Shown in pieces: positions 1-64,000 of a DNA stretch of 64,000 nucleotides. A model generated the notes under the pieces. That model saw nothing but the letters and a program-made list of their open reading frames with translations. It was not told where the DNA came from and did not search any database. The stretch lies in the NCBI GenBank assembly GCA_017441065.1, contig JAFSAI010000033.1, positions 2,581 to 66,580 on the forward strand, given 5' to 3'. The translations under genes and the position numbers were made by a program. Within the stretch, counting starts at the first letter, position 1. Each line of letters starts with the position of its first letter. The DNA comes from Bacilli bacterium. GTDB taxonomy: Bacteria > Bacillota_I > Bacilli_A > RF39 > UBA660.

Positions 1-403
1 AACGTTCATTATAAACAAATTCTAAGGTATTTAAATCAATATAACCTATTATATGATCACTATCAACAATAAAATCTGGAGTTCCAACGCCTTCCCAATC
101 GATATCATATGCCTCATCATCTCTAAGTCGTCTTATAAATCTCTTCATACTATCTTTATATACACCAACTATTATCATTGTATTATTTTGTTTAAATTCA
201 GTCGACGCATTTGAATCAATAACTGATTCAATATCTGATAATTCTTCATCAGTGAATTCTAAAAATGATTTTTCCCATTCTGGATTAGCTACGATTATTC
301 CTTCTTCAAGTAATTTATCGCCAACTTGAGATGTTAAATGATAAAAATATCTCGCTTCTTTATCACTCGTTGCTAAAGTTATTTGTTCTTGCAATTCTTC
401 CAT
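1..403 (-). CDS. Hypothetical protein, N-terminal part only (gene continues beyond window start). Begins MEELQEQITLATSDKEARYFYHL...
   Basis: ATG at 403-401 on minus strand, 4 nt after SD GGTGAAG lying in the end of the upstream gene. Open frame runs to position 1 with no stop. Confidence 0.5.
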   Translation of the reverse strand, partial: MEELQEQITLATSDKEARYFYHLTSQVGDKLLEEGIIVANPEWEKSFLEFTDEELSDIESVIDSNASTEFKQNNTMIIVGVYKDSMKRFIRRLRDDEAYDIDWEGVGTPDFIVDSDHIIGYIDLNTLEFVYNER

Positions 404-404
404 T

Positions 405-1649
405 CTACTTCACCATTCTATAAGGATTTTCTATTGTTCCTGTTCCTTCCATTTCGATATTTTTTACTAAATTAATTACTGGTCTTACATTACGATACAA
501 ATCACCATTAATATCATTTCTAATATTTCCATTACTATCTATCATAAACAAGTTCATTGATGAAGCATCCCCTTTAGCTCCACTCATTGTATACCAAGGT
601 TCAGTAATATTACTATCATATAAATAATAATTTTTATTATATGATGTTGGAGTTGCTCCAGCTAATACAACTTCATCTATTGTAAGAAGGCCAATATTAT
701 TATTAAAGGCAGTTCCTAAACAATTAAGGGTAGGTATTTTATTTGTCATAATTCTTGTATATGAATTATAAGTATATATATCATCATATATTATATCATT
801 ACAAAATTTAGAATTTGCAATATAATCCGTATAATCGTATAAATTGTTTTCTAACCAATTTTCTAAAAACTCATTCATTGCAGATGTTTTATAATTATAA
901 CTACCATTACTTGATGAATAATAGCTTGCTATGGTATCTGTTACTCCATTTAAAATCATTCTTACTGTACCATCACCATTAATTCTTACTATTCTCCAAG
1001 TCATTCCACCAAATGAAACATAATTATTATTTACATTTCCTCTAAAATAATAAGATAATCCTATATCATCGCTACTTTTTATTAATCCTTCATTTTCAAT
1101 TCCTGCATCATATCCAACTTTAGTTAAAGAGCTTTCTGATGCTGGGGTGTTTTTAAGAATCAAATCTGCGAATGTCACACTTTTTCCTTCTTGAACACGA
1201 ATGTTTAGAATGCCTTTTAATGGTGTTTCACCGGTATTAGCTATTTCTAAAGTATATAATTTTGTTTCACCAGCTTCAATACTAATAAAATCAGTAGTTA
1301 TTTCATCAATACTTTTTAATTCACCTTCAGTAACAACTATTTCATTGTGTAACAACTTATAACTACCATTTCCTCTTACTTGAGCAAATCCTATATTGTA
1401 TAAACTTGTTTCATCACTACTATTTGTTACTGAAAATTTTATAATTTCTTTATCACTCACTAAGAAGTTTTTACCATCTATATAATTAATTGATAAGTTA
1501 CCATTAACTTCAATATCTGAACCTATTTCAGAAACTTTATCATAGAATAGATATAAAACTCCCAAACTTATCCCAATTACGATTAAAAAACCGATAAATG
1601 ATAAAAAAGATTTATATATAGCTCGCATTTTTAATTTTACCATTGTCAC
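405..1649 (-). CDS. Surface-anchored protein, member A of the GTGTxxDPY C-terminal motif family. Divergent copy: N-terminal TM, internal WRIVRINGDG block, C-term EGTGTIENPYRMVK.
   Basis: ORF track. N-terminal hydrophobic anchor. Shares the central MxxRIxxI block and the C-terminal G-T-G-T-x-x-[DN]-P-[YF] motif with the ORFs at 8304, 20506, 36857 and 43645. Confidence 0.6.
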   Translation of the reverse strand: MTMVKLKMRAIYKSFLSFIGFLIVIGISLGVLYLFYDKVSEIGSDIEVNGNLSINYIDGKNFLVSDKEIIKFSVTNSSDETSLYNIGFAQVRGNGSYKLLHNEIVVTEGELKSIDEITTDFISIEAGETKLYTLEIANTGETPLKGILNIRVQEGKSVTFADLILKNTPASESSLTKVGYDAGIENEGLIKSSDDIGLSYYFRGNVNNNYVSFGGMTWRIVRINGDGTVRMILNGVTDTIASYYSSSNGSYNYKTSAMNEFLENWLENNLYDYTDYIANSKFCNDIIYDDIYTYNSYTRIMTNKIPTLNCLGTAFNNNIGLLTIDEVVLAGATPTSYNKNYYLYDSNITEPWYTMSGAKGDASSMNLFMIDSNGNIRNDINGDLYRNVRPVINLVKNIEMEGTGTIENPYRMVK

Positions 1650-1710
1650 TTGGGCATCATCCTTACAATAACCATTATATACTAAATATTAAAATTATGT
1701 CAATTTTTGA

Positions 1711-1740
1711 CGTATAAAAAAAGAAAATCTTTTGATTTTC
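1711..1740 (-). terminator. Rho-independent terminator after dnaJ
   Basis: Hairpin GAAAATC-TTTT-GATTTTC (1723-1740) followed on the minus strand by a T7 run. It abuts the dnaJ stop codon. Confidence 0.7.
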
Positions 1741-2867
1741 TAATTTTTTAACGATTTTTTAAATTCTTTAAATTCACTTTCAGTTTCTAAATCTGTTTCT
1801 GAAAGTTCTTTTATTAATTCTTTTTGTTTTTTATTTAATTTAGTCGGGATTATGACATTTATAACTACGTACATATCACCAGGAGTTCTACTATTTACTC
1901 CTTTAATCCCCTTACCTTTAAGTTTTAACTTTGTATAATTTTGAGTTCCTGGTTTAATTTCAACATAGCCATTACCTGTTAGTGTAGGTATTTCTTTTTT
2001 ACAACCTAGTATAACATCTGTAATAGTTACTGGTAATTCCAAATAAATGTCATCTTCATGTCTTTCAAAATATTTGTGTTCTTCAACTACAAATTCTAAA
2101 TAAATATCACCATTAGGACCACCATTAATACCAGCACCACCCTTACCACTTAAACGAAGTTGGTTACCTGTATCAATACCTGCTGGCACAGTAACTGTCA
2201 ATGTTTTATTTTTAGAAACTCTTCCTTCACCATCACAATGTCTACAAATTTCTTTAAAAGTTTTCCCTTCACCACGACAATCTGGACAAGTCTTTTGTGT
2301 TTGCATTATTCCAAATAAAGTACTTTGTTGTTCACGAATAACACCTCTACCACCACAAGTAGAACATGTTGTTTCGCCAAAACCACCTTTTCCATTACAT
2401 TCATCACAAGACTCTGTAACATTTACTTTAATATCTTTTTTACAGCCATTAACTGCCTCTTCAAATGAAAGTCTAATATGCATCAACATATCTTCGCCTC
2501 TACGAGCACGGCTGCTATTTCTACTTCCTCCAAAGCCAGAGAAAGAACTAGAAAACCCTCCAAAACCGCCACCAAAGATATTTGAAAGAATATCATCTAA
2601 ATTGATATCTCCCATATCAAATCCAGCTCCACCAGGATTTCCATCAAATGCTGCATGACCAAATTGATCATATTGAGCTCTTTTATTTTTATCTGATAGT
2701 ACTGAATATGCTTCACCTATTTCTTTAAATTTTTCAGCAGCACCTTCTTCTTTATTTACATCTGGATGATATTTTTTTGCTAAAACTCTAAACGCTCTTT
2801 TTATTTCTTCATCAGTAGCAGTTTTAGAAACTCCTAAGACTTCATAATAATCTCTTTTATTGTTCAT
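1740..2867 (-). CDS. dnaJ: Chaperone DnaJ
   Basis: J-domain with HPD (KKYHPDVNK). G/F-rich linker. Four CxxCxGxG zinc-finger repeats ([32 protein letters not shown]). C-terminal substrate-binding domain. Confidence 0.95.
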
Positions 2868-4662
2868 CTAACACACTTCCTTGTAATTCTTCATAATCCT
2901 CAATTAGTTTATCCATAAATGTCATTGTATCATCAAAAACATCAGAACTTGTTATATCAATTCCAGCAACTTTTAATGAATCTATTGGATTTTTAGTACA
3001 ACCTAATTTCAAAAACTCTAAATATTTATCTCGAATTGTTTTATCTCCTTCATAAATCGCATTAGCAATTTTTACTGCCACAGTAAATCCAGTTGCATAT
3101 TGATACACATAAAAATTCATATAAAAATGTGGTATTCTTTCCCATTCGTATTTGATTTCTTCATCAATTATAACATTTTCTCCAAAATATAGTTTATTTA
3201 AATCGTAATATTTTTCACACATATTTTGACTAGTTAGGATTCCGCCTTGTTCAGCATATTCATGAATAAACAATTCAAATTCAGCAAACATAGTTTGACG
3301 ATAAATTGTAGATTTATATTTTTGTAATAAATCATCGATAATTTTGATTTTTTCTTTTTTTGATTTAGTATTATCAAGTAAATACCTACATAATAGAATT
3401 TCGTTTACTTGACTTGCAACTTCTGCCACAAAAATACTATAACCATAATCTTGATAATTTTGATATTTGCAAGCATAGTAATAATGCATTGCATGTCCAA
3501 GTTCATGAGCTAGTGTTGAAATATCATTAATCGTTCCTTCATAACTCATTAAAACATATGGATGTACTGAATAACAAGAAGTACAATAAGCGCCACCTCT
3601 TTTTCCTTCATTATTACATGAATCAATCCAGCCTTCATCAAATGATTTTTTTATATCATTTAAATAAGTTTCTCCTAATGGTTCTACTGCTTTTAGCACT
3701 AATTTTTTCGCATCATCAAAATTATATTTTTTAGAAAAACCAACATCAATATCAGCATATGTATCATATACATGTAATTCATCTAAACCTAGCAACTTTT
3801 TCTTTAAATCCCAATACTTATATAAAGATTTCAAATTTTTATGTACAGATTCAATTAAATTAACATATACTTTTGGATCTATTTCATTCGCAAATAATGA
3901 TGCTTCTAAACTATTATTAAATTTTCTAAGTTTTGCATTAACTACGTTTTTATTAACTTCGCTTCTAAGTATTGTTGCAAGTGTAGTTTTAAAATTCGCA
4001 TAAGTTTTATATAATGTTTCAAACGCAGATTTTCTAACCATTTTGTCACTATGTCTAATATAAACTGAATAATTACTTTCAGTAAGTTCTACTTCTTTGC
4101 CATCTACAACAATATTCCCAAATTTAAAATCACTATCGGTAAGAGCACCCATTATTTCATCTGGAGCATCCATTAAATTTGACAATGATGATAGGCAAGC
4201 TTCAACTTCACTACTTAAAATGTGTTCTTTATTTCTAAAAATATGTTTTAAATTTCTTTCATATTCTTTTAATTTATCACAAGATTTAATATAGTTTTCA
4301 ATCTTAGAATATTCACTTTGTAATAATTCAGGAACTATATAAGATGTTGCTTCTAAATATTTTGTATAAACATTTTTAGCTTTACCAAATAATTCTTGAT
4401 AATTAGTATCTAAAGTATCTGCATCATTATTAATATGTGCATAAATAAAAGCTTTTTCTATTCTTTTAGATATTTCTGTATCTAATTCTAATAAATTTAG
4501 CAAACTATTTGCACTTTCTAAAATTTTTCCTTTATAGTTTTCAAATTTATTTAATTCTTTCTCTATTTCTTTTAATTCATTTCCGCATTCTGTATCACTA
4601 GCATACAAATCTTTTACATTCCATTTATATTTAATATCAAAATCAGTTCTTTTCTTTGCCAT
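2857..4662 (-). CDS. pepF: Oligoendopeptidase F, M3B family metallopeptidase
   Basis: 601 aa with HELGHAMH zinc-binding HExxH motif and overall PepF-like length and composition. Overlaps the dnaJ start by 11 nt. Confidence 0.8.
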
Positions 4663-4720
4663 AAATCCCTTTCTAACTAAAAGTTAGGCTCTAGAAACCT
4701 AGAGCCTTAAATTTCTTTTA

Positions 4721-6538
4721 TTATTTTTCTTCAAATGCAGCTTCTTCTACATTATCATCTTTTTTAGATGTTTCTGTAGTTGTTTCTGAATTAGAATTTT
4801 CTGGATTTACATTTTGATAAACTTTAGCTGCTAAATCCATTGCTACTTTTGATAGTTCTTCAGTTTTTTCTTTTATTTTATCTATATCACTACCTGCAAG
4901 TAATTCTTTTAATTCTTTAATTAATTCTTCAGCTTTTTCTTTATCTTTAGAATCAACTTTATCTCCTAAATCTTCTAAAGCTTTTTCAGTTTGGAATACC
5001 ATTGAATCAGCATTATTTCTAACTTCTGCTTCATTCTTTTTCTTTTCGTCTGCTTCTTTATTAGCTTCTGCTTCTTTTACCATCTTTTCAATTTCATCAT
5101 CAGAAAGGTTTGTGCTAGATGTAATTGTGATTGATTGTTCTTTTCCAGTACCTAAGTCTTTTGCTTTAACATTAACTATACCATTAGCATCAATATCAAA
5201 TGTTACTTCAATTTGAGGTACACCTCTTTTTGCTGGAGGTAAATTTGTTAATTGGAAGTTACCTAAAGTTTTGTTATCGCTAGCCATTGGTCTTTCACCT
5301 TGTAATACATGAATATCTACTGCTGGTTGATTATCAACTGCTGTACTGAACACTTGACTCTTACTTGTAGGAATTGTTGTATTTCTTGGAATTAATACTG
5401 TCATAACATTACCTAATGTTTCAATACCTAGAGATAATGGAGTAACATCTAATAATACGATATCATCAACTTCACCAGTTAATACTCCACCTTGAATAGC
5501 AGCACCCATAGCAACTACTTCATCTGGGTTAACACCTTTATTTGGTTCTTGTCCTAATTCTTTTTTAACTAATTCTTGAATGTAAGGAATTCTTGTTGAT
5601 CCACCAACTAAAATAACTTTATCAATATCTTTATTTGTAAGTTTAGCATCTTTAAGAGCTTTTCTTACTGGTTCCATAGTTGAATCAAATAAGTCACGAC
5701 ATAAGTCTTCAAATTTAGCTTTTGATAAGCTCATTTCCATATGTAATGGTCCTTCATCACTTTGAGCAATAAATGGTAAACTAATTTGAGCATTAGTCAT
5801 ACCAGATAAATCTTTTTTAGCCTTTTCAGCAGCATCTTTAATTCTTTGCATTGCCATTTTATCTTTAGATAAATCTAAACCATGTTCTTTTTTAAATTCA
5901 CTTACTAAATATTCTGAAACTCTTTCATCAAAGTCATCTCCACCTAAACGATTATTTCCACTTGTAGATTTAACTTCGAATACACCATCACCTAATTCAA
6001 GGATAGATACGTCAAATGTACCTCCACCTAGGTCATAAACTAAAATTGTTTGTAATTTATCTTGTTTATCTAAACCATAAGCAAGCGCAGCTGCTGTTGG
6101 TTCATTAATAATCCTTTCTACTTCAAGTCCAGCAATTTTACCAGCATTCTTTGTTGCTTGTCTTTCAGCATCGTTAAAATATGCTGGAACTGTAATAACT
6201 GCTTTTGTAACTTTTTCTCCTAAATAAGCCTCTGCATCAGCTTTTAATTTAGCTAAAATTTTTGCACTTATTTCTTCTGGAGTATATTTTTTATCGTTAG
6301 CTTCTACTCTTTCACTAGTTCCCATTTTTCTTTTAATAGATGAAATAGTATTTTTTACATTAGTTACCGCTTGTCTTTTCGCAGTTTCTCCAACTAATTC
6401 ATCATCACCTTTGAAAGCTACTACTGAAGGAGTAGTACGATTACCTTCACTATTTGGAATAACTTTTGGTTCTCCACCTTCTAATACTGATACACAACTA
6501 TTTGTTGTACCTAAATCTATACCTATAATTTTTGCCAT
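4721..6538 (-). CDS. dnaK: Chaperone DnaK (Hsp70)
   Basis: Begins [14 protein letters not shown]-like. Carries the DLGGGTFD and [11 protein letters not shown] Hsp70 signatures. Acidic C-terminus. Confidence 0.97.
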
Positions 6539-6552
6539 TTAAATCATCTCCT

Positions 6553-7089
6553 CTATTCATTAACTTTGACCATGGCTGGTCTTATAACTTTATCATTATA
6601 TTTATAACCTTTTAACATTACACAAGTAACTATACCTGATTCTTTACCTTCAACACTTTCAGTCATTACTGCTTCCATTGTTTCTGGATTAAAAGGTTCA
6701 TCTAAACATTTTATTTCTTCAACCCCAACTGATTCTAAATTATTTTTTAATTCATTATAGATTAATTTAAATCCACTTAAGAACTTAGACACTTCATCTT
6801 CAGGATTATCATTATCCATATTTATCGCTCTTTCAAAATTATCAAGAACTCCTAAAGTCTTTTTAATAAAAGATTCTCCTTCATATCTATATATTTTAGA
6901 TATTTCTTCTTCATATCTTCTTTTCATATTTTGCATTTCTGCACTAACTCTTAATAATTTATCATTAAGCACATTTTTTTCTTCTTGTAATTTTTCTATT
7001 TCTTTATTACATTTTTTATCTTTTTTACAAGTTTTTTCTTCTTTTACTTCTTCCTGAAGTTCATCTGTTATCTTTTCTGTTTCTTCCAT
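6553..7089 (-). CDS. grpE: Nucleotide exchange factor GrpE
   Basis: 178 aa with a coiled-coil N-terminal half and a GrpE-like C-terminal beta domain. Sits between hrcA and dnaK. Confidence 0.85.
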   Translation of the reverse strand: MEETEKITDELQEEVKEEKTCKKDKKCNKEIEKLQEEKNVLNDKLLRVSAEMQNMKRRYEEEISKIYRYEGESFIKKTLGVLDNFERAINMDNDNPEDEVSKFLSGFKLIYNELKNNLESVGVEEIKCLDEPFNPETMEAVMTESVEGKESGIVTCVMLKGYKYNDKVIRPAMVKVNE

Positions 7090-8114
7090 TATTTTCCCTC
7101 TATTTTATCTACCATATAGTTAAGAAGTGATACAACTCTTTCATATTCCATTCGTTTAGGGCCAATGATTGCAATTGTTCCTTCTTCTCCACCTGATTTA
7201 TATTTTCTTTTAATAACTGTAACATTATCATCAAAATTAGTTTCCTCACCAATATAAATTTGTAATTCTTCACTACCATCTATACTGCTAACCATTTCTT
7301 TAAATGATTCATCTTCTAATTTTGAGGCTATTCTTTTAATATCTTCCGTATTATCATACTCAGGTTCTTTTAATAAATTAACTCTTCCTGATACATGTAT
7401 ATTTGTATTATGTAATAAGAAATCATTAAATGCATCATAGAAAATGTTATATACAGTTTCATAATTTTTTATATATTTTGCTATAACTGGTTTTATTTCA
7501 AACTCTAGTTTTTCAGCAACTTTATTAATAGGTGTTCCTACTAACATTTTATTAATCATTTCGCTTGTTCTAACTATCTCTGACACATCTGTATCTATTG
7601 GCAACATAAACTGTTTGTTTTCAACTATACCTTTATCAGTACATACTATTGCTACTACTTTATTAGGAGCTAATGTAATAATATTTATTTGTTGTAATAA
7701 ATTATCATTACTATTTTTACCTAGCACTACTGAAGTATAATTTGTTAAATCACTAATAATTTCCATACACTTAGTAACTGCGTCACTAACTTGCAACTCT
7801 GTATTAGAAAATATTGTCTGTAATTTTAACATATCTTCACCAGTTAAATCTTTTGGCTTCATCAAATTCTCAACATAATATCTATAACCTAACTCACTAG
7901 GAATTCGACCACTAGAAATATGATTCTTTTCGATATACCCCATATTTTCTAGAACTGCCATTTCATTTCTAATCGTAGCACTTGAACAGTTTAATTTTTT
8001 ACATAAAGATTTACTTCCTACTGGTTTAACAGTTTTTACATAGTTTTCTACTATTTCTTTTAATAGTTCTTTCTTCCTGTCATCCATGAACACTTTATCA
8101 CCACCATTTAGCAC
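7089..8114 (-). CDS. hrcA: Heat-inducible transcription repressor HrcA. Probable true start is the ATG at 8087 (FMDDRKK), which has SD GGTGGTGA upstream.
   Basis: 341 aa. N-terminal winged-helix, central and C-terminal HrcA domains. First gene of the hrcA-grpE-dnaK operon, with CIRCE upstream. The track ORF begins at a GTG. Confidence 0.85.
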   Translation of the reverse strand: MLNGGDKVFMDDRKKELLKEIVENYVKTVKPVGSKSLCKKLNCSSATIRNEMAVLENMGYIEKNHISSGRIPSELGYRYYVENLMKPKDLTGEDMLKLQTIFSNTELQVSDAVTKCMEIISDLTNYTSVVLGKNSNDNLLQQINIITLAPNKVVAIVCTDKGIVENKQFMLPIDTDVSEIVRTSEMINKMLVGTPINKVAEKLEFEIKPVIAKYIKNYETVYNIFYDAFNDFLLHNTNIHVSGRVNLLKEPEYDNTEDIKRIASKLEDESFKEMVSSIDGSEELQIYIGEETNFDDNVTVIKRKYKSGGEEGTIAIIGPKRMEYERVVSLLNYMVDKIEGK

Positions 8115-8181
8115 TCTTCTTTCTTTAATGCTAACCCTATTATAATATTATGCTTAGCACTTGTCAAGTTATGAGTGCTAA
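8108..8181 (-). promoter_or_regulatory. Two CIRCE (HrcA operator) inverted repeats upstream of hrcA
   Basis: 8154-8181: TTAGCACTTGTCAAGTTATGAGTGCTAA, with arms TTAGCACT/AGTGCTAA. 8108-8134: TTAGCACTC-N9-TAATGCTAA, a weaker second copy overlapping the GTG start of the ORF track. Consensus is TTAGCACTC-N9-GAGTGCTAA. Confidence 0.8.
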
Positions 8182-8208
8182 TTTCACATTTTTTTCATTT
8201 TCATATAA

Positions 8209-8236
8209 CATAAAAAAGACTAGCAATCTAGTCTTA
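8209..8236 (-). terminator. Rho-independent terminator of surface-protein gene B
   Basis: Hairpin AAGACTAG-CAAT-CTAGTCTT followed on the minus strand by T6. Confidence 0.7.
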
Positions 8237-8243
8237 TATTATC

Positions 8244-8303
8244 AAGGAAGAAAGATATGTGTGTTATCTTTCATGTTTATTTTAACGTCTTCATTGACGA
8301 TTA
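8244..8303 (-). repeat. Conserved 3' UTR element, copy 1 (plus strand: ...GGAAGAAAGATATGTGTGTTATCTTTC...TTATTTTAACGTCTTCATTGACGAT)
   Basis: About 60 nt between the stop codon and the terminator. Near-identical copies occur at 20450-20505 and 31727-31790, and a shorter copy at 43618-43644. Contains an 8-bp hairpin GAAAGATA/TATCTTTC with an ACACACA loop (as read on the mRNA strand). Confidence 0.75.
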
Positions 8304-9560
8304 TTAATTTATTAGGAATGGATCTGTTTCTGTTCCTGTTCCACCTGTTATATGTATTGTTGATTCTAGATAGAAGACTGGCTTAACATAAGTTCCTTCA
8401 CGCAACGAACCTTCTTTGTAATAACTAGCAGGTCCTACACCGCCTAAAGTAACTACACCTATAATCCAAGAAGAAAATACTTTACCACTAGTGTAAAGCG
8501 GAGTATTTAATTCAAAATAAACTCCACCATTTACATAGGAACTAAAGTCCATTAATAGTTCGTCTACTCTAGGTGTTGTTAACACCCAACTGCCATCACA
8601 TGAACTAAAACAATTGGCTCCGCTTAAATAATAGTAATCGTGTATATACATTACTCCAACTTTGGCATTTACACTATTGGAAAAAGAATTCTCTAAAGCA
8701 TATATTTCATCTGGAGTAACATTTGCTGAATTACGATTTGAAATTTCACCATATTTCCAAATTGTATTAGAAACTTTATTATACCAAACACTACTTGTGT
8801 TCATATAATCATAATTAGAACTATTTACAAAAAGATTACTATATCCACCGCCGCTTATACCATTTAGCCCTTTAAAAATATCACTATCAGCCCACAAAGC
8901 TTTTTCTTCGGTTTTGTGCCATGCGTACGCAGTATTATTTATAGGTTCCCTTTTGATTAATTTCAATTGTCCACTTGAATTCACACCTAATATTCGATAC
9001 ATATACTTATCTGTATTGTTTGTGCACGTCGACTTATTATTAGTTCCAAAACACACATAGTTATTTACTATATCATTATTGTTACTATTACCATGATATC
9101 TATACATTTCACCTTCCATATTCGTAGTGTTTAAACCTGATGTTGGATTTCTTAGTAAACATTCAGATGCTGTTTCATCTTCATTACACCACTTAGGTAT
9201 ACTAAAATACAAATAACAATAGCTTGTATTTCCTGTATCTACTGTTGCTATATTATTTGTGCTATCATAACTAAGTACTCCATCTAACTTATTTCCATTT
9301 ATATCTATACATCCTGACATAGACTCATTATATGTATATCCACTTGTTGGCCACGTACTAGTTGTATCTTCTTTATATGTTCCGTCTTCTTGTTCTAACA
9401 TTATCGCAAACATATTTGAATTATTTATATTTAAATTTACTTCATCTAAATTTGTATTTTTATTACCATATGATTTATACATCAAAAACAATGTACAGCT
9501 TTCTATTATCACTAACACTAGTATTACTATCACACATATTTTTTTGTTAACAACTTGCAT
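8304..9560 (-). CDS. Surface-anchored protein, family member B. N-term MQVVNKK + TM, C-term ITGGTGTETDPFLIN.
   Basis: ORF track. Its first 120 codons or so are about 93% identical at the DNA level to the ORF at 20506-21645. Variable centre. Conserved blocks YICFGT, YMYRIIG and KIGLMYIHDYYY. Conserved C-terminal motif. Confidence 0.8.
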   Translation of the reverse strand: MQVVNKKICVIVILVLVIIESCTLFLMYKSYGNKNTNLDEVNLNINNSNMFAIMLEQEDGTYKEDTTSTWPTSGYTYNESMSGCIDINGNKLDGVLSYDSTNNIATVDTGNTSYCYLYFSIPKWCNEDETASECLLRNPTSGLNTTNMEGEMYRYHGNSNNNDIVNNYVCFGTNNKSTCTNNTDKYMYRILGVNSSGQLKLIKREPINNTAYAWHKTEEKALWADSDIFKGLNGISGGGYSNLFVNSSNYDYMNTSSVWYNKVSNTIWKYGEISNRNSANVTPDEIYALENSFSNSVNAKVGVMYIHDYYYLSGANCFSSCDGSWVLTTPRVDELLMDFSSYVNGGVYFELNTPLYTSGKVFSSWIIGVVTLGGVGPASYYKEGSLREGTYVKPVFYLESTIHITGGTGTETDPFLIN

Positions 9561-9584
9561 AATCTTTCTTCCTTATCTATTTTA

Positions 9585-9625
9585 TAAGGTAAGTATATAT
9601 TACCCCCCCCGAAGTCAAATTTTTG
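9585..9625 (-). promoter_or_regulatory. Sigma-A-type promoter with a homopolymeric G8 tract (C8 on plus, 9603-9610) inside the -35/-10 spacer. Candidate phase-variation switch.
   Basis: Minus strand reads TTGACT-TCGGGGGGGGTAATA-TATACT, then a 5' UTR with AAGGAAGAAAG SD, then ATG at 9560. Spacer is 15 nt with G8. The same promoter occurs upstream of two paralogues with different tract lengths. Confidence 0.75.
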
Positions 9626-9858
9626 AGAAAATTTTGTTGAGAAAATCAAAAACTCTACTTACCTGTAGAGTTTGTTCACACAATTTGTTTTATTTCAATA
9701 TATTATTATAGGTGATTATATTTATGCCTTTCAAAAACAATCCAACTATATTTATTTTATTTGCAATTGGTTTAGCTATACTTATTTGCTATCAATTACT
9801 TATAACTTTCATTTTACCATTTAGATACAATATTTTTATATTAACCGTCGAAATCATA

Positions 9859-10758
9859 TTATTCATCAGTTGTGTTGCTAGAATAATATGGTGCTAAAAA
9901 AGCTTCTGTTTTATATATATAATCTAATTGTTTTCTCATTTCCTTACAACATTCAAATTCATTATCTGTAAATTTAATTTCTGGCACTAAAGATATCAAA
10001 ACAAAAAATAGTTTTTGTTCATGTTCAGAAAGAGATGCCACTCCCAAATATTTTTGAAATATCGTCGAAAATTCTAATTCCCAAAAATTATTTTGATATA
10101 GTTTAACTAAATCTAAAACAGGAGTATCAAATTTCGCTTTATCCCAACTAATTAAATAATCTTTATCACTTCTAATATAATGATCTAAACTTAAATTATT
10201 ATGAATGAGAGATATCCTCTCATTCTTTTTACTACTTACTAATGAATACCAATTATCAAGTTCATTTTCACTAAAATTCAAAGCAGAAATTATCTTTGAA
10301 TAGTTCCTTACAAATTGATATTTAGATGGTGACATATATATTTCTTTTATAAATAATTCATAATATCTTAAATAGTAATCTTTTAAATAAAGAATATTAT
10401 TTTTTATATCTTCATAAATTGCTTTATAAGTTTCTTCACTTACTTCTTTATTAAAAGATGTTTTTGAATGTAAAAGACCAACCAAATTAATTAAATCTTC
10501 ACTCTTTTGCGGATTTATAACGTCTTCATCTTCCACATATTCATATACATAAGCATCATCTCTACTATCTCCATATATGTTTGGAAAGTAGTCAAAATTT
10601 CTTGATTTAAGATAATTAAATATACTAGGTAAATCTTTATTTTTAGGTTTCTTTTTTACTACAAAATTACCACTGGTTGTTTCTAAAATAGTACAACTAC
10701 CTTTAATTGTATATCTATATGGTTTATATAAAGATTTTAAAGATTCTAATTTATTCAT
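9859..10758 (-). CDS. CotS/YsxE-like kinase-fold spore coat protein
   Basis: 299 aa, composition like a CotS-family phosphotransferase. Lies immediately downstream of a SpoVID-like gene, as in the B. subtilis spoVID-ysxE operon, and overlaps it by 8 nt. Confidence 0.45.
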   Translation of the reverse strand: MNKLESLKSLYKPYRYTIKGSCTILETTSGNFVVKKKPKNKDLPSIFNYLKSRNFDYFPNIYGDSRDDAYVYEYVEDEDVINPQKSEDLINLVGLLHSKTSFNKEVSEETYKAIYEDIKNNILYLKDYYLRYYELFIKEIYMSPSKYQFVRNYSKIISALNFSENELDNWYSLVSSKKNERISLIHNNLSLDHYIRSDKDYLISWDKAKFDTPVLDLVKLYQNNFWELEFSTIFQKYLGVASLSEHEQKLFFVLISLVPEIKFTDNEFECCKEMRKQLDYIYKTEAFLAPYYSSNTTDE

Positions 10759-11530
10759 CTAATTTAGGAATTAATATTTTATCTCCCATAGTCATATTAT
10801 CAATATTATTATATTCTTGAACTAGATTAAGTGATGCATTATACATTGAACAAATACTTTCAATTGTTTCATTTTCTTTTACTATATGAATGTGATATGT
10901 AACAAACGTATCATCACTATCTTTTATTGTATCCATAATTGTTTTTTCTTCTTCCATTGAAACCCTTTCTTCAAGAATTACTTCTTCATTTATTTTTTCA
11001 GGTTCTTCTTTTTGTACCATTTCCTTCTTTTCTTCAATTTTAACTTCATCGATTAAAGTTACTGGGGCATCTTTTCTTTCTTCTAACTCAACTTCTTCAC
11101 ATACATCTTCTTTATCTTCTTCTACAGATGTTTCTAAAAAAGAATCTATATAAGCAAGTTCACTTTCTAATTCTTCTTCATCAACTCTTTCAAATAACGT
11201 ATCATTATCTTCTTCTACTTCCGCTTTTAATGAATACTCAATATTTACTTTTAATAATTTTCCTGAAACATCATAAGAAAAATCTTCAATATTAAATTCT
11301 AAAGTATCTTTCTTAATATCATCTCTTAATTCAACAGTAAATGGCAAAGTATAATTAAATGGTTCTCTATTAATACTCACTTCATGAACACGATATTCAC
11401 CACTTATATAAAAATTACCAAGAACAACTCCATCATTAACATTAAATTCATGTTCTAAAGACATTTTTGTTATTTCACTAATATTTGTTTTAAATTCAAT
11501 TTCACTTTCAAAAGGTATTTTAATAAACAT
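10751..11530 (-). CDS. spoVID: SpoVID-like spore coat morphogenetic protein (N-terminal SpoVID domain, acidic linker, C-terminal LysM)
   Basis: N-terminal blocks align to B. subtilis SpoVID (ISGEYRV vs LTGEYNI; FNIEDFSYDVSGKLLKVNIEYSL vs FIDAFDYQLTDSRILTIQADL). Glu-rich middle. C-terminal LysM-like ETIESICSMYNASLNLVQEYNNI...GDKILIP. Confidence 0.6.
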   Translation of the reverse strand: MFIKIPFESEIEFKTNISEITKMSLEHEFNVNDGVVLGNFYISGEYRVHEVSINREPFNYTLPFTVELRDDIKKDTLEFNIEDFSYDVSGKLLKVNIEYSLKAEVEEDNDTLFERVDEEELESELAYIDSFLETSVEEDKEDVCEEVELEERKDAPVTLIDEVKIEEKKEMVQKEEPEKINEEVILEERVSMEEEKTIMDTIKDSDDTFVTYHIHIVKENETIESICSMYNASLNLVQEYNNIDNMTMGDKILIPKLDE

Positions 11531-11577
11531 ATTATCATCTCCTAAAAAATAATATGTTATAAAAAAAATAATATAAC

Positions 11578-13905
11578 TTATGCTATATTATTTTCTTCTT
11601 CATTTATTTTAAATAAATCATTATATATAGTATCAAAATTATTAACTAATTTTATATCTACATTTTCAATTATTTGTTTTGGAATATCTTTTAAATCAAC
11701 ACTATTATCTTCAGGAACATATACTGTTTCTATTCCCGCATTATAAGCAGCAATTAATTTTTCTTTTAAACCACCAACTCTTAAGATATTCCCTTTTAAT
11801 GATATTTCACCAGTAAACGCTATTTTTTCACTTACTTTTATATCTAATAGTTTAGATAGAATAACTGTAGTTATTGCTACCCCACAAGATGGTCCTTCTT
11901 TTTTTGTCGCACCATCCAATAAATGAATATGGATTGTATGATTATAAAACATTGTATTGCTTACATAATTCTTTTCTTTAATAAAAGAAGTTGCTACATG
12001 AATACTTTCTTTTAACACATCACCTAAAGAACCTGTTACAAGTATTTTCTCTTCTCCATTATAGATTGAACACTCAATTTGTAAATTAATACCACCTAAA
12101 GGTGTATAAGCAAGGGCATTAACAATACCAGATTCACTAATCTCTTTATTTTCAATATTAACAATTGGATCTTTTAAATATTTCATTAAATCAATATTAC
12201 TTACTGTATAACTATCACTTTTACTAGTAACTACTTTAGTAACTAATGTTCTAAGCACTCTAGTTAAATTTCTGACACCAGATTCTTTAGTATAATTATT
12301 AATTAAATATATTAAAGTTTCATCTTTCATCACTAATTTTTTGCTTAAACCAAATTCTTCATATATTTTAGGCAAAATGTATTTTTTTGCTATATCAATT
12401 TTTTCAAATACAGTATAACTAGATAATTCAATTATTTCTAATCTATCATATAAAGTATATGGTATATTTTCAATGTTATTAGCAGTTAACACAAAGAATA
12501 CATTGCTTAAATCAAATGGTTCTTCAATATAATTATCTACAAATTGTTTATTTTGAGTACTATCTAAAATATCTAATAATGTACTAGCAGGATCACCTTT
12601 GTAATCTTTAACCATTTTATCTACTTCATCAATTAAGATTACTGGATTATTTGTATTACATTTTTTTAATCCTTGAATAATTTTACCAGGAAGTGCTCCT
12701 AGGTAAGTACGACGATTACCTACAAGTTCAGTTGAATCGTTTAATCCTCCAACGCTTACTTTATAAAACTCTCTATTTAAAGCTTCAGCAATACTTTTAG
12801 TAATAGTAGTTTTACCAACACCTGGAGGACCTACTAAGCATATTATTGGACTGCTGATATTCGGATTAATATTTTTAACATTAATATAGTCTTCTATTCT
12901 TTCTTTAACTATATCAAGTCCATAATGACTTTTATTTAAACTATTTAAAACCGGTTTAACAGTTAATGTTTCTTTACTACTATTATTCCATGGTAAATTT
13001 AATACCCAATCCAAGTAACTTCTTATAACAGAATTTTCCGGAGAATTTATTGAAGCATTTTCTAATTTTTTAATTTCTGTTAACAATTTATTATGAGTTT
13101 TATCTGATAATTTTAATTTATCTAATTTATCATAATAATTTTTAATTTCTTCATTAGAATTATCTTTTAACCCTAAAGTATTTTCTATTTCTTTAATTTT
13201 TTCTTTTAAATAATATTCTTCTTGCTCTAAGGATAATCTAACTTGAACATTATTATCAATTTTCGCTTCTAATTTTGCATATTTAATTTCTAATTTTATA
13301 TCTCTAATTAAAGATAACGCTCTTTTCTCACAATTGATTTGTTGCATATAATCTAATTTTTTAGAAGTACTTAAAGGCAAGAATGTAGTAATTGCATCAG
13401 TAAGTAAATTTAAATCATCATTTTCATTAACAGTTTTTAAAATACTATTTGAAATATTTGGTGCTGAATTAATATAATCATTTAATATTTCTTTTAATTT
13501 TTTTCTAATGATTTTTTCTCCCGCTTCTTCTAATTTAGGAAGAATGATATCTGTTACTACTGCATCAATTATTTCGCTACTAAAAGATTCATAATCTAGT
13601 ATTTTAACTCTTTTTTCTCCTTTTAAAGTTACTCTTAAATTTCCATTAGAAAGCTCTATTTTATTTTTTATATATGCTACTACACCAACATTCGGTAAAT
13701 CTTCAATCGAAGGATCATTATTTTTAGAATTACGAGGTGAAAGAATAAGGACACGATTATCATATTTCTTACTACTAACTTTAATTATTTTTTTGCTTAT
13801 TTCATCTTTTAATTCAAGTTTTATCTCTTGAAAGGGCAAAATCACTAAATCTTTAAGCATCATTACTAGTAGTGTGTAGTCCATATTGCACCTCCGAAAA
13901 TACAA
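11578..13905 (-). CDS. lon: ATP-dependent protease Lon (LonA)
   Basis: N-terminal LON domain. AAA+ Walker A GPPGVGKTT and Walker B ILIDEVDK. C-terminal protease domain with the catalytic Ser in PKEGPSCGVAITT. The true start may be an internal Met (M8 or M15). Confidence 0.95.
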   Translation of the reverse strand: MYFRRCNMDYTLLVMMLKDLVILPFQEIKLELKDEISKKIIKVSSKKYDNRVLILSPRNSKNNDPSIEDLPNVGVVAYIKNKIELSNGNLRVTLKGEKRVKILDYESFSSEIIDAVVTDIILPKLEEAGEKIIRKKLKEILNDYINSAPNISNSILKTVNENDDLNLLTDAITTFLPLSTSKKLDYMQQINCEKRALSLIRDIKLEIKYAKLEAKIDNNVQVRLSLEQEEYYLKEKIKEIENTLGLKDNSNEEIKNYYDKLDKLKLSDKTHNKLLTEIKKLENASINSPENSVIRSYLDWVLNLPWNNSSKETLTVKPVLNSLNKSHYGLDIVKERIEDYINVKNINPNISSPIICLVGPPGVGKTTITKSIAEALNREFYKVSVGGLNDSTELVGNRRTYLGALPGKIIQGLKKCNTNNPVILIDEVDKMVKDYKGDPASTLLDILDSTQNKQFVDNYIEEPFDLSNVFFVLTANNIENIPYTLYDRLEIIELSSYTVFEKIDIAKKYILPKIYEEFGLSKKLVMKDETLIYLINNYTKESGVRNLTRVLRTLVTKVVTSKSDSYTVSNIDLMKYLKDPIVNIENKEISESGIVNALAYTPLGGINLQIECSIYNGEEKILVTGSLGDVLKESIHVATSFIKEKNYVSNTMFYNHTIHIHLLDGATKKEGPSCGVAITTVILSKLLDIKVSEKIAFTGEISLKGNILRVGGLKEKLIAAYNAGIETVYVPEDNSVDLKDIPKQIIENVDIKLVNNFDTIYNDLFKINEEENNIA

Positions 13906-13967
13906 ATTTTATTATATAGAATTATTTTACTTTTGTCCACTGCAAAAACCAATTTTATAATTTTTAT

Positions 13968-14010
13968 CACAAAAAAAAACTAAAGTACTTAGTTTAGTAC
14001 TTTAGTTTAA
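13968..14010 (-). terminator. Rho-independent terminator after tig (perfect 13-bp palindrome)
   Basis: AAACTAAAGTACT-TAGTTT-AGTACTTTAGTTT followed on the minus strand by T9. Confidence 0.8.
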
Positions 14011-14026
14011 ATAATTATAATTTCTA

Positions 14027-15292
14027 TTATTTATTATTTTCTTTTAAAATTTCTAATGCTCTATGCATTTTCATATCGTATTTAACAACGTCTAATGTTC
14101 CATAAGCACCAATTAATTCTTCAACTTTAATTCCATAGTTATCAGCCATTTCTTTAGCTTTAGCTTCAACTTCTTTTTCAGTAAAGTCAATTTTTTCTTG
14201 TTCTGCAATTTCTTCAATTACATAACGATATTTAATTCTCTTAGTTGCTTCTGGTTCCATTTGTTTATGTAAGTCTTCATGAGATGTTCCAGTTAATTGG
14301 AAGTATTGTTCCATATCAATACCTTGAGCTCTTAATTGTTGTGCATAACCATCAATCATTCTATGAACTTCTTCAGAAATAATTTCTGGATTAATTTCAA
14401 CTTCTAATTTTTCTGAAGCTGCAGCAAGTAAATCTTCTACAAATTTATCTTCAATTTCTGCTTCTTTTCTTTGTTTAATAGTTTTTTCAACTTCTTTTTC
14501 AAATTCTTCTTTAGTTTTAACTTCTAATCCTAAATCAGCATAGAAATCTTCATTAATTTCTGGTAATACTCTTGTTTTGATTTCATGAATAGTAACTTTG
14601 AAAGTAACTGGTTTATTTTTTAAATCTTCAACATAGTTTTCTGGGAATGTTAAATTAAGTTCAACTTCTTCTCCAGTTTTCTTTCCAACTAATCCTTCTT
14701 CAAATCCAGGAATAAATGTATGAGAACCAATTTCTAAAGGATAATTTTCACCTTTTCCGCCATCTAATGCTCTGCCATCAACATAACCATCAAAATCAAT
14801 TACTACAGTATCGCCATTTGCTACAACGCCGTCTTCTTTAACAACTACTTCTGCAAGTTGAGTTCTTAAAGTTTCGATTTCGGCATTTAATTCTTCTTTA
14901 GAAACTTTAGCTTTTTCTTTCTTTACTCCTAAATCTTTATAACTAGCTAATTTAACTTCAGGTTTAGTAATAATAGTAAATTTAAAAATAACAGATCCAT
15001 CACTAATTCCAGTAACATCTACTGCTGGTTCAATAATTGGATGTAAATCATTAGTTTCTAATAATTCTTTATAAGCTACATTTATTGCTTCATTAATAGC
15101 TTCACCATATAAAGATTCAACACCATATTTTTTTAAATAAACATCTTTAGGTGCAGCACCTTTTCTAAAACCATCTATTTCGATATCTTTATTTACTTTT
15201 TTAAAAGCATTATCTAAACATTTAGTCCATTTTTCGCCTTCTAATTTAATTTCTATTTCGTGTACGTTTTTCATTAAAACTCCTTCTTTCAA
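14027..15292 (-). CDS. tig: Trigger factor
   Basis: Ribosome-binding N-domain with the GFRKGAAP motif. FKBP-type PPIase middle domain. C-terminal arm. Probable start at MKNVHEIEIK. Confidence 0.95.
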   Translation of the reverse strand: MKEGVLMKNVHEIEIKLEGEKWTKCLDNAFKKVNKDIEIDGFRKGAAPKDVYLKKYGVESLYGEAINEAINVAYKELLETNDLHPIIEPAVDVTGISDGSVIFKFTIITKPEVKLASYKDLGVKKEKAKVSKEELNAEIETLRTQLAEVVVKEDGVVANGDTVVIDFDGYVDGRALDGGKGENYPLEIGSHTFIPGFEEGLVGKKTGEEVELNLTFPENYVEDLKNKPVTFKVTIHEIKTRVLPEINEDFYADLGLEVKTKEEFEKEVEKTIKQRKEAEIEDKFVEDLLAAASEKLEVEINPEIISEEVHRMIDGYAQQLRAQGIDMEQYFQLTGTSHEDLHKQMEPEATKRIKYRYVIEEIAEQEKIDFTEKEVEAKAKEMADNYGIKVEELIGAYGTLDVVKYDMKMHRALEILKENNK

Positions 15293-15366
15293 TTAGATAT
15301 TATAATATATTTAATCTTTTTTTACAACCCTTATAAACTTTTATAAAAATTAAAAAAGCCTTTAAT

Positions 15367-15837
15367 TTAGGCTACTTTTAATATTTTAATATTGTATCCA
15401 CCATTTGGGCTTTCAACTAATACTGTATCACCAGTTTTATGTCCCTTAATAGCTAAACCAATTGGTGATTCAACAGATATTTTATTATTAAATGGATCTG
15501 CTTCTACAGAAGAAACTAATTTATATTCTTCTTCATCTCCATCTTCATCTTGGATAGTAACTACTGAACCAATTCCAGCACTACCACCTTTTTTAGCAGG
15601 ATCTACAATCTTACTATGTTCTAATTTATATTCTAATTCTTTTATTCTTGCTTCAATTTGAGCTTGTTCATTTCTAGCTGCATCATAATCAGCATTTTCT
15701 GATAAATCGCCTTGAGCTCTAGCTTCTTTTAAAGCATTTATAATTTCTGGTCTTCTTACGTTTTTAAGTTCATTTACTTCAGTTTCTAACTCTAAATATC
15801 CTTCAGCAGTTAGTTCGAAAAAATCTTCATTTCTCAT
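15367..15837 (-). CDS. greA: Transcription elongation factor GreA
   Basis: 156 aa with an N-terminal coiled-coil carrying an acidic tip and a C-terminal FKBP-like domain. A terminator hairpin (AGCCT-AAATTAA-AGGCT + T6) overlaps the stop. Confidence 0.9.
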   Translation of the reverse strand: MRNEDFFELTAEGYLELETEVNELKNVRRPEIINALKEARAQGDLSENADYDAARNEQAQIEARIKELEYKLEHSKIVDPAKKGGSAGIGSVVTIQDEDGDEEEYKLVSSVEADPFNNKISVESPIGLAIKGHKTGDTVLVESPNGGYNIKILKVA

Positions 15838-15877
15838 ATCAAAAATCTCTCCTTTTTAATCAACGTACAAAATGATA

Positions 15878-17062
15878 CTATAAAACACATTTTTTGTCAA
15901 ATACTTTTATGCGCATCATTGAGTATTTTTCAACTTCAGTATCAATAGGTAATTTAACAATCATTTTTGGATGTCTAGCTATGTCAATATCATCGCCATC
16001 TTCATTCTTAATTGTACTTATAGTATATGTAAATGTTTCCATATTAGGACCAATAAATTCAACTACATCACCAACTTTGAAATAATTTCTTTGTTCTAAT
16101 GTAATCATTTTATTATTCTTATCATAATCCATTACTATACCTAAGAAATCTTGATTAGAAATTTCTACTCTATCCGAAAAATAACTTTCATTTACTCCCG
16201 GAAATTTATTATAAAATTGTGGTTTAGTATCACGATTAGCTACGCGATCTAATATCTTACTATAATAAATTTTATCTTCTTCAGTTAATGTCTTATTTAA
16301 AATGCCATCAATCATTTTACGATAACACATAATAACTGTGGCAATATAATAAACAGAACGCATTCTTCCTTCTACTTTAAAAGAATTTACCCCCATATTT
16401 ATCATATCTTCTAAATATTCAACCATATTTAAATCTTTACTCATAAAAGTAAAGTCTGGTTTATCTTTATTTTCAAATACCCAACGACATATTTGAGCAC
16501 ATCCACCACGATTTGAATCTCTATTTGTACAATAATTAGATAAAACACATTTACCACTTATTGAAGTACACATAGCTCCATGAATAAAACATTCTAATTC
16601 TACACCAGTTTCTTCTTTAATTCTAATTATGTCTTCTCTTGTTGCTTCTCTACCTAGAACAATTCTAGTAACTCCTAGATTCTTCCAAAAGTTTACAGCT
16701 TCATAATTAAGTGTACTTGCTTGCGTAGATAAAATTATATCTAAACCTACTTCTTTAGCTAGTTTTACCCCAACTATATCACTTACTATTACAGCATCAA
16801 CATTTATTTCTTTTAGTTTTTGTAAATATTCTTTTAAATTCAATAAATTTTTATCATGAAAAACTATATTAACTGTAACATATACTTTTTTTCCTAAATT
16901 ATGAGCAAATTCACAAGCTTCATTTAATTCTTCAATACTAAAGTTTTTAGCATTAGCTCTTAGGCTATAATCTCTACCACCTACATATACAGCATCAGCA
17001 CCATATAAAAGAGCCATTTTTAATCTTTCTAAGTCTCCAGCAGGAGCTAATAACTCAGTCAT
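15878..17062 (-). CDS. Peptidase U32 family protein (YrrO/TrhP-type)
   Basis: 394 aa of U32 collagenase-like family with conserved Cys residues. Third gene of the yrrM-yrrN-yrrO-like operon. Confidence 0.8.
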   Translation of the reverse strand: MTELLAPAGDLERLKMALLYGADAVYVGGRDYSLRANAKNFSIEELNEACEFAHNLGKKVYVTVNIVFHDKNLLNLKEYLQKLKEINVDAVIVSDIVGVKLAKEVGLDIILSTQASTLNYEAVNFWKNLGVTRIVLGREATREDIIRIKEETGVELECFIHGAMCTSISGKCVLSNYCTNRDSNRGGCAQICRWVFENKDKPDFTFMSKDLNMVEYLEDMINMGVNSFKVEGRMRSVYYIATVIMCYRKMIDGILNKTLTEEDKIYYSKILDRVANRDTKPQFYNKFPGVNESYFSDRVEISNQDFLGIVMDYDKNNKMITLEQRNYFKVGDVVEFIGPNMETFTYTISTIKNEDGDDIDIARHPKMIVKLPIDTEVEKYSMMRIKVFDKKCVL

Positions 17063-17840
17063 TAGAACCTCCTTTTAATTTATAAATAGTTTCAGTATAC
17101 AAGAAACCTTTATCACTATCTATTTCAGTATCTTCTTTATTTAACATTTTTATAATATCATCCATATTCATAAATACACTATTAACAAAATAATATTTAG
17201 CATCTAATTCCATTAATTCTAAACCATTAAATATTTTATTATGATAAAAATAAGTTCCATAATCATTTTCATATACTATAAATTTATGACCTGTATTATC
17301 TATTACTAATGGATTTTCTTTTTCAATATTATAAAACTTACTATAATTATCTATTAATAATCTTCTAGAATACATTACTCCTGTATAACCTAAAGTAAAT
17401 AAAGTAATTCCTTTTTTAGCATTTTTAATAATAACTTCTATTTCTTCTTTAGTTATATCAGTTGATAATATTACTGAATCAACCATATCCAAATAAATAT
17501 TAACTGACTTGCTATTAGTATTGAAATGACTTAAATAAAGTATTTTTTCAATATCTAAATCTTTAATTAATTCCATAATTCCTAAATCATCAAAAATAAT
17601 TCCTTTAATATTTTCCGGCATATTATGAAGAATTTCTCTTAAATCATCAATTCCTTTATTATCTAAAATTCTATTAATAAATATATAACCATCACAAGGT
17701 ATTTCAGAAATTAAAAAAGTATTAGGTATGCCTACACAAAATCCTTTTAAAGGAAAAACATATTTTGTTATACCTAATTCTTTTAATTTATCTATATCTT
17801 CTAAGTTGTTAATTGTAATTAAAATCTTATTATTTTTCAT
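17055..17840 (-). CDS. Peptidase U32 family protein, short form (YrrN-type)
   Basis: 261 aa. Positioned between the O-methyltransferase and the long U32 gene, exactly as in B. subtilis yrrMNO. Overlaps both neighbours. Confidence 0.6.
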   Translation of the reverse strand: MKNNKILITINNLEDIDKLKELGITKYVFPLKGFCVGIPNTFLISEIPCDGYIFINRILDNKGIDDLREILHNMPENIKGIIFDDLGIMELIKDLDIEKILYLSHFNTNSKSVNIYLDMVDSVILSTDITKEEIEVIIKNAKKGITLFTLGYTGVMYSRRLLIDNYSKFYNIEKENPLVIDNTGHKFIVYENDYGTYFYHNKIFNGLELMELDAKYYFVNSVFMNMDDIIKMLNKEDTEIDSDKGFLYTETIYKLKGGSND

Positions 17841-18426
17841 CTTTCCATGTACTTACAGAAAGTCCATCACCAATATCATAGAATGTAGTATCAAATTCTT
17901 CGTTTTCTTTTAAGAAATCTATATAATTTTCTATTTTTTGTACTAATCCTTTTAAGTTCTTACTTTCAATTTTATCAGATTTACCAACGTAACCATGAAA
18001 TTTTAAATTGTCAGTAATTATGGCACCATCTTCTTTTAAGAAATATTTATACTTTTCAAAAAATCTTTCATATTGTCCTTTTGCTGCATCAATGAAAATT
18101 AAATCATACTTTAAATCTTCTGATAAATTTACATCTAAAGCATCTTGGAATACAACATTAATTTTTTTATCTAAACCACATTTCTTAACGTTTTTTAGAC
18201 ATTCCATATACCTTTCTTCATCACGTTCAATTGTTGTAACAAATGCATCATTAGTTGCACTTGCCATAAGGATTGCAGAATACCCAATAGCTGCTCCTAT
18301 TTCTAATATATTTTTTACATTATTATCTTTAATATATTTCATAATAAATGCAATTGATTTCTTTTCAATTATAGGAACATTCTTCTCCTGGGCATAATCT
18401 TCCATTTCTAATATTAATTCTTTCAT
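17830..18426 (-). CDS. trmR: Class I SAM-dependent O-methyltransferase (YrrM/TrmR-type)
   Basis: 198 aa. SAM-binding motif LEIGAAIGYSAI. Catechol-O-methyltransferase fold. Conserved synteny with mltG and the U32 genes. Confidence 0.75.
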   Translation of the reverse strand: MKELILEMEDYAQEKNVPIIEKKSIAFIMKYIKDNNVKNILEIGAAIGYSAILMASATNDAFVTTIERDEERYMECLKNVKKCGLDKKINVVFQDALDVNLSEDLKYDLIFIDAAKGQYERFFEKYKYFLKEDGAIITDNLKFHGYVGKSDKIESKNLKGLVQKIENYIDFLKENEEFDTTFYDIGDGLSVSTWKDEK

Positions 18427-18434
18427 ATTACCAC

Positions 18435-19472
18435 CTAACCATATATTTGAATTAAATTTTGAAACTCACTATAAGTTTTGGCAAAATGTAATTTGCCTGT
18501 TTTTATATCAGCATAGAAATATATATAATCTGTATCACTAGGATTTAGCGCTGCTTTTATTGAAGCTTCACTTGGATTACATATTGGACCTACAGGTAAA
18601 CCCAAAAATGAAGTTCTCCTTGTATTATATGCATTTTCACTTTCTAAGTCACTCTTAGTTAAAGTTTCACTTAATGCTTTTTGAACACCATAATATGTTG
18701 TTACATCCATTCCTAAACTCATATTAATTGATAATCTTTTATATATAACTTGACTAGCTATGCTTCTGTCTTCGGGAACCATTGTTTCATTTTCAATTAT
18801 ACTTGCCATTGTAAGTATTTCATGAATATTATAATCTGATTCTTCCAAAGAAGTACTATAATTATCTAATACATTTTTAGTTTTATCAAGCATTTTTTCA
18901 ATTATTGTCTTTATACTAGCATCTTTATAGAACTCATATGTAGCTGGAAATAAGTATCCTTCTAATGGATAATAGATACTACTATTTAAAATAGTATCAT
19001 CTAAAAAGTCATATTTTTTAATTAACTCTTTCAAATAATTATTATCATTTAATACTTCTAAAACATCTTTTTCGCTATAACCAAATTTATCACTTATTGT
19101 TTTAACATAATCAGTTAATCTTTTTCCTTCAATAAATGTAACTGTTACAGTATCATTTATTACTCTACCACCACTAAGTATTTCAAAAATTTCTTTAGTA
19201 TCATATTTTCTATCTAATTCATATGTACCAGCTTGTATCATAATATCATTATTAAGTTTTACATATATCATACTAGATATTTTACTTTTTAAAAGCTTAG
19301 CTTCATATAAATTATTAATAACAAATTTTGTGCTTGTTCCACTTTCTACTTTAAATGTTACTTTTTCTGATTTATTACTAACACTTGTAAGCCCATAAAA
19401 ATATAAGCCAATCATTAATAATATTACTACTAAAATGCCTATCACAACTAAAATAATTCCTTTTTTCTTCAT
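18435..19472 (-). CDS. mltG: Endolytic murein transglycosylase MltG (YceG-like)
   Basis: N-terminal TM anchor followed by a YceG domain. Synteny with yrzB, ruvX and the yrrM-like gene. Confidence 0.85.
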   Translation of the reverse strand: MKKKGIILVVIGILVVILLMIGLYFYGLTSVSNKSEKVTFKVESGTSTKFVINNLYEAKLLKSKISSMIYVKLNNDIMIQAGTYELDRKYDTKEIFEILSGGRVINDTVTVTFIEGKRLTDYVKTISDKFGYSEKDVLEVLNDNNYLKELIKKYDFLDDTILNSSIYYPLEGYLFPATYEFYKDASIKTIIEKMLDKTKNVLDNYSTSLEESDYNIHEILTMASIIENETMVPEDRSIASQVIYKRLSINMSLGMDVTTYYGVQKALSETLTKSDLESENAYNTRRTSFLGLPVGPICNPSEASIKAALNPSDTDYIYFYADIKTGKLHFAKTYSEFQNLIQIYG

Positions 19473-19482
19473 ACCATCACTT

Positions 19483-19686
19483 CTATCCTTTTAACTTTTC
19501 TATCATATTATTGATAAATTCAAATTCACTATCATCTAGCACTTTTAATTTATCTTCTTCTAATCTACCACCATATATATTTTCAGTTAATCGATCTTTG
19601 TATATAACATATTTTTTATTATTCTTTTCTACTTCAAATAATATATCAAAATCTCTTTCTGTACCCTTATTATTCCTTAATATCAT
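19483..19686 (-). CDS. DUF1292 (YrzB-like) small protein
   Basis: 67 aa, acidic. Lies between ruvX and mltG as in B. subtilis. Confidence 0.7.
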   Translation of the reverse strand: MILRNNKGTERDFDILFEVEKNNKKYVIYKDRLTENIYGGRLEEDKLKVLDDSEFEFINNMIEKLKG

Positions 19687-20098
19687 TTTGACACCTTTTT
19701 AAATAACTTTCTAAAATAATACATGCTGCTATACTATCTATTCTATTCTTTGTATTCCTTACATTATCATTATTTAAATGTACTATATCTTCAGCAGTTT
19801 TTGTAGTTAGTCTTTCATCAACTAATTCTACTTGGATATTTTCATTTTCTAACATACTTTTAAATTGCATACTTCTATTACCAGCAAAGCCAATACTTCC
19901 ATCCATATTTTTAGGAAGTCCTAATACCACTAACTTAATATCATAATCATTAATAATTTTTTTTAATTCATTTAATGCAGCATTATAATCTTCAAAATTA
20001 AACTTTATTACTTTTAATGGACTAACTAAAGTGTTTGTTTTATCAGTTATACTAATTCCTAAAGTTTTAGTACCTAAATCTAAACCTAAATATCTCAT
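19670..20098 (-). CDS. ruvX: Putative pre-16S rRNA nuclease / Holliday junction resolvase-like RuvX (YqgF)
   Basis: Begins MRYLGLDLGTKTLGISITD, the YqgF signature. 142 aa. Confidence 0.9.
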   Translation of the reverse strand: MRYLGLDLGTKTLGISITDKTNTLVSPLKVIKFNFEDYNAALNELKKIINDYDIKLVVLGLPKNMDGSIGFAGNRSMQFKSMLENENIQVELVDERLTTKTAEDIVHLNNDNVRNTKNRIDSIAACIILESYLKRCQNDIKE

Positions 20099-20341
20099 TT
20101 ATCTTCCTTGATAATTATTAATCAATGCAAGTAATACTTCTTCTCTCTTTAAAGTTTTTATTTTTTCTCTTGCACCCTCATAATTTGATATATATGTAGG
20201 ATCTCCAGTCATTAGGTAACCTACTAATTGATTTTCTGCTTTATAACCTTTTCTATTTAATGATTCGATTACTTCATTTAATGTAAGTAAAATCATTTCT
20301 TGTCTCAAAGCAGCTACATTAAAAATACTAGTTCTGTCCAT
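20099..20341 (-). CDS. ireB: IreB-like UPF0297/DUF965 protein (YrzL)
   Basis: 80 aa with GYKAENQLVGYLMTGDPTYI matching the UPF0297 core. Upstream of ruvX, as in Bacilli. Confidence 0.8.
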   Translation of the reverse strand: MDRTSIFNVAALRQEMILLTLNEVIESLNRKGYKAENQLVGYLMTGDPTYISNYEGAREKIKTLKREEVLLALINNYQGR

Positions 20342-20419
20342 AAAAATACCTCATCGCTTCTTTAATAATTTTATCAAATAACACCTTTCATTTCAATATT
20401 AACCAAAAATTACTAAATA

Positions 20420-20442
20420 AGAAAAACTCGCTTTTGCGAGTT
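20420..20442 (-). terminator. Rho-independent terminator of surface-protein gene C
   Basis: Hairpin ACTCGC-TTTT-GCGAGT followed on the minus strand by TTTTTCTTATTT. Confidence 0.7.
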
Positions 20443-20449
20443 AATACTT

Positions 20450-20505
20450 TAGGAAGAAAGATATGTGTGTATCTTTCAAATTTATTTTAACGTCTTCATT
20501 GACGA
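20450..20505 (-). repeat. Conserved 3' UTR element, copy 2
   Basis: TTAGGAAGAAAGATATGTGTGTATCTTTC...TTATTTTAACGTCTTCATTGACGAT. Differs from copy 1 by a 1-nt deletion. Confidence 0.75.
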
Positions 20506-21645
20506 TTAATTTATAATATATGGATCAGTTGATGTTCCGGTTCCACCTGTTATTTTTACATCAGATTTCAAATAGAATACTGGACGAACCAAACGAGCGC
20601 TGTCCAAATAATTAAGTGTGGGAATTCCATCACTCGATGCCAAAGTCCATCCGCGAAAACTACTAGAACCACCTAAACGACTCATTAACCACTCTAGAAC
20701 ATTTGTAAGTGGAACATTATTGGATAAATGTATCCAAGCAGTTTTTGCATTACTAGGATTTTCTGGCGATCCTCCGCTAGCATAGGCGTAGTAATAATCG
20801 TGTATATACATCAAACCTATTTTTGCACTTATGGTATTCGCCCAACTATCTTCAATTGCATATATTGTTGGGCCATCATAACCACCATTACTTGTTGCAT
20901 CCCCATACTTCCACGTTGTTGTTGCTATTTTACTTTCCCATCCTGTCGGAACATATGTATTATTTAATAAGTAATCATTTCCGTTTAATGCTATATATAT
21001 TAAACTATTTGGCCATATTACATCTGTTGTATCGTCACTCCACCATGCTACTGATGTATTTAAGATTTCTTTCTTTATTAGTTTCATTTGCCCCTCTTCA
21101 GCAATTCCTATTATTCTATACATATATGTAGCTGTATTATTTGTACAATCCAACTTATTGTTTGTTCCAAAACATATATGATTATCTACATTGTCAGTTC
21201 CTTGATATCTATACATCCCTGCTTCTATTGTAGTGTTTAATCCACTAGATGGATTCTGCAAAAGGTATTCACTAGCATTAGGCCTACTAAAATACAAATA
21301 GCAATAACTAGTATTTCCTGTATCTACTGTAGCTATATTATTGGTACTATCATAGCTAAGTACACCATCTAACTTATTTCCATTTATATCTATACACCCT
21401 GACATAGAATCATTATATGTATATCCACTTGTTGGCCATGTACTCGTTGTATCTTCTTTATATGTTCCGTCTTCTTGCTCTAACATTATTGCAAACATAT
21501 TTGTATTATTTATATTTAGATTTACTTCATCTAATGTATTATTCTTATTACCATATGATTTGTACATTAGAAACAATGTACAACTTTCTATTATCACTAA
21601 CACTAATATTACTATCACACACATTTTTTTGTTAACAACTTGCAT
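20506..21645 (-). CDS. Surface-anchored protein, family member C. C-term ITGGTGTSTDPYIIN.
   Basis: ORF track. N-terminal 120 aa nearly identical to member B. Divergent centre. Conserved C-terminus. Confidence 0.8.
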   Translation of the reverse strand: MQVVNKKMCVIVILVLVIIESCTLFLMYKSYGNKNNTLDEVNLNINNTNMFAIMLEQEDGTYKEDTTSTWPTSGYTYNDSMSGCIDINGNKLDGVLSYDSTNNIATVDTGNTSYCYLYFSRPNASEYLLQNPSSGLNTTIEAGMYRYQGTDNVDNHICFGTNNKLDCTNNTATYMYRIIGIAEEGQMKLIKKEILNTSVAWWSDDTTDVIWPNSLIYIALNGNDYLLNNTYVPTGWESKIATTTWKYGDATSNGGYDGPTIYAIEDSWANTISAKIGLMYIHDYYYAYASGGSPENPSNAKTAWIHLSNNVPLTNVLEWLMSRLGGSSSFRGWTLASSDGIPTLNYLDSARLVRPVFYLKSDVKITGGTGTSTDPYIIN

Positions 21646-21659
21646 ATTCTTTCTTCCTT

Positions 21660-21712
21660 ATCTATTTTATAAGGTAAGTATATATTACCCCCCCCCGAAG
21701 TCAAATTTTTTG
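21660..21712 (-). promoter_or_regulatory. Paralogous promoter with a G9 tract (C9 on plus, 21688-21696) in the spacer
   Basis: TTGACT (plus 21699-21704 as AGTCAA), a 16-nt spacer containing G9, then TATACT (plus 21677-21682). Flanks identical to the 9585-9625 promoter. Confidence 0.75.
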
Positions 21713-21826
21713 GAATATTTTGTTATTAACTTCTAACCACAAAAAAAGAATAGATTACTATTCTTTGAATATTTTATCTACCAAATACACTTGTATATTA
21801 TTCTAACTTATAATATACTTTTCTTA

Positions 21827-21895
21827 GGAAGCGTGAATTTCACGTCGCCTGTTTAATTAGATGACGTTATTCTAATACTAGAATGACGTTTTTTA
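21827..21895 (+). ncRNA. Candidate cis-antisense small RNA, convergent with and overlapping the 3' end of the 34-aa peptide ORF
   Basis: Plus-strand promoter TTGTAT (21791-21796), 17-nt spacer, TATACT (21814-21819). Small hairpin CGTGAA-T-TTCACG. Intrinsic terminator ATTCTA-ATAC-TAGAAT + TGACGTTTTTTATTT (21868-21895) lying inside the peptide ORF's last codons. Confidence 0.35.
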
Positions 21896-21971
21896 TTTCT
21901 ATTACCAATACAATCAATAATAGCAATATTATTATTACTAATAAAAACTTGTTTAGAGTTTTTAATTTCAT
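21867..21971 (-). CDS. Small hydrophobic peptide, 34 aa (MKLKTLNKFLLVIIILLLLIVLVIEIKNVILVLE). Candidate type I toxin-like membrane peptide.
   Basis: Not in the ORF track because it is under 60 aa. Strong SD GAAGGAGGTGA 7 nt upstream of the ATG. Single TM helix with a charged tail. Extended -10 promoter (TTTACA-N17-TGaTTAAAT) about 90 nt upstream. Its own terminator lies at 21735-21760. Confidence 0.5.
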   Translation of the reverse strand: MKLKTLNKFLLVIIILLLLIVLVIEIKNVILVLE

Positions 21972-22109
21972 ACGCTCATCACCTCCTTCTCAGGACCAAT
22001 ACTACCTCCCCGTTAAGTTAGCTTTTAAGCGACGCCACATTCAACACTTCCATATTCATTTAATCACAATAGATATGTATTGTAAATTAATTTCGTATGT
22101 CATAAATCG

Positions 22110-22139
22110 ACAAAAAAATATCACTATAAAGTGATATTT
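22110..22139 (-). terminator. Rho-independent terminator after the P-loop ATPase gene
   Basis: Hairpin ATATCACT-ATAA-AGTGATAT flanked by A6 and T runs (bidirectional). Confidence 0.7.
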
Positions 22140-23168
22140 TTATATATGCAATTTTCTTTCTGGTACTATGAAACCAGTAAATATTGGATTTTTATTTATT
22201 TCAGTATCTATAAAATGTAATAAATATTGATCATATTCTGCTGGTGTTAATTCATCCATTTTTCTATATAACTCTCTTACAGCATGAGCCATATCAAACA
22301 TACTACCGTTAGTTTTTTCTATCATTGAAGCAATTGTTTCATCTTTAATTACCAATGAAATTGGCATTCTATATTTCATTTTTCCAGAGAAAATCATCTC
22401 TCTTAAATTCATTCTATCCATTAATTCTTTTACTACTTCAACATCCTTAGTGTAATCTACCATAACAAGATCATTATCTTCACTAAGTTCATTTTGTCTT
22501 TCTTGACTATATACTACTTTTTTATCAGAAATAGTTGCAAGTAATCCTACATATTGTGACAATACATTGTATATGTATTTTTGATAAGTTTGACTTGATG
22601 AACCAATAGAATCAAAATCATCTATAGCTAAAGTTATTGTTTTATAATCTAGTACATTGGTAGCTATACTCAAAAATTCTTCTAATAATATTTCAGGATG
22701 TTCTAATAATACTTTATCAATTCTTTCTGGTTTTTTATTATAATTACCAACCAAATATATTAAATCAACTTTTCTATAGATAACATCTACTCTACTTTCA
22801 AGTCCAACAAAACATTCCATATATTTTTGTGGATGATTTTGTTTTATGAATAATAACATCTTTTTAATAATTAAACATGTTTGGAATAATCTAATTAATT
22901 CAGAATCAGGAATTTGAACAAATTCACCATATCTAACTGTAGCATCAATTAATGCATGTTCTGGGTCATTATAACCATTTATGTATTCTTTAAGTACTAC
23001 TGATTTTCCACAAGCCGTATCTCCAACTAAGAATACTTTACTTTTCTTTTTACTCTTTATTTCATCTATTACCCTATTAACAGGCTCTAAGCTTATCTGC
23101 CTACATTTTTCGTCTGACATAATTGCCATAAATCTTCTCTCTTTTCTGTGAATAATATTATAATCCAC
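22140..23168 (-). CDS. P-loop NTPase of unknown function (AAA-like)
   Basis: Walker A VGDTACGKS and Walker B ITLAIDDFD. 342 aa with no recognisable family signature beyond the P-loop. Sits 19 nt downstream of the membrane protein gene. Confidence 0.6.
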   Translation of the reverse strand: MDYNIIHRKERRFMAIMSDEKCRQISLEPVNRVIDEIKSKKKSKVFLVGDTACGKSVVLKEYINGYNDPEHALIDATVRYGEFVQIPDSELIRLFQTCLIIKKMLLFIKQNHPQKYMECFVGLESRVDVIYRKVDLIYLVGNYNKKPERIDKVLLEHPEILLEEFLSIATNVLDYKTITLAIDDFDSIGSSSQTYQKYIYNVLSQYVGLLATISDKKVVYSQERQNELSEDNDLVMVDYTKDVEVVKELMDRMNLREMIFSGKMKYRMPISLVIKDETIASMIEKTNGSMFDMAHAVRELYRKMDELTPAEYDQYLLHFIDTEINKNPIFTGFIVPERKLHI

Positions 23169-23187
23169 AAAAATTAAATAGTAAATA

Positions 23188-23763
23188 TTATTTTAATAAA
23201 AATGAAAAATATTCAAATATAAATGGAGATATAAAATAAAGAATTATATTGGTTAAAAGGACAAATAATATAATATATAAACTATTTTTGAAATTAAATA
23301 TCAATTTATCAAATATTACTTCATCTTTTTTATATATAAACATTCCTATAATAAATCGGCCTATATTAATTGTTTTTTGAATAAAACAGATAATTAATAT
23401 AAAGGATATAAGTTTATTTATAAGTATAAATAAACTTGAATAAATTAAACCACTTATACCAAATGATACTAAAAAAATATTTATTAAAAATCCAATAGAT
23501 AAACTTTCATAAAATAAAAATAATATACTTAAAGGCACTCCTATAATAAAGAACGATAATACTAATAATAAAGACATGATTACTAAATATTTAATAATAA
23601 AATTATATCGGAAATTATTATAATTCTTTAAAGTATCAGCAATTTGAATTTGTGTTTCGGTACTCAAAAAATGATAATATATAAAACCACATGCTATACC
23701 AATTAGGACTACAATAAATATAAACATTAAATATTTTTTATTTTTCTTTAATATTTGCTGCAT
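23188..23763 (-). CDS. Polytopic membrane protein, possibly SpoIIM/DUF95-like
   Basis: 191 aa. Basic N-terminus followed by about 5 TM helices. Its size and topology resemble SpoIIM, but the assignment is not secure. Confidence 0.3.
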   Translation of the reverse strand: MQQILKKNKKYLMFIFIVVLIGIACGFIYYHFLSTETQIQIADTLKNYNNFRYNFIIKYLVIMSLLLVLSFFIIGVPLSILFLFYESLSIGFLINIFLVSFGISGLIYSSLFILINKLISFILIICFIQKTINIGRFIIGMFIYKKDEVIFDKLIFNFKNSLYIILFVLLTNIILYFISPFIFEYFSFLLK

Positions 23764-23853
23764 ATTCTTATCACCATTTAAGAATATGCAAAAACTCTTT
23801 TAAAAATTACTTAAATATGATATATTTTAGATATATTGAAGGTGGGATTTTTT

Positions 23854-23949
23854 ATGAATAAAAAAACTAGAAAAATTCTAGTATGGGTAATGCTATTCCT
23901 TATGGTTGCATCTTTCGTAGCAAGTATTGCAATATATGCACTAGCTTAA
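23854..23949 (+). CDS. Small hydrophobic peptide, 31 aa (MNKKTRKILVWVMLFLMVASFVASIAIYALA)
   Basis: SD AAGGTGGG 8 nt upstream of the ATG. Single TM. Its 3' end overlaps the pilD stop convergently by 9 nt. Confidence 0.4.
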   Translation: MNKKTRKILVWVMLFLMVASFVASIAIYALA

Positions 23950-24711
23950 TGAAAAGAAAACCAATAAATTAGTAAACTTTTCAATGAAAACAAACATTAT
24001 AATCATTGATGATATTAAAAATGGACCAAAAGGAAGTTCATTTTTTTTATTGAAATAAAGTGTTGCCATAGCATATGGTAATGCTAAAAATGCTGCAAAC
24101 ACAAGTGATATTAAACTAAGTCTAAATCCTATTCCAGGATATCCTAAAGTTAATCCGATTAAGAAACATAATTTAATATCTCCTCCACCAAGAGATTCTC
24201 TTTTATATATTTTATCGCCTATTATTTTTATCAAATACATAACTAAAAATAAAGCTATACCATAAAGAACAGAATAAATTGTATTTGTTAATCCTACTTC
24301 AAAATATCTTATTATAATTATTAAAATACTTCCTATTACTAATGGCGAATCTAATATAATCATATATTTAAAATCACTTACAAATATTATTAATGCCACA
24401 GATATTATTATTAAGTAAATTCCTAATTTTAAAGAAATATCAAAGTACAAATAACCTACTAAGAAAAGAATTCCTGTAGCAAGTTCCATTATTAAATGTT
24501 CTTTACTAATTTTTTTACCACAGTTACGACACTTACCTAATTGAATTATATAAGATACCAAAGGTATCAATTCATACCATTTTAATTCTTTTTTACAAGA
24601 ATCACATCTACTTCTTCCTGTAATTACATTTTCTTTTAAAGGTAATCTTGTTCCTATTACTAAATAGAAGGAGCCTAAAATGGCTCCTATAATAAACACA
24701 CAAACTCCCAT
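23941..24711 (-). CDS. pilD: Prepilin peptidase (A24 family; PilD/ComC)
   Basis: N-terminal tetra-Cys (CDSCKK...CRNCGKK) zinc motif. Polytopic. GGGDIKL and catalytic Asp-containing motifs typical of A24 peptidases. Confidence 0.85.
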   Translation of the reverse strand: MGVCVFIIGAILGSFYLVIGTRLPLKENVITGRSRCDSCKKELKWYELIPLVSYIIQLGKCRNCGKKISKEHLIMELATGILFLVGYLYFDISLKLGIYLIIISVALIIFVSDFKYMIILDSPLVIGSILIIIIRYFEVGLTNTIYSVLYGIALFLVMYLIKIIGDKIYKRESLGGGDIKLCFLIGLTLGYPGIGFRLSLISLVFAAFLALPYAMATLYFNKKNELPFGPFLISSMIIMFVFIEKFTNLLVFFSLS

Positions 24712-24724
24712 TTTTTTAATCCCC

Positions 24725-26299
24725 CTACATTACTTGTTCATACATTCCGAACATTGGAACAATAACAGCAATTATTATACCACCTACTACTATAGCTAAG
24801 AAACTAATAAGTATCGGTTCAATAAATGATTTTAAATTATTTACTACATTACGATGTAATCCTTGATAGTATTCACTAACCTTTTGCATCATATTATCAA
24901 GTTCACCAGTTGATTCACCAGTTACAATCATGAAATAGGCAACATCAGGTACTGCCCAGTGATCTTTGAATGCTTCGCTGATTTTTTCACCTTTAACTAT
25001 ATTATTAATTGTTCTATATAATATAGATTTATAAATTTCATTATTTGTAATTTTACTTAAAATATCAATACTTTCTGTAATAAATACGTTATTTCTTAAA
25101 AGAGATGCAAATGTTTTTGTAAATATGGCTAATTCATTATAAATGATAATGTCTTTTACAACAGGTATTTTCATCATCATTGTTTGCATACTTCTTCTAA
25201 ATGCTTTTACATTTTTATAAGCAACAATTAATACTATTACTGCTATTACTATTAGTAATAAGATTGTAAAGATATTGTTTTGTAAGAAGTGACTTAAATT
25301 AATTATGAATGCCGTAATACCATTTAATTCAATATTATTCTTTTCATATATTTCAACGAATTTTGGAATTATAAATACTAGGATAAATGCTACAACTGCA
25401 AAGGCAAAAATACTAATTATCAATGGATATGTCATTGCACTTTTCATTTGTTTCTTAGTTTCATCAACTTCAGTATAATAGTTAGCCATATCTTCTAGTG
25501 TTTCAATTAAAGTACCACTAGCTTCTGCAGCTTTAATCATATTAATAAGAAGCGGTGGGAACATATTTCCTTGTTTTTCTAAAGCAGATGAGAAAGACGC
25601 TCCTAATGTAAGTTCATAAGACATTGATTGGAATGCTCTGGCTTTACTTTTCTTACTAGCCATTTGTTTTGACAATATTTTAACTGCATCGTTTAAAGTG
25701 ATTCCAGCTTTTAAATATGTAGATAATTGAGTTAACCAGAATATTAATTCTTTAGTAGACATTTTTGGACTACCAAATGAAGATTCTTTAAATAAGAAAT
25801 TAATCATTGGGCTAGTTTTAATACTATATACTGTATAACCTTCATTTACTAAGAATGAATTTATATCTAATTTAGATAAACCATTCATAGTACCAGTAAT
25901 TATTTTTCCTTGTTTATCTCTAACTTTAAAATAATAAACATTAACTTCTTTACTACGAGTCGCTCCTGTAGTTTGTAAATCTTGTAATAATGCTTGATAT
26001 TCTTGTTCTAATTTTGCTAATGTTTTAGCACTATAATTATAAACTTTTTCTTTTTTCTTTTTATTATCGTAACCATCATCTTCATGAGGTCCTAAAGCTT
26101 CTTTAGTTCTTTTATATGCTTTATCTAATTTCCAACTAGTACTATTATATAAATATACAAACAAATCATAAGTACAAGCTTTTAATCCAATAAAAGCATA
26201 AGAAAAAATTGAAAATATTACTAAACAAATATTTTTTAAAAACTCTAAAAATAAAACATACCACACTTTTTTTTCGTTAGGTGTTGCAACATTATCCAT
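24725..26299 (-). CDS. pilC: Type II secretion / type IV pilus platform protein (GspF/PilC/ComGB family) with an extra N-terminal extension
   Basis: Two GspF-type repeats and 3 TM segments (about 400 aa C-terminal), preceded by an about 130-aa N-terminal region containing a TM. Adjacent to pilD. Confidence 0.8.
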   Translation of the reverse strand: MDNVATPNEKKVWYVLFLEFLKNICLVIFSIFSYAFIGLKACTYDLFVYLYNSTSWKLDKAYKRTKEALGPHEDDGYDNKKKKEKVYNYSAKTLAKLEQEYQALLQDLQTTGATRSKEVNVYYFKVRDKQGKIITGTMNGLSKLDINSFLVNEGYTVYSIKTSPMINFLFKESSFGSPKMSTKELIFWLTQLSTYLKAGITLNDAVKILSKQMASKKSKARAFQSMSYELTLGASFSSALEKQGNMFPPLLINMIKAAEASGTLIETLEDMANYYTEVDETKKQMKSAMTYPLIISIFAFAVVAFILVFIIPKFVEIYEKNNIELNGITAFIINLSHFLQNNIFTILLLIVIAVIVLIVAYKNVKAFRRSMQTMMMKIPVVKDIIIYNELAIFTKTFASLLRNNVFITESIDILSKITNNEIYKSILYRTINNIVKGEKISEAFKDHWAVPDVAYFMIVTGESTGELDNMMQKVSEYYQGLHRNVVNNLKSFIEPILISFLAIVVGGIIIAVIVPMFGMYEQVM

Positions 26300-26383
26300 A
26301 ACTATGAGCGCTCCTTACTATTCTTTTAAATTATAACATAAATAATTGTACGATTCTAGTACTTAGTTGCATAAATTATTAAT

Positions 26384-26687
26384 AGGTGATTTTATGTTTG
26401 GACCACGGTTAGGAACTTCTACTTTTTCATTTGGAAAAATACTTGGAGGACTATCTAAAACTCTAGGTGTTGTCAATCAAGTAATACCTCTATATAAAGA
26501 AGCAAAACCAATTATTCAAAATGCCAAAACAGCTTTTAGTCTTATCAAAGAAATGGGTTCAACGACTACAAATAAAATTATAAATAATACTGAAAAGAAC
26601 GTAAAACAAATTAAAGAATCAATAACTAAAATAAATGACAACAAAATAAATTATGGCAATCAAAAAGGTCCTACTTTTTTTCAATAA
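26384..26687 (+). CDS. Hypothetical protein (about 100 aa). Start moved to the ATG after SD AGGTGA.
   Basis: ORF track 26367..26687. Internal ATG at 26384 with SD AGGTGA 5 nt upstream. No recognisable motif. Confidence 0.4.
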
Positions 26688-27291
26688 GACCTTTTAATAT
26701 AAGACATTCATACAATAATTTTATTTTCTTTTTAAGTGGTACTTTTTTTATTAAATCCTTATTTTTGTTTAATAAATATTTATAATAATCTTCATTATTA
26801 CTTATACCATATTTTAATTCTTTTTTAGTTAACTTTTGTTTTTGTTTAATACATAAAAGTATTATATAGTAATGATTATTTTCATATATTGCTTGTTCAT
26901 CTACTATTTTATAACCAATTTCATTTATTTTTTTTCTTAGTTTATAGTAATCATTATTACTAGCTAAAACTAATTTGTTGGGAGTTTTTTCATTGTCTAG
27001 AATTTTTAAAATAGTACTAGTTCCCATACCTGCTATTACAGCAGTATCAAAATATACAGGAACATCTTTAAAACCATCACTTACATAAGTTTTGATATCT
27101 AAATTATATTTTTTAAAATTATTTCTGGCAACATTTAAAGCATTCTCTGATACATCACTTGCATAAACTTCTTTACACAAATTATTTTGTTTTAAATAAA
27201 TACTTAAATATCCATGGTCACAACCTACATCTAGCACAGTATCGTTTTCAGATATTTCTTTAGCTAAAACTTTAATTCGTTCACTATTCAT
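26671..27291 (-). CDS. trmK: tRNA (adenine22-N1)-methyltransferase TrmK (YqfN)
   Basis: SAM-MTase motif VLDVGCDHGYLSIYL. Conserved position immediately downstream of sigA, as in B. subtilis. Confidence 0.8.
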   Translation of the reverse strand: MNSERIKVLAKEISENDTVLDVGCDHGYLSIYLKQNNLCKEVYASDVSENALNVARNNFKKYNLDIKTYVSDGFKDVPVYFDTAVIAGMGTSTILKILDNEKTPNKLVLASNNDYYKLRKKINEIGYKIVDEQAIYENNHYYIILLCIKQKQKLTKKELKYGISNNEDYYKYLLNKNKDLIKKVPLKKKIKLLYECLILKGLIEKK

Positions 27292-28391
27292 TAATTATCT
27301 AAGAAATCTCTTAATTTTTTAGCTCTAGATGGATGACGTAATTTTCTTAATGCTTTAGCTTCAATTTGTCTGATTCTTTCTCTTGTTACATTAAATCTTT
27401 TTCCAACATCTTCTAATGTATGACAAGTTCCATCAGTAAGTCCAAAACGAAGTTCTAATACTTCTTGTTCTCTAGGTTGTAATGTTTGTAATACGTCTTT
27501 TATTTCTTCTTTTAATATTTCATTTTCTGTATATTCTTCTGGTGATAAACTACTTTCATCTTTTAGAAAATCTCCTAAATGTGAATCATCTTCTTCTCCA
27601 ATCGGAGTTTCTAAAGATACTGGTTCTTGACTAATTTTAATAACTTCTCTTACCTTATCAACAGAAATACCCATTTTCTTAGCAATTTCTTCATCAGAGG
27701 GTTCTCTATTTAATTCAAGAGTCATTTGTCTTTGAACTCTAACCATTTTATTGATTGTTTCAACCATATGAACTGGTACACGAATAGTTCTTGCTTGATC
27801 TGCTAAAGCTCTTGTTATTGCTTGTCTAATCCACCATGTAGCATATGTAGAAAATTTATAACCTTTATCATAATCAAATTTTTCTACTGCTTTCATAAGC
27901 CCAATATTTCCTTCTTGGATTAAATCTAAGAATAAAAGTCCACGACCTACATATCTTTTAGCAATACTTACAACTAAACGTAAATTACTTTCTGCTAAAA
28001 TTCTTTTAGCTTCTTCATCACCATCAGCAATACGAATACTAATATTCATTTCATCTTCACTTGATAAAAGACTAATTCTACCAATTTCTTTTAAATACAT
28101 TCTTACTGGATCGTTAATATTTACATCCTTAGTAATTTCAGCATCATCTAAAATTATTGGTTCTTCTTCTTGAATTTTAGTTGGATCTTCTCCTGAAGCT
28201 TCAGCATCTTCTTCAGTTACTACAGAAATTCCTGCATCTACAAATGAATTATATAATTCATCTAATGTATCACTATCAATTTCTAAACCTTTTAAAGCTG
28301 CTGCTAGTTCTTCAAAAGTAATATAGCCTTGTTCTTCACCTTTCTTAATTAAACTTTCTTTTCTTTCTTCAAATGTTTTAATTTCTACCAT
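27291..28391 (-). CDS. sigA: RNA polymerase principal sigma factor SigA (RpoD)
   Basis: Regions 1.2-4.2 present. Signatures [18 protein letters not shown] and [29 protein letters not shown]. Confidence 0.97.
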
Positions 28392-30156
28392 TTTTTACAC
28401 TTCCTTTTTTTAATTCTAATATTTTATTTGATATCTCAACTTGTTTGTTAATATCTGTTTCCCTTTTTAATTCTTCTTTTAATTTTTTTATTTCTTCTTT
28501 ATTCAATATATCTTTTATAGCATTAATATATTGCATAAAAGTAGTTTCTTCTAAATCTTCAAAATCAATACTACCACTTATATTATTAACTAAATCTCTA
28601 ATATTATTGTCATTTTCGCTATAACTAATAAAATCCGCAAGATTTATTTTACCATATTTTTCAATATAATACTCAATTTCTCTAACTAAATTTCTTTCTT
28701 CAGGATTTTTTAAAAAACCTAACTTAGTATTAAAAATCTTCAAATACTTCGCATCACTCATCATATAATAAAGTATTTTATTAACACATATCTGATATTT
28801 ATCTTTTCCTATTTTGATAGTAGGAATAACAGCTTGATTAATTTCTTTCACTTCTTCAAAAGTAATTTCTTGTTTTAATACTTCATAATCTATGTTATAT
28901 TCATCACTTAATTTTTTTAAAGTAATCTCTTTAGTTAAATTATCCGCACCATCTAACATCTTTAATACTGATTTAACATAATTTATTAACTCTTCTGTAT
29001 TATTTAAATTTTTATTTTCTTTTAAATAATTTAATTTGTAATCAAAATAATTTAAACTATGTTTTATTGTATCATTAAATGCTTCAATGCCATATTTAAC
29101 AATATACTCATCTGGATCTTTAGCTCCATGTAATCTAACTACTTTGGTATCAATGTTATTCTTGACTAGTTCATTACCAATGTTAACTGTTGCAAGTTCT
29201 CCTGCATTATCATTATCAAGCATTAATATTATTGGTACTCTAAGTTTTTTCAAAATATTAACTTGTTCTTTAGTCATTGCTGTACCCATTAATGCTAAAA
29301 CATTTCTAACACCACTAGAATACATTCTAATAGCATCCATATTTCCTTCAACTAAAATAGCACATTTAGCTTCTCTTATATAATTTTTGGCATTGTGATA
29401 GTTAAATAATATATTTCCTTTTTTATAAATACTAGTTTCTTTGGTATTTATATATTTAGCACTATCTTCATTATTAAATATTCTTCCTGTATAACCAACT
29501 ACACTACCATCTAAATTACATATTGGAATCATTATTCTATTAACAAATTTATCATAACCTGTTATGCCATCTTTAGTAATGAGACCTAACTCATCTAATT
29601 TATTTATATCATATCCTTTTTTTGTAAGTACATTATATAAATAAGTTGAATCATTAAGGGTAAGTCCTATTTTAAAATCTTTGATAATTTCATCCGTAAT
29701 ATTTCTTTGTTCTAAATATTCTTTGGCTTTTACCCCTTCTTTACTATTTAAATTGTTTTGTAATATTTTAGTAGTAAAATCCATTATTTCATATTCTAAC
29801 TTAAATTTACTATCTTTTTGTGTTGTCGGAACAAAATCTAAAGGGATTCCAACTTTATCTGCAACCTTTTTTACTGCTTCAATATAACTAATATTTTCAT
29901 ACTCTTTTACAAAAGTGAAAACATTACCACCTTTATTACATACAAAGCATTTAAATAATTGTCTTTCTTTAGAAACAGACATACTTGGCGAATGATCGTC
30001 ATGAAAAGGACACACGCCAAAATAATTCTTGCCTTGCATCTTTAGTGGTATATAATCAGAAACTATACTTACAATATCAGCAGAATTTCTAATGTCATTA
30101 ATTTTATCTTCACTAATTAATTGCATTTTTGTCCCCTCTATTATATATATTGTCAA
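28378..30156 (-). CDS. dnaG: DNA primase DnaG
   Basis: Zinc ribbon [13 protein letters not shown]...CFVC. TOPRIM domain (EGNMDAI, DND). C-terminal helicase-interaction domain. dnaG-sigA operon. Confidence 0.95.
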
Positions 30157-30210
30157 CTAGGTGCCAATTTCCTTTTTTTTAAAGCAAATTTTTGCAAAAA
30201 ATTGCATTTT

Positions 30211-30933
30211 TTACTTTTTTTCTTCAATTTTTATTAATTGCATTTTTAAATCTAATTCATTATTTAAAGTTTCAATAGAAATTTTTTCTCGTGCCATATT
30301 GACTAACACTTCTAAAGTTTCTTCATCTGTTTCTAAATCTTCTTGTAACATTTTTGTTATGTAAAATTTAAGTTCTTCAGGTAATTCAGTAACATTACCT
30401 CCAAATAAGATATATCCTAATGCCTCATTGGCAGCATTTATCTTGCTAATTTCTTGGTCTCTATCACTAGATTCAGATATAATTCTTTCTTCTCTTTTCT
30501 TATACTTAGCATTCATAAATGTGTCACAATTTTGAACCATTATACTAATAGTTTTTAATTGCTTTTCAACTTCTTCAGCTTGTTCATCTTCTTTTTTGTT
30601 AAATAATAATCCTCTTAACTTCATAAGTCTATGCATTGTGTACAAATTAACTGGTAATGCAAGTAATGGATTAATAAACATAAGAACTAAAACTAATATT
30701 GATAATATTCCTGTTCTTTTCATTTTCTTTTTTATTTCAGTTATTTCAATATGATTTATAATTCCAATTGAACCCACTATTGCTTCTAATTTCATAGCAA
30801 GTAAGTTTAATTTTTCTTCTATTAAACCTCTTCTATATGGAGAAATTTCATTTTGATCCATTATTTCAAAATATATTCTACTTATTTGTTGTTCAACACT
30901 ATCTATTTCTTTATATAATTCTATTTTATTCAT
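30211..30933 (-). CDS. Hypothetical membrane-associated protein, tandem paralogue 2
   Basis: 240 aa. Central TM. The C-terminal block ELPEELKFYITKMLQEDLETDEETLEVLVNMA is homologous to the upstream neighbour. Confidence 0.5.
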   Translation of the reverse strand: MNKIELYKEIDSVEQQISRIYFEIMDQNEISPYRRGLIEEKLNLLAMKLEAIVGSIGIINHIEITEIKKKMKRTGILSILVLVLMFINPLLALPVNLYTMHRLMKLRGLLFNKKEDEQAEEVEKQLKTISIMVQNCDTFMNAKYKKREERIISESSDRDQEISKINAANEALGYILFGGNVTELPEELKFYITKMLQEDLETDEETLEVLVNMAREKISIETLNNELDLKMQLIKIEEKK

Positions 30934-31640
30934 AAACTACTCCTTTTCTTACGACGTCTACTTTCACCTTTTTCTATTAATCCTATAGGTGTAGCATCCA
31001 TTGCCATATCAAGCAATCTATCTAAATTCCATTCATCAGTTTTTAGATCTTCTCTTAACATTTTAATCAAAGTCCATCTTACTTCATCTGACATTTCTGG
31101 AAGTTCTTCCGTTAGTAGATATTCTCCAAGAACCATATTTGCTGAATCAATATCTAACACTCCCTTATTTTTAATTCTTTCTTGTTCTAATTGTAAATCT
31201 CTTTCTTCTGCTAATGTATCAATATGTTTTTTACAATCATTTAAAGAACTAAGAGAATTATTCAAATGCCATTTTACTTTTTTTAAATTAGGTCCTTGAC
31301 AATCAAATTTAGCATCTTCATACAAATTTCTTGCTTTGATGAACGAAAAATAGGTAACTCCTATTCCTAAAAAAGGATTCAAAATAAATGAAACAACACT
31401 CAATAAGAAAAGTAAAAATAATTTTATTTTAAATGTTCTATTTTTTTCATCTCGAGAATTCTCATAACATTCTATTTCAAACAAGGTGCTTTTTATATCT
31501 AATTCACTAATTTTAATTTTTTCTCTAAAAACTTCTTCTTTATATAGCGAAACGCTTTCAGAACGAATAACTTCCTCAAAAACATTAAAAAATCTATGAC
31601 AAACTTCAACATATAACGCATAAATATCTGCTTTAGTCAT
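30930..31640 (-). CDS. Hypothetical membrane-associated protein, tandem paralogue 1
   Basis: 236 aa. Central TM. C-terminal block ELPEMSDEVRWTLIKMLREDLKTDEWNLDRLLDMA. Overlaps its paralogue by 4 nt. Confidence 0.5.
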   Translation of the reverse strand: MTKADIYALYVEVCHRFFNVFEEVIRSESVSLYKEEVFREKIKISELDIKSTLFEIECYENSRDEKNRTFKIKLFLLFLLSVVSFILNPFLGIGVTYFSFIKARNLYEDAKFDCQGPNLKKVKWHLNNSLSSLNDCKKHIDTLAEERDLQLEQERIKNKGVLDIDSANMVLGEYLLTEELPEMSDEVRWTLIKMLREDLKTDEWNLDRLLDMAMDATPIGLIEKGESRRRKKRSSL

Positions 31641-31726
31641 AAAATCCCCTCTTTTGAGTGATTATTATACCAAATTTTTAAAAATAATCAACAAAAAAGC
31701 TAGTTACATAAAACTAGCATCTATTT

Positions 31727-31790
31727 CTTAGGAAGAAAGATATGTGTGTTATCTTTCTGGTTTATTTTAACGTCTTCATTGACGATTATT
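31727..31790 (-). repeat. Conserved 3' UTR element, copy 3. Not attached to a family gene: it sits in the 3' UTR of the unrelated secreted-protein gene 31864-33267.
   Basis: TTAGGAAGAAAGATATGTGTGTTATCTTTC...TTATTTTAACGTCTTCATTGACGATTATT. Followed at 31698-31717 by a terminator hairpin GCTAGT-TACATAAA-ACTAGC + T6 (as read on the minus strand). Confidence 0.7.
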
Positions 31791-31863
31791 ATTTATAGGA
31801 ATATTTCTTTTGTTACTGCTTTTTTTTCATCAATTTGGATCATAATAATTAATCAAGGAAAGC

Positions 31864-33267
31864 TTAATAGCTTTCCTTCTTTATTTTTCTTATTAATTTT
31901 TTTATTAATACTAATGAAATTATAAATTCACATACATAAATATCAATATTATCAAACGTTCTGGGATTTTCAATATTATCTATAATAGTATCATTTATTT
32001 CTGGTAAAACATTACTTATTTCATCTTTACTAGTCTCTTGTAACTCTTCCATTACTTCTTCCTTATTTATATCATCTGGAACTACTACTTCTTTAATTTC
32101 GCTTTTAACAGTAATTTCTTCATCAATCGAATCTTTAACAATTATCTCTTGATAATAATCAGTATCTTTATTTTCTATATAATAAGTACCATAAGGTAAT
32201 GTTATGACATCAGTTTGAATATTTACTTTTTCATATATTTCGTTGTTGCTTTTCAAATGAATATTGTATTCATAATTATCTAAAACATTAATACTAATAT
32301 TTTTAGATATTACATATTTATCAACATTAACATCTAAACTATTACCAGAAATTTTGACAGAAAATTCCTCTATATTATTTATGCCTTCCACATTAGAAAT
32401 ATCTTTTACTTTATAAGTCCATTCTGGAACCAAATAAATATTATCTAGATCATTAGTAGTAAATAATTCTTTTTTATTATAAATAATTTGATACGTACTA
32501 TTAAGTGATGCATCACCAGTACGTCCATTAACTCCAATTAAATTTTCAATAATATTTAACTTACCACCAAAAACATGATAATCAAAAGAATAATTAATAT
32601 CTTCAGGACCTTTTAAACTTTGCCAATATATATTATTGCCTACTTTATATGTTCTAATTTCATTATCATAATCCTTACTAAAGTTAAGAGTATATTTTCC
32701 AACTTTTTTTGGATATAAACTAATTTTATTACCTACAGTTTTAATATCTATTTCATCTAATTTAGGATTATCTAAAATAATAGCTCCTTCATCATATTCA
32801 AATTTACTAGTTGTCCATATAAAATCATTATATACCTTATCAAATATATTTGACTTTAAATAATGATTATTTATTTTTTCCAATAATACATTATATTGAT
32901 TTAACATATCAGAAGATATATTTATAAATTCAATATCAAAATTACCTATTAAATTCCATACTATAAGTTGAGTTATAACATAATTTTCTATAGTGGGATT
33001 TTCTAAATAACCATAATAAACTATCGTCGAAAATTTATTTATATCTTTGTTTTCTTCAACATATTCTTCTAATGCATCATTTATATCATAATTATTAATA
33101 TCTATATTAAATAACATATTTCCATTATAACTAATTTCTTTAATATTTATTATTTCATTATTTATACTAACACTATATACAGTATCTTTTATAAAAATAT
33201 TAGCATTTACTATATTTAAATTAACAAAAAAACTAACTAATATAATAATTAATTTTATCACAAACAA
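31864..33267 (-). CDS. Secreted/anchored protein of unknown function (signal peptide, C-terminal TM + basic tail)
   Basis: N-terminal signal-like segment MFVIKLIIILVSFFVNLNIVNA. Asn/Tyr-rich body. C-terminal hydrophobic segment plus KKLIRKIKKESY. Confidence 0.5.
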   Translation of the reverse strand: MFVIKLIIILVSFFVNLNIVNANIFIKDTVYSVSINNEIINIKEISYNGNMLFNIDINNYDINDALEEYVEENKDINKFSTIVYYGYLENPTIENYVITQLIVWNLIGNFDIEFINISSDMLNQYNVLLEKINNHYLKSNIFDKVYNDFIWTTSKFEYDEGAIILDNPKLDEIDIKTVGNKISLYPKKVGKYTLNFSKDYDNEIRTYKVGNNIYWQSLKGPEDINYSFDYHVFGGKLNIIENLIGVNGRTGDASLNSTYQIIYNKKELFTTNDLDNIYLVPEWTYKVKDISNVEGINNIEEFSVKISGNSLDVNVDKYVISKNISINVLDNYEYNIHLKSNNEIYEKVNIQTDVITLPYGTYYIENKDTDYYQEIIVKDSIDEEITVKSEIKEVVVPDDINKEEVMEELQETSKDEISNVLPEINDTIIDNIENPRTFDNIDIYVCEFIISLVLIKKLIRKIKKESY

Positions 33268-33342
33268 TTCCTTTCCAATAAAAAAACACAGGAAAAAATC
33301 TTGTTACCTTTTCCTGTGTTAGTAATAATTTAACATATTGTT

Positions 33343-34209
33343 TTATTTATCAGCAATAGGAAGTTTTGTCTTCTTTTGTCGAATCGTTATATTTTGCATT
33401 AAAGACAAGATAAGTGTTGCAATATAAATACTTAAAATACTATTAAAAAACATTGAAATAATAAATGCGATGAGTGCAATCATTATTCCATATACAATTT
33501 GATTTTTTTCTTTATATGGACTATATTCTGGCAAAGTACATACAAAAACACTTGCAAATATTAATTCACTATTTAATAACAAATTACTATTATTAGTAAT
33601 AATAAAATAAATAAAAGCTAGAGCTAAATAAGTTATATTTATAACAAATGGAATCTCTTTTTTATAATAGTAATTATTAATTAAAATTGTATAAGCAATT
33701 AAACTAAATAATATACTAGTAGATGATATTCCACCAATACATCTTCCTATTAATAAATCAAAAAAATCAAAACGATAAACATAATTTTGCTCAAGTATAC
33801 TCATAAAAGTAAACTCATTAAATAAAACATTTACTAAAACAATAATTAAATACATTAAACATACTTTATTAACTTTAATATATTTTTCTAAAAACAAAGA
33901 AAATATATATGTTAAAGTAAATGTTGCTATATATAGTAGAATATTTATGTTATATGGCATAATCATACCTATTACAATTACATAAATTAAATTATAATCA
34001 ATTTTTACTTTTTTATATTTTATTAAATCAATAATAATCTTTACAATAAAACCAATCAATACTAAATATAATGGTTTTAATATCATAAATATATTTATCA
34101 AGCCTTTTTCATATATTAAATATCCATTTTTAAATATTCCATAAATTATAAGAGGTATTAATAAATAAATATTATTTAAAACTAAATCACTTGTTTTACT
34201 ATTTTTCAT
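33343..34209 (-). CDS. Polytopic membrane protein, possibly RnfD/NqrB-like
   Basis: 288 aa with 7-8 TM segments. GRCIGGISSTS is reminiscent of the RnfD/NqrB Gly-rich motif. Overlaps the upstream Fe-S protein gene by 11 nt. Confidence 0.25.
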   Translation of the reverse strand: MKNSKTSDLVLNNIYLLIPLIIYGIFKNGYLIYEKGLINIFMILKPLYLVLIGFIVKIIIDLIKYKKVKIDYNLIYVIVIGMIMPYNINILLYIATFTLTYIFSLFLEKYIKVNKVCLMYLIIVLVNVLFNEFTFMSILEQNYVYRFDFFDLLIGRCIGGISSTSILFSLIAYTILINNYYYKKEIPFVINITYLALAFIYFIITNNSNLLLNSELIFASVFVCTLPEYSPYKEKNQIVYGIMIALIAFIISMFFNSILSIYIATLILSLMQNITIRQKKTKLPIADK

Positions 34210-35359
34210 ATTTTCTACCCCATACTACTTTTTTCAAATTTATTTTGGCAGGACATATATAATTACATAATCCACATCCAATACAATTTTTATGTTTCAT
34301 TTTATCAAAATAGCAATTTTTAACATTAATATTAAACGGACATATTTTTTTACAAGCTCCACAATTAATACACTCAGTTTCGTTATCTTCTTCCATTTTA
34401 TTAATAATAACTGAATCTATATTTCTATCAATAATTACTTTACTAACATCACTTATCTTTATACCCTGTAAATAACCATTTATATATATTTCATAATTAT
34501 TATCAATTATTTCTATAAATTCTTTAATTACTTCTTCTAAAAGTGTACCAATTCTTATATTAATTACTAAAGATTTCTTAATTGCGTTTCCACTTATAGT
34601 AATTAGTTGTTCAGTAATATCTTTAGCTTTTTTTATCACATTATAAATAGCATATATTTCATTCGTAGTTAATAATAATGTTTCTTCTTTCTTTTGATTT
34701 AGATATTCACAAATAAATTCTTTATAACTGATTAAATATTTATCTGGTAATAAAGATATTTTTATATTTGGATATGTACCAATAATTGATTTTACATTTT
34801 TTATGCTTTTAAAATTAGTATTTTTAGTAGCTAAAATACCTTGAGATAAATTTAAAATGTTTAATAAAAAATCAAAAGTTTCTAAAATTTCAGGATAATT
34901 GTGAGATAAGCGCATTAATTCTTTAACAGAATAGCTTTCTTCATCAATTGAAACTACTATTATATTATTAATGTTATTTATTTCTTTTAATTTATTACTT
35001 ATATATTTTAAATTATATTCATCTAAAATATTTATTAGATCTTCTTTTGAAGTTATTTTTTTCTTTCTTTTTCTATTACTTACATTTTCTTTGAAATCAT
35101 TATCTATTTCTATTGCAGTTATTTTTTTGTTACTAACAATTATTTCTTTGCTGCCTTTAATATATCCCGAAATAGATGTTGTGTAATCGCCAAAATAAGT
35201 ATTTTTATATATATAATCATTCATTTTAAATGTTGTATCTGTATATATTGGAATATAGATTTTTGATGGATTTTTAAAGTCATAAATCTTATTGACAATA
35301 TTAAGTTCATGTTTTTCTTTTAATGTAACTAACTTTATCATATTCCACCTTAATTCCAT
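34199..35359 (-). CDS. 2x[4Fe-4S] ferredoxin-domain protein, RnfC-like
   Basis: C-terminal CINCGACKKICP and CIGCGLCNYICP (two CxxCxxCxxxCP clusters). 386 aa. Confidence 0.35.
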   Translation of the reverse strand: MELRWNMIKLVTLKEKHELNIVNKIYDFKNPSKIYIPIYTDTTFKMNDYIYKNTYFGDYTTSISGYIKGSKEIIVSNKKITAIEIDNDFKENVSNRKRKKKITSKEDLINILDEYNLKYISNKLKEINNINNIIVVSIDEESYSVKELMRLSHNYPEILETFDFLLNILNLSQGILATKNTNFKSIKNVKSIIGTYPNIKISLLPDKYLISYKEFICEYLNQKKEETLLLTTNEIYAIYNVIKKAKDITEQLITISGNAIKKSLVINIRIGTLLEEVIKEFIEIIDNNYEIYINGYLQGIKISDVSKVIIDRNIDSVIINKMEEDNETECINCGACKKICPFNINVKNCYFDKMKHKNCIGCGLCNYICPAKINLKKVVWGRKYEK

Positions 35360-35489
35360 TTATATTTTAACAAAATGTCTTTACTCTGTAAACTAACTTT
35401 AAATTTAATTTTTTAATTTTAATTGGTTGTATAATTTTCAGGAATATTGTATAATAATTTATAGTAAAAGGGAATAACGGTGATACTAA

Positions 35490-36788
35490 GTGTTTAGAGA
35501 ATTTGATTACGATAATAAACCTATTGTAGATATTGTTAACGAAATGATTATAGATGCTGTTAAAAATGGTGGATCCGATATTCACTTCGATCCTACTGAA
35601 GATGAATTAATGGTTCGTATCAGAGTTGATGGTTCACTTTTAGAATATGCTAAAGTACCAGCAACTGTAAAAAAGAATTTAATTACTCGTATAAAAATCA
35701 TTTCAGGAATGAATATTACTGAAACAAGACTTCCACAAGATGGTGCTATCAAAGGTTTAATTGAAAATATGGATGTTGACCTTCGTGTATCTAGCTTACC
35801 TATTGTTGATGGTGAAAAAGTCGTTATCCGTATTTTGGATTATCGTATGAGTTTAAATGGACTTGAATCTATTGGACTTACAAAAGATAATTTTACAAAA
35901 ATAAATGAACTTATAAAAAAACCAAATGGTATTATAATGATTACTGGTGCTACTGGTTCTGGTAAATCTACTACTGTATACTCTATGTTACAAGTACTTA
36001 ATACTACTGATAGAAATATTATTACAGTTGAAGATCCAGTAGAAATGAAAATTGCTGGTATAAACCAAGTACAAGTTATGAGTGAAATCGGTCTTACATT
36101 CGGAAGTTCTTTAAGAAGTATCTTAAGACAAGACCCCGATATCATAATGATTGGGGAAATTCGTGACGACGAAACTGCTCGTATTGCTGTTAGAGCATCA
36201 ATTACTGGACACTTAGTATTATCTACTATCCACACTAATAACTCTCTTAATACAATTGAAAGACTTTTAGATATGGATGTAGAAAGATATTTACTTGGTA
36301 GTGCTTTATCTGGTATTATTTCTCAAAGACTTGTTAAGAAATTATGTCCAAAGTGTCGAAGTGCTAGACCTACTAATAATTATGAAAAGAATCTTTTTAA
36401 AAAAGTATTAAATATGGATGTTCAACAAATTTATACTCCAGTTGGTTGTCCAGAATGTATAAATGGTTATAAAGGTAGAATTGCTGTTCATGAAGTATTG
36501 GAAATTACTCAAGAAATTAGAGATGCTATCGTAGGTAACTTAAGAAAAGAAGATTTAAGAAGACTTGTTTATGGTAAAGATGGAAGTACCCTTCTTAAAG
36601 ATGGATTAATTAAAGTTATGGAAGGTTTTACTTCAATGGATGAAATCGTAAGAGTTATTGATGTAAATGATGACTTTGGAGAAGATGATCAAGAACTAAA
36701 AGATGCAATTATTGGAAAAACTAGTAAACAAACTAATAATCAAAATGTTGCTAATCCATTTATTAAACCAAATATTGAAACATTATAA
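35490..36788 (+). CDS. pilB: Type II secretion / type IV pilus assembly ATPase (GspE/PilB/ComGA family), short form without the N-terminal domains
   Basis: Walker A GATGSGKST. Asp box. Walker B DIIMIGEIRD. His box LVLSTIHTN. Tetracysteine CPKC...CPEC. GTG start with SD GGTGA. Confidence 0.9.
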   Translation: MFREFDYDNKPIVDIVNEMIIDAVKNGGSDIHFDPTEDELMVRIRVDGSLLEYAKVPATVKKNLITRIKIISGMNITETRLPQDGAIKGLIENMDVDLRVSSLPIVDGEKVVIRILDYRMSLNGLESIGLTKDNFTKINELIKKPNGIIMITGATGSGKSTTVYSMLQVLNTTDRNIITVEDPVEMKIAGINQVQVMSEIGLTFGSSLRSILRQDPDIIMIGEIRDDETARIAVRASITGHLVLSTIHTNNSLNTIERLLDMDVERYLLGSALSGIISQRLVKKLCPKCRSARPTNNYEKNLFKKVLNMDVQQIYTPVGCPECINGYKGRIAVHEVLEITQEIRDAIVGNLRKEDLRRLVYGKDGSTLLKDGLIKVMEGFTSMDEIVRVIDVNDDFGEDDQELKDAIIGKTSKQTNNQNVANPFIKPNIETL

Positions 36789-36789
36789 G

Positions 36790-36818
36790 ATCGATATTAA
36801 TTTATCGATTTTTTTATT
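36790..36818 (+). terminator. Rho-independent terminator after pilB
   Basis: ATCGATA-TTAATT-TATCGAT followed by T7. Confidence 0.65.
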
Positions 36819-36820
36819 TT

Positions 36821-36850
36821 ATAAAAAAAGAATGATTTCTCATTCTTTAA
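36821..36850 (-). terminator. Rho-independent terminator of surface-protein gene D
   Basis: AAAGAATGA-TTTC-TCATTCTTT followed on the minus strand by T7. Confidence 0.65.
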
Positions 36851-36856
36851 AATATT

Positions 36857-38146
36857 TTAACCAATTAAATAGGGTTCTGTTTGAGTACCTTTTCCTTCAG
36901 AAATTTTAATACTACTATTTAAATAGAAAGCTGGACGTATAGAAAGGGCATGCATTGTATACTGACCTGTAGAACTTATTTCTCCTGTTCCACTTATATA
37001 CCACGCATATTGAAGATTTCTCATTGTACCAGTTCCATATCTAGACATCGTCCACTCATAACCTACTGCCCAATCATCAGGTGGTGTATCATCATTATTA
37101 CTTAAGTGAATCCATCCCGTTTTTAATATACCATAATTTGAATTCGATATATAATTTAATGCTCTCTCTCCTAATGATAACGCATAATCACTAACATACA
37201 TTAATCCTATTTTTGAAGTAACATTTTTCCATTCCCCTATAGTGCTAGTTTTTGTATTTCTATTCATTTCATGTAAATATATATTTTGTGCAGCAACACC
37301 AGAGTAGTCTAGACCACTACTTTCATTTGTTAATGTATTTATTGCTACAAAATTCCAGTCAATTATTTTACTTAACCATAAGTCTTTTTGCATATATGAA
37401 TATGTTGTATTATTTAGGAAATAATTTCCGTTTATCCCATTGTATAATTCACTTGCTTCCCAATTTGTATCAACCCTATAAGCACTATGCCATGCATAAG
37501 CTGTATTTAATGCTTCTTTTTTGATTAATTTTAAATGGTATCCACCAACCGGATCCTGAAAAATTCCAATAATACGATACATATATAAGTCTGTATTATC
37601 TATACAAGTATCTTTATCTGTAGTTCCAAAACATATATAATTATCTGGATAAGTTCCAATATAACGATATCCATCATCTTCTAATGAACTATCCCAAATA
37701 TCACTTATAAATTTTAAATTACTACTTTCTTCTTTTATACATTCATCAATATTATTATATGTTTTACACAAATCATATAGATTAGTGGCTGGCATATCAA
37801 AATATAAGTAACAATATGAAGTGTATTCAGAATTAACTTCAGCTATATTTGTTTTAGGATCATACTTTAATGCTCCTGGTATCATTTCTCCATTAATATC
37901 AACACATCCAGAAATACTACTATTGTATTTGTAACCTTCTCCAGGCCATATGGCATTATCCGCTTCTTTATATGATCCATCATCTTGCTCTATCATTATG
38001 GCAAATATGCTATCTTGAATATTATCTAATTTAAATTTTTCCCATTGAACGTTTTCGTTACCGTATATAAAAGTCACAAAAAACAAAACTAGTAATAATA
38101 CTATAGCAACGCTTACTAAACCAATTGTTGTTTTATCTGCTTTCAT
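36857..38146 (-). CDS. Surface-anchored protein, family member D. C-term ISEGKGTQTEPYLIG. No poly-G promoter.
   Basis: N-terminal TM. Shares the blocks FAIMIEQDDGSYKE, YTSYCYLYFD, YICFGT, LYMYRIIG and KIGLMYVSDY, and the C-terminal motif, with members B and C. Confidence 0.75.
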   Translation of the reverse strand: MKADKTTIGLVSVAIVLLLVLFFVTFIYGNENVQWEKFKLDNIQDSIFAIMIEQDDGSYKEADNAIWPGEGYKYNSSISGCVDINGEMIPGALKYDPKTNIAEVNSEYTSYCYLYFDMPATNLYDLCKTYNNIDECIKEESSNLKFISDIWDSSLEDDGYRYIGTYPDNYICFGTTDKDTCIDNTDLYMYRIIGIFQDPVGGYHLKLIKKEALNTAYAWHSAYRVDTNWEASELYNGINGNYFLNNTTYSYMQKDLWLSKIIDWNFVAINTLTNESSGLDYSGVAAQNIYLHEMNRNTKTSTIGEWKNVTSKIGLMYVSDYALSLGERALNYISNSNYGILKTGWIHLSNNDDTPPDDWAVGYEWTMSRYGTGTMRNLQYAWYISGTGEISSTGQYTMHALSIRPAFYLNSSIKISEGKGTQTEPYLIG

Positions 38147-38236
38147 ATTTCAAGTCCATTTCTATTATATATAAATTATATAATACTTAGTAAAACTGAG
38201 TCAAGTTAAGAGACAAAAAAAGAAGTCTTTAGACCT

Positions 38237-39235
38237 CTAATTTTCTCCTTCTTCCAACATTTTAGTTATAAACAAACCATAACCTGTTAGGGGATTATCT
38301 ACAATAACATGAGTAACTACTCCTACTATCATATCATTTTGCATTATTGGTGAACCACTCATCCCTTGTACAACGCCACCAGTTTTTTTAATCAATTTTT
38401 CATCAGTTATTTCAAACGTAATATTTTTAGTATCACTTGTCTCATTAATATTAGTTATATTAATTTCAAATTCTTCTACTTTTTCTCCATCTAACACTGT
38501 GTAAATATAAGCTTTTCCTACTTTTATATTATCTTTATCGCCTACTTTTACAAGTTCCATATCATTTATGTTATAAGCGTATTTACCAAATATACCATGA
38601 TTAGTATTTTTATAAATACTTCCATATATAGTATTATAAAAATATTTTGCATTTTTACTTCCCGCATGTCCTATTTCAGACTTATCTATTGAGGTAATTG
38701 AATTTCTAAAAATACTTCCACTTTTTATTTCTACTATTTTACTACTATTCCCTTCAATTACTTCATGACCTAAAGCACCATATATTAATGTTCCCGGATC
38801 TATATAAGTAAGAGTTCCAATTCCTGTTATACTATCTTTAACATATAGTCCAGTCTTATAAATTCCATTTTCATTTATTAATTCAAGTGTTGTACGCTTT
38901 TCATCCTTACCTCTTTTATAAGTGATTTCAACACTTCCATCAGTTGTATGTTTTTCTATTTCTTTAGAGAGTTCACTTAAAGAATAAACTTCTACATCAT
39001 TTATCTTTTTGATATAATCGCCCACTTTTAACTTTGGATTTCCTTTATTATATTTTCCATCTATTTGATAAAATCCAACAATAAGCACTCCATCACATTC
39101 AATTTCTATGCCTAAAGTATTACCACCCCTATAAATATAGTCTGAATAAGCAAATACATTAAGTGGCATCAATAAAATACTTAAAAACAATATTAATTTT
39201 TTCATACATATCACCATCAATATTATTGTGCCCAC
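38237..39235 (-). CDS. spoIVB: SpoIVB peptidase (S55 family, PDZ + serine peptidase)
   Basis: Signal anchor. PDZ domain. Catalytic motif VVQGMSGSPIMQNDMIVGVVTHV typical of SpoIVB. Confidence 0.85.
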   Translation of the reverse strand: MGTIILMVICMKKLILFLSILLMPLNVFAYSDYIYRGGNTLGIEIECDGVLIVGFYQIDGKYNKGNPKLKVGDYIKKINDVEVYSLSELSKEIEKHTTDGSVEITYKRGKDEKRTTLELINENGIYKTGLYVKDSITGIGTLTYIDPGTLIYGALGHEVIEGNSSKIVEIKSGSIFRNSITSIDKSEIGHAGSKNAKYFYNTIYGSIYKNTNHGIFGKYAYNINDMELVKVGDKDNIKVGKAYIYTVLDGEKVEEFEINITNINETSDTKNITFEITDEKLIKKTGGVVQGMSGSPIMQNDMIVGVVTHVIVDNPLTGYGLFITKMLEEGEN

Positions 39236-39294
39236 ATTTATAACAATTAAAAAACCAATAATTGGTTTGTTCCAATTATTGGTTAAAAAACAAT

Positions 39295-40908
39295 TTAGTT
39301 AGTTGTATATCCAAGTTCTTCTAATACACAATTTGTATATGCTGTAGGTCCACCTAATACATAAATTTGACAAGCATCTACTAAATCATCTACTTCATCT
39401 GAAGTAATTGTTGTATCACCAACTTTACCTAAAATTTCATCTAATTTTTTATCCATTTCAGTTAATTTAGTATCAATATTTCCAGATACTTCTATTAATT
39501 TATCAAATACTGCTTTATTTTCAGATTTAATTAATTCATTAGTTGTTCCGAATTTTTCATTAATTGATTTTTCTAAATCAGATATTTTTGTTTCAACAGA
39601 ACTTACTGCTGCAGCTAAATCAGTATCAATATCTTTTACTGCTATTGAAAGTTCTGATACATCTTCGCTTAATGCATCAATCTTTCCATTTGTAATTGTT
39701 AATTCATCTTTAACTGTTTTTGCAATTGATTCTTTAACTTCATTTAAACTTCTATTCAATATTGCTAATTCGTCTTCTATTTTATCTCCTAAGCTTGTTT
39801 CAAGTTCACCTAAAGTTTTATTTAAACTAGTTTCTAAATTAGTTATTGCAGTATTTATTTCTGCAATGTTTGAATTAATTGTAGCAACTTCTGTAGTTAA
39901 TTTTGTAATCAAATTTGTTTGAACTGCATCAATAACTCCTGCTAAATTTCCTTGTACATTTAATAGAGCTGTTAAAACCATTCCAATATTTGTATTAATA
40001 GTTTCTACATCTTTTGTTATTTTAGCAGCTAAATTACCTTCAACAGTTGTCATAACTGCACTTAAGTTTCCTTGTACATTTAATAAATCAGCACGTAAAT
40101 TATCTATGTTTGTATTAATAGATTTTACATCTTCAGTAATTTTATTAGCTAAATTACTTTCTACTGCTATCATTACACCGCTTAAATTTGTTTGTACATT
40201 TAATAAATCTGTACGTAAAGCATCAATATTTGTATTAATTAATCCAGCTTCAGTTGAAATTTTTCCAGCCAAATTACTTTCTACATTTTGTAATGAATCA
40301 AATAAGTTTGTTTGTACATTTACTAATACAGTACTTAGATTTGCTTGAACATTACTTAAATTTTCATTTAATCTATCTTCTGTATTTTGAATTTCTTCAA
40401 TAACTTCATCTGTTTCACTATCCATTTTATTAGCTAAATTTTCTTGTACATTTTCAAGTGAGTCAAATAAATTTGTTTGTACATTAACTAAAGAATTATA
40501 TAAATTTTCTTGAGTATTAACTAAATTTGTATTTATATTATCATTTGCAGCATCTACTGCATTAATTATTTCTATTGTTTTTTCATTAACACTATTTGTT
40601 AAATTTTCGTAATTTTTATTTGTTGTTTCTTCAAAATTATTAATATTATTATTTAATTTATTATAATTTTTATTAGTATTATTTTCTAAATAAGTAATAC
40701 TTTCTGATACATTATTAAATTTATTATTAAGTTCATCTTTTACATTAGTAATTTTATCACTATTATTTGAAACTGCTGTATCAATATCATTTAATGCTCC
40801 AGCGCTTTTTCCAAATTCTCCAAATAATAGAACAATTCCGATGATTAATACTAAAACTAATATTATATCCATAACTATTTTTCTAGCATTTATTTCTTTC
40901 TTTGCCAT
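39295..40908 (-). CDS. Membrane-anchored coiled-coil protein with tandem 38-40 aa repeats (LLNVQxNLSxVMxxVExNLAxKITxDVxxINTNI)
   Basis: N-terminal TM. At least four imperfect repeats, which are also visible as 117-120 bp tandem DNA repeats. Cys-containing C-terminal tail. Confidence 0.6.
   Translation of the reverse strand: MAKKEINARKIVMDIILVLVLIIGIVLLFGEFGKSAGALNDIDTAVSNNSDKITNVKDELNNKFNNVSESITYLENNTNKNYNKLNNNINNFEETTNKNYENLTNSVNEKTIEIINAVDAANDNINTNLVNTQENLYNSLVNVQTNLFDSLENVQENLANKMDSETDEVIEEIQNTEDRLNENLSNVQANLSTVLVNVQTNLFDSLQNVESNLAGKISTEAGLINTNIDALRTDLLNVQTNLSGVMIAVESNLANKITEDVKSINTNIDNLRADLLNVQGNLSAVMTTVEGNLAAKITKDVETINTNIGMVLTALLNVQGNLAGVIDAVQTNLITKLTTEVATINSNIAEINTAITNLETSLNKTLGELETSLGDKIEDELAILNRSLNEVKESIAKTVKDELTITNGKIDALSEDVSELSIAVKDIDTDLAAAVSSVETKISDLEKSINEKFGTTNELIKSENKAVFDKLIEVSGNIDTKLTEMDKKLDEILGKVGDTTITSDEVDDLVDACQIYVLGGPTAYTNCVLEELGYTTN
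39880..40340 (-). repeat. Imperfect tandem repeats of about 117-120 bp inside the CDS 39295-40908
   Basis: Repeated unit ...TTGTACATTTAATAAATCxGxACGTAAAxxATCxATxTTTGTATTAATxG... recurs 3-4 times. Confidence 0.7.
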
Positions 40909-40924
40909 AAAATTTTTACTCCTC

Positions 40925-42061
40925 CTAATTAATAGTTATTTCATTAAGATAGTCACTATTTATTACTGCTATCTTTTCTAGGTTATCAGTTATATCTTCA
41001 ACTAGTTTTTCTTCTCTCTTAGAATTATAGTAGTCTTCTAATTTAGCATTATCTAGTTTTTCTCTGATAACTATGTGGTAAGCGTAGTCTGAACTTACTA
41101 CTCCACTAATATCTCCAACTTCCAAAGAATTGACTACAGTCTTTAGTTCATCTACTAATGATGATTTTAAGTAATATTCTGATTCAATTTTTCCAGTATA
41201 ACTTTCTGAATACTTCTCAATTAAACTATCAAAATTTGCATCATCTTTGGCCATTTTAACTAAACTTTTAGCAAGTATTTCTTTTTGATTTAATACTGTA
41301 TCGCTTAAATACTTATTAGTATCCAAATCTCTTTTTAGTAAAATAATTTGTTTTATTTTTACATAGTCTTTCTTATAACTTTTTGCTAACTTATCTAGTT
41401 CATCAGTAGTTAAATCATTTCTTTTACCTTCTTTATATAATAAATCAAATATTTTTGAATATAATTTATCTACTTTAGCCACTTCTATATATGCTTCTGT
41501 ATTTGTATGATTTTTCTTTAGCAATTTCTTGTATTCATCTTTACCCCCTAATTTTTCGATAAATACTTCTCTATCTGCTTCTATTTCTTCTAAATCTTTT
41601 TCGTCAAGGGTGATGTTATTTTCTTCGGCAAGTCTTAAAATAGCAGCTGATACTTTAATTTTAGAAATTGTTTTTTCTTTTAAATATTCACCAATAGTTT
41701 GTTCACTATCATTTGATACTTGAGTATTTAAAGTTTCTTCACTCAATTCTGTACCATTAATTCCAAAGTAATCATACTTAATTAAATAAGCATACATATT
41801 AAAATCACTTTCAGTATATTCTATATTATCTATAGTTAATACAACTTTTTCTTTAGTATTTAAAACTAAAGATAGGGTTAATACTATTCCTATAATTAAA
41901 ATAGAAATTAGACCAAATATCAATTTTTTATTAGTTGCTTTTTTTCCTTTTTTATTCTTGCTAGTTTTTTTCGTAGAAATATTTTTACTACTCTTTTTAG
42001 CACTTTGTTTTTTTGTTATTTTTTCTTTATTATCAACCATATTATCCACCCTCTGACTCAA
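40925..42061 (-). CDS. PrsA/SurA-like foldase with a C-terminal parvulin-type PPIase domain
   Basis: Lys-rich N-terminus and a TM anchor. C-terminal GDISGVVSSDYAYHIVIRE matches the parvulin (x)GYHII core. Confidence 0.5.
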   Translation of the reverse strand: MSQRVDNMVDNKEKITKKQSAKKSSKNISTKKTSKNKKGKKATNKKLIFGLISILIIGIVLTLSLVLNTKEKVVLTIDNIEYTESDFNMYAYLIKYDYFGINGTELSEETLNTQVSNDSEQTIGEYLKEKTISKIKVSAAILRLAEENNITLDEKDLEEIEADREVFIEKLGGKDEYKKLLKKNHTNTEAYIEVAKVDKLYSKIFDLLYKEGKRNDLTTDELDKLAKSYKKDYVKIKQIILLKRDLDTNKYLSDTVLNQKEILAKSLVKMAKDDANFDSLIEKYSESYTGKIESEYYLKSSLVDELKTVVNSLEVGDISGVVSSDYAYHIVIREKLDNAKLEDYYNSKREEKLVEDITDNLEKIAVINSDYLNEITIN

Positions 42062-42140
42062 TTATATGCCTTATCTAAAATAACAATTATATTGTACTAA
42101 TATGTGAATAATACTGTCAAGACAATTGTCGAATTTTGTC

Positions 42141-42755
42141 TTATTTTAAAATGGTAAAAATTGCAAAATCTTTATTTCGTGCTAAAATTTCTCTTATTTC
42201 TCTAAATGTTTGACCATTATAGTTTATAAGTTTTGCATGCACACCAATACCATTTAAAGATAAATCATTTGCTATAAATAATGCTCTATACAAATGATAT
42301 TTTTGTGTAACAATTATTACACTCTTATCACTATATTTTTCTTTATAATTAAGTAGACTTTCTGATGTAGAATACCCTTCATAATCTATTAAAATATCTT
42401 CTTCATTTATACCATGTTCTATTAAGTAATTATTCATTACTTCTACTTCACTATATTCTTTAGAATGATCTCCACTAATTAATATTTTATTAACTTTATT
42501 AGATTCATATAACTCTATCCCTTTATTTAGTCTATCTCTAAGCATTAAGCTAGGTTTTCCATTTCTTAAAACACTACATCCTAATATTAATGCTATATCA
42601 TAGTTATCTTTTACTTCATTATATTCAAATATGTTATTCTTTGTTTTAAAAATCACAAAACCATTAATACCAAAAGGTATTAAACAAATTACTAAACATA
42701 TAATTATTAATAGTTTTAATTTTTTCATACTAATCACATAAAAAGTATAACACAC
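42141..42755 (-). CDS. DUF218 (YdcF/SanA/ElyC-like) membrane-anchored protein
   Basis: N-terminal TM followed by a DUF218 core (ILGCSVL...ILISGDHS...YHLYRA). Confidence 0.65.
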   Translation of the reverse strand: MCYTFYVISMKKLKLLIIICLVICLIPFGINGFVIFKTKNNIFEYNEVKDNYDIALILGCSVLRNGKPSLMLRDRLNKGIELYESNKVNKILISGDHSKEYSEVEVMNNYLIEHGINEEDILIDYEGYSTSESLLNYKEKYSDKSVIIVTQKYHLYRALFIANDLSLNGIGVHAKLINYNGQTFREIREILARNKDFAIFTILK

Positions 42756-42793
42756 AAATATTAGTAATAAGTATTATTAAGGAAGTGATTGAC

Positions 42794-43582
42794 ATGTACT
42801 TGAAAAATTTATTTTTAGGAATAATACTTGGTATTGGTTTTATTATTCCTGGTGTTTCTGGTGGAGTTTTAGCTACTATTCTAGGTATCTATGATGAAAT
42901 AATATATAGATTAAATCATTTATTTAAAAACTTTAAAGATAATATATTTTATTTAACTCCCTTAGTTACTGGTGTAATTATAAGTATTCTTTTTTTTAGT
43001 AAATTAATCCTTTATCTTTTAAATAATAAACTCAATTTTATATCTTATGTCTTTATTGGATTAATACTAGGATGCTTACCCTATTTAGTTAAAGAAATCA
43101 AAGTAAAATCAAATAAAAGTATTGCTATTATCCCTTTTATTGTTTCTCTTTTATTTGGTATATTTCTATTTATCATTGAAAAAAATTCTTTAGCTACTAC
43201 TAGCAATCCCAATTTTTTATTAATGATTATTGCCGGTGTATTTTATGCAATTGGAAAAATTGTTCCTGGCATAAGTGGCGCTGCTTTACTTATGCTTCTT
43301 GGTATCTATGAATATTTTTTAAGTATTATTGCTAATCCTTTATCACTTACAATTTCAACTATTATTAAATTTATTCCATTTATTATTTCATTTATTGTTA
43401 GTTCAATATTTATTTTAAAGCTTATTGATTATTTATTATCTAATCACTTTAGAATAACTTACAGTGCCATCATAGGTTTTGTTATCTCTTCTATATTATT
43501 TATCTATCCCAATTATTTTTCTATTTTAAGTTTATTAATAGCATCTTTATCATTTTTAATATCTTATAATTTAAGCAAATAA
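42794..43582 (+). CDS. DUF368 family polytopic membrane protein (putative polyprenyl-phosphate transporter type)
   Basis: Two repeats with PGVSGGV and PGISGAA motifs (DUF368 PGxSRSG-like). The track ORF starts at GTG 42785. The ATG at 42794 follows SD AAGGAAGTGA. Confidence 0.5.
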   Translation: MYLKNLFLGIILGIGFIIPGVSGGVLATILGIYDEIIYRLNHLFKNFKDNIFYLTPLVTGVIISILFFSKLILYLLNNKLNFISYVFIGLILGCLPYLVKEIKVKSNKSIAIIPFIVSLLFGIFLFIIEKNSLATTSNPNFLLMIIAGVFYAIGKIVPGISGAALLMLLGIYEYFLSIIANPLSLTISTIIKFIPFIISFIVSSIFILKLIDYLLSNHFRITYSAIIGFVISSILFIYPNYFSILSLLIASLSFLISYNLSK

Positions 43583-43606
43583 AAAGGAAAGTATTTCTAC
43601 TTTCCG
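43580..43606. terminator. Bidirectional terminator between the convergent DUF368 gene and surface-protein gene E
   Basis: GGAAAGTA-TTTC-TACTTTCC flanked by A5 and T runs. Confidence 0.7.
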
Positions 43607-43617
43607 AAGGGTTAAGT

Positions 43618-43644
43618 CTATTTTAACGTCTTCGTTGACGATTG
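43618..43644 (-). repeat. Conserved 3' UTR element, copy 4 (core only: TATTTTAACGTCTTCGTTGACGAT)
   Basis: Lies immediately after the stop of gene E. Lacks the GAAAGATA hairpin half. Confidence 0.65.
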
Positions 43645-45378
43645 TTAACTTATTATATATGGGTCAGTTGATGTTCCGGTTCCGCTTGTAATTTTTATAG
43701 ATGATTCTAAATAAAAGAATACTCGAAACCAATTAGAAGAAGTAGTAAGACTATAACTTGCGATTGTTCCATAACTAGGGTCCATATAATATGCAAAAGT
43801 TGTACCATTTTTTACTATCATCCACTCTTTCATACCAGCACCAATACCCCGAAACATCCACACGTTTTTTAATGCACTGTTTGCACCAGGATTTCCTCCT
43901 ATATAAGCATATAAATAATCACTTGGATACCCTAATCCTATTTTCGCAGATGTGCTATTTCCCAAATTGATTTCAGCATCGTAGGAATCATCTCCAGAAT
44001 ACATATCAACAATCGAAAAAGCAATTTGACCATATTTCCAATTAACTAGTGCTATTTTACTATCCCATCCACTTGGTACATAGGTAGTATTTGTTAGAAA
44101 TGAACTTCCATTTATTGCTAGATATATCGAAGATGCAGACCATGCAATATCACTTCTTGAGGAGTGCCATTTTAAACCACTCATTTGTTTTTGTTTAATT
44201 AATTTTAACTTACCAGATGAATCAACACCAATTATTCGATACATATATACTTCTAGATTACTTGTACATGTTGATTTGTCTGTTGTTCCAAAACATATGT
44301 AATTATTATCAACTACATCACCAGTTCCTTGGTATCTATACATATCACCATATTCAGCTGTTGAGATATTAGCTATTTCTTTTAATTTACTACTTCCATA
44401 TTTACTTGACATACATGTTCCCATATTTGTATATGATGAACATAATGTGTATAAACTTGGTACTGGTTTGGCGATGCTTATAGCACTTGTTCTATGTCCT
44501 ATGTTTCCTGCTTTATCTTTAACATGAATATAATAATTACCTGTTGCTGTTACTGCTGTTGTACTTGTAAATGTTGTTCCACTTACTTCATCCCATATAC
44601 ATCCGCTTGTTGATGTACTACTTGTATTTACACATACATGTGTTACTCCACTTCCTGTTTCTGTTACTATTACATTTGCTGTTCCTGCTCCACTATCACT
44701 TGCACTTGTTATTACTGGTGATACGGTATCAAGGAACACACTGTCACTTACTACTGGTGATATGTTTTCTGCTGCATCTCTTATAAATGCATATCTTGTA
44801 TTACTTCCTTGTGTGCTTATTGTATAACTTGGTGTTACTGAATTACCTGTTGTGCTTACCCAATTACAACTACTTGAATTGTTTTCTGGATTTATACAAT
44901 AACTTGTTATGTCATTATCTGTCCATGATAGGTATGCTGTTGTATTTGTTGTATTTATATATTCTGGATTAGTACTTCCTCCTAGATAAAATGTAAATGT
45001 TTGTGGTGGCACTTTATCTAAATCAAAGTACAAATAACAGAATAATGTTTTATTACTACTAACTGTTATTTTATTATTGTTATATGATATTACATCACTT
45101 ACTACTTTTCCTTTATTATCTGTACAATTACTTCTTTCTTCATTAAAGTAATATTTTAATCCTATGGGATAGTATTCACTATCTGTATATTCCTCGTATT
45201 CTCCATTTTTATTCTCTACATACATTGAAAACATTTCTTTATTTACTTTATTTTCTTCTTTTATTTCTTTTATATCTTTATTACCATATGATTTGACTGA
45301 TAAATATGTAAACACACATTCTATTACTACTAATAAAGTTATCGTTATTATCCAAAGTTTTTTGTTAACAACTCTCAT
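43645..45378 (-). CDS. Surface-anchored protein, family member E, with an inserted Ser/Thr-rich module. C-term ITSGTGTSTDPYIIS.
   Basis: N-term MRVVNKK + TM. An about 200-aa S/T-rich insertion (VSPVITSASDSGAGTANVIVTETGSGVTHVCVNTSSTSTSG...). Conserved blocks YICFGT, VYMYRIIG and KIGLGYPSDYLYAY. Confidence 0.8.
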   Translation of the reverse strand: MRVVNKKLWIITITLLVVIECVFTYLSVKSYGNKDIKEIKEENKVNKEMFSMYVENKNGEYEEYTDSEYYPIGLKYYFNEERSNCTDNKGKVVSDVISYNNNKITVSSNKTLFCYLYFDLDKVPPQTFTFYLGGSTNPEYINTTNTTAYLSWTDNDITSYCINPENNSSSCNWVSTTGNSVTPSYTISTQGSNTRYAFIRDAAENISPVVSDSVFLDTVSPVITSASDSGAGTANVIVTETGSGVTHVCVNTSSTSTSGCIWDEVSGTTFTSTTAVTATGNYYIHVKDKAGNIGHRTSAISIAKPVPSLYTLCSSYTNMGTCMSSKYGSSKLKEIANISTAEYGDMYRYQGTGDVVDNNYICFGTTDKSTCTSNLEVYMYRIIGVDSSGKLKLIKQKQMSGLKWHSSRSDIAWSASSIYLAINGSSFLTNTTYVPSGWDSKIALVNWKYGQIAFSIVDMYSGDDSYDAEINLGNSTSAKIGLGYPSDYLYAYIGGNPGANSALKNVWMFRGIGAGMKEWMIVKNGTTFAYYMDPSYGTIASYSLTTSSNWFRVFFYLESSIKITSGTGTSTDPYIIS

Positions 45379-45394
45379 ATTATCTTACCCTTCT

Positions 45395-45445
45395 TTTATT
45401 TATAAGGTAAGTATATATTACCCCCCCCGAAGTCAAATTTTTTCA
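45395..45445 (-). promoter_or_regulatory. Paralogous promoter with a G8 tract (C8 on plus, 45421-45428) in the spacer
   Basis: TTGACT (plus 45431-45436), 15-nt spacer, TATACT (plus 45410-45415). Flanks identical to the other two copies. Confidence 0.75.
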
Positions 45446-45679
45446 AAAAAATTGTTGAAAAGATTATGGGCTAAAATCACAAAGTAAAAATAATGGCCAA
45501 GCCATTATTTTTGGAACAAAAGAAAACATGAACTGTTTGTTAGTTTTTGGAGGTATATTTCAAAGTGGATTTGTTAAATTAATAACTAAGTGTAAATGTA
45601 ACCAAATATTCTATATTTATAAAAAATCCCCTTCACTCATAAGATATGCGAAATATCCTAAAGTGAAAGGGCTAATTAA

Positions 45680-46825
45680 TTATATTAAATAAAACACTGT
45701 ATATAATAAGAATGCTACTAATAATGTATATACTATTAATCCATTAATAGTTTCTCTTTTTGTACTTTTATATTTTACTCCTACTATCATAGTAGCTAAG
45801 TATCCACCAATAAGTCCACCAATATGAGCACCATTATCTATTCCTGACATAGTAAATCATAAAAATAAATTTACAATAATAATCGGTATAATTTGACTAG
45901 TTAGTGCATTTGATAGATATAATCTATAATGATAGCCAAAATATAATAAAGCTCCCATTAAACCAAATATAGCACCACTAGCTCCTACTGATAAAGAATT
46001 TTCATAGAATATAATACTAAATAAGCTTCCCATTAAAGCACTTAATATATAAATAATAAAGAATTTTACTTTACCTAAATAAGTTTCTACTTGAGTACCT
46101 ATTATCCATAAAGAATACATATTAACAGCTAAGTGAATAACACTTCCGTGTAAGAAAGCATTAGTAATTAATCTAAATACTTCTCCATTTAGTACTAATC
46201 CTCTGTTATTTGCTCCAAGTAGAATTAATGATTCAGTAAAATTATTTGTAAGAAATAATGATAATAAATACATTACTATACAAGCAATAATTAATAATTT
46301 AGTAACTATTATTTTCTTTGGTTTGAAAACATTTTCAAACTTTTTATTTTCTGCTTCAGTTTTCTTATTAATATCATCAGTAACATCTATAATTTTATCT
46401 AAATTATCAGTCTTTTTAAATTTATTTGTCTTTATCTTTGGATATACACTACTTAAGAATTTATCTTTTTTTACATCTTCTATATCAGTAATATTAACTG
46501 TTGCAATTAAGTTATCTTCTTCAGTAACTTCTACTCCTTTATTTAAATCTAAACATATATTTAATGCATTCATTTTAAATGATAATGTCTTCTTCTTAAT
46601 TTGTTTTATTACAAATTGCATTTTAAACATATCCATATTATATTGTTCTGTATTATGAATATATTTAGAATTAATTCTTACTATTTTATATGGTGCATCT
46701 AAATTTTCTAACCATATTTCATTTTTAACCCCTTGCACATTTATTGGAGTATAATTCTCCTCCGTTACAAAATAATGTACAAGACTCATAATCATTTCAT
46801 CTTTATTATTTAATATTGTGCTCAT
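45680..46825 (-). CDS. Rhomboid family intramembrane serine protease (YqgP/GluP-like) interrupted by a single in-frame TGA at 45857-45859
   Basis: Cytoplasmic N-domain, then TM core with the GASGAIFGL catalytic Ser motif (track ORF 45857..46825). After the in-frame TGA, the reading frame continues unchanged as FTMSGIDNGAHIGGLIGGYLA (catalytic His motif) to TAA at 45680-45682. Terminator hairpin CCCTTCACT...AGTGAAAGGG downstream. Confidence 0.6.
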
Positions 46826-46884
46826 TTAAACTCCTTTGTAATATAATTCTAACCCCATTCATAATATTAGTAAAGGGTGGAATT

Positions 46885-47205
46885 ATGAATTTATTTTTTG
46901 CTTTTTATATTGCAGTTATTTTGTATATTACTATACCAATTTGTAAAATAATTTGGAATGACTTACTTGATCGAGATTTAACTTTTTTACTCTTATCAAA
47001 TTATATCTTAATATTCTTATTATCTATAATATTTAATTATCAAACTAATTTAATTTATAGTATTTTATTAAGTCTTACTTTAATGATTTCAGCATTTTGT
47101 TTGATAAGAAAAATTAAAGATATTTATGGACATTATCAATTATTAAGTATTCCATATTTTATATTTTCAGTATTTGTATTTAGTAATATTTTAGTATTAA
47201 TCTAA
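46885..47205 (+). CDS. Small membrane protein (about 106 aa), hypothetical
   Basis: ATG at 46885 after SD AGGGTGG. 3 predicted TM helices. The track ORF 46816..47205 starts earlier without an SD. Confidence 0.4.
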   Translation: MNLFFAFYIAVILYITIPICKIIWNDLLDRDLTFLLLSNYILIFLLSIIFNYQTNLIYSILLSLTLMISAFCLIRKIKDIYGHYQLLSIPYFIFSVFVFSNILVLI

Positions 47206-48078
47206 TTTTTCTAAATATTCATTAAATTCTCTAGGTAATTCACTAGTAAATTCTAATTGTTCTTTAGTTATAGGATGGGTAAATCTTATAACTTTTGAAT
47301 GTAAAAATTGACCAAATGAAGTTGCTTCTTTATTTACATAAACTGGGTCATTAAATATTGGATAACCAATATATGACATATGTACTCTTATTTGATGGGT
47401 TCTACCAGTTTCTAATACTAAACTTACTAAAGTATAATCTTTATATCTTTTTAAAACTTTTAAATTAGTTCTAGCTACTTTCCCATCACTTCTAACTTCC
47501 ATTTTATTAAAGTTCGTTTTACTTCTTCCAATTGGAGCATCAATATGTGCTGTATCACTTGGAAAATTACCTATTAAAAGTGCATAATACTCACGATATA
47601 CTCTTTTATTTTTAAAATCATCTGATAGTATTTCATGAGCTCTATTAGATTTTGCTACTAACATTAAACCACTAGTATCTTTATCTAATCTATGTACTAT
47701 ACCTACTCGTTCATTACCACCTAGGTCACTAAGTTCATTAGTATAATACATAAGACCATTTACTAAAGTGTTATTTGTATTACCATTACCCGGATGTACT
47801 ACTAAACCACTAGGTTTATTAATAACCATTATATCATCATCTTCATAAACAATATCTAGAGTCATTTCTACTGGATTAATATCTTGTTCTATCTTGTATG
47901 TATCATCTATTTCTACAACATCTTCTAATTTTGTTTTATAACTAGGTTTTGTTATTTTTCCGTTAACTAAAATATATCCTTCTTTTAACATTTTAGTTAT
48001 AAGTTCTCTACTAAATTCAGTATTTTCTCCTAAATATTTATCTATTCTAATATCTTCTCTATCTACTACTAACTTCAT
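47197..48078 (-). CDS. rluD: 23S rRNA pseudouridine synthase, RluA family with an S4 domain (RluD-like)
   Basis: N-terminal S4 RNA-binding domain. Catalytic motif HRLDKDTSGLML. Overlaps lspA. Confidence 0.85.
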   Translation of the reverse strand: MKLVVDREDIRIDKYLGENTEFSRELITKMLKEGYILVNGKITKPSYKTKLEDVVEIDDTYKIEQDINPVEMTLDIVYEDDDIMVINKPSGLVVHPGNGNTNNTLVNGLMYYTNELSDLGGNERVGIVHRLDKDTSGLMLVAKSNRAHEILSDDFKNKRVYREYYALLIGNFPSDTAHIDAPIGRSKTNFNKMEVRSDGKVARTNLKVLKRYKDYTLVSLVLETGRTHQIRVHMSYIGYPIFNDPVYVNKEATSFGQFLHSKVIRFTHPITKEQLEFTSELPREFNEYLEKLD

Positions 48079-48538
48079 TTATATCTTCCTTTTTTAAAAT
48101 TGCTATGATTAATAAGAAGACTCCGATTACTATACATATATCTGCAAAGTTAAATACAGGAAAATCATAGTTAAAAATCGTAAAGTCTAAAAAATCTATT
48201 ACATATCCGTATATTATGCGATCAATTAAATTACCAGTTATTCCAGAATAAAGCATTCCAAATGCTATTATATTTCTAGTGTTCATTTTAAATTTAGTCT
48301 GATAATACATTAATATACCTAACATAATGATAGCTAATATTATAAGTATTACTCTATGACCTGATAAAATATTCCAAGATGCACCATCATTGTATACTTT
48401 TGTGACTGAAAAAAAATTAATAATAATAGACCTTGTTTCCATTAAATTAAAACAATTATCAATTAATAATTTTGTAATTCTATCTATAAATAATAAAAAT
48501 ACTCCTATAAAAATAATTTTTTTCTTCATAAAAATCAC
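48059..48538 (-). CDS. lspA: Lipoprotein signal peptidase II
   Basis: 159 aa, 4 TM. Conserved NxGA (VYNDGASWNIL) and FNFADI motifs. Confidence 0.9.
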   Translation of the reverse strand: MIFMKKKIIFIGVFLLFIDRITKLLIDNCFNLMETRSIIINFFSVTKVYNDGASWNILSGHRVILIILAIIMLGILMYYQTKFKMNTRNIIAFGMLYSGITGNLIDRIIYGYVIDFLDFTIFNYDFPVFNFADICIVIGVFLLIIAILKKEDINEVSSR

Positions 48539-48550
48539 AAATTTATTATA

Positions 48551-48772
48551 TCATAGTTCTACTAAAATTACATCTTCACCTATTTTTTTTATTTTTTCAA
48601 AGTTAATAGTCATATCACTACCTCTAGTCACTTTTCTAAGTATTTTCTTTTCTTCAACAACAAAATAATTTATTTTTCCACTACTATCTACTCTAGCATC
48701 AATAATTCTTCCCAAATTATTTCCATCTCTCATATTTATAACATCTTTAGTTTGTAAATCGCTTAGTAACAT
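48551..48772 (-). CDS. ylmC: YlmC/YmxH family sporulation protein (PRC-barrel)
   Basis: 73 aa (DLQTKDVINMRDGNNLGRIIDARVDSSGKI). Downstream of sigG, as in spore formers. Confidence 0.75.
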   Translation of the reverse strand: MLLSDLQTKDVINMRDGNNLGRIIDARVDSSGKINYFVVEEKKILRKVTRGSDMTINFEKIKKIGEDVILVEL

Positions 48773-48796
48773 AACTTCACCTAGTTTAAGTATATG

Positions 48797-49573
48797 CTAT
48801 TTAATCAATTTTCTAACATTCTCTATTGCATTTTTTTCTATTCTTGATACTTGAGCTTGAGATATTCCCATAGTATCTGCTATTTCCATTTGTGTTTTTC
48901 CTACAATAAATCTTGAAACTAAAATATCTTTTTCTCTATCCTTTATTTTTTGTAAAGCTTTTCTTAAAGAAATTAACATATCTCTATCTGTATTAATATC
49001 TTTTATATCTGCAATTTGATCAGATAAATAAATTGTATCTCCTCCATCATTGTAAATTGGTTCAAAAATACTCATTGGATCTTTAAGAGAATCTAGAGCA
49101 TATGATATTTCGTATTCATCAATTCCAAGTTCTTTAGAAATTTTATCATTTGTAGGTAAAATTCCATAAACACTCAAATAATCATCTTGAAATTTTATTA
49201 TTTTATATGCTAAATCTTTAACACTTCGACTTACTCTAACTGATGTATTATCTCTTATATATCTTTTAACTTCTCCAAGTATTAAAGGTACTGCATACGT
49301 CGATAATCTGAGTCCTAATGTAATATCAAAATTATCTATTGCTTTTATTAAACCGATAACGCCAACTTGAAATAAGTCATCCATATTATATTTGGTATTA
49401 CTAAATCGTTTTAATATTGATAGTACTAATTTTAAGTTACCATTAACTAATTCTTCTTTGGCCCTTTCATCACCATTTTTGAACCTTTGAAATAATTCAT
49501 TGGTTTCTTCATTGCTCAATACTTTAATTTCATTAGTATTAATTCCCGTAATATCTACTTTATATTTTGCCAT
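48797..49573 (-). CDS. sigG: Sporulation sigma factor SigG
   Basis: Near-collinear match to B. subtilis SigG: VNGNLKLVLSI, DDLFQVGVIGLIKAIDNFD, SLKDPMSIFEPIYNDGGD and GKTQMEIADTMGISQAQVSRIEK. Confidence 0.9.
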   Translation of the reverse strand: MAKYKVDITGINTNEIKVLSNEETNELFQRFKNGDERAKEELVNGNLKLVLSILKRFSNTKYNMDDLFQVGVIGLIKAIDNFDITLGLRLSTYAVPLILGEVKRYIRDNTSVRVSRSVKDLAYKIIKFQDDYLSVYGILPTNDKISKELGIDEYEISYALDSLKDPMSIFEPIYNDGGDTIYLSDQIADIKDINTDRDMLISLRKALQKIKDREKDILVSRFIVGKTQMEIADTMGISQAQVSRIEKNAIENVRKLIK

Positions 49574-49662
49574 AATCTTACCTTTCGTAAAAATTATGGT
49601 CTTTTTTTTAGTTTTTTATTCAATAAAAAAACATACTATTTTCTAGTATGCTTTATCCCTTT

Positions 49663-50739
49663 TTACCATGAACCACAGTTTAAGTTATATTGTTTACAAA
49701 CTTCACTTGTTAATGGAATATCTTCTCCACCTCCACTGCGTGAATCAAAATAATAAGTTGTTCCTTTATATGTTCCTTTATAAAGGAACCCATTTTTTGT
49801 TACTTTAATTGGTGTAATGCTATTATCATTTATTTTTATTATATAATAAACTGAGTTATCAATACTGATTGCACTAAATCCAGATAATTCCAACATATCA
49901 TTGCATCCTTTTGTTCCTTCATATAACATTGTTTGATCTTCTGTACACATAAATCCAGTAAATTTTGAAGTTATTTTTGATGTATTAGTATTAAAATTAG
50001 CAGTTCCAACAACAACTTTTTCATTTACAACTTCTTTTATAACTTTTACAGAAATTTTTTCTTTAGAAATTTCTTTGCCATTTTCATCATATGTTATTTT
50101 ATATGTGACTTCACTTATACCATTAACTCCCTTTTGAGTTACTTCTTTAGTACCACTTTTTTTATTGGCATCTTTTGTTGTTATTGTTTCATATTTTACT
50201 TCAATTTCTTCTTTTACTTCTTTTGTAGTATATTTAGATACAATTGCAGCTTGTTCATCTTCAAATAGCTTATTTTCCTCAATGTAAATATCGATATATC
50301 CTACAGATTCTCCTTTTTCTGTAACAATTGCTAAGTTGTGATTTCCAGCTTCAACTTCTAAGTCTTTCATTGCTTCTTGAAGGCCTTTAATCATTTTTAC
50401 TCCATCTTCTACAACAACTTCAAAATAACCTAAAAACTTTGGACTAGAATAAACCCAAACAGCTACTTTTTCACCACTTTGGACTGTTATTTTTTCATCA
50501 AACTTTATAACATCATTACTTAATGATACAACTTCCATTTTTTCTAATTCTTGCACTAAATTTTCAGTGTTTTCTGCTGGGGCATCTGGAATTTTAACTT
50601 CTTCGTTTTGATTATTTCCTTTGTTTCCAGAATTTCCTTCATCATTATTTTTCAATAAAATTACCGCTAATAATATTCCGATAATTAAAACAATAATTGA
50701 TGTAAGAATAATAATTAATTTTTTCTTATCTTTTAACAT
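49663..50739 (-). CDS. Secreted G5-domain protein inserted between sigE and sigG
   Basis: N-terminal TM/signal anchor. Central G5-like block (YETITTKDANKKSGTKEVTQKGVNGISEVTYKITYDENGKEISKEKISVKVIKE...VVVGT). Cys-containing C-terminal domain. Confidence 0.5.
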   Translation of the reverse strand: MLKDKKKLIIILTSIIVLIIGILLAVILLKNNDEGNSGNKGNNQNEEVKIPDAPAENTENLVQELEKMEVVSLSNDVIKFDEKITVQSGEKVAVWVYSSPKFLGYFEVVVEDGVKMIKGLQEAMKDLEVEAGNHNLAIVTEKGESVGYIDIYIEENKLFEDEQAAIVSKYTTKEVKEEIEVKYETITTKDANKKSGTKEVTQKGVNGISEVTYKITYDENGKEISKEKISVKVIKEVVNEKVVVGTANFNTNTSKITSKFTGFMCTEDQTMLYEGTKGCNDMLELSGFSAISIDNSVYYIIKINDNSITPIKVTKNGFLYKGTYKGTTYYFDSRSGGGEDIPLTSEVCKQYNLNCGSW

Positions 50740-50823
50740 TTTACTCCTCCTTATTTTATACTTTAAGTATAACTTAATAATTCCAAAAAATCTACATATA
50801 AAAATATCATTAAAAATGATATT

Positions 50824-51507
50824 TTATATTCTCATTATATTTTGTAATTTTTTTACTATTTTCTTTTCAATTCTAGAAATATAAGACTGACTAATTCCAA
50901 GCATTTCTGCAACTTCTTTTTGAGTATATTCTTCAGTATTATTAAGCCCATATCTTAAAGTCATTATTTCTTTTTCTCTTTCATCAAGAATCTCTATTTC
51001 TCTTTTTAATGTTTCTTTATCCATTACATTTTCAAATTCTTTAGGTACTACATCATCTTCAGTACCTAGGATATCTTCTAAGTGTAATTCATTGCCTTCT
51101 GCATCATAATTAAGTGTCTCTTCAAGACTTATTTCAACTTTTTTCTTTTTATTTTTTCTTAAAAACATTAATATTTCATTAGCAATGCATCGAGAAGCAT
51201 AAGTTGCTAATTTGATATTCTTATCTATTTTGTAAGTATTTATACCTTTTATTAACCCTATTGAACCAATTGAAACTAAGTCTTCAATATCAAATCCTGT
51301 ATTTTCATATTTTTTAGCTAGGAATACTACTAAACGAAGATTATGTTCAATTAAAATATTACGCGATTCGATATCTCCTTGACGTGCTTTAATTAAATAT
51401 TCTAGCTCTTTTTCTTTAGATAATGGTGGTGGTAACTTATCAGTTGCACCAACAAAAAAACATTCATTATACTTCTTTTTTAAAAATAAAATTAATTTTT
51501 TAAACAT
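50824..51507 (-). CDS. sigE: Sporulation sigma factor SigE (pro-sigma-E with an N-terminal pro-sequence)
   Basis: Pro-sequence MFKKLILFLKKKYNECFFVGATDKLPPPLSKEKE. Sigma-70 regions 2-4. Directly downstream of spoIIGA. Confidence 0.9.
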   Translation of the reverse strand: MFKKLILFLKKKYNECFFVGATDKLPPPLSKEKELEYLIKARQGDIESRNILIEHNLRLVVFLAKKYENTGFDIEDLVSIGSIGLIKGINTYKIDKNIKLATYASRCIANEILMFLRKNKKKKVEISLEETLNYDAEGNELHLEDILGTEDDVVPKEFENVMDKETLKREIEILDEREKEIMTLRYGLNNTEEYTQKEVAEMLGISQSYISRIEKKIVKKLQNIMRI

Positions 51508-51508
51508 T

Positions 51509-52297
51509 TTATTCCTCCAATAAATGATAATTAAGTAAACAATCTATTCCATCAAAACCATTAAATGTTTCAGATAATCCTAGTAAATAATCAGTATATA
51601 TTTGGTTATCGATGATCATGTTTTTAATACTAATACATTCAAGTAAACCAGTACTGTTTACAGTTTTAATGGGGACATACATTGGACTTCTTATATTATA
51701 TATGCCTTTAAGTTTATTTTTATTTACTAAAACTATATATTTATTTGTAATTGGATCTCTTAATTTGTTACCACTGTCAATAAATCCAGTAAGTTCTAAT
51801 ACTCGATTATTCTTTAAAGTAATCAATACTTTTTTATAATAATTTACAACTTTTTTTAATTTATTTTGTTCTCTTATATATAAATAAAGTATTAATGGTG
51901 CTATAGACAAACTAATTAAATAACATAAATTATTAAATTCTATTTTTAAAAAATATAAAAATCCGGCTAATATAACACTTGTCATATATAAATAAATTGT
52001 ATTATTAATAAAGTATTTTAGATTTTTATATTTAAATGTAACTAGTAGCATTATAAATCCTGCCAATATCTTTAAAATAAATAGTAGATATTTATTAATA
52101 GATATAAAAATTAGAAATGTCGATGAACTTCCTATTAAGGCTCCCAAAACTATTCTTTTAAATGAAGTATTTCTTTTTAAAGTTATACTTACTGTTAGTA
52201 AAATAATAGCATCATATATAAAATTCAAAATAAATAATAAATCTATATATATCGTCATTATTATCACCAAATTTATTATATAAAAAAAATACGGCAA
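51509..52297 (-). CDS. spoIIGA: Sigma-E processing peptidase SpoIIGA. Probable start M14 (MTIYIDLLFILNF) at 52258.
   Basis: Polytopic N-terminal half. C-terminal aspartic protease domain with GFIDSGN (the DSG active site). Confidence 0.85.
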   Translation of the reverse strand: MPYFFYIINLVIIMTIYIDLLFILNFIYDAIILLTVSITLKRNTSFKRIVLGALIGSSSTFLIFISINKYLLFILKILAGFIMLLVTFKYKNLKYFINNTIYLYMTSVILAGFLYFLKIEFNNLCYLISLSIAPLILYLYIREQNKLKKVVNYYKKVLITLKNNRVLELTGFIDSGNKLRDPITNKYIVLVNKNKLKGIYNIRSPMYVPIKTVNSTGLLECISIKNMIIDNQIYTDYLLGLSETFNGFDGIDCLLNYHLLEE

Positions 52298-52331
52298 AAC
52301 TTGTCGTATTTTAATAAACTTTTCAACTTTC

Positions 52332-53390
52332 TTAGAATAAATCGTTATTTCTTAAGAATGGTGGGATTTCTAAATCATCATCAGTTTGAACTGTTCTTCT
52401 CTTTGGAACAACTTCTCCTGGACTATATAATTCTTCAGCTTCACCTTCGTCAAATCCTGTTGCAATAACTGTAACAATTACTTCATCAGATAAGTTTTCA
52501 TTTTTGATAGCACCAAAGATAATATTAACATCACTCTTAGCTGCTTCTCTAACTGTTTCAACTGCATCTTCAATTTCAAATAATGTTAAGTTCTTTCCAC
52601 CAGTTACATTAACGATAGCATTTGTTGCCCCATCAATTGTAGCTTCAAGTAAACTATTAGCAACAGCTTGACGCGCAGCTTCAATAGCTCTATTTTCACC
52701 AGCATTGCATCCAATACCGATAATTGCTGTTCCACTTTTTTCCATTACTGCTTTTACATCAGCAAAGTCTAAGTTGATTACTCCAGTAACTGCAATTAAG
52801 TCTGATATTGATTGTACACCTCTATGTAATACATTATCTACTTCTTTAAATGCATCATCAAATGATGTAGTCTTATCAATTATATCTCTTAATTTATCGT
52901 TTGGTATAACGATTAATGTATCTACGTGTTTCTTTAAATCTTCAAGTCCAAGAAGGGCATTTTCCATTCTTCTTTTTCCTTCAAATCTAAATGGTTTAGT
53001 TACAATACCTACTGTTAATGCACCAAGTTCTTGTGCTATTTCAGCAATAATTGGAGCAGCTCCAGTACCTGTTCCTCCACCCATACCACAAGCAACAAAT
53101 ACCATATCTGCACCTTTAAGTGCTTCTTCAATTTCACTTTTGCTTTCTAATGCTGCAGCTCTTCCAATTTCAGGATTAGCACCAGCACCTCTTCCGCCAG
53201 TAATTGATTTACCAATTTGAATTTTATTAGTTGCTTTTGATATATTTAAAACTTGTAAATCTGTATTTACTACGTAAAATTCAACACTTTTTACGCCTTC
53301 TTCAATCATTCGGTTAACTGCGTTACATCCACCGCCACCTACTCCAACGACTTTTATTTTTGCTATTTGATCCATTTGTAATTCATTCAT
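52332..53390 (-). CDS. ftsZ: Cell division protein FtsZ
   Basis: GGGTGTG tubulin signature ([14 protein letters not shown]). T7 loop. Variable C-terminal tail with the conserved [10 protein letters not shown] peptide. Confidence 0.97.
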
Positions 53391-53402
53391 ATGCTTCTCT
53401 CC

Positions 53403-54644
53403 TTAATTATCAAAAAAGTATCCAAATAATTTACCTAAAACTGAATTTTCTGGAATGTTTACTCTTTTATCCATGCCACCTAATTCTTCTTGTTCTTCTA
53501 AATTAAATATTGAAAACTCGACATTTCTTAATTTTAATCTGCTATTATAATATTTTATAATTCCTACTGCAGTTCCATATTTGTTACTTCTTGCTCCAAT
53601 TTCTTCAACTTTACCAATTATTCCCATATTACCAAATAATTCTTCTGATAAAATATCAAAATCTTGAGTCTCTGTAACTCCTCCTGTAAGTATTATATAA
53701 CTAATTTCTTTTTTTGTTAAGAGATTTATTTGTTTTTTAGCCAAATTAATAATCTCTGTAAGCCTACTCATAACAATTTCTGATGCATCGTATTGATTTA
53801 TTTTTACTGTTTCCCCATGCTTATCAGTAAATGTTAATGATTCGTTTGGCTGAGCAAGTCTAGTGTGTGCTAATGCTAAATGTTCCTTTAAAAATCTAGC
53901 ATCTTCTCTAGATATTTTATAAACGTATGATAAATCGTTGTTTATTGCATCTCCACCAATATCTATTACTTCTAAATTAGTAAGAATCCCACGATTAAAT
54001 ATTGATACAGTCGTAGTTTCTTCACCAATATTTATTACTGCCCCAATATTTTTATTTAATTCTTTTGTTTTATGTTCATAATAATCCCCTAAAGGAGAAA
54101 TAACTATATCAACTAATTCTACGCCAATATTTTTAAGGCAAGCATTGATGCCTTCAATATTTTTCTTTGGTACAGTTACTACAATAGATTTCATTGTTAG
54201 TTTTTCTGAAATCATATTTAATGGATTATTTACTATTTCATCATTAATTTTAAATCCTGTAGGAAGTACTGTAACCAGTTCTCTATTATCCATTATTTTA
54301 TTATAAACGCATTTTTGCATAGCTTTTACTATATCAGCATTTCTAATTACTTTATCTTCACTTGTTACTGCAATAGTACCACTACTTAGAAAACATTCGG
54401 TATATGTACAAGGTACAGTCGCAATTACTTTTTTTACAGGAATACCTAATATGCCTTCAGCTTTTTTAAACACTTCTAAAAAAGCTTCAGTAGCACTTTC
54501 ACCATTAATTACATATCCCTTTTTAATTCCTCGAGCTGGAGTTTCCACGCATGCTAATATGTTTATCTTATTTTTTACTATTTCTCCAACTACTAATTTA
54601 ATTAGAGAAGAGCCTATATCTAAACTTGCAATAAATTTACGCAT
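53403..54644 (-). CDS. ftsA: Cell division protein FtsA. Start trimmed to MRKFIASLDIGSS after SD AGGAGTGA.
   Basis: Actin-like ATPase fold. LDIGSS phosphate-1 motif. C-terminal amphipathic helix. Confidence 0.9.
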   Translation of the reverse strand: MRKFIASLDIGSSLIKLVVGEIVKNKINILACVETPARGIKKGYVINGESATEAFLEVFKKAEGILGIPVKKVIATVPCTYTECFLSSGTIAVTSEDKVIRNADIVKAMQKCVYNKIMDNRELVTVLPTGFKINDEIVNNPLNMISEKLTMKSIVVTVPKKNIEGINACLKNIGVELVDIVISPLGDYYEHKTKELNKNIGAVINIGEETTTVSIFNRGILTNLEVIDIGGDAINNDLSYVYKISREDARFLKEHLALAHTRLAQPNESLTFTDKHGETVKINQYDASEIVMSRLTEIINLAKKQINLLTKKEISYIILTGGVTETQDFDILSEELFGNMGIIGKVEEIGARSNKYGTAVGIIKYYNSRLKLRNVEFSIFNLEEQEELGGMDKRVNIPENSVLGKLFGYFFDN

Positions 54645-54724
54645 AACGTCACTCCTATTTTCTCTATTAATTATAACTAAAAATAGGTTACTTATCAAGT
54701 TTTTTACAAATAAAAAAAGAATTA

Positions 54725-55276
54725 CTATTTTAAGTTAGATAGTAATTCGTCTTTTTTCATTGAACTATAACCTTTGATTCCTTTTTCTTTAGCAATAGCT
54801 TTTAATTCTGCTAATGTTTTCTTGCTTAAATCTTCAGTTTCAACAGTTTTAGTTTCTTCTTTAGCTTCTACTTTTTTTGTTTCTTTTTTAGCAGTAGCTT
54901 TAGGAGCTTCTATAACTTCTCCATTTAAAGCTTTAGTAGCTGTATTTACAAGTTCAGTAAATGATGCAGCATCATTTATAGCTATTTCTGATAACATTTT
55001 ACGGTTAATAGAAATACCAGCTTTAGTTAATCCATTAATGAACTTAGAATAACTAATATTATTTAATCTACAAGCAGCATTAATTCTTGTAATCCATAAT
55101 TTACGGAAGTTTCTTTTATTTTGTCTTCTATCTCTGTATGCATATGCACCACTATGGAATACTTGTTCTTGAGCTGTTTTATATAATCTATGTTTACTTC
55201 CAAAATATCCTTTTGCTTGTTTTAAAACTTTACGTCTTCTATTTTTTGATACGTTTCCGCCTTTAACTCTTGCCAT
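54725..55276 (-). CDS. rplT: 50S ribosomal protein L20 with an about 65-aa C-terminal Lys/Glu-rich extension ending in a Rho_N/SAP-like motif
   Basis: The N-terminal 118 aa is canonical L20 (MARVKGG...). The extension ends [29 protein letters not shown], matching the Rho N-terminal-domain consensus. Confidence 0.85.
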
Positions 55277-55293
55277 ATTCTAATACCCCCTAA

Positions 55294-55482
55294 CTAGATA
55301 ACAGATTTTAATCTGCTAGCTTCTCCTTTCGCTAATGTTCCTTTATTTCTTCTTTGACGAACTTGTTTAGAAGAATCCTTACTTGTTTTATGATTTCCAT
55401 TACTTAATTTATAAGTTAATGAACCATTTTTCTTTACTTTAAATACTTTACTACTTGCTTTATGTGTTTTTTGTTTTCCCAT
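55294..55482 (-). CDS. rpmI: 50S ribosomal protein L35
   Basis: 62 aa, basic (MGKQKTHKASSK...). Confidence 0.9.
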   Translation of the reverse strand: MGKQKTHKASSKVFKVKKNGSLTYKLSNGNHKTSKDSSKQVRQRRNKGTLAKGEASRLKSVI

Positions 55483-55502
55483 AAATATTTCCTCCTACTT
55501 CT

Positions 55503-56024
55503 TTATTTCTTTGGTGCTAATAACAATGACATTTGCTTTCCTTCTAACTTAGGTTCAACTTCAATAGTACTTACTTCACTAAGTTCTTCTGCAAATTTCA
55601 ATAATACATCTTTTCCTAATTCAGTATGCGCCATTTGACGACCTTTAAATCTGATAAAAGCTTTGATCTTATGTCCCTTTTTCAAATAATCTGCAGCATT
55701 TCTTTTTCTAGTATCAAAGTCATGAACATCAATTGTTACAGACAAACGATATTCTTTTACTTCTTTGTTACTTTCTCTTTGTTTCTTTTGAGCTTCTTTT
55801 AGTTTCTTTTGACGCTCATAACGGTATTTATTATAATCCATTATTTTTGCTACAGCTGGTGTAGTATTTTCACTCATTAGAACTAAATCTAATCCAGCAT
55901 AGTTTGCTAAAGTCTTAGCATCCTCTAATCTTTTTACACCCATTTTTTCTCCATTTGGGCCAATTACCATTAATTCCGCTATTCTAATTTGATCATTAAT
56001 TAGTAGCTCTTCTGTTTTTGCTAT
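55503..56024 (-). CDS. infC: Translation initiation factor IF-3, with a probable non-AUG (AUA) start
   Basis: IF3 N- and C-domains (LINDQIRIAELMVIGPNGE...; AFIRFKGRQMAHTELG). SD GGAGGTG 6 nt upstream of an ATA codon at 56024-56022. The track ORF starts at a TTG further upstream (56042). Confidence 0.85.
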   Translation of the reverse strand: MAKTEELLINDQIRIAELMVIGPNGEKMGVKRLEDAKTLANYAGLDLVLMSENTTPAVAKIMDYNKYRYERQKKLKEAQKKQRESNKEVKEYRLSVTIDVHDFDTRKRNAADYLKKGHKIKAFIRFKGRQMAHTELGKDVLLKFAEELSEVSTIEVEPKLEGKQMSLLLAPKK

Positions 56025-56182
56025 AAAAAGCACCTCCAACAATTAAAAAGTGAGTACTTTATACCCACTTAAAAACCATAAATTATAATTTAAATTTCTT
56101 GGCTTTTGACCTATCGCTTATACGCAATCAGGTGGATATAAATCGCTTTCCTTTTTAATAACACCGATATTTTATCATTATA

Positions 56183-56699
56183 TTGTATGTTTTGTCAATT
56201 AATTTTATTCAAATGTATTCTAAATCTTATTTTATATGTTATAATAACGGCTGTTTAGGTGAATTTATGGATAAATATCAATTGGGTAAATACAAATATT
56301 TTGATTTATTAGTATTAATAAATAGTTATTTCTTCCCTTCTATTCCAATTGGAGAAAACATGAGAGGATTAACTGAAGATGAATTTAAGATTTTCGATGA
56401 AAAGTTAAAATCTTTTTTTGATACAATTAGTAATACTAATAATTTAAATGATATTTCGCGTCTTTCTCTAAATTTAACTGGATATTTTTGGATGGTACAA
56501 CCATTTGGTGATGGAAATACAAGAACTCTAAGAAGTTTTTTATACTTTATATTTTCCAACTAAATTATAAATTAGATTTAACTTTTGAACCAAACGATGT
56601 ACCAATAATTCCTATTTTTTATGATGAAGATGAGGAATGTGTTGAAAATGATATTAATAATTTAATAAGAAGATTGACAAAAAAGAGTAATCAAAATTA
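56183..56699 (+). pseudogene. Degenerate Fic/Doc-family gene. The core motif is QPFGDGNTRTLR rather than HPFxDGNGRxxR, and the frame is broken by a -1 shift near 56560.
   Basis: Track ORF 56183..56563 ends after ...FLYFIFSN. The Fic-type C-terminal segment NYKLDLTFEPNDVPIIPIFYDEDEECVENDINNLIRRLTKKSNQN continues in another frame from 56563 to the TAG at 56697-56699. N-terminally short compared with typical Fic proteins. Confidence 0.55.
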
Positions 56700-56715
56700 G
56701 TGATTACTCTTTTTA

Positions 56716-58467
56716 TTATTTTCTATTTGAAATTTTATCTTCTAAATATTTAATAAATTTTTCATAACTTAATGTAGTAGTTTCTTCACTACCTGCTTCT
56801 CTATAACTTACTAAATTATTATCAACCTCTTTTTGACCAATAATTACTGTAACAGGAATTTTTCTAGTTACACTTTCGCGCATTTTATAACCCAATTTTT
56901 CATTACGATCATCAAGTTCAACGCGATAATTATCCTTTAAGTTTTCAAATAATTTTTCGCAATATTCTAAATGATATTCATTATTTACTGGAATTATATT
57001 AATTTGAGTTGGTGAAAGCCATAATGGAAGTACACCTTTAGTTTCTTCTAAAATAAAGGCAGTAAATCTATCAAATGTTCCAAAAATAGCTCTGTGAAGA
57101 ACAACTGGCACTTGTTTATTACCATCTCTATCTATATAAGATAGTTCAAATCTTCTTGGCAGTAGAAAATCTAATTGACAAGTTGAAAGTGTAACTTCTG
57201 GACCAACCGCAGGTTTAACCTCAACATCTAATTTAGGGCCATAGAATGCTGCCTCACCAATTGCTTCATAATAATCAATACCAAATTCATTTAAAACTTC
57301 TCTTAATTTATTTTCTGCTTCATTCCACATTTCATCATCATCAAAATATTTTTCTTTATCTTCAGGATCTCTTAGAGATAGTCTAAATTTATAATTTTTC
57401 AAACCAAAATCATTATATACATCAAGAATTAAAGAAACAACTTTTTTAAATTCTTCACCAATTTGATCTGGCCTTACAAAAAGATGAGCATCGTTTTGAC
57501 ACATGCAGCGAACTCTTTCAAGTCCTTTTACAGCACCACTAGCTTCATATCTAAAATCTGTAGCAAACTCACCAATTCTAATTGGTAAATCACGATAAGA
57601 ATGTAATTCATTTCCATAAACTAACATATGATGTGGACAGTTCATTGGACGCAATACAAACTCTTCTTCATCAACCTTCATTGATGGGAACATATTTTCT
57701 TTATAATGATCCCAGTGACCAGATGTTTTATATAAATCAACTGTACCAACACAAGGCGTATATACATGCTTATATCCTAATTTTTGTTCTTTTTCATAAA
57801 TATAATTTTCTAAATTTTTACGAATAACAGCACCATTTGGAAGCCATAAAGGCATACCCTTACCAACTAAATCATGAGACATAAAGATGTTTAAATTTTT
57901 GCCAATTTTACGATGGTCGCGCATTGCTGCTTCTTCTAATTCCTTTAAGCATTCTTGTAAATCTTCTTCTGTATCGAAACAAACACCATAAATTCTTTGA
58001 AGCATTTTATTTTTAGCGTCACCCTTCCAATAAGCACCACTAAATTTAAGTAATTTAAAATATTTTAATTCTTTAACTGTTTCTACATGAGGTCCACGAC
58101 AAAGGTCTGTAAAATCACCTTGTGTATAACAAGAAATAACTGTTTCTTCTTCATTCATTCTGCTGATTAAATCTTGTTTATATGGATCATCTTTAAACAT
58201 TTCTTCTGCTTCTTCTTTAGATATTTCTTTTCTAACGATTCTTTTTCCGTCTTTAGAAATTTTTTTCATTTCTTTTTCAATTAATGGAATATCTTCTTCG
58301 GTAATTACTTTATCACCTAAATCAATGTCATAGTAAAATCCTTCTTCAATAACAGGCCCTACCCAAAATTTAGCATCTGGATATAAATGTTTTATTGCTT
58401 GAGCAAGTAAATGTGCACAACTATGATTTAACTTACTTAAACGCTCATCTTCTAATATTTTTTTCAT
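56716..58467 (-). CDS. thrS: Threonine--tRNA ligase
   Basis: Class II aaRS motifs. TGS and second additional domains. Zn-binding CxxxH region. Start set at MKKILEDERLSK (SD AAGGAG 5 nt upstream). The track ORF extends a further 24 codons upstream with no SD. Confidence 0.95.
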   Translation of the reverse strand: MKKILEDERLSKLNHSCAHLLAQAIKHLYPDAKFWVGPVIEEGFYYDIDLGDKVITEEDIPLIEKEMKKISKDGKRIVRKEISKEEAEEMFKDDPYKQDLISRMNEEETVISCYTQGDFTDLCRGPHVETVKELKYFKLLKFSGAYWKGDAKNKMLQRIYGVCFDTEEDLQECLKELEEAAMRDHRKIGKNLNIFMSHDLVGKGMPLWLPNGAVIRKNLENYIYEKEQKLGYKHVYTPCVGTVDLYKTSGHWDHYKENMFPSMKVDEEEFVLRPMNCPHHMLVYGNELHSYRDLPIRIGEFATDFRYEASGAVKGLERVRCMCQNDAHLFVRPDQIGEEFKKVVSLILDVYNDFGLKNYKFRLSLRDPEDKEKYFDDDEMWNEAENKLREVLNEFGIDYYEAIGEAAFYGPKLDVEVKPAVGPEVTLSTCQLDFLLPRRFELSYIDRDGNKQVPVVLHRAIFGTFDRFTAFILEETKGVLPLWLSPTQINIIPVNNEYHLEYCEKLFENLKDNYRVELDDRNEKLGYKMRESVTRKIPVTVIIGQKEVDNNLVSYREAGSEETTTLSYEKFIKYLEDKISNRK

Positions 58468-58705
58468 AATACTCCTTCTTTCTATTTTAATCCAATAAAA
58501 AAACTCCTCATTAGAGGAGTGAATTTTACACGGTACCATCCTTTATTTAACTTAATTTTAATAACGGCTTTCACCGGAGTGGATTAGACTCTCTAGAGAA
58601 TAGTAATCATTAAACTTGTTTATTAACTTTCACCAAACGTTAACTCTCTAAAAAACATAATCTAATAATCGTGTTTCTCATAATTGATTTATGGACTAAT
58701 TTTAT
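58468..58705 (-). promoter_or_regulatory. T-box riboswitch leader of thrS
   Basis: Minus strand carries AATAAAGGATGGTACCGTG (T-box consensus AAnnnGGGTGGnACCGCG), followed by terminator CACTCCTC-TAAT-GAGGAG + T7. Upstream Stem I-like region with AGAGAG and a candidate ACU-A specifier. Confidence 0.75.
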
Positions 58706-58711
58706 CATTTT

Positions 58712-58945
58712 TTATTTTATTTTGCAACTATTATTGCGACTTGGAACTAAATCTATTCCTCCTTTATGAAACGGATTGCACTTTAATATCCTTTTGATTG
58801 TTAAATAACTGCCTTTTATACTACCGTACTTCTCTATTGCTTCTTTAGCATAATTAGAGCATGTTGGATAAAATCTACATTTAGAATGACTACGTAGCGG
58901 CATTTTTTGATATAAATCAATTAATTTTAATAAAACTTTTTTCAT
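58712..58945 (-). CDS. yidD: Membrane protein insertion efficiency factor YidD
   Basis: 77 aa. YPTCSNYA and [10 protein letters not shown] motifs. Confidence 0.85.
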
Positions 58946-59064
58946 ATTTTTAGTATACTTTTATATTAGCTTTTTAGCAATATTTTTTACCAGAAAAAGG
59001 TATTGCTATTTGATTTTGAATGTACTATACTTTATTTATACAAACAAATATTCGGAGGTAAAAA

Positions 59065-60326
59065 TGGAAGATTTATATCCTAAAAGAAACATTTTATGCA
59101 TTGATTTAAAAAGTTTTTTTGCGTCATGTGAATGCATAGAAAGAGGAATGGATCCTTTTAAATATCCACTTGTAGTAGCTAATCCCAACCAAGGAAGTGG
59201 TGCAATTACTTTAGCAGTTACTCCTTATTTAAAAGAGAAAGGAGTAAAATCTAGAGGAAGACTTTTTGAAATACCAACAAATATTAAATATACGATTGCT
59301 AAACCAAGAATGAGTTTGTATATGGAAAAATCCAAACAAGTAGTTAATATCTATTTAGATTTTATAGCAGAAGAAGACTTGTATATCTACTCTATTGACG
59401 AGTGTTTCTTAGATGTAACCAACTATTTAAAATTATATAAAAAAAGTGATGCAGAATTAGCAGAGGAAATACTGCAAACCATATATATAAAAACTGGACT
59501 TACCGCCACTTGCGGAATTGGTCCAAATATGCTTCTAGCAAAAGTTTCTATGGATATAGAAGCTAAACATAACTCCAATAATACTGCAAAATGGAATTAT
59601 GAAGATATTGAGGAAAAACTTTGGAAGATTACTCCATTATCTAAAATGTGGGGAATCGGCCCTAGAATGGAAAAAAATTTAAATAAGTTAGGAATTTACA
59701 CTATAGGCGATTTAGCGAAAACAAACAAATTTGAATTAAAGGATAAATTTGGTGTTATGGGTGTGGAATTATGGAATCATGCTAATGGTATTGATTTAAG
59801 CTTAATAAAAGATTATAAAAAATTAGCTAAATCAGAATCTTTTAGTCATTCCCAAGTACTTTTTAAAGATTATAACGAAAATAATATAAAAATTATTATT
59901 TCTGAAATGGTCGAAGTTTTAGCTTCAAGACTGAGAAAAAACAATAAACAAACTAAAAACATTGGACTTGGAATCGGTTATTCAAAAGATATTTCGGGAG
60001 GTTTTTATCATACAATTAAATTAGACAATCCAACAGATTCTGCTTACGAAATATTAAATAATTGTTTAATAATTTTTGACAAATTTTATGAATCTATGCC
60101 AATTCGTAAAGTTACCGTAAGTTGTGGATTACTTCAAAAAAAGGAAAGTGTTCAACTTAATTTGTTTGAAAATCGTAACGAAAATGATAATGAGTCAAAT
60201 ATTAATATAACTATTGATCAAATAAAAATGAAATATGGCAAAAATAGTTTATTAAAAGCAACTAATTTACTTGAAGAATCTACTGCTATCGAAAGAAACA
60301 AAAAAATTGGTGGGCATTATTCATGA
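59065..60326 (+). CDS. Y-family DNA polymerase (DinB/UvrX/ImpB-like)
   Basis: ILCIDLKSFFASCE palm motif. SIDECFLD catalytic acids. Helix-hairpin-helix MWGIGPRMEKNLNKLGIYTIGDL. Start at the ATG after SD GGAGGT. The track ORF 59010 starts earlier without an SD. Confidence 0.85.
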
Positions 60327-60634
60327 TAGATAGAGGTATAATTAAATGGCAACCTTTTAATTCTTGCATTTCACAAGCAAATATCTTAAATGAAATAAAA
60401 AGTGAAAGAAATAAATTGGCATTTCCTTCTCTTTCAGAAGATCAATTATATTTAATTGGAGAAAAAATAAAAGATGCTTATACACTGCAAGTAAATGTTA
60501 CTATAGAATATTATTTAGCTGGTAAAATTTTAAATGTTAACGGGAAAATCACTGCAATCAATTTCCAAGAAAAAAAGATTTATCTAAATCATAAATACAT
60601 ATTTTTTAAACAAATCTTAAAAATTAATTATTAG
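60323..60634 (+). CDS. YolD-like protein (UmuD-analogue partner of Y-family polymerases in Firmicutes)
   Basis: 103 aa. Overlaps the polymerase stop by 4 nt. Composition typical of the YolD/YqjX family. Confidence 0.6.
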   Translation: MIDRGIIKWQPFNSCISQANILNEIKSERNKLAFPSLSEDQLYLIGEKIKDAYTLQVNVTIEYYLAGKILNVNGKITAINFQEKKIYLNHKYIFFKQILKINY

Positions 60635-61356
60635 AAGTCACCATTTTTTAGGATGGAAACAATATCATTTTGCATATCTTCTTTCAAAATGTACAACATT
60701 TTATTTATATGAAATTCTGTTGTTTTATAATTTTTGGTGAAATCGAATAAATATTTATCATTTATTTCATATGATATATCAATTATTTCATTTTCAACTA
60801 AAGCACCATTCCAAGAAATTAAAGGTATTGGTACTATTTTGCCATTTTTATCAAGCTTTTGTGGCAATTTAATTTGTTTTTTATTTAAAATTGTTATTAT
60901 TTTATAAAATAAATCTTCATGTTTCTTTCCGACTTTTAACGTTAAATCTACCAAGTCATCATCACAGATTTCTGATTTTATTGTGTTTTGAGTAATTGTT
61001 TTTAACGCCTCATCATCAATAATTTCTCCATTAACAAAAATAGCACTATGAGCCACTTCTATATCATTTTCTATTAAAATATCGAATAATTTTAAAACTT
61101 TTTCTTGGAAAGTATCAAAATCATCTAAACTTACTTTATCCATGTTATATTGCAAATTAATTTGACTAAAAGATATATTAGTCATTTTTTTGTTGTTTAT
61201 TGCTGTTATAATAGGAGCAACTAAATTATCAGTATAATTAAAAATATTAAATTTGCTATATTCATCTTTCATTTCTTCTTGTAATAAATTCAACATATCT
61301 GAATGTTTATCAAAAATATTAAACCAAAAAGTTACGCTAAAGCAATTTATTTTCAT
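60631..61356 (-). CDS. Hypothetical protein
   Basis: ORF track, 241 aa. No recognisable motif. Confidence 0.4.
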   Translation of the reverse strand: MKINCFSVTFWFNIFDKHSDMLNLLQEEMKDEYSKFNIFNYTDNLVAPIITAINNKKMTNISFSQINLQYNMDKVSLDDFDTFQEKVLKLFDILIENDIEVAHSAIFVNGEIIDDEALKTITQNTIKSEICDDDLVDLTLKVGKKHEDLFYKIITILNKKQIKLPQKLDKNGKIVPIPLISWNGALVENEIIDISYEINDKYLFDFTKNYKTTEFHINKMLYILKEDMQNDIVSILKNGDF

Positions 61357-61406
61357 AATATCATCTCCAAAGATATTATATCATAAAAAAAATAGCCGAA
61401 GCTATT

Positions 61407-62027
61407 TTATAATTTTATTTCAAAAGAACTTAACATATAATTAATTTTATCTTCTAATTTTTTATCTAAAGTAGTATTATTTGGAGTTTTAACTGTTAAA
61501 CGATATGTTCTACCATTTGTTGAAATAAAATGTTCTTCAGTATAATTATCAATTTTTACATAGCAGTTATTATATTCCATATCTAATGAACCAGATGAAC
61601 ATGTAGTTGGAAGCATTGTTTCTTCAACTATGATTAATATTTTTTCGTCAGTTAAATATTTATAGATATCTTGTGATTTATATTTAAAAACCATAAAATT
61701 ATCAACATCGTATCTCATTGAATAAGATAAATCACTAACATATTTTTGCGTTGTAACTAATTCTTCTTTTCCGTTTAACATTACATATTCTAACTTCTTA
61801 TCTGTAGACATGTTTATTTTAATATAACTTTTTTCAACAAAAAAGTAATTCATTAAGTAAATAATTATACCACATAATATTACTACGCCTAGAAATATTA
61901 ATATCTTCATTATTATAGTGTTTCTAGTAATATTTCCTTTCTTCAAATTAGATTTTCCATTAGTTGCTTTATAATTTGTTTTTTTTGTAACATTTTTCTT
62001 GTTTGCCATTATTCTCACTACCTTCAT
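61407..62027 (-). CDS. Hypothetical membrane-anchored protein
   Basis: 206 aa. Basic N-terminus then one TM (ILIFLGVVILCGIIIYLMNYFFV). Extracytoplasmic body. Confidence 0.45.
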   Translation of the reverse strand: MKVVRIMANKKNVTKKTNYKATNGKSNLKKGNITRNTIIMKILIFLGVVILCGIIIYLMNYFFVEKSYIKINMSTDKKLEYVMLNGKEELVTTQKYVSDLSYSMRYDVDNFMVFKYKSQDIYKYLTDEKILIIVEETMLPTTCSSGSLDMEYNNCYVKIDNYTEEHFISTNGRTYRLTVKTPNNTTLDKKLEDKINYMLSSFEIKL

Positions 62028-62226
62028 TTAAATAATACTACGCATTTGCATTTTCAGCAATATTATTTATTTTATACAATGTCAATTAAATATAAAATGT
62101 CTTTTATAGTATGTGATATTTATTTTCTGTTTATTCTGCAAATCGATAAGGAGAATGATAGGTAAATGCTATGTAATTAAAAAATAAGCAACAAAAAACT
62201 CCGTAAATACGGAGTTAAATGTCAAT

Positions 62227-62303
62227 TGGTGGAGGATGTGGGATTCGAACCCGCGACCCCCTGCGTGCAGGGCAGGTGCTCTAGCCAGCTGAGCTAATCC
62301 CCC
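62227..62303 (-). tRNA. tRNA-Ala (anticodon UGC), encoded CCA, with unusual C33 and one C-A mismatch in the T-stem
   Basis: Reverse complement reads GGGGGATTAGCTCAGCTGGCTAGAGCACCTGCCCTGCACGCAGGGGGTCGCGGGTTCGAATCCCACATCCTCCACCA. G3-U70 Ala identity pair. TTCGAAT T-loop. Terminator AACTCCGTA-AAT-ACGGAGTT + T6 downstream at 62196-62220. Confidence 0.8.
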
Positions 62304-62352
62304 AAACGACATGATTATCTTATCACATAAAATTCAGATAATCAAGCTTTTT

Positions 62353-62553
62353 TTATTTTTTTACTACTTTTATTAAACCATTTTCTAATTCTTCTAAAGA
62401 TTTACCAATGTCTTTCTTAGAAATATAGTTGCTTATTCTCATTTGATAATGTGAAGTTTCTAGCATTTGTTTACTTCTTTTTGAAGCAACATGTACAAGC
62501 ATATACTTAGAATCTACAATATTTAATAGTTTATCAATTGATGGATATAACAT
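62353..62553 (-). CDS. rpoZ: DNA-directed RNA polymerase subunit omega
   Basis: MLYPSIDKLLNIVDSKYMLVHVASKRSKQM... closely parallels B. subtilis RpoZ ([30 protein letters not shown]). Confidence 0.85.
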   Translation of the reverse strand: MLYPSIDKLLNIVDSKYMLVHVASKRSKQMLETSHYQMRISNYISKKDIGKSLEELENGLIKVVKK

Positions 62554-62644
62554 AGTATCACTACTCCTTACAATAATATATTACTAAATATTTTTCTGTT
62601 AATACAATCTTTAAAGAAAATTTTACATTTATTTTACCAAATAA

Positions 62645-63016
62645 TTAACTATCTACTTCTACGCTTATATTATCTTGATCTTTTTTTATTTTTATAATAT
62701 TTGTATTTAATGTTTCATTTTCTTTTAATGGATTTTGGATGTTTCCATCCTTGTTAGCTACTAAAAAATCATTATCTATTAAATCTTGTACTTTTATATA
62801 AATAATATTTTCTTCGTTAAATAAATCTGGATACTTTTTACCATAAGCCACTGCACATTCCTCAATTGTCTTTATAGTATTATCATAAGCCATTTCTAAA
62901 TCATAATTATCAGAAAAAGCATAAGATACTTTATTAACAATTACAAAATAACCAATTGTAAATACAACTAAAATTATTGCCAAAAAAATCACTTTTTTAT
63001 CTTTAAATATTTTCAT
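62645..63016 (-). CDS. Hypothetical secreted/anchored protein
   Basis: 123 aa with an N-terminal TM/signal anchor. Confidence 0.4.
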   Translation of the reverse strand: MKIFKDKKVIFLAIILVVFTIGYFVIVNKVSYAFSDNYDLEMAYDNTIKTIEECAVAYGKKYPDLFNEENIIYIKVQDLIDNDFLVANKDGNIQNPLKENETLNTNIIKIKKDQDNISVEVDS

Positions 63017-63110
63017 ATTACACCTACTAAATTACAATTATATTATATACTATTTAGAATGAATATCCAAGTCTTATTTCTAAAATGAAAAAAATCTCAG
63101 TTAAGAGATT

Positions 63111-63416
63111 TTAATAACAACAATTTCTGTCATAAACATTTGATACAACATTTTCTTCACAAGTTGTGTAATATGGTGTATATGTATGTCTATAAACATG
63201 ATGATTTATTATTTTAGTATTGCAAGGCATTATATGAGGCACCTCATAACACATATATCTGTGACAAACTCTTTCTTGAGGACATTCTTGAATTGGAGGA
63301 CACATCATCACAGATTGATTTGTCATATACCCCATATCCATATTGCATCCACATGTGTTTGATTCCATATTGTGATCATAGTTTGTCTCTTTGTACTCAA
63401 ATTTCTTTTGTTCCAT
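63111..63416 (-). CDS. Cys/His/Tyr/Pro-rich small protein, CotD-like spore coat protein candidate
   Basis: 101 aa with many C, H, Y, P and M residues in short motifs (CGCNMDMGY, CPPIQECPQERVCHRYMCYEVPHIMPC, HHVYRHTYTPYY), like Bacillus CotD-type coat proteins. Confidence 0.35.
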   Translation of the reverse strand: MEQKKFEYKETNYDHNMESNTCGCNMDMGYMTNQSVMMCPPIQECPQERVCHRYMCYEVPHIMPCNTKIINHHVYRHTYTPYYTTCEENVVSNVYDRNCCY

Positions 63417-63474
63417 AACATTATTTCCTTTCTAATGTATAATATGAGAAATTTAAGTTTTGGTTTGGGTTATA

Positions 63475-64000
63475 TTAATTAGCGATTTTAAAGTGCTCTG
63501 TTGGAGAGTTCTCTGTAAGTGCCGAAAATTTATAGCCCCTAGCTTGAGCAAATTCTATTATATTAGGTAAAGCTTCTAAAGTACTCTTTTTTATATCATG
63601 CATCAGAATAATGTATTCTCCATCACCTTTTAAATTCATTTTGATATTTTTTAATATAGCTTTTGAAGAACTATCTTTTTTGTTTGTATCGCCACTATCA
63701 AATGTCCAGTCGAAATAAATATATCCATTATTCTCCATTATTTTGCTTAATTTACTCATTATCCCTTTATTATAACGTCTACTAATTGTATTAGAACTTC
63801 CACCAGGAAATCTAAATAATTTTGAATACATTCCTGTTTGAGCATAAACTATCTCACTAATTAAGTTAAAATCTGCTAGATATGTTTCTTCATTTTCGTA
63901 AATAGACCATTTATGGCTATATGTGTGTATTCCAATTGTATGACCTTTTTCATATTCTTTTTTTATAATATTTTGGTATTCCGGAAACTGATTGGTAACA
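63475..64000 (-). CDS. Polysaccharide deacetylase (NodB homology domain), C-terminal part. The gene continues past the window end.
   Basis: The 118 aa listed in the track (FPGGSSNTISRRYNKGIM...ILMHDIK) match the C-terminal half of the CE4 domain. The frame stays open upstream to position 64000. Confidence 0.5.
   Translation of the reverse strand, partial: VTNQFPEYQNIIKKEYEKGHTIGIHTYSHKWSIYENEETYLADFNLISEIVYAQTGMYSKLFRFPGGSSNTISRRYNKGIMSKLSKIMENNGYIYFDWTFDSGDTNKKDSSSKAILKNIKMNLKGDGEYIILMHDIKKSTLEALPNIIEFAQARGYKFSALTENSPTEHFKIAN

Follow-up and report, generated by a model that had tools for sequence, protein, structure and literature searches.

The window, by which we mean the whole 64 kb stretch of DNA analysed here, comes from an uncultured 'Bacilli bacterium' MAG, has a G+C content of 26% and encodes a type IV pilus or competence-like machinery. 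Three close paralogues of one gene family are encoded on its minus strand, at 8304-9560, 20506-21645 and 43645-45378 (genes 1, 2 and 4 in the following). The original prediction described a near-identical block between the stop codons and the terminators of such genes, and this is what we find: there are three near-identical copies and one copy of the core only, with none expected by chance. The 25-mer TTATTTTAACGTCTTCATTGACGAT (plus strand) is present exactly at 8277-8301, 20482-20506 and 31762-31786 and with two mismatches at 43618-43642, which makes four matches in the window compared to 0.00 expected (100 shuffles). The hairpin part, AGGAAGAAAGATATGTGTGTTATCTTTC, has exact matches at 8245-8272 and 31730-31757; at 20451-20477 its loop is shorter by one nucleotide (a deletion) and the copy at 43618 has no hairpin part at all, with the terminator directly following the core. 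Judged by these match positions, the coordinates first given for the block are right within 1-3 nt. A terminator scan identifies an intrinsic terminator after each copy (Table 1), and folding predicts both hairpins that had been proposed, CGUC/GACG and the 8-bp GAAAGAUA/UAUCUUUC.

The invariant part of the block is a 23-mer. In copy 1 it starts 4 nt past the double stop TAATAA of gene 1 and contains the CGUC/GACG palindrome (8286-8299) and the sequence TAAAAT (8279-8284); in copy 4 it likewise starts 4 nt past the stop of the gene. The block had been described as common to the family genes. This is true for the three close paralogues (in gene 4 for the core only), but not for a fifth, more distant paralogue (36857-38146), which is without the element and has its terminator directly after the stop.

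Table 1. Positions of the element, its parts and the associated signals in the window (all positions refer to the window).
Feature	Position	Strand	Remarks
Intrinsic terminator, common to gene 1 and element	8206..8235	(-)	stem 8235-8216, then U-tract
Family-specific hairpin and tail, copy 1	8244..8272	(-)	
Putative anti-RBS, copy 1	3' arm 8250-8257; tail 8244-8249	(-)	3' arm UAUCUUUC, tail UUCCUU
Hairpin loop, copy 1	8258-8264	(-)	
Hairpin 5' arm, copy 1 (putative RBS mimic)	8265-8272	(-)	GAAAGAUA
Invariant 23-mer, copy 1	8277..8299	(-)	mRNA sense CGUCAAUGAAGACGUUAAAAUAA
RBS region, gene 1	9562..9574	(-)	AAGGAAGAAAGAU, -14 to -2 from AUG
Poly-G tract (G8), gene 1	9603..9610	(-)	between -35 box TTGACT and -10 box
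Intrinsic terminator, gene 2 and element	20425..20442	(-)	
Hairpin and putative anti-RBS tail, copy 2	20451..20477	(-)	loop 1 nt shorter
Invariant 23-mer, copy 2	20482..20504	(-)	1 nt past stop of gene 20506-21645
Poly-G counterparts	21688-21696 (G9), 45421-45428 (G8)	(-)	
Terminator of lost family gene	31699..31718	(-)	also present in syntenic L006
Hairpin and putative anti-RBS tail, copy 3	31730..31757	(-)	identical to copy 1; cognate gene gone
Invariant 23-mer, copy 3 ('orphan', deletion scar by synteny)	31762..31784	(-)	
Terminator, gene 4	43586..43605	(-)	8-bp stem, GAAA loop
Class B linker	43606..43617	(-)	ACUUAACCCUUC
Invariant 23-mer, copy 4	43618..43640	(-)	C...G variant CGUCAACGAAGACGUUAAAAUAG

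The gene family is without a Pfam domain and has more than 2000 homologues; an N-terminal membrane anchor is present in each member. The three close paralogues of the window also share a 5' module: a -35 box (TTGACT) and a -10 box with a poly-G tract between them (G8, G9 and G8), followed by a leader, the RBS AAGGAAGAAAGA and about 120 nearly identical codons. The poly-G tracts are the only G/C runs of at least 7 nt in the 64 kb, and at a given locus the length varies by sample, from G8 to G10; these differences look like promoter-spacer phase variation. The leader has a local anti-SD hairpin, CUUACCUUAU...AUAAGGAAG, so the RBS has competing partners.

The family is a target of diversity-generating retroelements (DGRs): at locus L028, a family gene with a 121-nt VR is found together with a TR, an Avd-like gene and an RVT_1 reverse transcriptase, and all VR/TR mismatches are at TR adenines. 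Two loci from relatives of the window organism (L094, L095) have the same DGR cassette with two TRs. The window genes have kept the VR-end motif RPVFYL; comparison with the available TRs (L094/L095) gave no adenine-pattern match. A DUF285 gene (L096) has the poly-G promoter, RBS and N-terminus of the family, an unrelated C-terminus and, directly after its stop, the 3' module of the family. As the module is kept despite the different C-terminus, it goes with the 5' module and not with the C-terminal coding sequence. What appeared to be silent 3' gene cassettes in MAG CALVZO are actually full-length genes with frameshifts.

Copy 3 is without a cognate gene, and the original prediction took it as an indication that the element can be associated with other exported-protein genes, namely gene 31864-33267. 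Two loci (L006, L007) are syntenic with the window at 30.9-41 kb. In these loci, a 186-aa gene and a 407-aa family gene are located between a thioester-domain-like gene and the next gene, and the 407-aa family gene ends with an element and a terminator identical to those of the orphan copy. In the window, 31787..31845 (-) corresponds to the first ~57 nt of the 186-aa gene, fused directly to TCGTCAATG; the two sequences are briefly similar at the junction (TTCC.A.AAAT.AAT). A separate terminator at 31878-31855 belongs to gene 31864-33267, and the orphan is thus uninformative on any association with this gene. By its synteny with L006, the copy at 31727-31790 is the deletion scar of a family gene and not the 3' UTR of its neighbour; the suggested tie to another exported-protein gene is not supported by this copy.

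Further copies were searched for with the exact 21-mer CGTCAAYGAAGACGTTAAAAT in one genome per species, and 77 stretches were found in 34 MAGs, nearly all from uncultured gut Bacilli (rabbit, goat, human); the consensus of the 23-mer is CGUCAAYGAAGACGUUAAAAUAR. As the scan used an exact 21-mer, it dictated in part that motif positions 1-21 are invariant; positions 22-23 are outside the search pattern yet conserved, and this is independent support. A search allowing four mismatches over 0.6 Mb returned only three variant copies, and the exact motif, with its block, is present in 5/5 paralogues that had been fetched by protein identity alone. The expectation that the block would recur beyond the window is thus borne out. 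Sequence conservation falls to background immediately on either side of the 23-mer. In all of 70 distinct copies, the base at Y7 goes with that at R23 (T...A in 24, C...G in 46); a base pair between the two was rejected, because no helix sets them opposite each other, and linkage by descent is possible.

No known element was recognised: the sole Rfam 15 match in the window is a tRNA, the element has none at or near the gathering score, and E-value scans of both element types yielded chance-level matches only. A phage origin was rejected, with 0 matches to the motif in viral contigs. A mobile miniature repeat (REP/MITE-like) was rejected too, as the shared part is only 23 nt with flanks at background on both sides. 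Copies at contig ends had suggested an rRNA leader; there is no rRNA present and these copies are ends of IS110-family elements.

The distribution of the copies indicates that the block is made of two modules with different distributions, which the original prediction had overlooked, as it had the inverted RBS copy in the hairpin and the presence of the core 23-mer at unrelated exported-protein genes, DGR operons and an IS110-family element. Every copy has the same orientation as its upstream gene. Copies of the UTR type, found 1-80 nt past stop codons in 18 species-level MAGs, follow almost exclusively genes for exported proteins, which belong to several unrelated C-terminal families. In class A, the stop is followed by a motif ending in UAA, a 6-nt spacer and a hairpin with a 3' arm that runs into CUUCC. 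In class B, which includes copy 4 of the window, the motif ends in UAG and is followed by an A-rich spacer of 2-9 nt, ACUUAACCC and a variable, G+C-richer terminator. A third type has the motif, then AGCAAACAAUCC, then the terminator. In the DGR operons L025, L028, L052 and L094, the motif and the stop codon of the last ORF (ORF95) overlap, and a conserved structured RNA and a terminator are found past the motif. There are also intergenic copies with no terminator before the downstream gene, for example between dnaX and the next gene (L029) and in L064.

The IS-type copies are from 16 other MAGs, a genome set disjoint from that of the UTR type. Here, the motif is positioned about 45 nt inside one end of an IS110-family element, antisense to a transposase with the domains DEDD_Tnp_IS110 and Transposase_20, and is followed by a small hairpin, the boxA-like sequence GUUCUUUGAAA, which we take to resemble the rrn boxA antiterminator, and the antisense IS body. 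The RBS-ATG supplied by the IS is fused in frame with the ATG of the host gene; the left flanks of 28 IS insertions are SD-like, but not conserved. IS110/IS1111 guide (bridge/seek) RNAs are located in the non-coding end of an element with a DEDD transposase; this context holds only for the IS copies in other genomes, and the window has no IS110 transposase. For the guide segments, which match both strands of the target and the donor ends, there are only loose likenesses, for example of UUAUUUUAAC to the IS end UUAUUUUCAAC. Family genes of an IS-bearing genome end in a different GC-rich hairpin, and family genes that adjoin active DGRs or belong to the IS-bearing lineage have other GC-rich 3' hairpins without an anti-RBS.

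The second module, the 8-bp hairpin, always starts 13 nt past the palindrome and has at least five sequence versions (GAAAGAUA/UAUCUUUC, GAAAGAUG/CAUCUUUC, GAAAGAUAU/GUAUCUUUC, AAAGAGUG/CACUCUUU and GAGUAUGU/ACAUACUU). The hairpin is thus kept via compensatory changes, the outcome of a covariation check that had been suggested for it. It was rejected as an intrinsic terminator: the terminator scan is silent at this position, the stem has only two G-C pairs, UUCCUU follows, and a canonical terminator is found 8-15 nt beyond.

In class A, the 3' arm and tail AUAUCUUUCUUCCUU are complementary to the initiation region of the gene, AAGGAAGAAAGAU(U)AUG, and the 5' arm GAAAGAUA repeats the RBS. The RBS of gene 1 is a perfect 13-nt complement of 8244-8256, and gene 2 has an 11-nt perfect complement between the element and its own RBS (21647-21659). 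In gene 4, ACCCUUC complements the gene's own RBS GAAGGGU (45384-45393 region) and CUU pairs past a 1-nt bulge, 7(+3) nt in all. Homologues have 10-12 nt complementary to their own RBS. When one bulge is allowed, the pairing includes the AUG (CAU-AUCUUUCUUCCUU to CAUAAUCUUUCUUCCUU); for the window copies, this bulged match including the start codon has a shuffle p of 0.000-0.007. Cofolding of the 5' and 3' ends of gene 1 gives -37.6 kcal/mol, compared to -25.9 kcal/mol for the separate ends, a gain of 11.7 kcal/mol; the gains for genes 2 and 4 are 5.1 and 8.8 kcal/mol, respectively.

Complementarity to the gene's own RBS is also seen with other module types, again located at -9 to -14 from the start. 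The RBS/anti-RBS pairs are GGGUUAAGU/ACUUAACCC in L014, L065, L086 and L092, GAAGGGU/ACCCUUC in window gene 4 and L063, AAGGAUUGU/ACAAUCCUU in L068 and AGAAAGAG/CUCUUUCU in L050; in the latter the 5' arm is altered too, so that all three (RBS, 5' arm and 3' arm) covary. In the DGR operons, from four species, the sequence after the motif, AAAUUCUAUCUA(U/G), complements a leader motif ~2.1 kb upstream over 12-14 nt, with one terminal pair changed from A-U to C-G.

RBS and 3' segment match by Watson-Crick pairing over at least 9 nt in 33% of 43 motif-bearing genes and in 2% of 312 other genes from the same loci, which served as control set; at a threshold of at least 8 nt, Fisher's p is ~1e-6, and these statistics rest on few independent events (about 4-5 module types), because many copies are homologous. 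With wider search windows, the 9-nt matches of class B are individually not significant, and widening the 5' window to -150 only added low-complexity A/U matches. Several motif-bearing genes have no RBS complementarity. ACUUAACCC is also kept behind FGE-like genes with a non-complementary RBS, indicating some other constraint on the linker. Pairing of the 23-mer itself with the 5' region was not significant, and no anti-RBS was found in comparisons of the IS copy with the IS-borne start signals.

The 23-mer can be read at the level of DNA or of RNA. We slightly favour the DNA reading, in which it would be a -10 box (TAAAAT) with a palindromic operator (CGTC-N6-GACG) in the spacer. A promoter scan flags TTAACA-17-TAAAAT (10/12) in copy 1 and TTAATA-17-TAAAAT in copy 4; the distance from TAAAAT to the start of the hairpin is fixed, and in 8/8 variants the hairpin begins at the predicted +1. 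This reading would account for the copies that precede genes with no terminator between (L029, L064), and would give a logic to the IS, with its motif, its boxA-like sequence and its RBS-ATG placed onto the host ATG. In 63 + 26 copies, there is no enrichment of a -35 box 16-18 nt 5' of TAAAAT, and an extended -10 is only partial. Alternatively, the 23-mer could be a weak 4-bp RNA hairpin with an A-rich tail that is read by a protein or an RNase. The orientation of all copies with the upstream gene is in favour of this RNA reading and the weakness of the 4-bp stem is against it; covariation is not seen for this stem because the motif never varies.

Judged by conservation and recurrence, the element is real and under selection and is more than a duplicated 3' end. 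The best-supported reading is a role at the RNA level, either as 3' UTR element or as 3'UTR-derived sRNA. A function via the 3' UTR had originally been proposed from nucleotide conservation next to diverging coding bodies; both observations stand and recurrence in relatives adds to them, while the RNA-level role is what we infer. As there is an inverted copy of the gene's own RBS within a hairpin, control of translation or stability of that mRNA is the most likely function. More specifically, we consider it quite possible, although short of probable, that the block is a cis-encoded anti-RBS RNA unit, placed between stop and terminator, of a phase-variable DGR-related surface-protein family. 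The invariant 23-mer, which is not family-specific, would mark the 5' edge of short terminator-ended units and would define or control the unit. The second module is gene-specific: in the window, its 3' arm and tail are complementary to the Shine-Dalgarno sequence, the spacer and the start codon of the gene that carries it. This anti-RBS strand may pair with the initiation region of the same mRNA or with that of sister family mRNAs sharing the RBS; pairing would block ribosome loading and/or alter RNase access, and the outcome could be repression or protection. In the local hairpin, the RBS-mimic 5' arm would mask the anti-RBS until it is opened. If the DNA reading of the 23-mer holds, the hairpin would start exactly at +1 and a small RNA sharing the terminator of the gene would result.

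The element could also be a generic, lineage-wide signal at gene ends for transcription, processing or insulation, which would be cut by an RNase, assist termination or serve as promoter for downstream sequences, with the RBS complementarity a functionless relic of an inverted duplication and the AU-rich hairpin merely an accessory, leaky terminator. The motif is indeed found behind unrelated genes, including dnaX, DGR ORF95 and an IS mini-ORF, and in L003 and L090 the hairpin with UUCCUUUUU is the sole terminator-like structure before the next gene; the genes that have the motif and no RBS complementarity, and the alternative 3' hairpins without anti-RBS in other lineages, would fit as well. 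What makes this explanation unlikely is that in at least four module types the complement to the own 5' end is found at one and the same position and that RBS, 5' arm and 3' arm covary in L050; moreover, all window copies have a canonical terminator after the hairpin, so that a second, weaker one is not needed. At the DNA level, the 5' module (promoter, RBS and ~120 codons) and the 3' block may be homology arms of a cassette, used to swap gene bodies by gene conversion or uptake of foreign DNA; in a variant, the 23-mer could be the site for an IS- or DGR-linked recombinase. The conserved downstream repeat of the Neisseria pil loci is a comparison that can be drawn for such a recombination anchor. 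Identical ends flank unrelated C-terminal domains (L096 compared to the family), two strains have different target genes and 3' modules at a DGR-adjacent locus (L094 and L095), and the pilus/competence-like machinery of the window would be in keeping with DNA uptake. However, a homology arm needs neither RBS complementarity nor compensatory changes that preserve a hairpin, and as the flanks of the 23-mer are not conserved, only 23-60 bp of homology would be usable. The deletion junction of the scar is exactly at the 5' edge of the 23-mer, but has a microhomology of its own that makes a site-specific event unnecessary; contigs often break at the motif, but these breaks belong to the multi-copy IS and not to the UTR copies. 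The motif also belongs to the end of an IS110-family element; the window itself yielded no recombinase. We regard the recombination anchor as unlikely, yet as a serious rival.

That the family genes are DGR targets (the VR/TR pair of L028 with adenine-only mismatches, Avd-like gene and RT) and that the motif also ends DGR operons raises the question of whether the structure is a target-recognition hairpin or cruciform downstream of the variable repeat. The terminator of copy 4 even has an 8-bp stem and a GAAA loop, in line with the known GRNA loops (PMC3240598). For class A, this is largely refuted by stem, loop, position and the adenine rule: the stem is AU-rich, the loop has 6-7 nt, the hairpin is ~100 nt past the VR-equivalent end and none of the window genes matches the available TRs by the adenine pattern. 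True DGR-adjacent targets (L028, L094) use a different GC-rich hairpin without the motif, and overall a DGR hairpin is highly improbable. There is next to no likelihood that the block encodes a small protein on the opposite strand, even though the plus strand of copies 1-3 reads as a near-perfect RBS with ATG (AAGGAAGAAAGAT-ATG) followed by an ORF of 16-18 codons: frames and peptides differ between copies (MCVIFHVYFNVFIDDY and MCVSFKFILTSSLTINL), indels shift the frame, class B and L050 are without the ORF, and the likeness to an RBS can be put down to the RBS of the gene being present as an inverted copy. With no frame conserved across copies, an antisense small-protein gene or type I toxin was rejected. 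A DNA inversion of the gene, with the RBS and its inverted copy as end points, was rejected as well, since all fetched loci have the normal orientation; the inversion junction had 0 matches in metagenome_contigs, where the known class A pattern also has 0 matches, so this set evidently does not contain these organisms and the test has no power.

Folding of a 3' UTR back onto its own RBS is known from a few single genes, for example icaR and hbs. With the anti-RBS unit, the same architecture is apparently reused with varied pairing sequences, across a DGR-diversified, phase-variable surface-protein family and in DGR operons of an uncultured gut lineage, and each case is tagged by one invariant 23-mer that has not been described previously. 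If real, this would be a post-transcriptional layer of surface variation, in addition to poly-G promoter switches and retroelement mutagenesis, and the 23-mer would be a simple sequence tag for finding such units. The presence of the tag within an IS110-family element suggests that regulatory modules are passed between the genes of the host and mobile DNA. A still broader proposal, which we think unlikely, is that uncultured gut Bacilli have a 'handle plus guide' grammar: a 23-nt handle with one protein reader, joined to a reprogrammable guide of 9-14 nt. If true, the guide would pair with the leader or RBS of its own transcription unit, and the mRNA would be closed or silenced as a result. 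Such a grammar would serve phase-variable surface-protein genes as well as DGR operons, and an IS110-family element that inserts between SD and ATG of host genes and rebuilds their start signals would have copied it. This would be a natural, modular and cis-programmed RNA control with a dedicated reader.

The 3'UTR-derived sRNAs DapZ and MicL have their own promoter inside the end of a gene and share its terminator. The unit of the window would be similar in being a short 3'-nested RNA that uses the gene's terminator and pairs by a seed with translation-initiation regions. DapZ and MicL target other genes, whereas the window unit would act on its host gene or its own family, and its putative promoter is without a -35 box and has a 23-nt invariant block instead. 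A non-coding module that is carried by an IS and also exists solo is known from ISPpu9 (IS110 family): its short ssr9 small-RNA module is located past the transposase gene and is also found on its own in the chromosome (PMC12288879). In our case, IS and solo copies are in disjoint genomes, they have no more than 23 nt in common and the module runs antisense to the transposase. DGR target hairpins (7-10 bp GC-rich stems, 4-nt GRNA loops, 4-34 bp from the VR; PMC3240598) are also structures downstream of variable-protein genes with a varying stem and a preserved fold, but the class A hairpin differs from them in position, stem composition and loop.

Also among the closest systems are icaR and hbs. 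In icaR of Staphylococcus aureus, part of the 3' UTR complements the Shine-Dalgarno region of its own mRNA; the proposed consequences of the pairing, within one molecule or from one to another, are repression of translation and a decay that depends on RNase (PMC3868564). The likeness to the window is this complementarity of a 3' UTR segment to its own SD/RBS; there is no sequence homology, as icaR has UCCCCUG in a long 3' UTR and the segment here is AUCUUUCUUCCUU or ACUUAACCC. Furthermore, the candidate anti-RBS of the window has 10-13 nt, would be pre-masked by an RBS-mimic arm and is joined to the invariant 23-mer, and the unit recurs with differing sequences throughout a multigene family and in DGR operons. 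The hbs mRNA of Bacillus subtilis, also a Firmicute, is protected by a 14-bp pairing between its 5' and 3' UTRs (PMC5737220). The predicted long-range pairing of leader and 3' UTR has a similar length here, and the DGR operons would be like hbs in pairing with the leader rather than the SD. In contrast to the window family, hbs is a single housekeeping gene with neither a shared handle nor an RBS mimic, and its effect was shown experimentally, while that of the window element is deduced from sequence comparison. On these comparisons, the element is best filed as 3'-UTR/RBS pairing control, possibly delivered as a 3'-nested small RNA.

The surface-protein family is a target family of diversity-generating retroelements (DGRs), and at several loci of related genomes (L-numbers) a family gene is found within a DGR cassette that consists of the target gene with its variable repeat (VR), one or two template repeats (TRs), a gene for a protein of 128/129 aa, an Avd-like gene, a reverse transcriptase (RVT_1) with the motif IGNxxSQ and an ORF of 95 aa. 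At L028, VR and TR differ at TR adenines only. The family genes of the window retain the VR-end motif RPVFYL; comparison of these genes with the TRs of these cassettes gave no match. At the DGR operon ends, a conserved structured RNA lies 3' of the 23-mer, the invariant motif that follows the stop codons (L094 11382-11470; also L028, L052 and L025). Within this RNA, 12-14 nt of AAAUUCUAUCUA are complementary to a leader motif about 2.1 kb upstream (L094 9238-9250), and one terminal pair of this pairing changes from A-U to C-G among the four loci.

Coordinates of features in the window and at loci of related genomes
Feature	Location	Strand	Remarks
DGR cassettes with family target	L028 2636-6880; L094/L095 6200-11480; L052; L025
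GC-rich 3' hairpins	L040 1440-1500 and 6780-6830; L028 4240-4300; L094 7910-7960		in place of the 23-mer
IS110-family element	L020 ~1285-2957; L040 ~5050-6725; L047
Poly-G tracts	window 9603-9610 (G8), 21688-21696 (G9), 45421-45428 (G8)	minus	between -35 and -10 box
hrcA	window 7089-8114	minus	hrcA-grpE-dnaK operon
Type IV pilus or competence-like machinery genes	window 35490-36788, 24725-26299, 23941-24711	+, -, -	synteny with L006
Four tandem 120-nt repeats	window 39866-40345		within 537-aa gene 39295-40908

DUF285/BspA-type surface proteins (L096 2390-3560; P0103, P0107, P0110) have the promoter, the RBS and the first ~120 residues of the family, the latter with 92% identity, while their C-terminal domain is unrelated; this suggests that gene bodies are exchanged as modules between constant ends. 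In family genes that are DGR-adjacent or belong to the IS-bearing lineage (genomes with the 23-mer inside an IS110-family element), the 23-mer is replaced by the conserved GC-rich hairpins CUCCGACGGCGGCAGUCCCCGCCACGGAGG and AUCGCCCAGGGUGGC.UUUGGCGCCCAGGCGAU. In the MAG CALVZO (L032 1013-2160; L066 6220-7295), frameshifts divide family genes into two to three ORFs; these may be pseudogenes, homopolymer assembly errors or coding-region phase variation.

The IS110-family element encodes a DEDD transposase of 444 aa, has 18-bp sub-terminal inverted repeats and also contains the boxA-like GUUCUUUGAAA. Its insertion site in host genes, such as the gyrB that follows recF, lies exactly between the Shine-Dalgarno sequence and the ATG, and all left flanks are SD-like (28/28). 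One end begins with the mini-ORF AAGG-UUG-AAA-AUA-AAA; the opposite end provides a new RBS and an ATG plus three codons that share the reading frame of the host ATG.

The class A pattern (23-mer plus a hairpin with a 3' arm or tail complementary to the gene's own RBS, the anti-RBS) had 0 matches in the metagenome_contigs collection, though class A copies exist in JGI contigs; the collection apparently lacks these organisms and its negative results are therefore weightless here.

Along the window, family genes are interspersed with type IV pilus or competence-like genes, identified by synteny with contig L006 as T2SSE ATPase, T2SSF platform protein and A24 prepilin peptidase. The hydrophobic segment of the family N-termini contains a conserved Glu, and one family homologue, P0116, matches the N_methyl prepilin motif. 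A CIRCE-like inverted repeat, TTAGCACTT-N10-GAGTGCTAA, is present upstream of the hrcA-grpE-dnaK operon (window 8154-8181), a short distance downstream of the terminator of family gene 1. The tandem repeats are 63-100% identical to the reference copy.

In the leader of gene 1 (window 9575-9600), CUUACCUUAU is predicted to pair with AUAAGGAAG, and the same fold is predicted for genes 2 and 4. This local anti-SD hairpin (-5.9 kcal/mol in gene 1) and the 3' anti-RBS could compete for one RBS. The poly-G tracts of the family genes are the only G/C homopolymers of at least 7 nt in the 64-kb window (26% G+C). Each lies in the spacer between the -35 box TTGACT and the -10 box of one family gene, its length ranges from G8 to G10 at these loci in other samples, and the arrangement looks like classic promoter-spacer phase variation.

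Follow-up and report, generated by a model that had tools for sequence, protein, structure and literature searches.

Gene family and its dispersed copies

The window, meaning the whole 64-kb stretch of DNA analysed, carries five open reading frames (A to E) that a first-pass annotation had grouped as a dispersed family of surface proteins with conserved ends and a variable centre. All five were confirmed, each on the minus strand (Table 1), as was their scattering among housekeeping genes, with dnaJ, hrcA, mltG/yceG, ruvX, ireB, rpoD, dnaG, rnfC/D and spoIVB as neighbours. The host, which lives in the gut, is an uncultured member of Bacilli with a low GC content (26%) and is not a pathogen; because genes for MltG/YceG and SpoIVB are present, it is probably walled.

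Members B, C, D and E match one another by tblastn (E 1e-9 to 1e-120) and align from end to end. No tblastn match at 1e-3 was obtained between A and the other members. Profile comparison with hhalign matched residues 196-412 of A to the family C-terminal domain (probability 96.8%, E 3e-10), while residues 1-195 are unrelated to B-E. The proposed family of five is instead made up of four true paralogues and one remote relative that shares a domain with them, and five is also too low a number for the genome, as at least 10 further paralogues of the same MAG (IJN13_) lie among the best 120 matches. In all, 2165 homologues were found in the database, so the family is not a product of chance.

The conserved features proposed for the five proteins held to differing degrees. 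Five internal sequence blocks are exact or nearly so in B and C; they can still be recognised in D and E, and A lacks most of them or has them in very diverged form. The C-terminal motif G-T-G-T-x-[TE]-[DN]-P-[YF]-x-I fits B, C and E, but the corresponding strings are GKGTQTEPYLI in D and GTGTIENPYRM in A. The mosaic relationship of B and C stood up in its main outline, a conserved 5' part followed by divergence. In successive 20-codon windows over codons 1-120 their nucleotide identity is 97, 85, 93, 95, 93 and 92%, and past codon 120 it ranges from 33 to 75%, with 70% in the last window; synonymous divergence (dS) is 0.39 in the N-terminal module (N-module) and above 2 in the centre. To say that the two genes diverge completely is nevertheless too strong, as their centres remain about 40-55% identical as protein. 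The near-identity of B and C also extends to about 85 nt upstream of the ATG.

Table 1. Positions of family genes, promoters and associated elements in the window
Feature	Position	Strand	Description
Member A	405..1649	-	414 aa; distant relative; N-terminal 195 aa different, residues 196-412 of the same head-domain type
Member B	8304..9560	-	418 aa; anchor and stalk module 9198-9560, lectin-like head 8307-9197
Member C	20506..21645	-	379 aa; N-module coded by 21283-21645
Member D	36857..38146	-	429 aa; family architecture, without poly-G tract
Member E	43645..45378	-	577 aa; N-module, insert of about 200 aa, head
A promoter	1674-1703		ordinary; TTGACA-18-TATAAT
B promoter	9592..9618	-	TTGACT, TC-G8-TAATA, TATACT; poly-G 9603-9610; 15-nt spacer
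C promoter	21677..21704	-	TTGACT, 16 nt, TATACT; poly-G 21688-21696 (G9)
D promoter	38175..38204	-	ordinary; TTGACT, 18 nt, TATAAT
E promoter	45410..45436	-	TTGACT, TC-G8-TAATA, TATACT; poly-G 45421-45428
3' element of B	8245..8309	-	immediately 3' of stop codon; includes hairpin GAAAGATAACACACATATCTTTC; repeat family D7
3' element of C	20450..20514	-	after stop codon; end of cassette polymorphism at 20478
3' element of E	43586..43650	-	after stop codon; more diverged than other copies
Orphan 3' element	31730..31794	-	95% identical to that of B; preceded by relic of the last codons of a family gene
C cassette	20479..22002	-	small anchor-like ORF, promoter, gene C, proximal part of 3' element

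Anchor module and head domain

Each protein would start at its N-terminus with a hydrophobic helix, a putative membrane anchor, followed by a small stalk of beta structure that holds a conserved cysteine pair, and then by a head. In C, for which a structure model was obtained (pLDDT 89.5), the transmembrane helix spans residues 6-32 and is followed by a disordered linker (34-47), the stalk (51-120) and the head (124-379). The Cys pairs C84/C115 and C158/C167 are invariant. The insert of about 200 aa in E is rich in Ser/Thr and Cys, and the same type of insert occurs in the homologues P0020 and P0116.

The N-module is represented by 1320 cluster representatives, and in other proteins it carries DUF285/BspA repeats, Laminin_G_3, F5/8-type-C, Ig-like and other domains. 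The window family thus has this module in common with the BspA-like/DUF285 leucine-rich-repeat (LRR) surface proteins of Mollicutes and Firmicutes, with 92% identity across about 120 residues (32% of the query) in P0103, P0107 and P0110. The cargo of those proteins is, however, LRR/DUF285 rather than a lectin-like head, and the window holds no such member. Taken together, the N-terminal helix in the model of C, the Cys pairs and the binding-type cargos found elsewhere suggest that B-E are very probably extracytoplasmic, held by an anchor at the N-terminus and equipped with a variable domain for binding, as the first-pass annotation had proposed.

Three other modes of surface attachment were considered. 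A lipoprotein of the Mycoplasma Vlp/Vsa type was ruled out with the lipobox pattern [LVI][ASTVI][GAS]C: B and C read IIESC and E reads VIEC, D and A have no cysteine in the helix, and a lipobox-like string occurs in only 2 of 136 N-module representatives. Sortase anchoring was likewise ruled out, as none of the five proteins has an LPXTG-type motif with a hydrophobic stretch and basic tail, the chain ending directly after the ...DPYIIN strand of the head. Finally, a Pfam search and a regular-expression scan found no prepilin leader (G at -1, E at +5; PF07963) in the window proteins, and these motif tests rule out a prepilin reading of them.

The last result bears on a wider proposal, that the family provides components or tip adhesins of a type IV pilus/Com-like filament assembled by nearby T2SS-type machinery. 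The neighbourhood gives this some appeal, as a T2SSE ATPase gene adjoins D (35490-36788), and the region upstream of C encodes T2SSF and a prepilin peptidase (annotation taken from the 98% identical contig L121); moreover, the homologue P0116 fuses a true prepilin leader (PF07963) to the same type of head. Against this stand the lack of both the G|F-x-x-x-E motif and a PF07963 match in every window member, the occurrence of the motif in 0 of 136 N-module representatives, the dispersal of the family genes outside pilus operons, and the model of C, in which a disordered linker follows the helix instead of the packing of pilin alpha1 against a beta head. We therefore give the pilus proposal very little credence.

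The first-pass annotation had not recognised the family. With Pfam and NCBIfam, no match to the five window proteins reached threshold and no Pfam family appeared at E<=1; none of the proteins attains the gathering score of DUF6273 (Pfam PF19789). Weak DUF6273 matches were nonetheless present in 6 of 66 homologues (best E 6.8e-4), and DUF6273 was also matched in 4 of 83 N-module proteins (best E 3e-10). In the structure model, the head of C is predicted to adopt the fold of the solved DUF6273 domain and to contain the core fold of a CTLD (C-type-lectin-like domain). Based on these profile matches and fold comparisons, the head (about 250 aa) appears to be a remote DUF6273 domain, or enlarged CTLD. 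The C-terminal motif, which had been listed as a separate and unfamiliar feature, is simply the last strand of this domain and recurs at the end of every head in tandem-head proteins. The variable loops of the head (residues ~201-210, 251-270, 291-300 and 311-350 of C) may form a ligand-binding surface.

The closest solved relative of the head is a domain of a peptidase, the N-terminal domain of the Thomasclavelia ramosa IgA peptidase (PDB 9qa6); a PDB sequence search with the family profile gave one chance match only. This relationship raises the alternative that the head is an enzyme or enzyme-accessory module, with a formylglycine-generating-enzyme-like fold or as a protease-associated domain, whose variation would alter substrate range. 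The DUF6273 domain of the IgA peptidase is, however, dispensable for enzyme activity and has no known function, and the DUF6273 domains of phages are presumed receptor-binding modules. In addition, no catalytic-domain family was detected in any member with Pfam or NCBIfam, and the other cargos of the N-module are binding-type domains (lectin-like, LRR, Ig-like). We regard an enzymatic role for the head as very improbable.

A binding head on an anchored stalk agrees with the use of DUF6273 or an enlarged CTLD as a variable, presumably ligand-binding surface module in the IgA peptidase and in phage tentaclins. The window heads differ from both in falling below every curated sequence threshold and in being mounted on an N-terminal anchor module rather than on a sortase-anchored peptidase or a phage tail. 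An origin from a prophage or a phage receptor-binding protein was rejected, as PHROGs returned only a weak family without assigned function, for A and D, and tblastn against 50,697 phage records gave no match.

Exchange of heads and cassettes

Recombination at the conserved ends, which the first-pass annotation had suspected, is directly visible at B. To either side of B, contig L118 matches the window at 98.6 and 98.7% identity (5.4 kb and 5.0 kb, respectively), and it has no DNA similarity to window segment 8325-9197, carrying an unrelated head instead. The breakpoints fall at B codon ~121 and within the last ~7 codons. An independent 35-kb contig (L119) has the same alternative head, followed by hrcA-grpE-dnaK. 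The 3' element of B lies inside the 3' homology arm of this replacement. The only Rfam match in the window is a tRNA, which means that the conserved 3' element does not belong to a known RNA family.

Whole cassettes also vary in presence. The C cassette is absent from L121 and L124, both of which are collinear with the window at 98.3-99.6% on either side, and its junction shows TGAAA microhomology; in L123 the C locus is occupied by a different allele of 416 aa. The orphan 3' element is the probable scar of a lost cassette, and its site is built in the same way as the empty C site in L121. As side observations, L107/L120 has the same allele behind a different upstream flank, and L128/L130 joins a Ribul_P_3_epim context to ireB; relocation or a chimeric contig could account for either, and both were set aside as evidence.

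In this layer of variation, as the strain comparison shows, the promoter and N-module form a conserved 5' arm, and the last GTGTxTDPYII codons together with the 65-nt 3' element a 3' arm. The two arms mark the ends of recombination events by which heads are replaced or whole cassettes deleted and inserted. A different source of head hypervariability would be a diversity-generating retroelement (DGR), since DUF6273 domains and C-lec folds are often DGR targets, as in tentaclins and TvpA. Yet nothing resembling a template repeat, that is a non-coding head copy, turned up among the 20 largest repeat families of the window (out of at least 60), and the ORFs scanned in the window neighbourhood include no reverse transcriptase. 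The C-terminal end, where a DGR variable region usually lies, is the most conserved part of the proteins, and alleles differ along the whole head rather than at adenine-templated positions. The DGR reading was rejected on these grounds and we consider it extremely unlikely; compared with DGR-varied tentaclins, the window heads would owe their variation to paralogy and recombination.

Promoter tracts and the proposed switching

Poly-G tracts inside the promoters of B, C and E, on which the first-pass annotation had not remarked, are the most telling feature of the window. They are its only runs of G>=7 (7 overlapping matches against 0.21 expected in 64 kb), and the window has no G/C runs of 6-7 nt. 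The predicted hexamers and tract follow the pattern TTGAC[AT]-[CT]C-G(n)-TA[AT]TA-TATA[AC]T, which is the spacer-tract arrangement of a phase-variable promoter of the porA/tp0126/vlp type.

In a set drawn from related genomes, other assemblies and the window, an ORF with the N-module follows 49 of 50 such promoters, though several assemblies of the same window genes are included and the set does not amount to 50 independent loci. Tract lengths in this set are G6 (1), G7 (3), G8 (31), G9 (14) and G10 (1), and in a consensus scan the sole G10 copy proved to be a perfect TTGACA-17-TATAAT. Four species or more have the poly-G spacer promoter, the tract being flanked by conserved hexamers, and single rabbit-gut MAGs hold about 18 or more each among the loci fetched. 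Two promoter-pattern scans of metagenome contigs gave 0 matches and then 5, of which 4 represent chance in GC-rich DNA. JGI metagenome contigs fetched by protein identity do contain the pattern, and the scanned collection evidently lacks those samples.

Most members are preceded by a promoter of their own in which a G6-G10 tract separates the -35 (TTGACA/T) and -10 (TATAAT or TATACT) hexamers. We propose that slipped-strand mispairing would alter the spacer, G8 giving 15 nt, G9 16 nt and G10 17 nt. Transcription of each gene would then be switched or graded independently, with most copies at any time in a weak or off state (G8). For the window this would leave B and E weak or off, C intermediate, and A and D expressed constitutively from their ordinary promoters with 18-nt spacers. 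This assignment of states would be wrong if a 15-nt spacer is acceptable to the host RNA polymerase, or if another -10 is in use.

Comparison between samples showed limited differences in tract length. The B tract is also G8 in a second assembly (L003), contig L004 starting just downstream of it, and the E tract is G8 in three other assemblies. At the C locus the window, L002 and L125 have a tract of G9, and L001/L122 one of G8. L122 has two other differences from the window in 6243 nt, with the tract as the only indel, and L125 has no differences in 4775 nt. Tracts of G8, G8 and G9 were found for the P0014 gene across samples, and the identical 416-aa allele has G9 in L123 and G8 in L128. At the level of assemblies, samples thus differ in 3 of 7 multi-sample genes, always G8 versus G9, and the other 4 are monomorphic; these differences could be fixed between strains or reflect assembler choices, rather than switching within a population. 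Many contigs end in or beside a tract. The repeat of ~85-450 nt shared by paralogues could alone break assemblies there with no heterogeneity of the tract, and for this reason contig ends were not counted as evidence of heterogeneity.

These data need to be weighed against diversification by recombination only, in which poly-G would be a constant part of the promoter, for example a contact for a regulator or the polymerase or a spacer with an unusual DNA structure, and the length differences would be neutral differences between strains or noise from assembly. The evidence for head replacement and cassette loss does not depend on the tract, differences between samples are only +/-1 nt with 4 of 7 genes monomorphic, and the dominance of G8 (31/50) is what would be expected if one length were the functional one. 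On the other hand, runs of G8-G10 in a genome of 26% GC are a classic slippage substrate, in four species or more the tracts sit exactly in the -35/-10 spacer between conserved hexamers, tract lengths of paralogues span G6 to G10, and the tract is the sole indel in 6.2 kb of otherwise near-identical DNA. Based on this, we think recombination alone unlikely to be the full explanation, though this alternative deserves to be taken seriously.

Dispersed paralogues with conserved ends and variable centres, as in the window family, also characterise the Neisseria opa and Mycoplasma variable surface repertoires, where simple repeats give independent on/off control and variable segments are exchanged between alleles. 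The opa repeat lies in the coding region, whereas that of the window family lies in the promoter, and the protein folds are unrelated.

Precedents for switching through a spacer tract are T. pallidum tp0126 and N. meningitidis porA (PMC7864442), and spacer length switches Mycoplasma vlp, maa2 and vmm (PMC2268961). In porA and tp0126/tpr (both poly-G), M. hyorhinis vlp, M. arthritidis maa2 and M. mycoides vmm, as here, a homopolymer between -35 and -10 sets the spacer, and in vlp and tpr each paralogue has its own tract, as in the window family (PMC7864442, PMC2268961). The genes controlled in porA/tp0126/vlp-type systems encode surface proteins, as proposed for the window, and tract length is polymorphic between near-identical genomes there and, in the assemblies compared, here too. 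Unlike the hosts of those systems, ours is an uncultured gut Bacilli member of 26% GC, no pathogen and probably walled, and the scale is larger, at about 18 or more poly-G promoters per rabbit-gut MAG. The window proteins are neither lipoproteins nor porins, in contrast to vlp and porA.

Overall, we favour, as the probable reading, that the window genes belong to a contingency-type multigene family encoding lectin-like proteins of the cell surface, in which slippage at promoters and recombination of cassettes create the variation; switching of genes of the B, C and E type is what we infer from spacer geometry and precedent. The proteins would likely serve in variable adhesion to glycans of host, dietary or microbial origin, or in escape from IgA or phage. 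The labels 'antigenic variation' and 'adhesin' may apply. A broader reading has, in our view, about an even chance of being correct: that uncultured gut Bacilli possess a 'phasome' of dozens of independently switching poly-G promoters with one universal display module, whose heads are recombined at fixed arms. Lectin-like, LRR or Ig-like heads would then be interchangeable on the N-terminal module, giving Mycoplasma- or Neisseria-style combinatorial variation in a commensal Firmicute, built from an anchor module that had no name before (the 1320 cluster representatives) and from a branch of DUF6273 not assigned until now.

Promoter-tract phase variation of surface repertoires is textbook knowledge for a few pathogens (Neisseria, Haemophilus, Treponema, Mycoplasma). 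A limited literature search found no description of it in uncultured commensal gut Bacilli, and limited literature and family-library searches found none of this protein family or its N-terminal module. The window family thus resembles surface-variation systems known elsewhere, but in a lineage and a protein family from which we found none described.

If the switching is real, it brings a practical warning for metagenomics, given the many contigs ending at the tract: since the cassettes may break assemblies and differ between near-identical strains, they are easily mis-binned or mis-called. Dozens of loci would then be devoted to stochastic surface variation, a finding relevant to the ways in which commensals of low abundance deal with IgA, with phages and with shifts in the glycans around them. 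DUF6273 would in that case gain a cellular role as an exchangeable binding head, beyond its known occurrence in an IgA peptidase and phage receptor-binding proteins.

Family membership and domain architecture

All five minus-strand ORFs (A-E) reported by the first-pass annotation are present in the window with coordinates exactly as it gave them, against a background of ~26% GC in which the minus strand holds nearly all genes. Its proposal of a five-member family holds for B, C, D and E, which are clear paralogues by alignment and tblastn (E 1e-9 to 1e-120), but A shares only the C-terminal domain. A gave no tblastn match to B-E at E 1e-3; profile comparison with hhalign assigned its residues 196-412 to the same domain type (probability 96.8%, E 3e-10), and residues 1-195 are unrelated to the other members. 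Likewise, the conserved blocks and C-terminal motif it quoted are real in B, C and E, but D fits them more loosely and A mostly lacks them. Its description of the copies as dispersed is valid for the window, as their neighbours are housekeeping genes (dnaJ, hrcA, yceG/mltG, ruvX, ireB, rpoD, dnaG, rnfC/D-like, prsA-like and spoIVB).

Features of the window and their positions
Feature	Position	Strand	Remarks
ORF A	405-1649	-	Ordinary promoter, TTGACA-18-TATAAT, 12/12 matches
ORF B	8304-9560	-	
ORF C	20506-21645	-	
ORF D	36857-38146	-	Ordinary promoter, TTGACT-18-TATAAT
ORF E	43645-45378	-	
3' element of B	8245-8309		65 nt, after stop codon
3' element of C	20450-20514		65 nt, after stop codon
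3' element of E	43586-43650		65 nt, after stop codon
Orphan 3' element	31730-31794		95% identical to B copy; downstream of unrelated ORF
Relic before orphan element	31795-31815		Resembles last few codons of family gene
34-aa ORF	21867-21971	-	MKLKTLNKFLLVIIILLLLIVLVIEIKNVILVLE; own Shine-Dalgarno sequence
T2SSF platform protein and A24 prepilin peptidase	23941-26299	-	Upstream of C; annotation from 98% identical contig L121
467-aa protein	31864-33267	-	No Pfam match; signal-like N-terminal segment
T2SSE ATPase	35490-36788	+	Adjoins D
SpoIVB-type peptidase S55	38237-39235	-	With PDZ domain
537-aa predicted coiled-coil protein	39295-40908	-	Weak apolipoprotein-like Pfam matches
Tandem repeats in coiled-coil gene	39866-40345		Four of 120 nt (40 aa), 63-79% identical to reference copy

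The wider family is large and paralogous, joining a common N-terminal module (putative anchor and stalk, the first ~120 residues) to a lectin-like head of ~250 aa. Searched against the protein collection, C gave 2165 homologues, with named sources given as 'MAG: Bacilli bacterium'; within the top 120, a functional name occurs only once, as a source annotation (BspA-family LRR surface protein). At least ten more paralogues share the IJN13_ locus-tag prefix of C. Scanning genomes that represent species gave 78 loci, mostly in rabbit-gut Bacilli MAGs, and single MAGs contain ~25 or more family loci each, part of them in tandem. Phage origin was rejected after searches of phage families and phage records.

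An AlphaFold model of C, with 66 homologues as input, was confident (pLDDT 89.5) and comprises a helix (residues 6-32), a disordered linker (34-47), a small beta domain (51-120) and a large alpha/beta domain (124-379). The helix would serve as a membrane anchor, placing the head outside, and two invariant cysteine pairs (C84/C115 and C158/C167) fit an extracytoplasmic location. The window proteins gave no matches in Pfam or NCBIfam, and DUF6273 (PF19789) was matched in 6 of the 66 homologues (best E 6.8e-4). Because this sequence-level link is weak, the head is treated as a remote, so far unassigned DUF6273 branch. The N-terminal domain of the Thomasclavelia ramosa IgA peptidase, an enlarged C-type-lectin-like domain without which IgA cleavage still proceeds (PMC12237041), has been placed in DUF6273 (PMC12402451). 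In the 'tentaclins' of gut phages, DUF6273 domains are presumed receptor-binding modules diversified by diversity-generating retroelements (PMC10743442; bioRxiv 10.1101/2024.10.15.618418). Neither an enzymatic role of the family proteins nor retroelement mutagenesis of their genes found positive evidence here.

The motif G-x-G-T-x-x-D-P-x-I-I closes each head in tandem two-head proteins (homologue P0002) and forms the last beta strand in the C model; as modelled, it is the terminal strand of the head domain and not a sorting signal. Across the 66 homologues, variability peaks at residues ~201-210, 251-270, 291-300 and above all 311-350, a region in which insertions cluster as well, and the core strands and C-terminal strand are conserved. 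By analogy with known C-type-lectin-like domains, the variable loops would make up the binding surface, and the heads may bind variable ligands.

As a display device, the N-terminal module is of general use. In a search of 1.84 billion proteins, a profile covering residues 1-125 matched 1320 cluster representatives (611 at E<=1e-10), always at the extreme N-terminus of proteins of 100 to 1072 aa. The family head is present in 46 of the 84 representatives of at least 290 aa. A Pfam scan of 83 of these representatives found DUF285/BspA-type repeats in 10 and, in a few each, canonical DUF6273, F5/8-type-C, ALK/LTK glycine-rich, Ig-like, GLUG, fn3 or PKD domains; Laminin_G_3 is present in one poly-G-promoter gene from a rabbit-gut MAG. 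Nearby genes for T2SSE, T2SSF and a prepilin peptidase, together with a genuine prepilin leader in one homologue, hint at a role connected with pili, whereas the window proteins are without such a leader.

Other genes were noted in passing. The T2SSE, T2SSF and A24 prepilin peptidase genes belong to type IV filament machinery; scanned by regex, the window gave no ORF with a prepilin motif. The 467-aa protein may be another kind of surface protein, since its C-terminus (...NPRTFDN, a hydrophobic stretch and a Lys/Arg-rich tail) resembles a sortase (NPxTx-type) sorting signal. The SpoIVB-type peptidase, in a 26% GC 'Bacilli' MAG, hints that the host is spore-forming or keeps sporulation genes, and is walled and not Mollicute-like.

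Poly-G tracts in predicted promoter spacers

The promoter tracts of B, C and E were missed by the first-pass annotation. Each of B (G8), C (G9) and E (G8) is preceded, ~45 nt before its ATG, by a run of at least seven G, and the 64 kb has no other such run; the seven overlapping matches compare with 0.21 expected, and the window is free of G/C runs of 6 or 7. The three tracts lie within an identical element, AAATTTGACTTC-G(n)-TAATATATACTTACC, which reads as a sigma-70-type promoter (TTGACT, TC-G(n)-TAATA, TATACT). As the tract sits between TTGACT and TATACT in the form TC-G(n)-TAATA, the predicted spacer is 7+n nt (15 for G8, 16 for G9); a consensus scan returned TTGACT-16-TATACT for C. A and D have no G tract.

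These tracts are tied to the N-module across species, recurring in other genomes and assemblies as CTTGAC[AT]CC-G(n)-TA[AT]TATATAAT. Among 50 instances, which take in multiple assemblies of the same window genes and so are not 50 independent loci, an N-module ORF (HMM match) lies downstream in 49, the remaining one being ~30 nt from its contig's end, and tract lengths are G6 (1), G7 (3), G8 (31), G9 (14) and G10 (1). The sole G10 copy is a perfect TTGACA-17-TATAAT. Read from sequence, this geometry matches that of the established spacer-length switches porA of N. meningitidis and tp0126 of T. pallidum (PMC7864442) and vlp, maa2 and vmm of Mycoplasma (PMC2268961). Tract length may likewise set promoter strength, with an optimum predicted at G10-G11; most copies would therefore be silent or weak, and few on.

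As a limited test, tracts were compared between contigs of other samples encoding identical proteins. For C, the window, L002 and L125 (which shows 0 differences over 4775 nt) have G9, and L122, with 2 substitutions elsewhere in 6243 nt, has G8; the tract of the P0014 gene is G8, G8 and G9; and that of a 416-aa allele at the C locus is G9 in L123 and G8 in L128, with an identical protein. The B tract is also G8 in L003, as is that of E in three other assemblies, and the P0004 and P0024 genes have G9 in two and three copies, respectively. One-nucleotide polymorphism between near-identical genomes is thus found in three of seven genes, in DNA otherwise identical or nearly so. These between-sample differences fit a slippage hot spot. 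We regard a fixed, non-switching poly-G element as a less probable account of the tracts. In L122, where the poly-G indel is the only other difference from the window, the two substitutions (~3421-3427) split ruvX into 59- and 78-aa ORFs, a split that may reflect an error in assembly or sequencing, or a genuine pseudogene.

Many contigs start inside or just past the tract, which the long repeat common to the paralogues could alone explain. Over several assemblers and samples, starts fall in the tract or a few bases off, or ~40-50 nt upstream of the ATG (for example L004, L015, L016, L019, L022, L023, L026, L095-L097, L104, L105, L108-L110), and poly-G cassettes seem to be a systematic cause of breaks in metagenome assemblies.

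Head replacement and cassette gain and loss

Heads are replaced, and cassettes gained and lost, with ends within conserved arms. The near-identical 5' arm of B and C runs from ~85 nt upstream of the ATG to codon 120 (dS 0.39, dN 0.02); their centres have dS >2 and dN 0.59. On both sides of B, the 17.7-kb JGI metagenome contig L118 matches the window collinearly (98.6% identity over 5.4 kb, 98.7% over 5.0 kb). From 9198 (the N-module end) to 8324 (seven codons before the stop), DNA similarity to L118 is undetectable, and the replacement segment encodes a different head, P0024. The B head falls outside the eight closest to P0024 in the set searched, where identities drop to ~41%. In a different sample, the 35-kb contig L119 also carries the P0024 head, with hrcA-grpE-dnaK after it.

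The C locus exists in three states: that of the window, the 416-aa allele with a partly replaced head (L123), and an empty site (L121, L124) that lacks 20479-22002 between flanks 98.3-99.6% identical. The empty junction has TGAAA microhomology; of the conserved 3' element, the distal hairpin alone is left there. This element contains two small hairpins, CGTCAATGAAGACG and GAAAGATA-ACACACA-TATCTTTC; no T-run follows it, B has a separate terminator further on, and Rfam gave no match. The orphan copy with its preceding relic probably marks where a cassette was deleted; it is similar to the empty C site of L121. The B head swap, the C-locus states and the orphan element together support the earlier idea of conserved ends serving as arms for recombination.

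The 34-aa ORF resembles the family N-terminal anchor (basic residues, a hydrophobic stretch, Glu) and could be a vestige of an earlier family gene; it sits within the segment missing from L121 and L124, with the deletion junction directly after its ATGAAA. In L128 and L130 (JGI 3300018494, 3300022661) a Ribul_P_3_epim gene precedes the 416-aa allele and ireB follows it. L107 and L120 carry the same family alleles in other upstream contexts, the P0024 allele of L107 having a C-locus-like flank from -80. These differences reflect either true rearrangement among paralogous loci or chimerism, with short contigs fused within the shared promoter/N-module repeat.

A candidate contingency family

Overall, what the first-pass annotation observed was largely right, and its interpretation was half right. 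We favour with moderate confidence a contingency family varied by promoter-tract switching and recombination, in which the switch itself is the step we infer. The selective agent may be host IgA, phage or a shifting glycan supply. The mechanism belongs to a known kind, that of simple-repeat contingency loci and recombining surface-protein repertoires. The promoter tracts and directly visible cassette exchange make the case more interesting than first described, and the novelty lies in the lineage (gut Bacilli that are uncultured commensals), in the protein family (a so far unnamed display module at the N-terminus, with an unassigned DUF6273 branch) and in the scale of the system.

Follow-up and report, generated by a model that had tools for sequence, protein, structure and literature searches.

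Poly-G runs in the promoter spacers of a predicted surface-protein gene family of uncultured gut Bacilli, a candidate set of phase-variable loci

Three paralogous genes in the 64-kb stretch of DNA analysed here (the window) are each preceded by a promoter-like block in which an uninterrupted run of G residues lies between the -35 and -10 hexamers. The question raised by this arrangement is whether slippage in the run could switch transcription of the downstream gene, as a sequence-only reading of the first copy (copy A) had proposed, or whether the run is a fixed element, a passenger of recombination, a mark of silent cassettes, or an artefact.

The promoter blocks and genes of the window

Re-reading of copy A on the minus strand gave TTGACT, TC, G8, TAATA, and TATACT, in that order, in agreement with the G8 tract and 15-nt spacer originally described, and the same context is found in copy B with a G9 tract and in copy C with a G8 tract (Table 1). 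The block, AAAAATTTGACTTC-Gn-TAATATATACTTACCTTATAAA, is 44-45 nt long and shows no difference among copies A, B, and C, so that the description of an identical block of approximately 45 nt upstream of three paralogues, with tract lengths of 8, 9, and 8, also holds. Near-identity of the three copies runs past the block through the leader, the ATG, and the first codons. At the 26% G+C of the window, the expected number of G8 runs is 0.04, and they were found at three loci; besides the three tracts, there are no runs of six or more G or C residues elsewhere in the 64-kb window. The presence of the tracts in the blocks is thus confirmed, and is far from a chance occurrence.

Table 1. Coordinates of promoter blocks, terminators, and genes in the window
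Feature	Position	Strand	Details
Copy A promoter block	9581..9624	-	-35 at 9613-9618; spacer 9598-9612 (15 nt); G8 at 9603-9610; -10 at 9592-9597; leader start
Copy B promoter block	21666..21710	-	-35 at 21699-21704; G9 at 21688-21696; 16-nt spacer; -10 at 21677-21682
Copy C promoter block	45399..45442	-	-35 at 45431-45436; G8 at 45421-45428; 15-nt spacer; -10 at 45410-45415
Intrinsic terminator 5' of copy A	9650..9673	-	Separates the unit from upstream genes
Intrinsic terminator 5' of copy C	45486..45512	-	
Copy A gene	8304..9560	-	418 aa; start codon at 9560; predicted N-terminal TM helix, beta domain, enlarged C-type-lectin-like domain, C-terminal GTGTxTDP motif
Copy B gene	20506..21645	-	379 aa
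Copy C gene	43645..45378	-	577 aa; extra inserted domains
Fourth family paralogue	36857..38146	-	429 aa; 33% identical to copy A; directly downstream of spoIVB
Fourth-paralogue promoter	38175..38204	-	TTGACT, non-repetitive 18-nt spacer, TATAAT; no G run; internal comparator
RpoD/SigA primary sigma factor	27291..28391	-	Regions 1.1 to 4; expected reader of the tract promoters
Solo copy of the ~65-nt block normally 3' of family genes	31730..31797	-	Exactly this site is occupied in another strain by a family gene with a G9 promoter

Judged by its sequence, the block is a sigma-A-type promoter with terminator insulation, of the form TTGACT-spacer-TATACT. The consensus sequences of sporulation sigma factors do not fit TTGACT/TATAAT, and the RpoD of the window is canonical, full-length, and above the NCBIfam curated cutoff. 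A conventional promoter scan, in which a spacer of 16-18 nt is required, called copy B promoter-like (G9, 16 nt, 10 of 12 hexamer matches) and left copies A and C uncalled. Alternative placements gave poor hexamers by inspection, both when the -35 was moved to produce a 17-nt spacer and when TAATAT or TATATA was taken as the -10. An RNA element at the tract loci was rejected, as Rfam was empty there and a single tRNA was the sole match in the window. An inverton was likewise rejected, as copies A, B, and C share no flanking inverted repeats: copy A has none, that of copy C is the terminator hairpin, and copy B has one weak, unshared AT-rich pair.

The leader of each copy contains an inverted repeat (9558-9593, 21643-21678, and 45376-45411, minus strand) that reads CCTTAT-N7-ATAAGG in copies A and B and CTTACCTT..AAGGGTAAG in copy C, and that overlaps the end of the -10, the expected transcription start, and the Shine-Dalgarno region. 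For copy A, that start would fall approximately 7 nt past TATACT, near 9584-9586. A hairpin sequestering the ribosome-binding site was considered and rejected: the fold (-5.9 to -7.4 kcal/mol, z of approximately -2.3 to -2.8) is obtained only with a start inside the -10, and leader RNA folded from the expected start is unstructured. Alternatively, the palindrome could be a DNA operator.

Terminators are also found on the downstream side of copy A (8235-8216), copy B (20442-20425), and copy C (43605-43586). For copies A and C, the -35 follows the upstream terminator at a distance of approximately 30-60 nt, and upstream of copy B an AT-rich hairpin with a T-run was recognized by eye only. Given this lack of space for a second promoter, each gene very probably has no promoter other than the one whose spacer contains the tract.

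The genes of copies B and C encode paralogues with 60% and 39% identity to copy A. The family product may reasonably, if provisionally, be regarded as a membrane-anchored, lectin-like, ligand-binding surface protein, where the term surface protein is based on a TM helix and a lectin-like ectodomain, both of them predicted. The best fold match of the ectodomain is a gut IgA peptidase, the N-terminal domain of which is an enlarged C-type-lectin-like domain that is dispensable for catalysis (PMC12237041). We infer that this N-terminal domain is the part of the peptidase matched by the family, from which the HExxH motif is absent. The N-termini of family members are signal-anchor-like, many have no Cys in the N-terminal segment, and no lipobox is conserved (in the window copies, the sequence IIESC does not qualify as one). 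Within the three window genes, there are no in-frame tandem coding repeats.

Occurrence in related genomes, spacer length, and variation among strains

Related loci were collected by a protein-based scan, with one genome per species and not conditioned on the promoter, which returned 236 relatives, of which 79 loci were kept, from approximately 25 species-level MAGs, mostly of rabbit gut and also of goat and human origin; loci from other samples were obtained through exact-protein contig look-ups. Runs of six or more G residues number 69 in the 513 kb of related loci, and 68 of the 69 occupy the same promoter position, on the coding strand and upstream of family genes. Outright matches to TTGAnn-linker-Gn-(4-8 nt)-TATAAT/TATACT account for 62, six further runs belong to the same element, in a form that either has a CGC linker or is truncated at the start of a contig, and one G6 is unrelated. 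Run lengths were G8 (41 instances), G9 (17), G7 (3), and G6 (1), and every tract with a readable downstream ORF precedes a product that matches the family profile. Comparison of tract lengths in related genomes, which had been proposed as a check, therefore favours the slippage proposal both in this placement and in the single-G differences among strains described below.

The tract element was found in 12 species-level MAGs beyond the lineage of the window, and one MAG, Lapin-001 bin81, carries at least 12 tract copies (L034, L056, L063, L070, L074, L078, L085, L092). The proteins across these species are just 27-45% identical, and the genomes have approximately 26% G+C. Across species, the constant parts are TTGAC, the uninterrupted G run, and TATAAT, and the linker (CC, TC, CTC, ATC, CGC, CCC) and the rest of the leader vary. 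Because the G run is kept while linker and leader vary and the proteins have diverged to this extent, it has been retained against a strong AT bias. Conservation, measured as information content, increases abruptly at the base preceding the -35 and spans TTGAC, the -10, and approximately 25 nt of leader, with a weak CAACA and T-run approximately 20 nt upstream that is the tail of upstream terminators. A scan of metagenome contigs for AATTTGACTTC-N(0-30)-TATACTTACC gave 12 chance matches, none of them with a G run.

The spacers of the tract promoters are shorter than those of ordinary promoters in the same DNA. Tract-less sites of the form TTGAC[AT]-N-TATAAT have a 17-nt spacer in 12 of 20 cases and an 18-nt spacer in three, with spacers of 12, 15, 16, 19, and 20 nt found once each, whereas tract-bearing sites of the same pattern have 14 nt (2 sites), 15 nt (21), or 16 nt (20). 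Among 61 distinct tract contexts, three have 14 nt, 30 have 15 nt, 26 have 16 nt, two are odd 11-nt variants, and none has 17 nt or more. For instance, the nearby hrcA promoter is a perfect TTGACA-17-TATAAT, and tract-less paralogues of the family itself (L051, L087, L077, L044, L073, L072, L018, L016/L048) have a 17-nt spacer. In the window, the fourth paralogue has a promoter homologous to those with tracts (cTTGACTc...gTATTATATAAT), with a spacer of 18 nt. The suggestion that gain of 1-3 G residues would carry the spacer to its optimum of 16-18 nt fits the data insofar as the tract promoters fall short of ordinary 17-nt promoters; the upper part of that range, 17-18 nt as the 'on' state, sits less well with observed spacers of 14-16 nt only. 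Because 17-18 nt was never observed, the 'on' state is more likely to be 16 nt than 17-18 nt, or else 'on' alleles are never in the majority.

Tract length shifts with the number of other bases in the spacer. Tracts of G9 or longer occur in 0 of 15 spacers with eight non-G bases, 14 of 41 with seven, and 2 of 3 with six (8- versus 7-base classes, Fisher p = 0.012, with sample size overstated, as loci within a species are not phylogenetically independent). It is therefore the total spacing that appears to be bounded and not the length of the run, which argues for promoter geometry over a fixed-length G-box. Because G8-to-G9 steps are common in the 7-base class, the absence of 17 nt needs explaining: either a perfect-consensus 17-nt promoter is selected against, or 'on' alleles never dominate the population. 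Either way, tract length is predicted to have a phenotypic consequence.

Variation among strains was assessed by comparing assembled consensus sequences. In pairs at least 99.5% identical (approximately 71 kb aligned, with 23 tract comparisons), there are only two indels, and each is one G in a tract. At locus B, the tract is G9 in the window and in L096 and G8 in L095, the sole indel in 16.1 kb of that contig; at the locus encoding P0057, L126 has G8 and L125, L127, and L128 have G9, the sole difference in 3,071 nt and in mid-contig. As a control, six A/T runs of eight or more are unchanged over the first 60.6 kb compared. The tract is thus the only indel-polymorphic site among near-identical strains, in line with the expectation, voiced from the three window copies alone, that a slippage-prone tract should differ in length. 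Weaker cases are L110, with G9 at a contig end versus G8 in L106 and L108; locus A, where strain L121, 97-98% identical, has G9 versus G8; and L103, with G9 versus G8 in L106 in the same upstream context, where the cassettes differ.

Tract length is the same in 21 of the 23 orthologous comparisons, and the range of lengths is narrow, 7-9. A G8 was read at locus C in 4 of 4 cases, and a G9 at the locus encoding P0098 in 6 of 6. Because most comparisons agree, consensus states appear fairly stable, and switching is unlikely to be so fast or so unselected that the consensus drifts freely. A substitution next to the tract was also seen: at 2960-2963 of L002, orthologous to approximately 9600 of the window, TACTA replaces TAATA, a C for A two positions past the tract, which is one of 5 substitutions in 7.3 kb of a strain that is 99.93% identical.

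Contingency loci, fixed elements, and cassettes

We consider it likely that the family is a set of independently switching contingency loci controlled through the promoter spacer, and the family is probably a real and functional one of this kind. A different account, that the run is a fixed cis-element, either the site of a family-specific regulator or a rigid structural spacer in which differences of +/-1 are tolerated noise, is unlikely. It would accommodate the exclusive use of G in the run, its constant placement on the coding strand, and the small spread of its lengths, as well as spacers that never reach 17 nt and a decayed promoter (TAGACT-TC-G9-TATAAT) that keeps a pure G9 in 6 of 6 samples; the approximately 25 nt of conserved leader after the -10, with a palindrome over the expected start, also hints at extra regulation. 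However, co-variation of tract length with the other spacer bases, such that total spacing is held, is not what a fixed element predicts, and descent of the block from a common ancestor accounts for the run being always on one strand. We know of no regulator that recognises plain G8. Furthermore, a fixed site would allow interruptions without a change in length (for example, GGGGAGGGG), whereas all tract-length runs found are uninterrupted, in a search that needed six or more G residues and could miss interrupted relics.

It is quite improbable that the run is a non-functional passenger in a 5' block homogenised by gene conversion, with lengths that reflect neutral slippage. Frequent recombination is indeed indicated by mosaic genes and by the same protein in two upstream contexts, and the block with approximately 360 nt of coding sequence is far more alike among paralogues than the remainder of the gene. 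Conversion within a genome, however, cannot account for a pure G run in 12 other species with diverged flanks, and the passenger account explains neither the sharp bound on total spacer length nor the systematic shortfall of 1-3 nt relative to tract-less promoters.

The preferred reading, switching through the spacer, has also to be set beside signs of recombination among the genes. After the stop codon of family genes lies a block of approximately 65 nt (AATCGTCAATGAAGACGTTAAAATAAAC..GAAAGATAACACACATATCTTTCTTCCT) with two small inverted repeats. In L112, an insertion of 1.9 kb is found at 31785/31786 of the window, between flanks that are 97% identical, and carries a 186-aa gene together with a G9-promoter family gene; by its sequence, this is a presence/absence polymorphism of a cassette. 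At locus A, window 8324-9198 was compared with L121 1563-2446, where flanks are 97-98% identical and the promoter and first ~360 nt are conserved; the 3' two-thirds of the gene is replaced in L121 (protein P0016, 48% identical). P0016 and P0009 are each found behind two upstream contexts (L121 versus L123, and L103 versus L104), through either recombination at the shared block or assembly chimeras. In the chimeras L100-L102 and L125-L128 (P0054, P0057), the tract promoter and the N-terminal ~120 aa are fused to DUF285/BspA-type repeats, with 93-94% identity to copy A over the first 29%.

From such exchanges, it could be argued that the genes are silent cassettes, kept off by a short spacer, and that variation comes mainly from recombination at the 5' and 3' blocks and not from slippage. 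The swap of the 3' two-thirds at locus A between strains with near-identical flanks, the cassette present or absent at 31785/31786 together with the solo 3' block, and the DUF285/BspA C-terminal chimeras would fit this account, which we nonetheless regard as very improbable: each cassette is complete, from promoter through ribosome-binding site and start codon to an intact ORF, unlike classical silent cassettes, and approximately 43% are already at a 16-nt spacer acceptable to the conventional scan. Moreover, recombination and slippage are not exclusive.

A sequencing or assembly artefact, from poly-G calls in two-colour chemistry or homopolymer miscalls, would suit the many contigs that break at or inside the block and the L110 variant at a contig end, but can practically be dismissed, as the same tract occurs at the same position in mid-contig in independent projects and assemblers (ENA MEGAHIT-style k141, JGI, and NCBI MAGs), with no other indels in 71 kb and six A/T runs of eight or more unchanged in the first 60.6 kb.

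Contigs that start at, inside, or just after the block or tract are L003, L025, L026, L032, L033, L037, L041, L047, L049, and L065, and further L105, L107-L111, L113, L114, and L122, from several projects. Such starts could reflect a dispersed repeat, tract heterogeneity, or poor sequencing after poly-G. Variant promoters were also seen. In those of P0054 and P0002, the base that follows the tract is G instead of T, so that G9 is directly succeeded by AATA and the run is longer, with the spacer still at 15 nt. In L115-L120 (P0098), the -35 is degraded to TAGACT and TATAAT abuts the G9, giving an 11-nt spacer that is identical in six samples; this promoter may be dead or -35-independent, with the pure tract kept.

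Proposed mechanism, known systems, and host context

In the mechanism that we favour, each unit would be insulated and monocistronic, and would consist of a terminator, a sigma-A promoter, a short leader, the gene, the conserved 3' block, and a terminator. Within the -35/-10 spacer of the only promoter, the half nearer the -35 holds an uninterrupted run of G7-G9, in which slipped-strand mispairing during replication would add or remove a single G, moving the spacer back and forth between 14, 15, and 16 nt and transiently to 17 nt. Each change would rotate and displace the -35 box relative to the -10 box, and in this way alter initiation by the RpoD holoenzyme. Because the tract promoters are without an extended -10 (TG) motif, a strong dependence on -35 contact and on spacing is expected. 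The most likely assignment is that 16 nt would be on or partly on and 15 or 14 nt would be off or low; the combination of near-perfect hexamers with a 17-nt spacer would either be under counter-selection or never reach a majority. If a dozen or more loci in one genome switch independently, the cells of a population would differ combinatorially in which of these predicted membrane-anchored, lectin-like proteins they display at the surface. We infer where transcription starts, how tract length affects expression, how fast and how reversibly the loci switch, and that the products are exposed at the surface.

The promoter tracts of Neisseria porA, opc, and fetA, approximately 9-14 residues long, span the spacing optimum, whereas the tracts here are shorter (7-9), with spacers of 14-16 nt only, and the range of 7-9 is also narrower than that of many Neisseria or Campylobacter loci. 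According to passages in PMC3899988 and PMC2791445, a poly-G or poly-C run lies between the -35 and -10 of porA, opc, and fetA of Neisseria meningitidis, and gain or loss of one nucleotide alters transcript level. The likeness consists in a homopolymeric G/C run in the sigma-70-type spacer of a gene for a surface protein (predicted to be such here), and both the repeat in the -35/-10 spacer and a length difference between strains are found in the present family. Unlike the Neisseria examples, which are single genes of a Gram-negative pathogen, the tracts here belong to a multigene family of uncultured Bacilli that carry sporulation genes.

The closest arrangement by gene family is that of vlp in Mycoplasma hyorhinis, where, in the portions of PMC10502178 (citing Citti and Wise 1995) and PMC3899988 that concern it, a poly-A run is described in the promoter of every vlp gene, each gene having its own highly conserved 5' region and switching independently, with combinatorial expression as the result. 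Here also, paralogues each have their own conserved homopolymer promoter (the window has three, and one MAG at least 12), and in GTDB terms M. hyorhinis is classed in the Bacilli as well. The vlp run is poly-A and not poly-G, and the Vlp products are lipoproteins with periodic coding repeats and size variation, whereas the present family has no conserved lipobox, no tandem repeats, and a lectin-like ectodomain fold.

Dinucleotide repeats in the promoter spacers of Mycoplasma mycoides Vmm and Haemophilus influenzae hifA/hifB vary in number, which alters the -35/-10 spacing and switches transcription, as set out in sections of PMC10502178 and PMC3899988. These differ from the present case in being TA repeats that change in 2-bp steps at single loci, and the hif promoter is bidirectional. 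In the Bordetella fim promoters, the C run, approximately 13-15 long, separates the site of an activator (BvgA) from the -10, whereas no activator site is evident here. Several paralogous surface-structure genes of Bordetella pertussis have poly-C promoter runs and switch independently, as a passage of PMC3899988 describes. The architecture was at first likened to that of porA and opc and to that of Bordetella fim; the former likeness stands, as a homopolymer in the spacer, and the latter is a loose one. Stochastic on/off control of surface features is also the outcome of the invertons of Clostridioides difficile and Bacteroides (PMC9286219, PMC11868660), to which the outcome proposed here is comparable, but theirs arises by site-specific inversion between inverted repeats, none of which is conserved at the tract loci.

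In gut commensals, studies of phase variation have dealt mainly with invertible promoters and methylation, and repeat-driven promoter switches are textbook matter for Gram-negative pathogens and mycoplasmas. No report was found in the open-access literature of a repeat-driven promoter switch in sporulating Firmicutes or in these uncultured Bacilli orders, which is weak evidence. The interest of the family lies in its lineage, its size and conservation, its link with cassette mosaicism, and the fact that public metagenomic reads allow a direct test; the mechanism itself is classical. A more ambitious proposal, to be held tentatively, is that of a 'phasome', in which a dozen or more independent poly-G promoters per genome, in at least 13 species of uncultured gut Bacilli, among them the sporulation-gene-carrying lineage of the window, would act together with cassette exchange through the 5' and 3' blocks to give combined phase and antigenic variation of the lectin-like surface proteins. 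Spore-forming Firmicutes would then have their first such system, a counterpart among commensals of Mycoplasma vlp and Neisseria opa/porA. If spacer switching holds, a small-genome commensal lineage would generate surface heterogeneity, plausibly against secretory IgA or phage, and existing metagenomic reads could reveal the mechanism. The conserved promoter is a simple search pattern for more members, and the presence of conserved 5' and 3' blocks points to a cassette system that is amenable to study.

The window is chromosomal and includes dnaJ-dnaK-grpE-hrcA, lon, tig, greA, dnaG, thrS, and further housekeeping genes. It also contains sporulation homologues, in an ftsA-ftsZ-spoIIGA-sigE-sigG cluster and in spoIVB, so that the endospore-forming Firmicute supposed from the sequence is right at the gene level; sigG, sigE, spoIIGA, and spoIVB (48797-52297 and 38237-39235, minus strand) are each the best NCBIfam match, all under the curated cutoffs, so that the sporulation programme may be divergent and possibly reduced. 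Family homologues carry no label beyond 'MAG: Bacilli bacterium', which, together with the low G+C and the divergence of the sporulation genes, is consistent with the uncultured Bacilli orders of PMC10868615, in which sporulating and non-sporulating, walled and wall-less species are combined.

Type IV pilus/T2SS-like genes (21867-26299, minus strand) adjoin copy B on its upstream side. They include a prepilin peptidase (23941-24711) and a GspF/PilC-like gene (24725-26299), with ORFs for an unassigned ATPase-like protein (22140-23168), a polytopic membrane protein (23188-23763), and a 34-aa hydrophobic peptide (21867-21971), and a GspE/PilB-like ATPase is encoded at 35490-36788 on the plus strand. 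A distant family member, P0102, has a prepilin N-methylation domain, and the window copies are without the G-F/T-L-x-E prepilin motif. Elsewhere in the window, a 120-nt tandem repeat (39943-40326, approximately 2.5-2.9 copies, 74-77% matches) lies inside an ORF at 39295-40908 (minus strand), the product of which is a 537-aa coiled-coil or apolipoprotein-like protein.

Follow-up and report, generated by a model that had tools for sequence, protein, structure and literature searches.

Poly-G tract and putative promoter

Does a run of nine guanines, set in the spacer of a putative promoter in a genome of uncultured gut Bacilli, act as a switch for the gene that follows it, and what kind of protein would then be switched? 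Judging from the sequence, the element in the 64-kb window (the whole stretch of DNA that was analysed, 64,000 nucleotides) is probably a slipped-strand phase-variation switch of promoter strength, of the classical kind and seen for the first time in this lineage. The tract is C9 on the plus strand and G9 on the minus strand, which is the strand of the gene (Table 1), and the plus strand at 21668–21711 reads TATAAGGTAAGTATATATTA-C9-GAAGTCAAATTTTT, the right flank also being given in a shorter form as GAAGTCAAATTTTTT. Two C8 copies in the window have flanks identical to those of the C9 copy, and a search of the window for the 15-mer flank GGTAAGTATATATTA gave exactly three matches. The original prediction, made from the letters of this DNA, had placed a G9 tract with a 16-nt spacer at 21660–21712 and had described the same flanks with one C more than at 9603–9610; both statements were confirmed, the second from the two sequences themselves.

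The window has a G+C content of 26% (21–30%). A census of runs on its plus strand gave six of C5, none of C6 or C7, two of C8 and one of C9, with no G run of 5 or more, and no other G/C run of 6 or more was found anywhere in the 64 kb besides the three tracts, a sign that the tract itself is being maintained. At 7 or more, G/C runs were confined to the three tract sites (7 overlapping matches); shuffling the window gave a mean of 0.21 matches to this pattern, and none of 100 shuffles reached 7. The three tracts are thus far outside the background expected for sequence of 26% G+C, and chance is excluded.

The assignment of the promoter is putative and is based on consensus and conservation. TTGACT-16 nt-TATACT (21704..21677, minus strand) ranked first in the promoter scan of the region, with 10 of 12 matches, and stands 31 nt upstream of the ATG of a gene for a 379-aa protein. 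On the sense strand the three copies share the layout AAAAATTTGACT-TC-G(8/9)-TAATA-TATACT-TACCTTATAAA...AAGGAAG-N7-ATG and, when aligned on the gene strand, differ in nothing but tract length over a stretch that extends from some 10 nt upstream of the -35 box to some 15 nt past the -10 box. The spacer length is n+7 for a tract of n guanines, giving 16 nt for G9 and 15 nt for the G8 of the other two window copies. All three tracts sit 5' of minus-strand genes (379, 418 and 577 aa), and each copy has a terminator-like hairpin on the sense strand 40–80 nt upstream; this layout suggests that each gene is a transcription unit in its own right, and the hairpin upstream of the G9 copy is placed where it would insulate the promoter against read-through. 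A search of the window with Rfam found one tRNA and nothing near the element.

Table 1. Features of the G9 element, its two paralogous copies and their surroundings in the 64-kb window.
Feature	Position	Strand	Evidence or remark
G9 homopolymer tract (variable element; C9 on the plus strand)	21688..21696	-	Sequence; G8 at the same locus in contig L001
-35 box TTGACT	21699..21704	-	Promoter scan; TTGACA or TTGACT in all related promoters
16-nt spacer, TC + G9 + TAATA	21683..21698	-	Sequence and promoter scan
-10 box TATACT	21677..21682	-	Promoter scan; TATAAT in related MAG species
Conserved A/T-rich block with AACAA motif, upstream of -35	21705..21730	-	Alignment across copies and species
A/T-rich block, copy 1	9619..9645	-	
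A/T-rich block, copy 3	45437..45462	-	
Terminator-like hairpin AAAGAATAG-TAAT-CTATTCTTT + T run, about 37 nt upstream of -35	21741..21766	-	Inverted-repeat search
Terminator-like hairpin, copy 1	9650..9673	-	
Terminator-like hairpin, copy 3	45486..45512	-	
Ribosome-binding site AAGGAAG, 7 nt before ATG	21653..21659	-	Read from the sequence
Putatively controlled gene, 379 aa	20506..21645	-	ORF, family alignment, AF2, fold matches
Paralogous promoter copy 1, TTGACT-TC-G8-TAATA-TATACT, 15-nt spacer, tract 9603–9610	9592..9618	-	Would drive the 418-aa gene 8304–9560
Paralogous promoter copy 3, same element with G8, tract 45421–45428	45410..45436	-	Would drive the 577-aa gene 43645–45378

The A/T-rich block marks the upstream edge of homology among the paralogues. 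Its motif is (T)TAACAACA/CAACAA with an A/T run after it and is found 10–25 nt upstream of the -35 box in every species listed; the block could be an UP-element-like sequence or a factor site. The hairpin of the G9 copy, GAAGAATAGTAATCTATTC with a T run, also precedes paralogues at other chromosomal loci (L093, L094 and L095), about 80–105 nt upstream of the ATG, which suggests that the upstream terminator was duplicated as part of the cassette.

The same promoter design in related gut Bacilli

A peptide-pattern scan of species-representative genomes yielded 60 loci in uncultured Bacilli MAGs, about 25 of them from Lapin-017__bin4, and a census by regular expression over the upstream regions of the fetched loci and the window identified 52 promoters of the form TTGAC[AT]-[CT]C-Gn-TA[AT]TA-TATA[AC]T. 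These share one design (-35 box, 2 nt, Gn, 5 nt, -10 box) in which n ranges from 6 to 10 and is mostly 8, and in nearly all of the 52 the spacer is n+7, a few variants departing from this by an extra or interrupting base. The Lapin-017 and Lapin-016 MAGs match the consensus perfectly at both boxes (TTGACA/TATAAT); the Lapin-001 and Lapin-005 MAGs do so at the -10 box and have TTGACT at the -35 box. Dozens of paralogues have this design upstream, in no fewer than four related MAG species, and the position of the tract is unchanged throughout, the proteins from related MAGs being only 31–38% identical to the 379-aa protein. This conservation of the boxes and of the n+7 geometry across species, which is the main evidence in our analysis, argues for a working promoter and for selection on the tract itself. 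The lineage is represented by at least four MAG species from gut metagenomes, and the record names (XIEF21, Lapin) point to ruminant and rabbit sources.

The poly-G promoter goes only with those members that carry the M[QR]VVNKK leader and not with the whole protein family. Of the leader-carrying genes, 35 have 60 nt or more of sequence on the upstream side, and every one of these has a tract of at least six G; family members with other leaders (P0011, MYRRS..., and P0030, MNGLSK...) have ordinary promoters without a tract, which shows that the tract is not a property of the entire protein family.

Several deviating copies were also seen. L075 (1136–1165) has A+G5 with a spacer of 11, and L080 (1137–1170) has CCA+G7; both look interrupted or decayed and are possibly locked copies. 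At L083 (943–975) a T-to-G substitution makes a G9 while the spacer stays at 15. Scans of genome-contig and metagenome-contig collections with the exact flanks gave no match, these collections evidently being without this organism; contigs from JGI samples (e.g. L009), reached through the proteins that they encode, do carry the element. The sole match to a generalised pattern in metagenome contigs (L082) was rejected as unrelated, high-G+C sequence.

Tract-length variation between assemblies and among paralogues

The exact 379-aa protein is present on three further contigs, with G8 on L001 and with G9, as in the window, on L002 and L003, although the latter two, at 100% identity to the window, may not sample the strain independently. 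In 7,141 aligned bases L001 departs from the window at two substituted positions and at a single gap, which is that of the tract. A second locus, P0028, behaves in the same way: L094 has G8 and L095 G9, and this is the sole internal difference in 2,640 bases, four mismatches besides the tract falling in the first 20 nt of the contig end. At both loci, then, length is polymorphic at one and the same position within conserved flanks. G9 versus G8 was found at the P0014 and P0040 loci too, the longer version being at a contig end in each case (L013, L020) and carrying little weight; of the four orthologous length differences in total, these two are regarded as unreliable. Three loci (copy 1, copy 3 and P0004) were invariant in 2–4 assemblies each, copy 3 being G8 in all four assemblies of the locus.

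Among the paralogues of single genomes the spread is wider. The Lapin-017 promoters have G6 once, G7 three times, G8 seven times, G9 three times and G10 once, and the 45 nt downstream of their -10 boxes differ by only about 4 nt per pair; the 14 Lapin-001 promoters comprise seven of G8, six of G9 and one interrupted A+G7 (L080). Only G8 and G9 (spacers of 15 and 16 nt) were seen in the window's own species, and G10 was seen once, in another species (L043). That the tract is unstable, which had been proposed from the difference between copies, is supported by both kinds of comparison (G8 versus G9 at the same locus between assemblies, G6 to G10 among the paralogues of one genome), and tract length across samples, suggested at the time as a check, was not invariant at either the window locus or the P0028 locus.

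Poly-G runs are error-prone in Illumina data, and part of the tract variation could be technical. For 23 of the 58 leader-bearing genes a contig end lies no more than 60 nt from the ATG, in most cases within the tract or directly after it. Such breaks could reflect read-level heterogeneity of the tract and fit equally with a repeat shared among paralogues or with trouble in sequencing poly-G. Contigs that start in the tract or a few bases past it are L013, L017, L019, L020, L031, L032, L039, L045, L068, L079 and L084, and those also breaking near it are L005, L014, L021, L035, L038, L042, L081 and L085.

These technical points bear on the first alternative, which we consider unlikely, namely that the promoter is fixed, that its G-rich spacer is a constant feature (a factor site or a stiff spacer that tunes strength), and that the differences in length are errors or neutral drift. 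The tight clustering of lengths at 8–9 is in keeping with a constant spacer, yet near-identical paralogous promoters run from G6 to G10 in a single assembly, which is hard to blame on error, and a factor site would not tolerate five different lengths. Assemblers do struggle at the tract, as the many broken contigs attest, and half of the orthologous differences are at contig ends; the other two, however, are inside long contigs from independent assemblies, where each is the sole indel in 2.6–7.1 kb, and A/T runs of 8 or more in the same locus alignments, few as they are, show no change in length. A 1-bp change in the spacer between near-consensus boxes is known, moreover, to alter promoter strength, as at porA (PMC3899988).

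Proposed mechanism of switching

In the reading that we prefer, phase variation of promoter strength by slipped-strand mispairing, a sigma-70-type promoter would hold a hypermutable poly-G tract in its spacer. A repeat of the length needed for slippage (about 7 or more for a homopolymer; here G9 in a spacer of 16 nt) does lie between recognisable -35 and -10 boxes. Slippage of the polymerase in replication would gain or lose one G and so shift the TTGACT-TATACT distance in 1-bp steps, to 15 with G8, 16 with G9 and 17 with G10, and the downstream gene would move back and forth at random among low, intermediate and high transcription. The usual optimum for the -35/-10 spacing is 17 +/- 1, from which G10 would be expected to be strongest, G9 intermediate and G8 weak. 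The G9 copy, at 16 nt and one slip from the canonical 17, is accordingly predicted to be more active, or nearer to ON, than the G8 copies, and given the two lengths seen in the window's own species G9 may be the full ON state. Most copies have G8, as would be expected if the majority of members were switched off in most cells and the assemblies reflected the commonest state. Each paralogue would carry its own cassette of terminator, promoter, 5' UTR and leader and would switch independently, and the population would be a shifting mosaic of the family members displayed.

It is very unlikely that the tract acts after initiation, as part of the 5' UTR of a transcript from a promoter farther upstream, with effects on RNA structure or stability. 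Between the tract and the weaker promoter-like matches that do exist upstream (21837..21810 and 21955..21928) there is a terminator-like hairpin, and it is the boxes flanking the tract that give the best match in the region and are perfect consensus in relatives, the sequence farther upstream not being conserved. An invertible promoter (inverton), a recombination cassette or gene conversion among paralogues, with the poly-G tract as an incidental feature, is barely credible: promoter, leader and N-terminal domain are near-identical among dispersed paralogues, suggesting recombination or gene conversion, and a short AACAA/GTTAAC-like motif is found both upstream of the -35 box and in codons 3–5, but the inverted-repeat search detected no flanking pair that all three copies have (they share no hairpins but local terminator-like stems), the promoter has a single orientation relative to the gene in all assemblies and at every locus, on which grounds the inverton class was rejected, and gene conversion, which may homogenise the cassette, leaves the 1-nt changes at otherwise identical loci unexplained.

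The downstream gene and its protein family

The 379-aa protein has a predicted membrane helix at residues 6–32, a beta domain at about 51–120 and a C-type-lectin-like domain (abbreviated CTLD) at about 125–360, and its C-terminal end is GTGTSTDPYIIN; the AF2 model has a pLDDT of 87.6. Neither Pfam nor NCBIfam had a convincing match to any of the three window proteins, and a profile search of PDB sequences gave just a chance-level match (1lcs, E = 0.016). Comparison of the predicted structure with known folds matched it to CTLDs, including the N-terminal domain of the Thomasclavelia ramosa IgA peptidase (9QA6) and the C-terminal domain of Legionella Lcl (8Q4E). There were 2,165 homologues at E <= 0.001, nearly all of them metagenomic or from 'Bacilli bacterium' MAGs, and at least 10 paralogues are encoded in the same MAG (locus tags IJN13_*). 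The original prediction had spoken of three paralogues, a number that holds for the window and falls well short of the genome as a whole; the three window copies lie among housekeeping genes, at distances of 12–24 kb from one another.

Alignment of 38 members shows the leader (M-Q/R-V-V-N-K-K and a hydrophobic helix) and the next 100 or so residues to be nearly identical among paralogues; the remaining 260 or so diverge, and all members end in G-T/S-x-x-D/N-P-F/Y. The product is most likely a membrane-anchored, surface-exposed lectin-like protein, and its predicted helix and CTLD ectodomain, together with its place in a large and diversified paralogous family, mark it by prediction as a surface or host-interaction determinant.

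The family shows further variations in architecture. In the 577-aa paralogue the small beta domain and the lectin-like domain are separated by some 200 inserted residues rich in Ser/Thr (alignment columns 158–345). P0103, P0107 and P0110 are annotated as BspA-type leucine-rich-repeat proteins (PF03382), and their first 120 or so residues are 92% identical to those of the 379-aa protein, from which it appears that the leader and N-terminal module has been combined with unrelated ectodomains. PF07963 (N_methyl) is present in one distant member of the family. This, together with prepilin peptidase and PilC-like genes 2–3 kb away, led us to consider a type IV pilin, a reading that was not adopted, the leader being without the G|F(T/S)L(I/V)E cleavage motif and having its Glu about 20 residues in.

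Comparison with known phase-variable systems

Most of the switches known to be driven by repeats come from pathogens (Neisseria, Haemophilus, Campylobacter and the mycoplasmas), and poly-C promoters occur at opc and fetA of Neisseria meningitidis. The gut-commensal examples of phase variation found in our literature search were mostly DNA inversions, in Bacteroides and clostridia, and the open-access text that it covered gave no report of this protein family or of promoter switches by simple sequence repeats (SSR) in this lineage. The mechanism proposed here is a known one; what is new is its occurrence in an uncultured gut Bacilli lineage, on a large and previously undescribed lectin-like family.

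At porA of N. meningitidis a poly-G tract lies in the -35/-10 spacer and the transcript level tracks the number of G residues, and H. influenzae hifA/hifB, B. pertussis and M. hyorhinis offer similar cases (PMC3899988). Our element resembles porA in placing a G homopolymer of similar length (about 8–11) in the sigma-70 spacer of a surface-protein gene. Whereas porA is a single gene of a Gram-negative pathogen and encodes an outer-membrane porin, the element described here is found across a large paralogous family in uncultured, low-G+C gut Bacilli, its product is a predicted membrane-anchored lectin-like protein, and the switch is proposed from sequence. In Vmm of Mycoplasma mycoides a TA repeat is located in the promoter spacer (PMC10502178), and there, as at hifA/hifB, the spacer repeat sets the ON or OFF state (PMC10502178, PMC3899988). 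These systems have a dinucleotide repeat that changes in 2-bp steps at a single locus each, in contrast to the 1-bp steps at many loci here.

The closest analogue in overall logic is vlp of Mycoplasma hyorhinis, where each vlp promoter has a poly-A tract, the genes are transcription units of their own that switch independently, and a conserved promoter and leader precede a divergent exposed part (PMC10502178). The likeness consists in multiple paralogues, each with a homopolymer promoter and a conserved 5' module. The tract here is poly-G rather than poly-A, and, unlike the vlp lipoproteins, the leaders have no lipobox as judged by eye against L-[ASTVI]-[GAS]-C, ending in ...LVIIESC or ...VVIEC with Glu at -2 or -1. 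The vlp products have tandem-repeat C-terminal regions and their genes are clustered at one locus, whereas here a folded CTLD without tandem repeats is encoded by dispersed genes; membership of the vlp type of variable lipoprotein was rejected on all three counts (lipobox, tandem repeats and gene clustering). As for the proteins that share the fold, the window protein differs from the Thomasclavelia ramosa IgA peptidase (9QA6) and Legionella Lcl (8Q4E) in that it has no metallopeptidase domain and is only 19% identical.

Functional switches would make a population of these bacteria a mixture of surface types, with a bearing on immune (IgA) evasion, adhesion and phage resistance. Notable points are the number of switches, possibly above 25 in a single small genome, the setting in a gut commensal, and the structural tie to a domain of an IgA peptidase. 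There are consequences for data handling as well: metagenome assemblies break or are mis-called at such tracts, and breaks were observed here, while tract lengths could be read directly from existing metagenomic reads and are a possible record of selection in different hosts. A bolder interpretation, which we offer tentatively and would not call probable, is that the cassette of terminator, poly-G promoter, 5' UTR, membrane-anchor leader and small beta domain is a portable, switchable display module that has been copied by recombination or gene conversion in front of varied ectodomains (CTLDs related to the IgA peptidase and BspA-type leucine-rich repeats). There would then be from 10 to more than 25 independent switches, and variation in the style of the mycoplasmas would have arisen independently in an uncultured gut commensal of the Bacilli, possibly aimed at host IgA or glycans.

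Neighbouring sequence

Upstream of the cassette is a non-coding gap of 375 nt (window 21760–22139) for which Rfam gave no match; it holds a perfect palindrome, CGTGAAATTCACG (at about 21832–21844), and a plus-strand terminator-like hairpin with a 12-bp stem at 21863–21890. A prepilin peptidase gene (Peptidase_A24 in Pfam) lies 2–3 kb upstream, this and the next gene being at window 23941–24711 and 24725–26299, both on the minus strand, and a GspF/PilC-like gene, a label read from the translation by eye, is likewise 2–3 kb upstream. In L001 the RuvX gene is in two pieces of 59 and 78 aa (4548–4976), as against one ORF of 142 aa in the window (19670–20098); the split may result from a stop introduced by one of the two SNPs, or from an assembly error.
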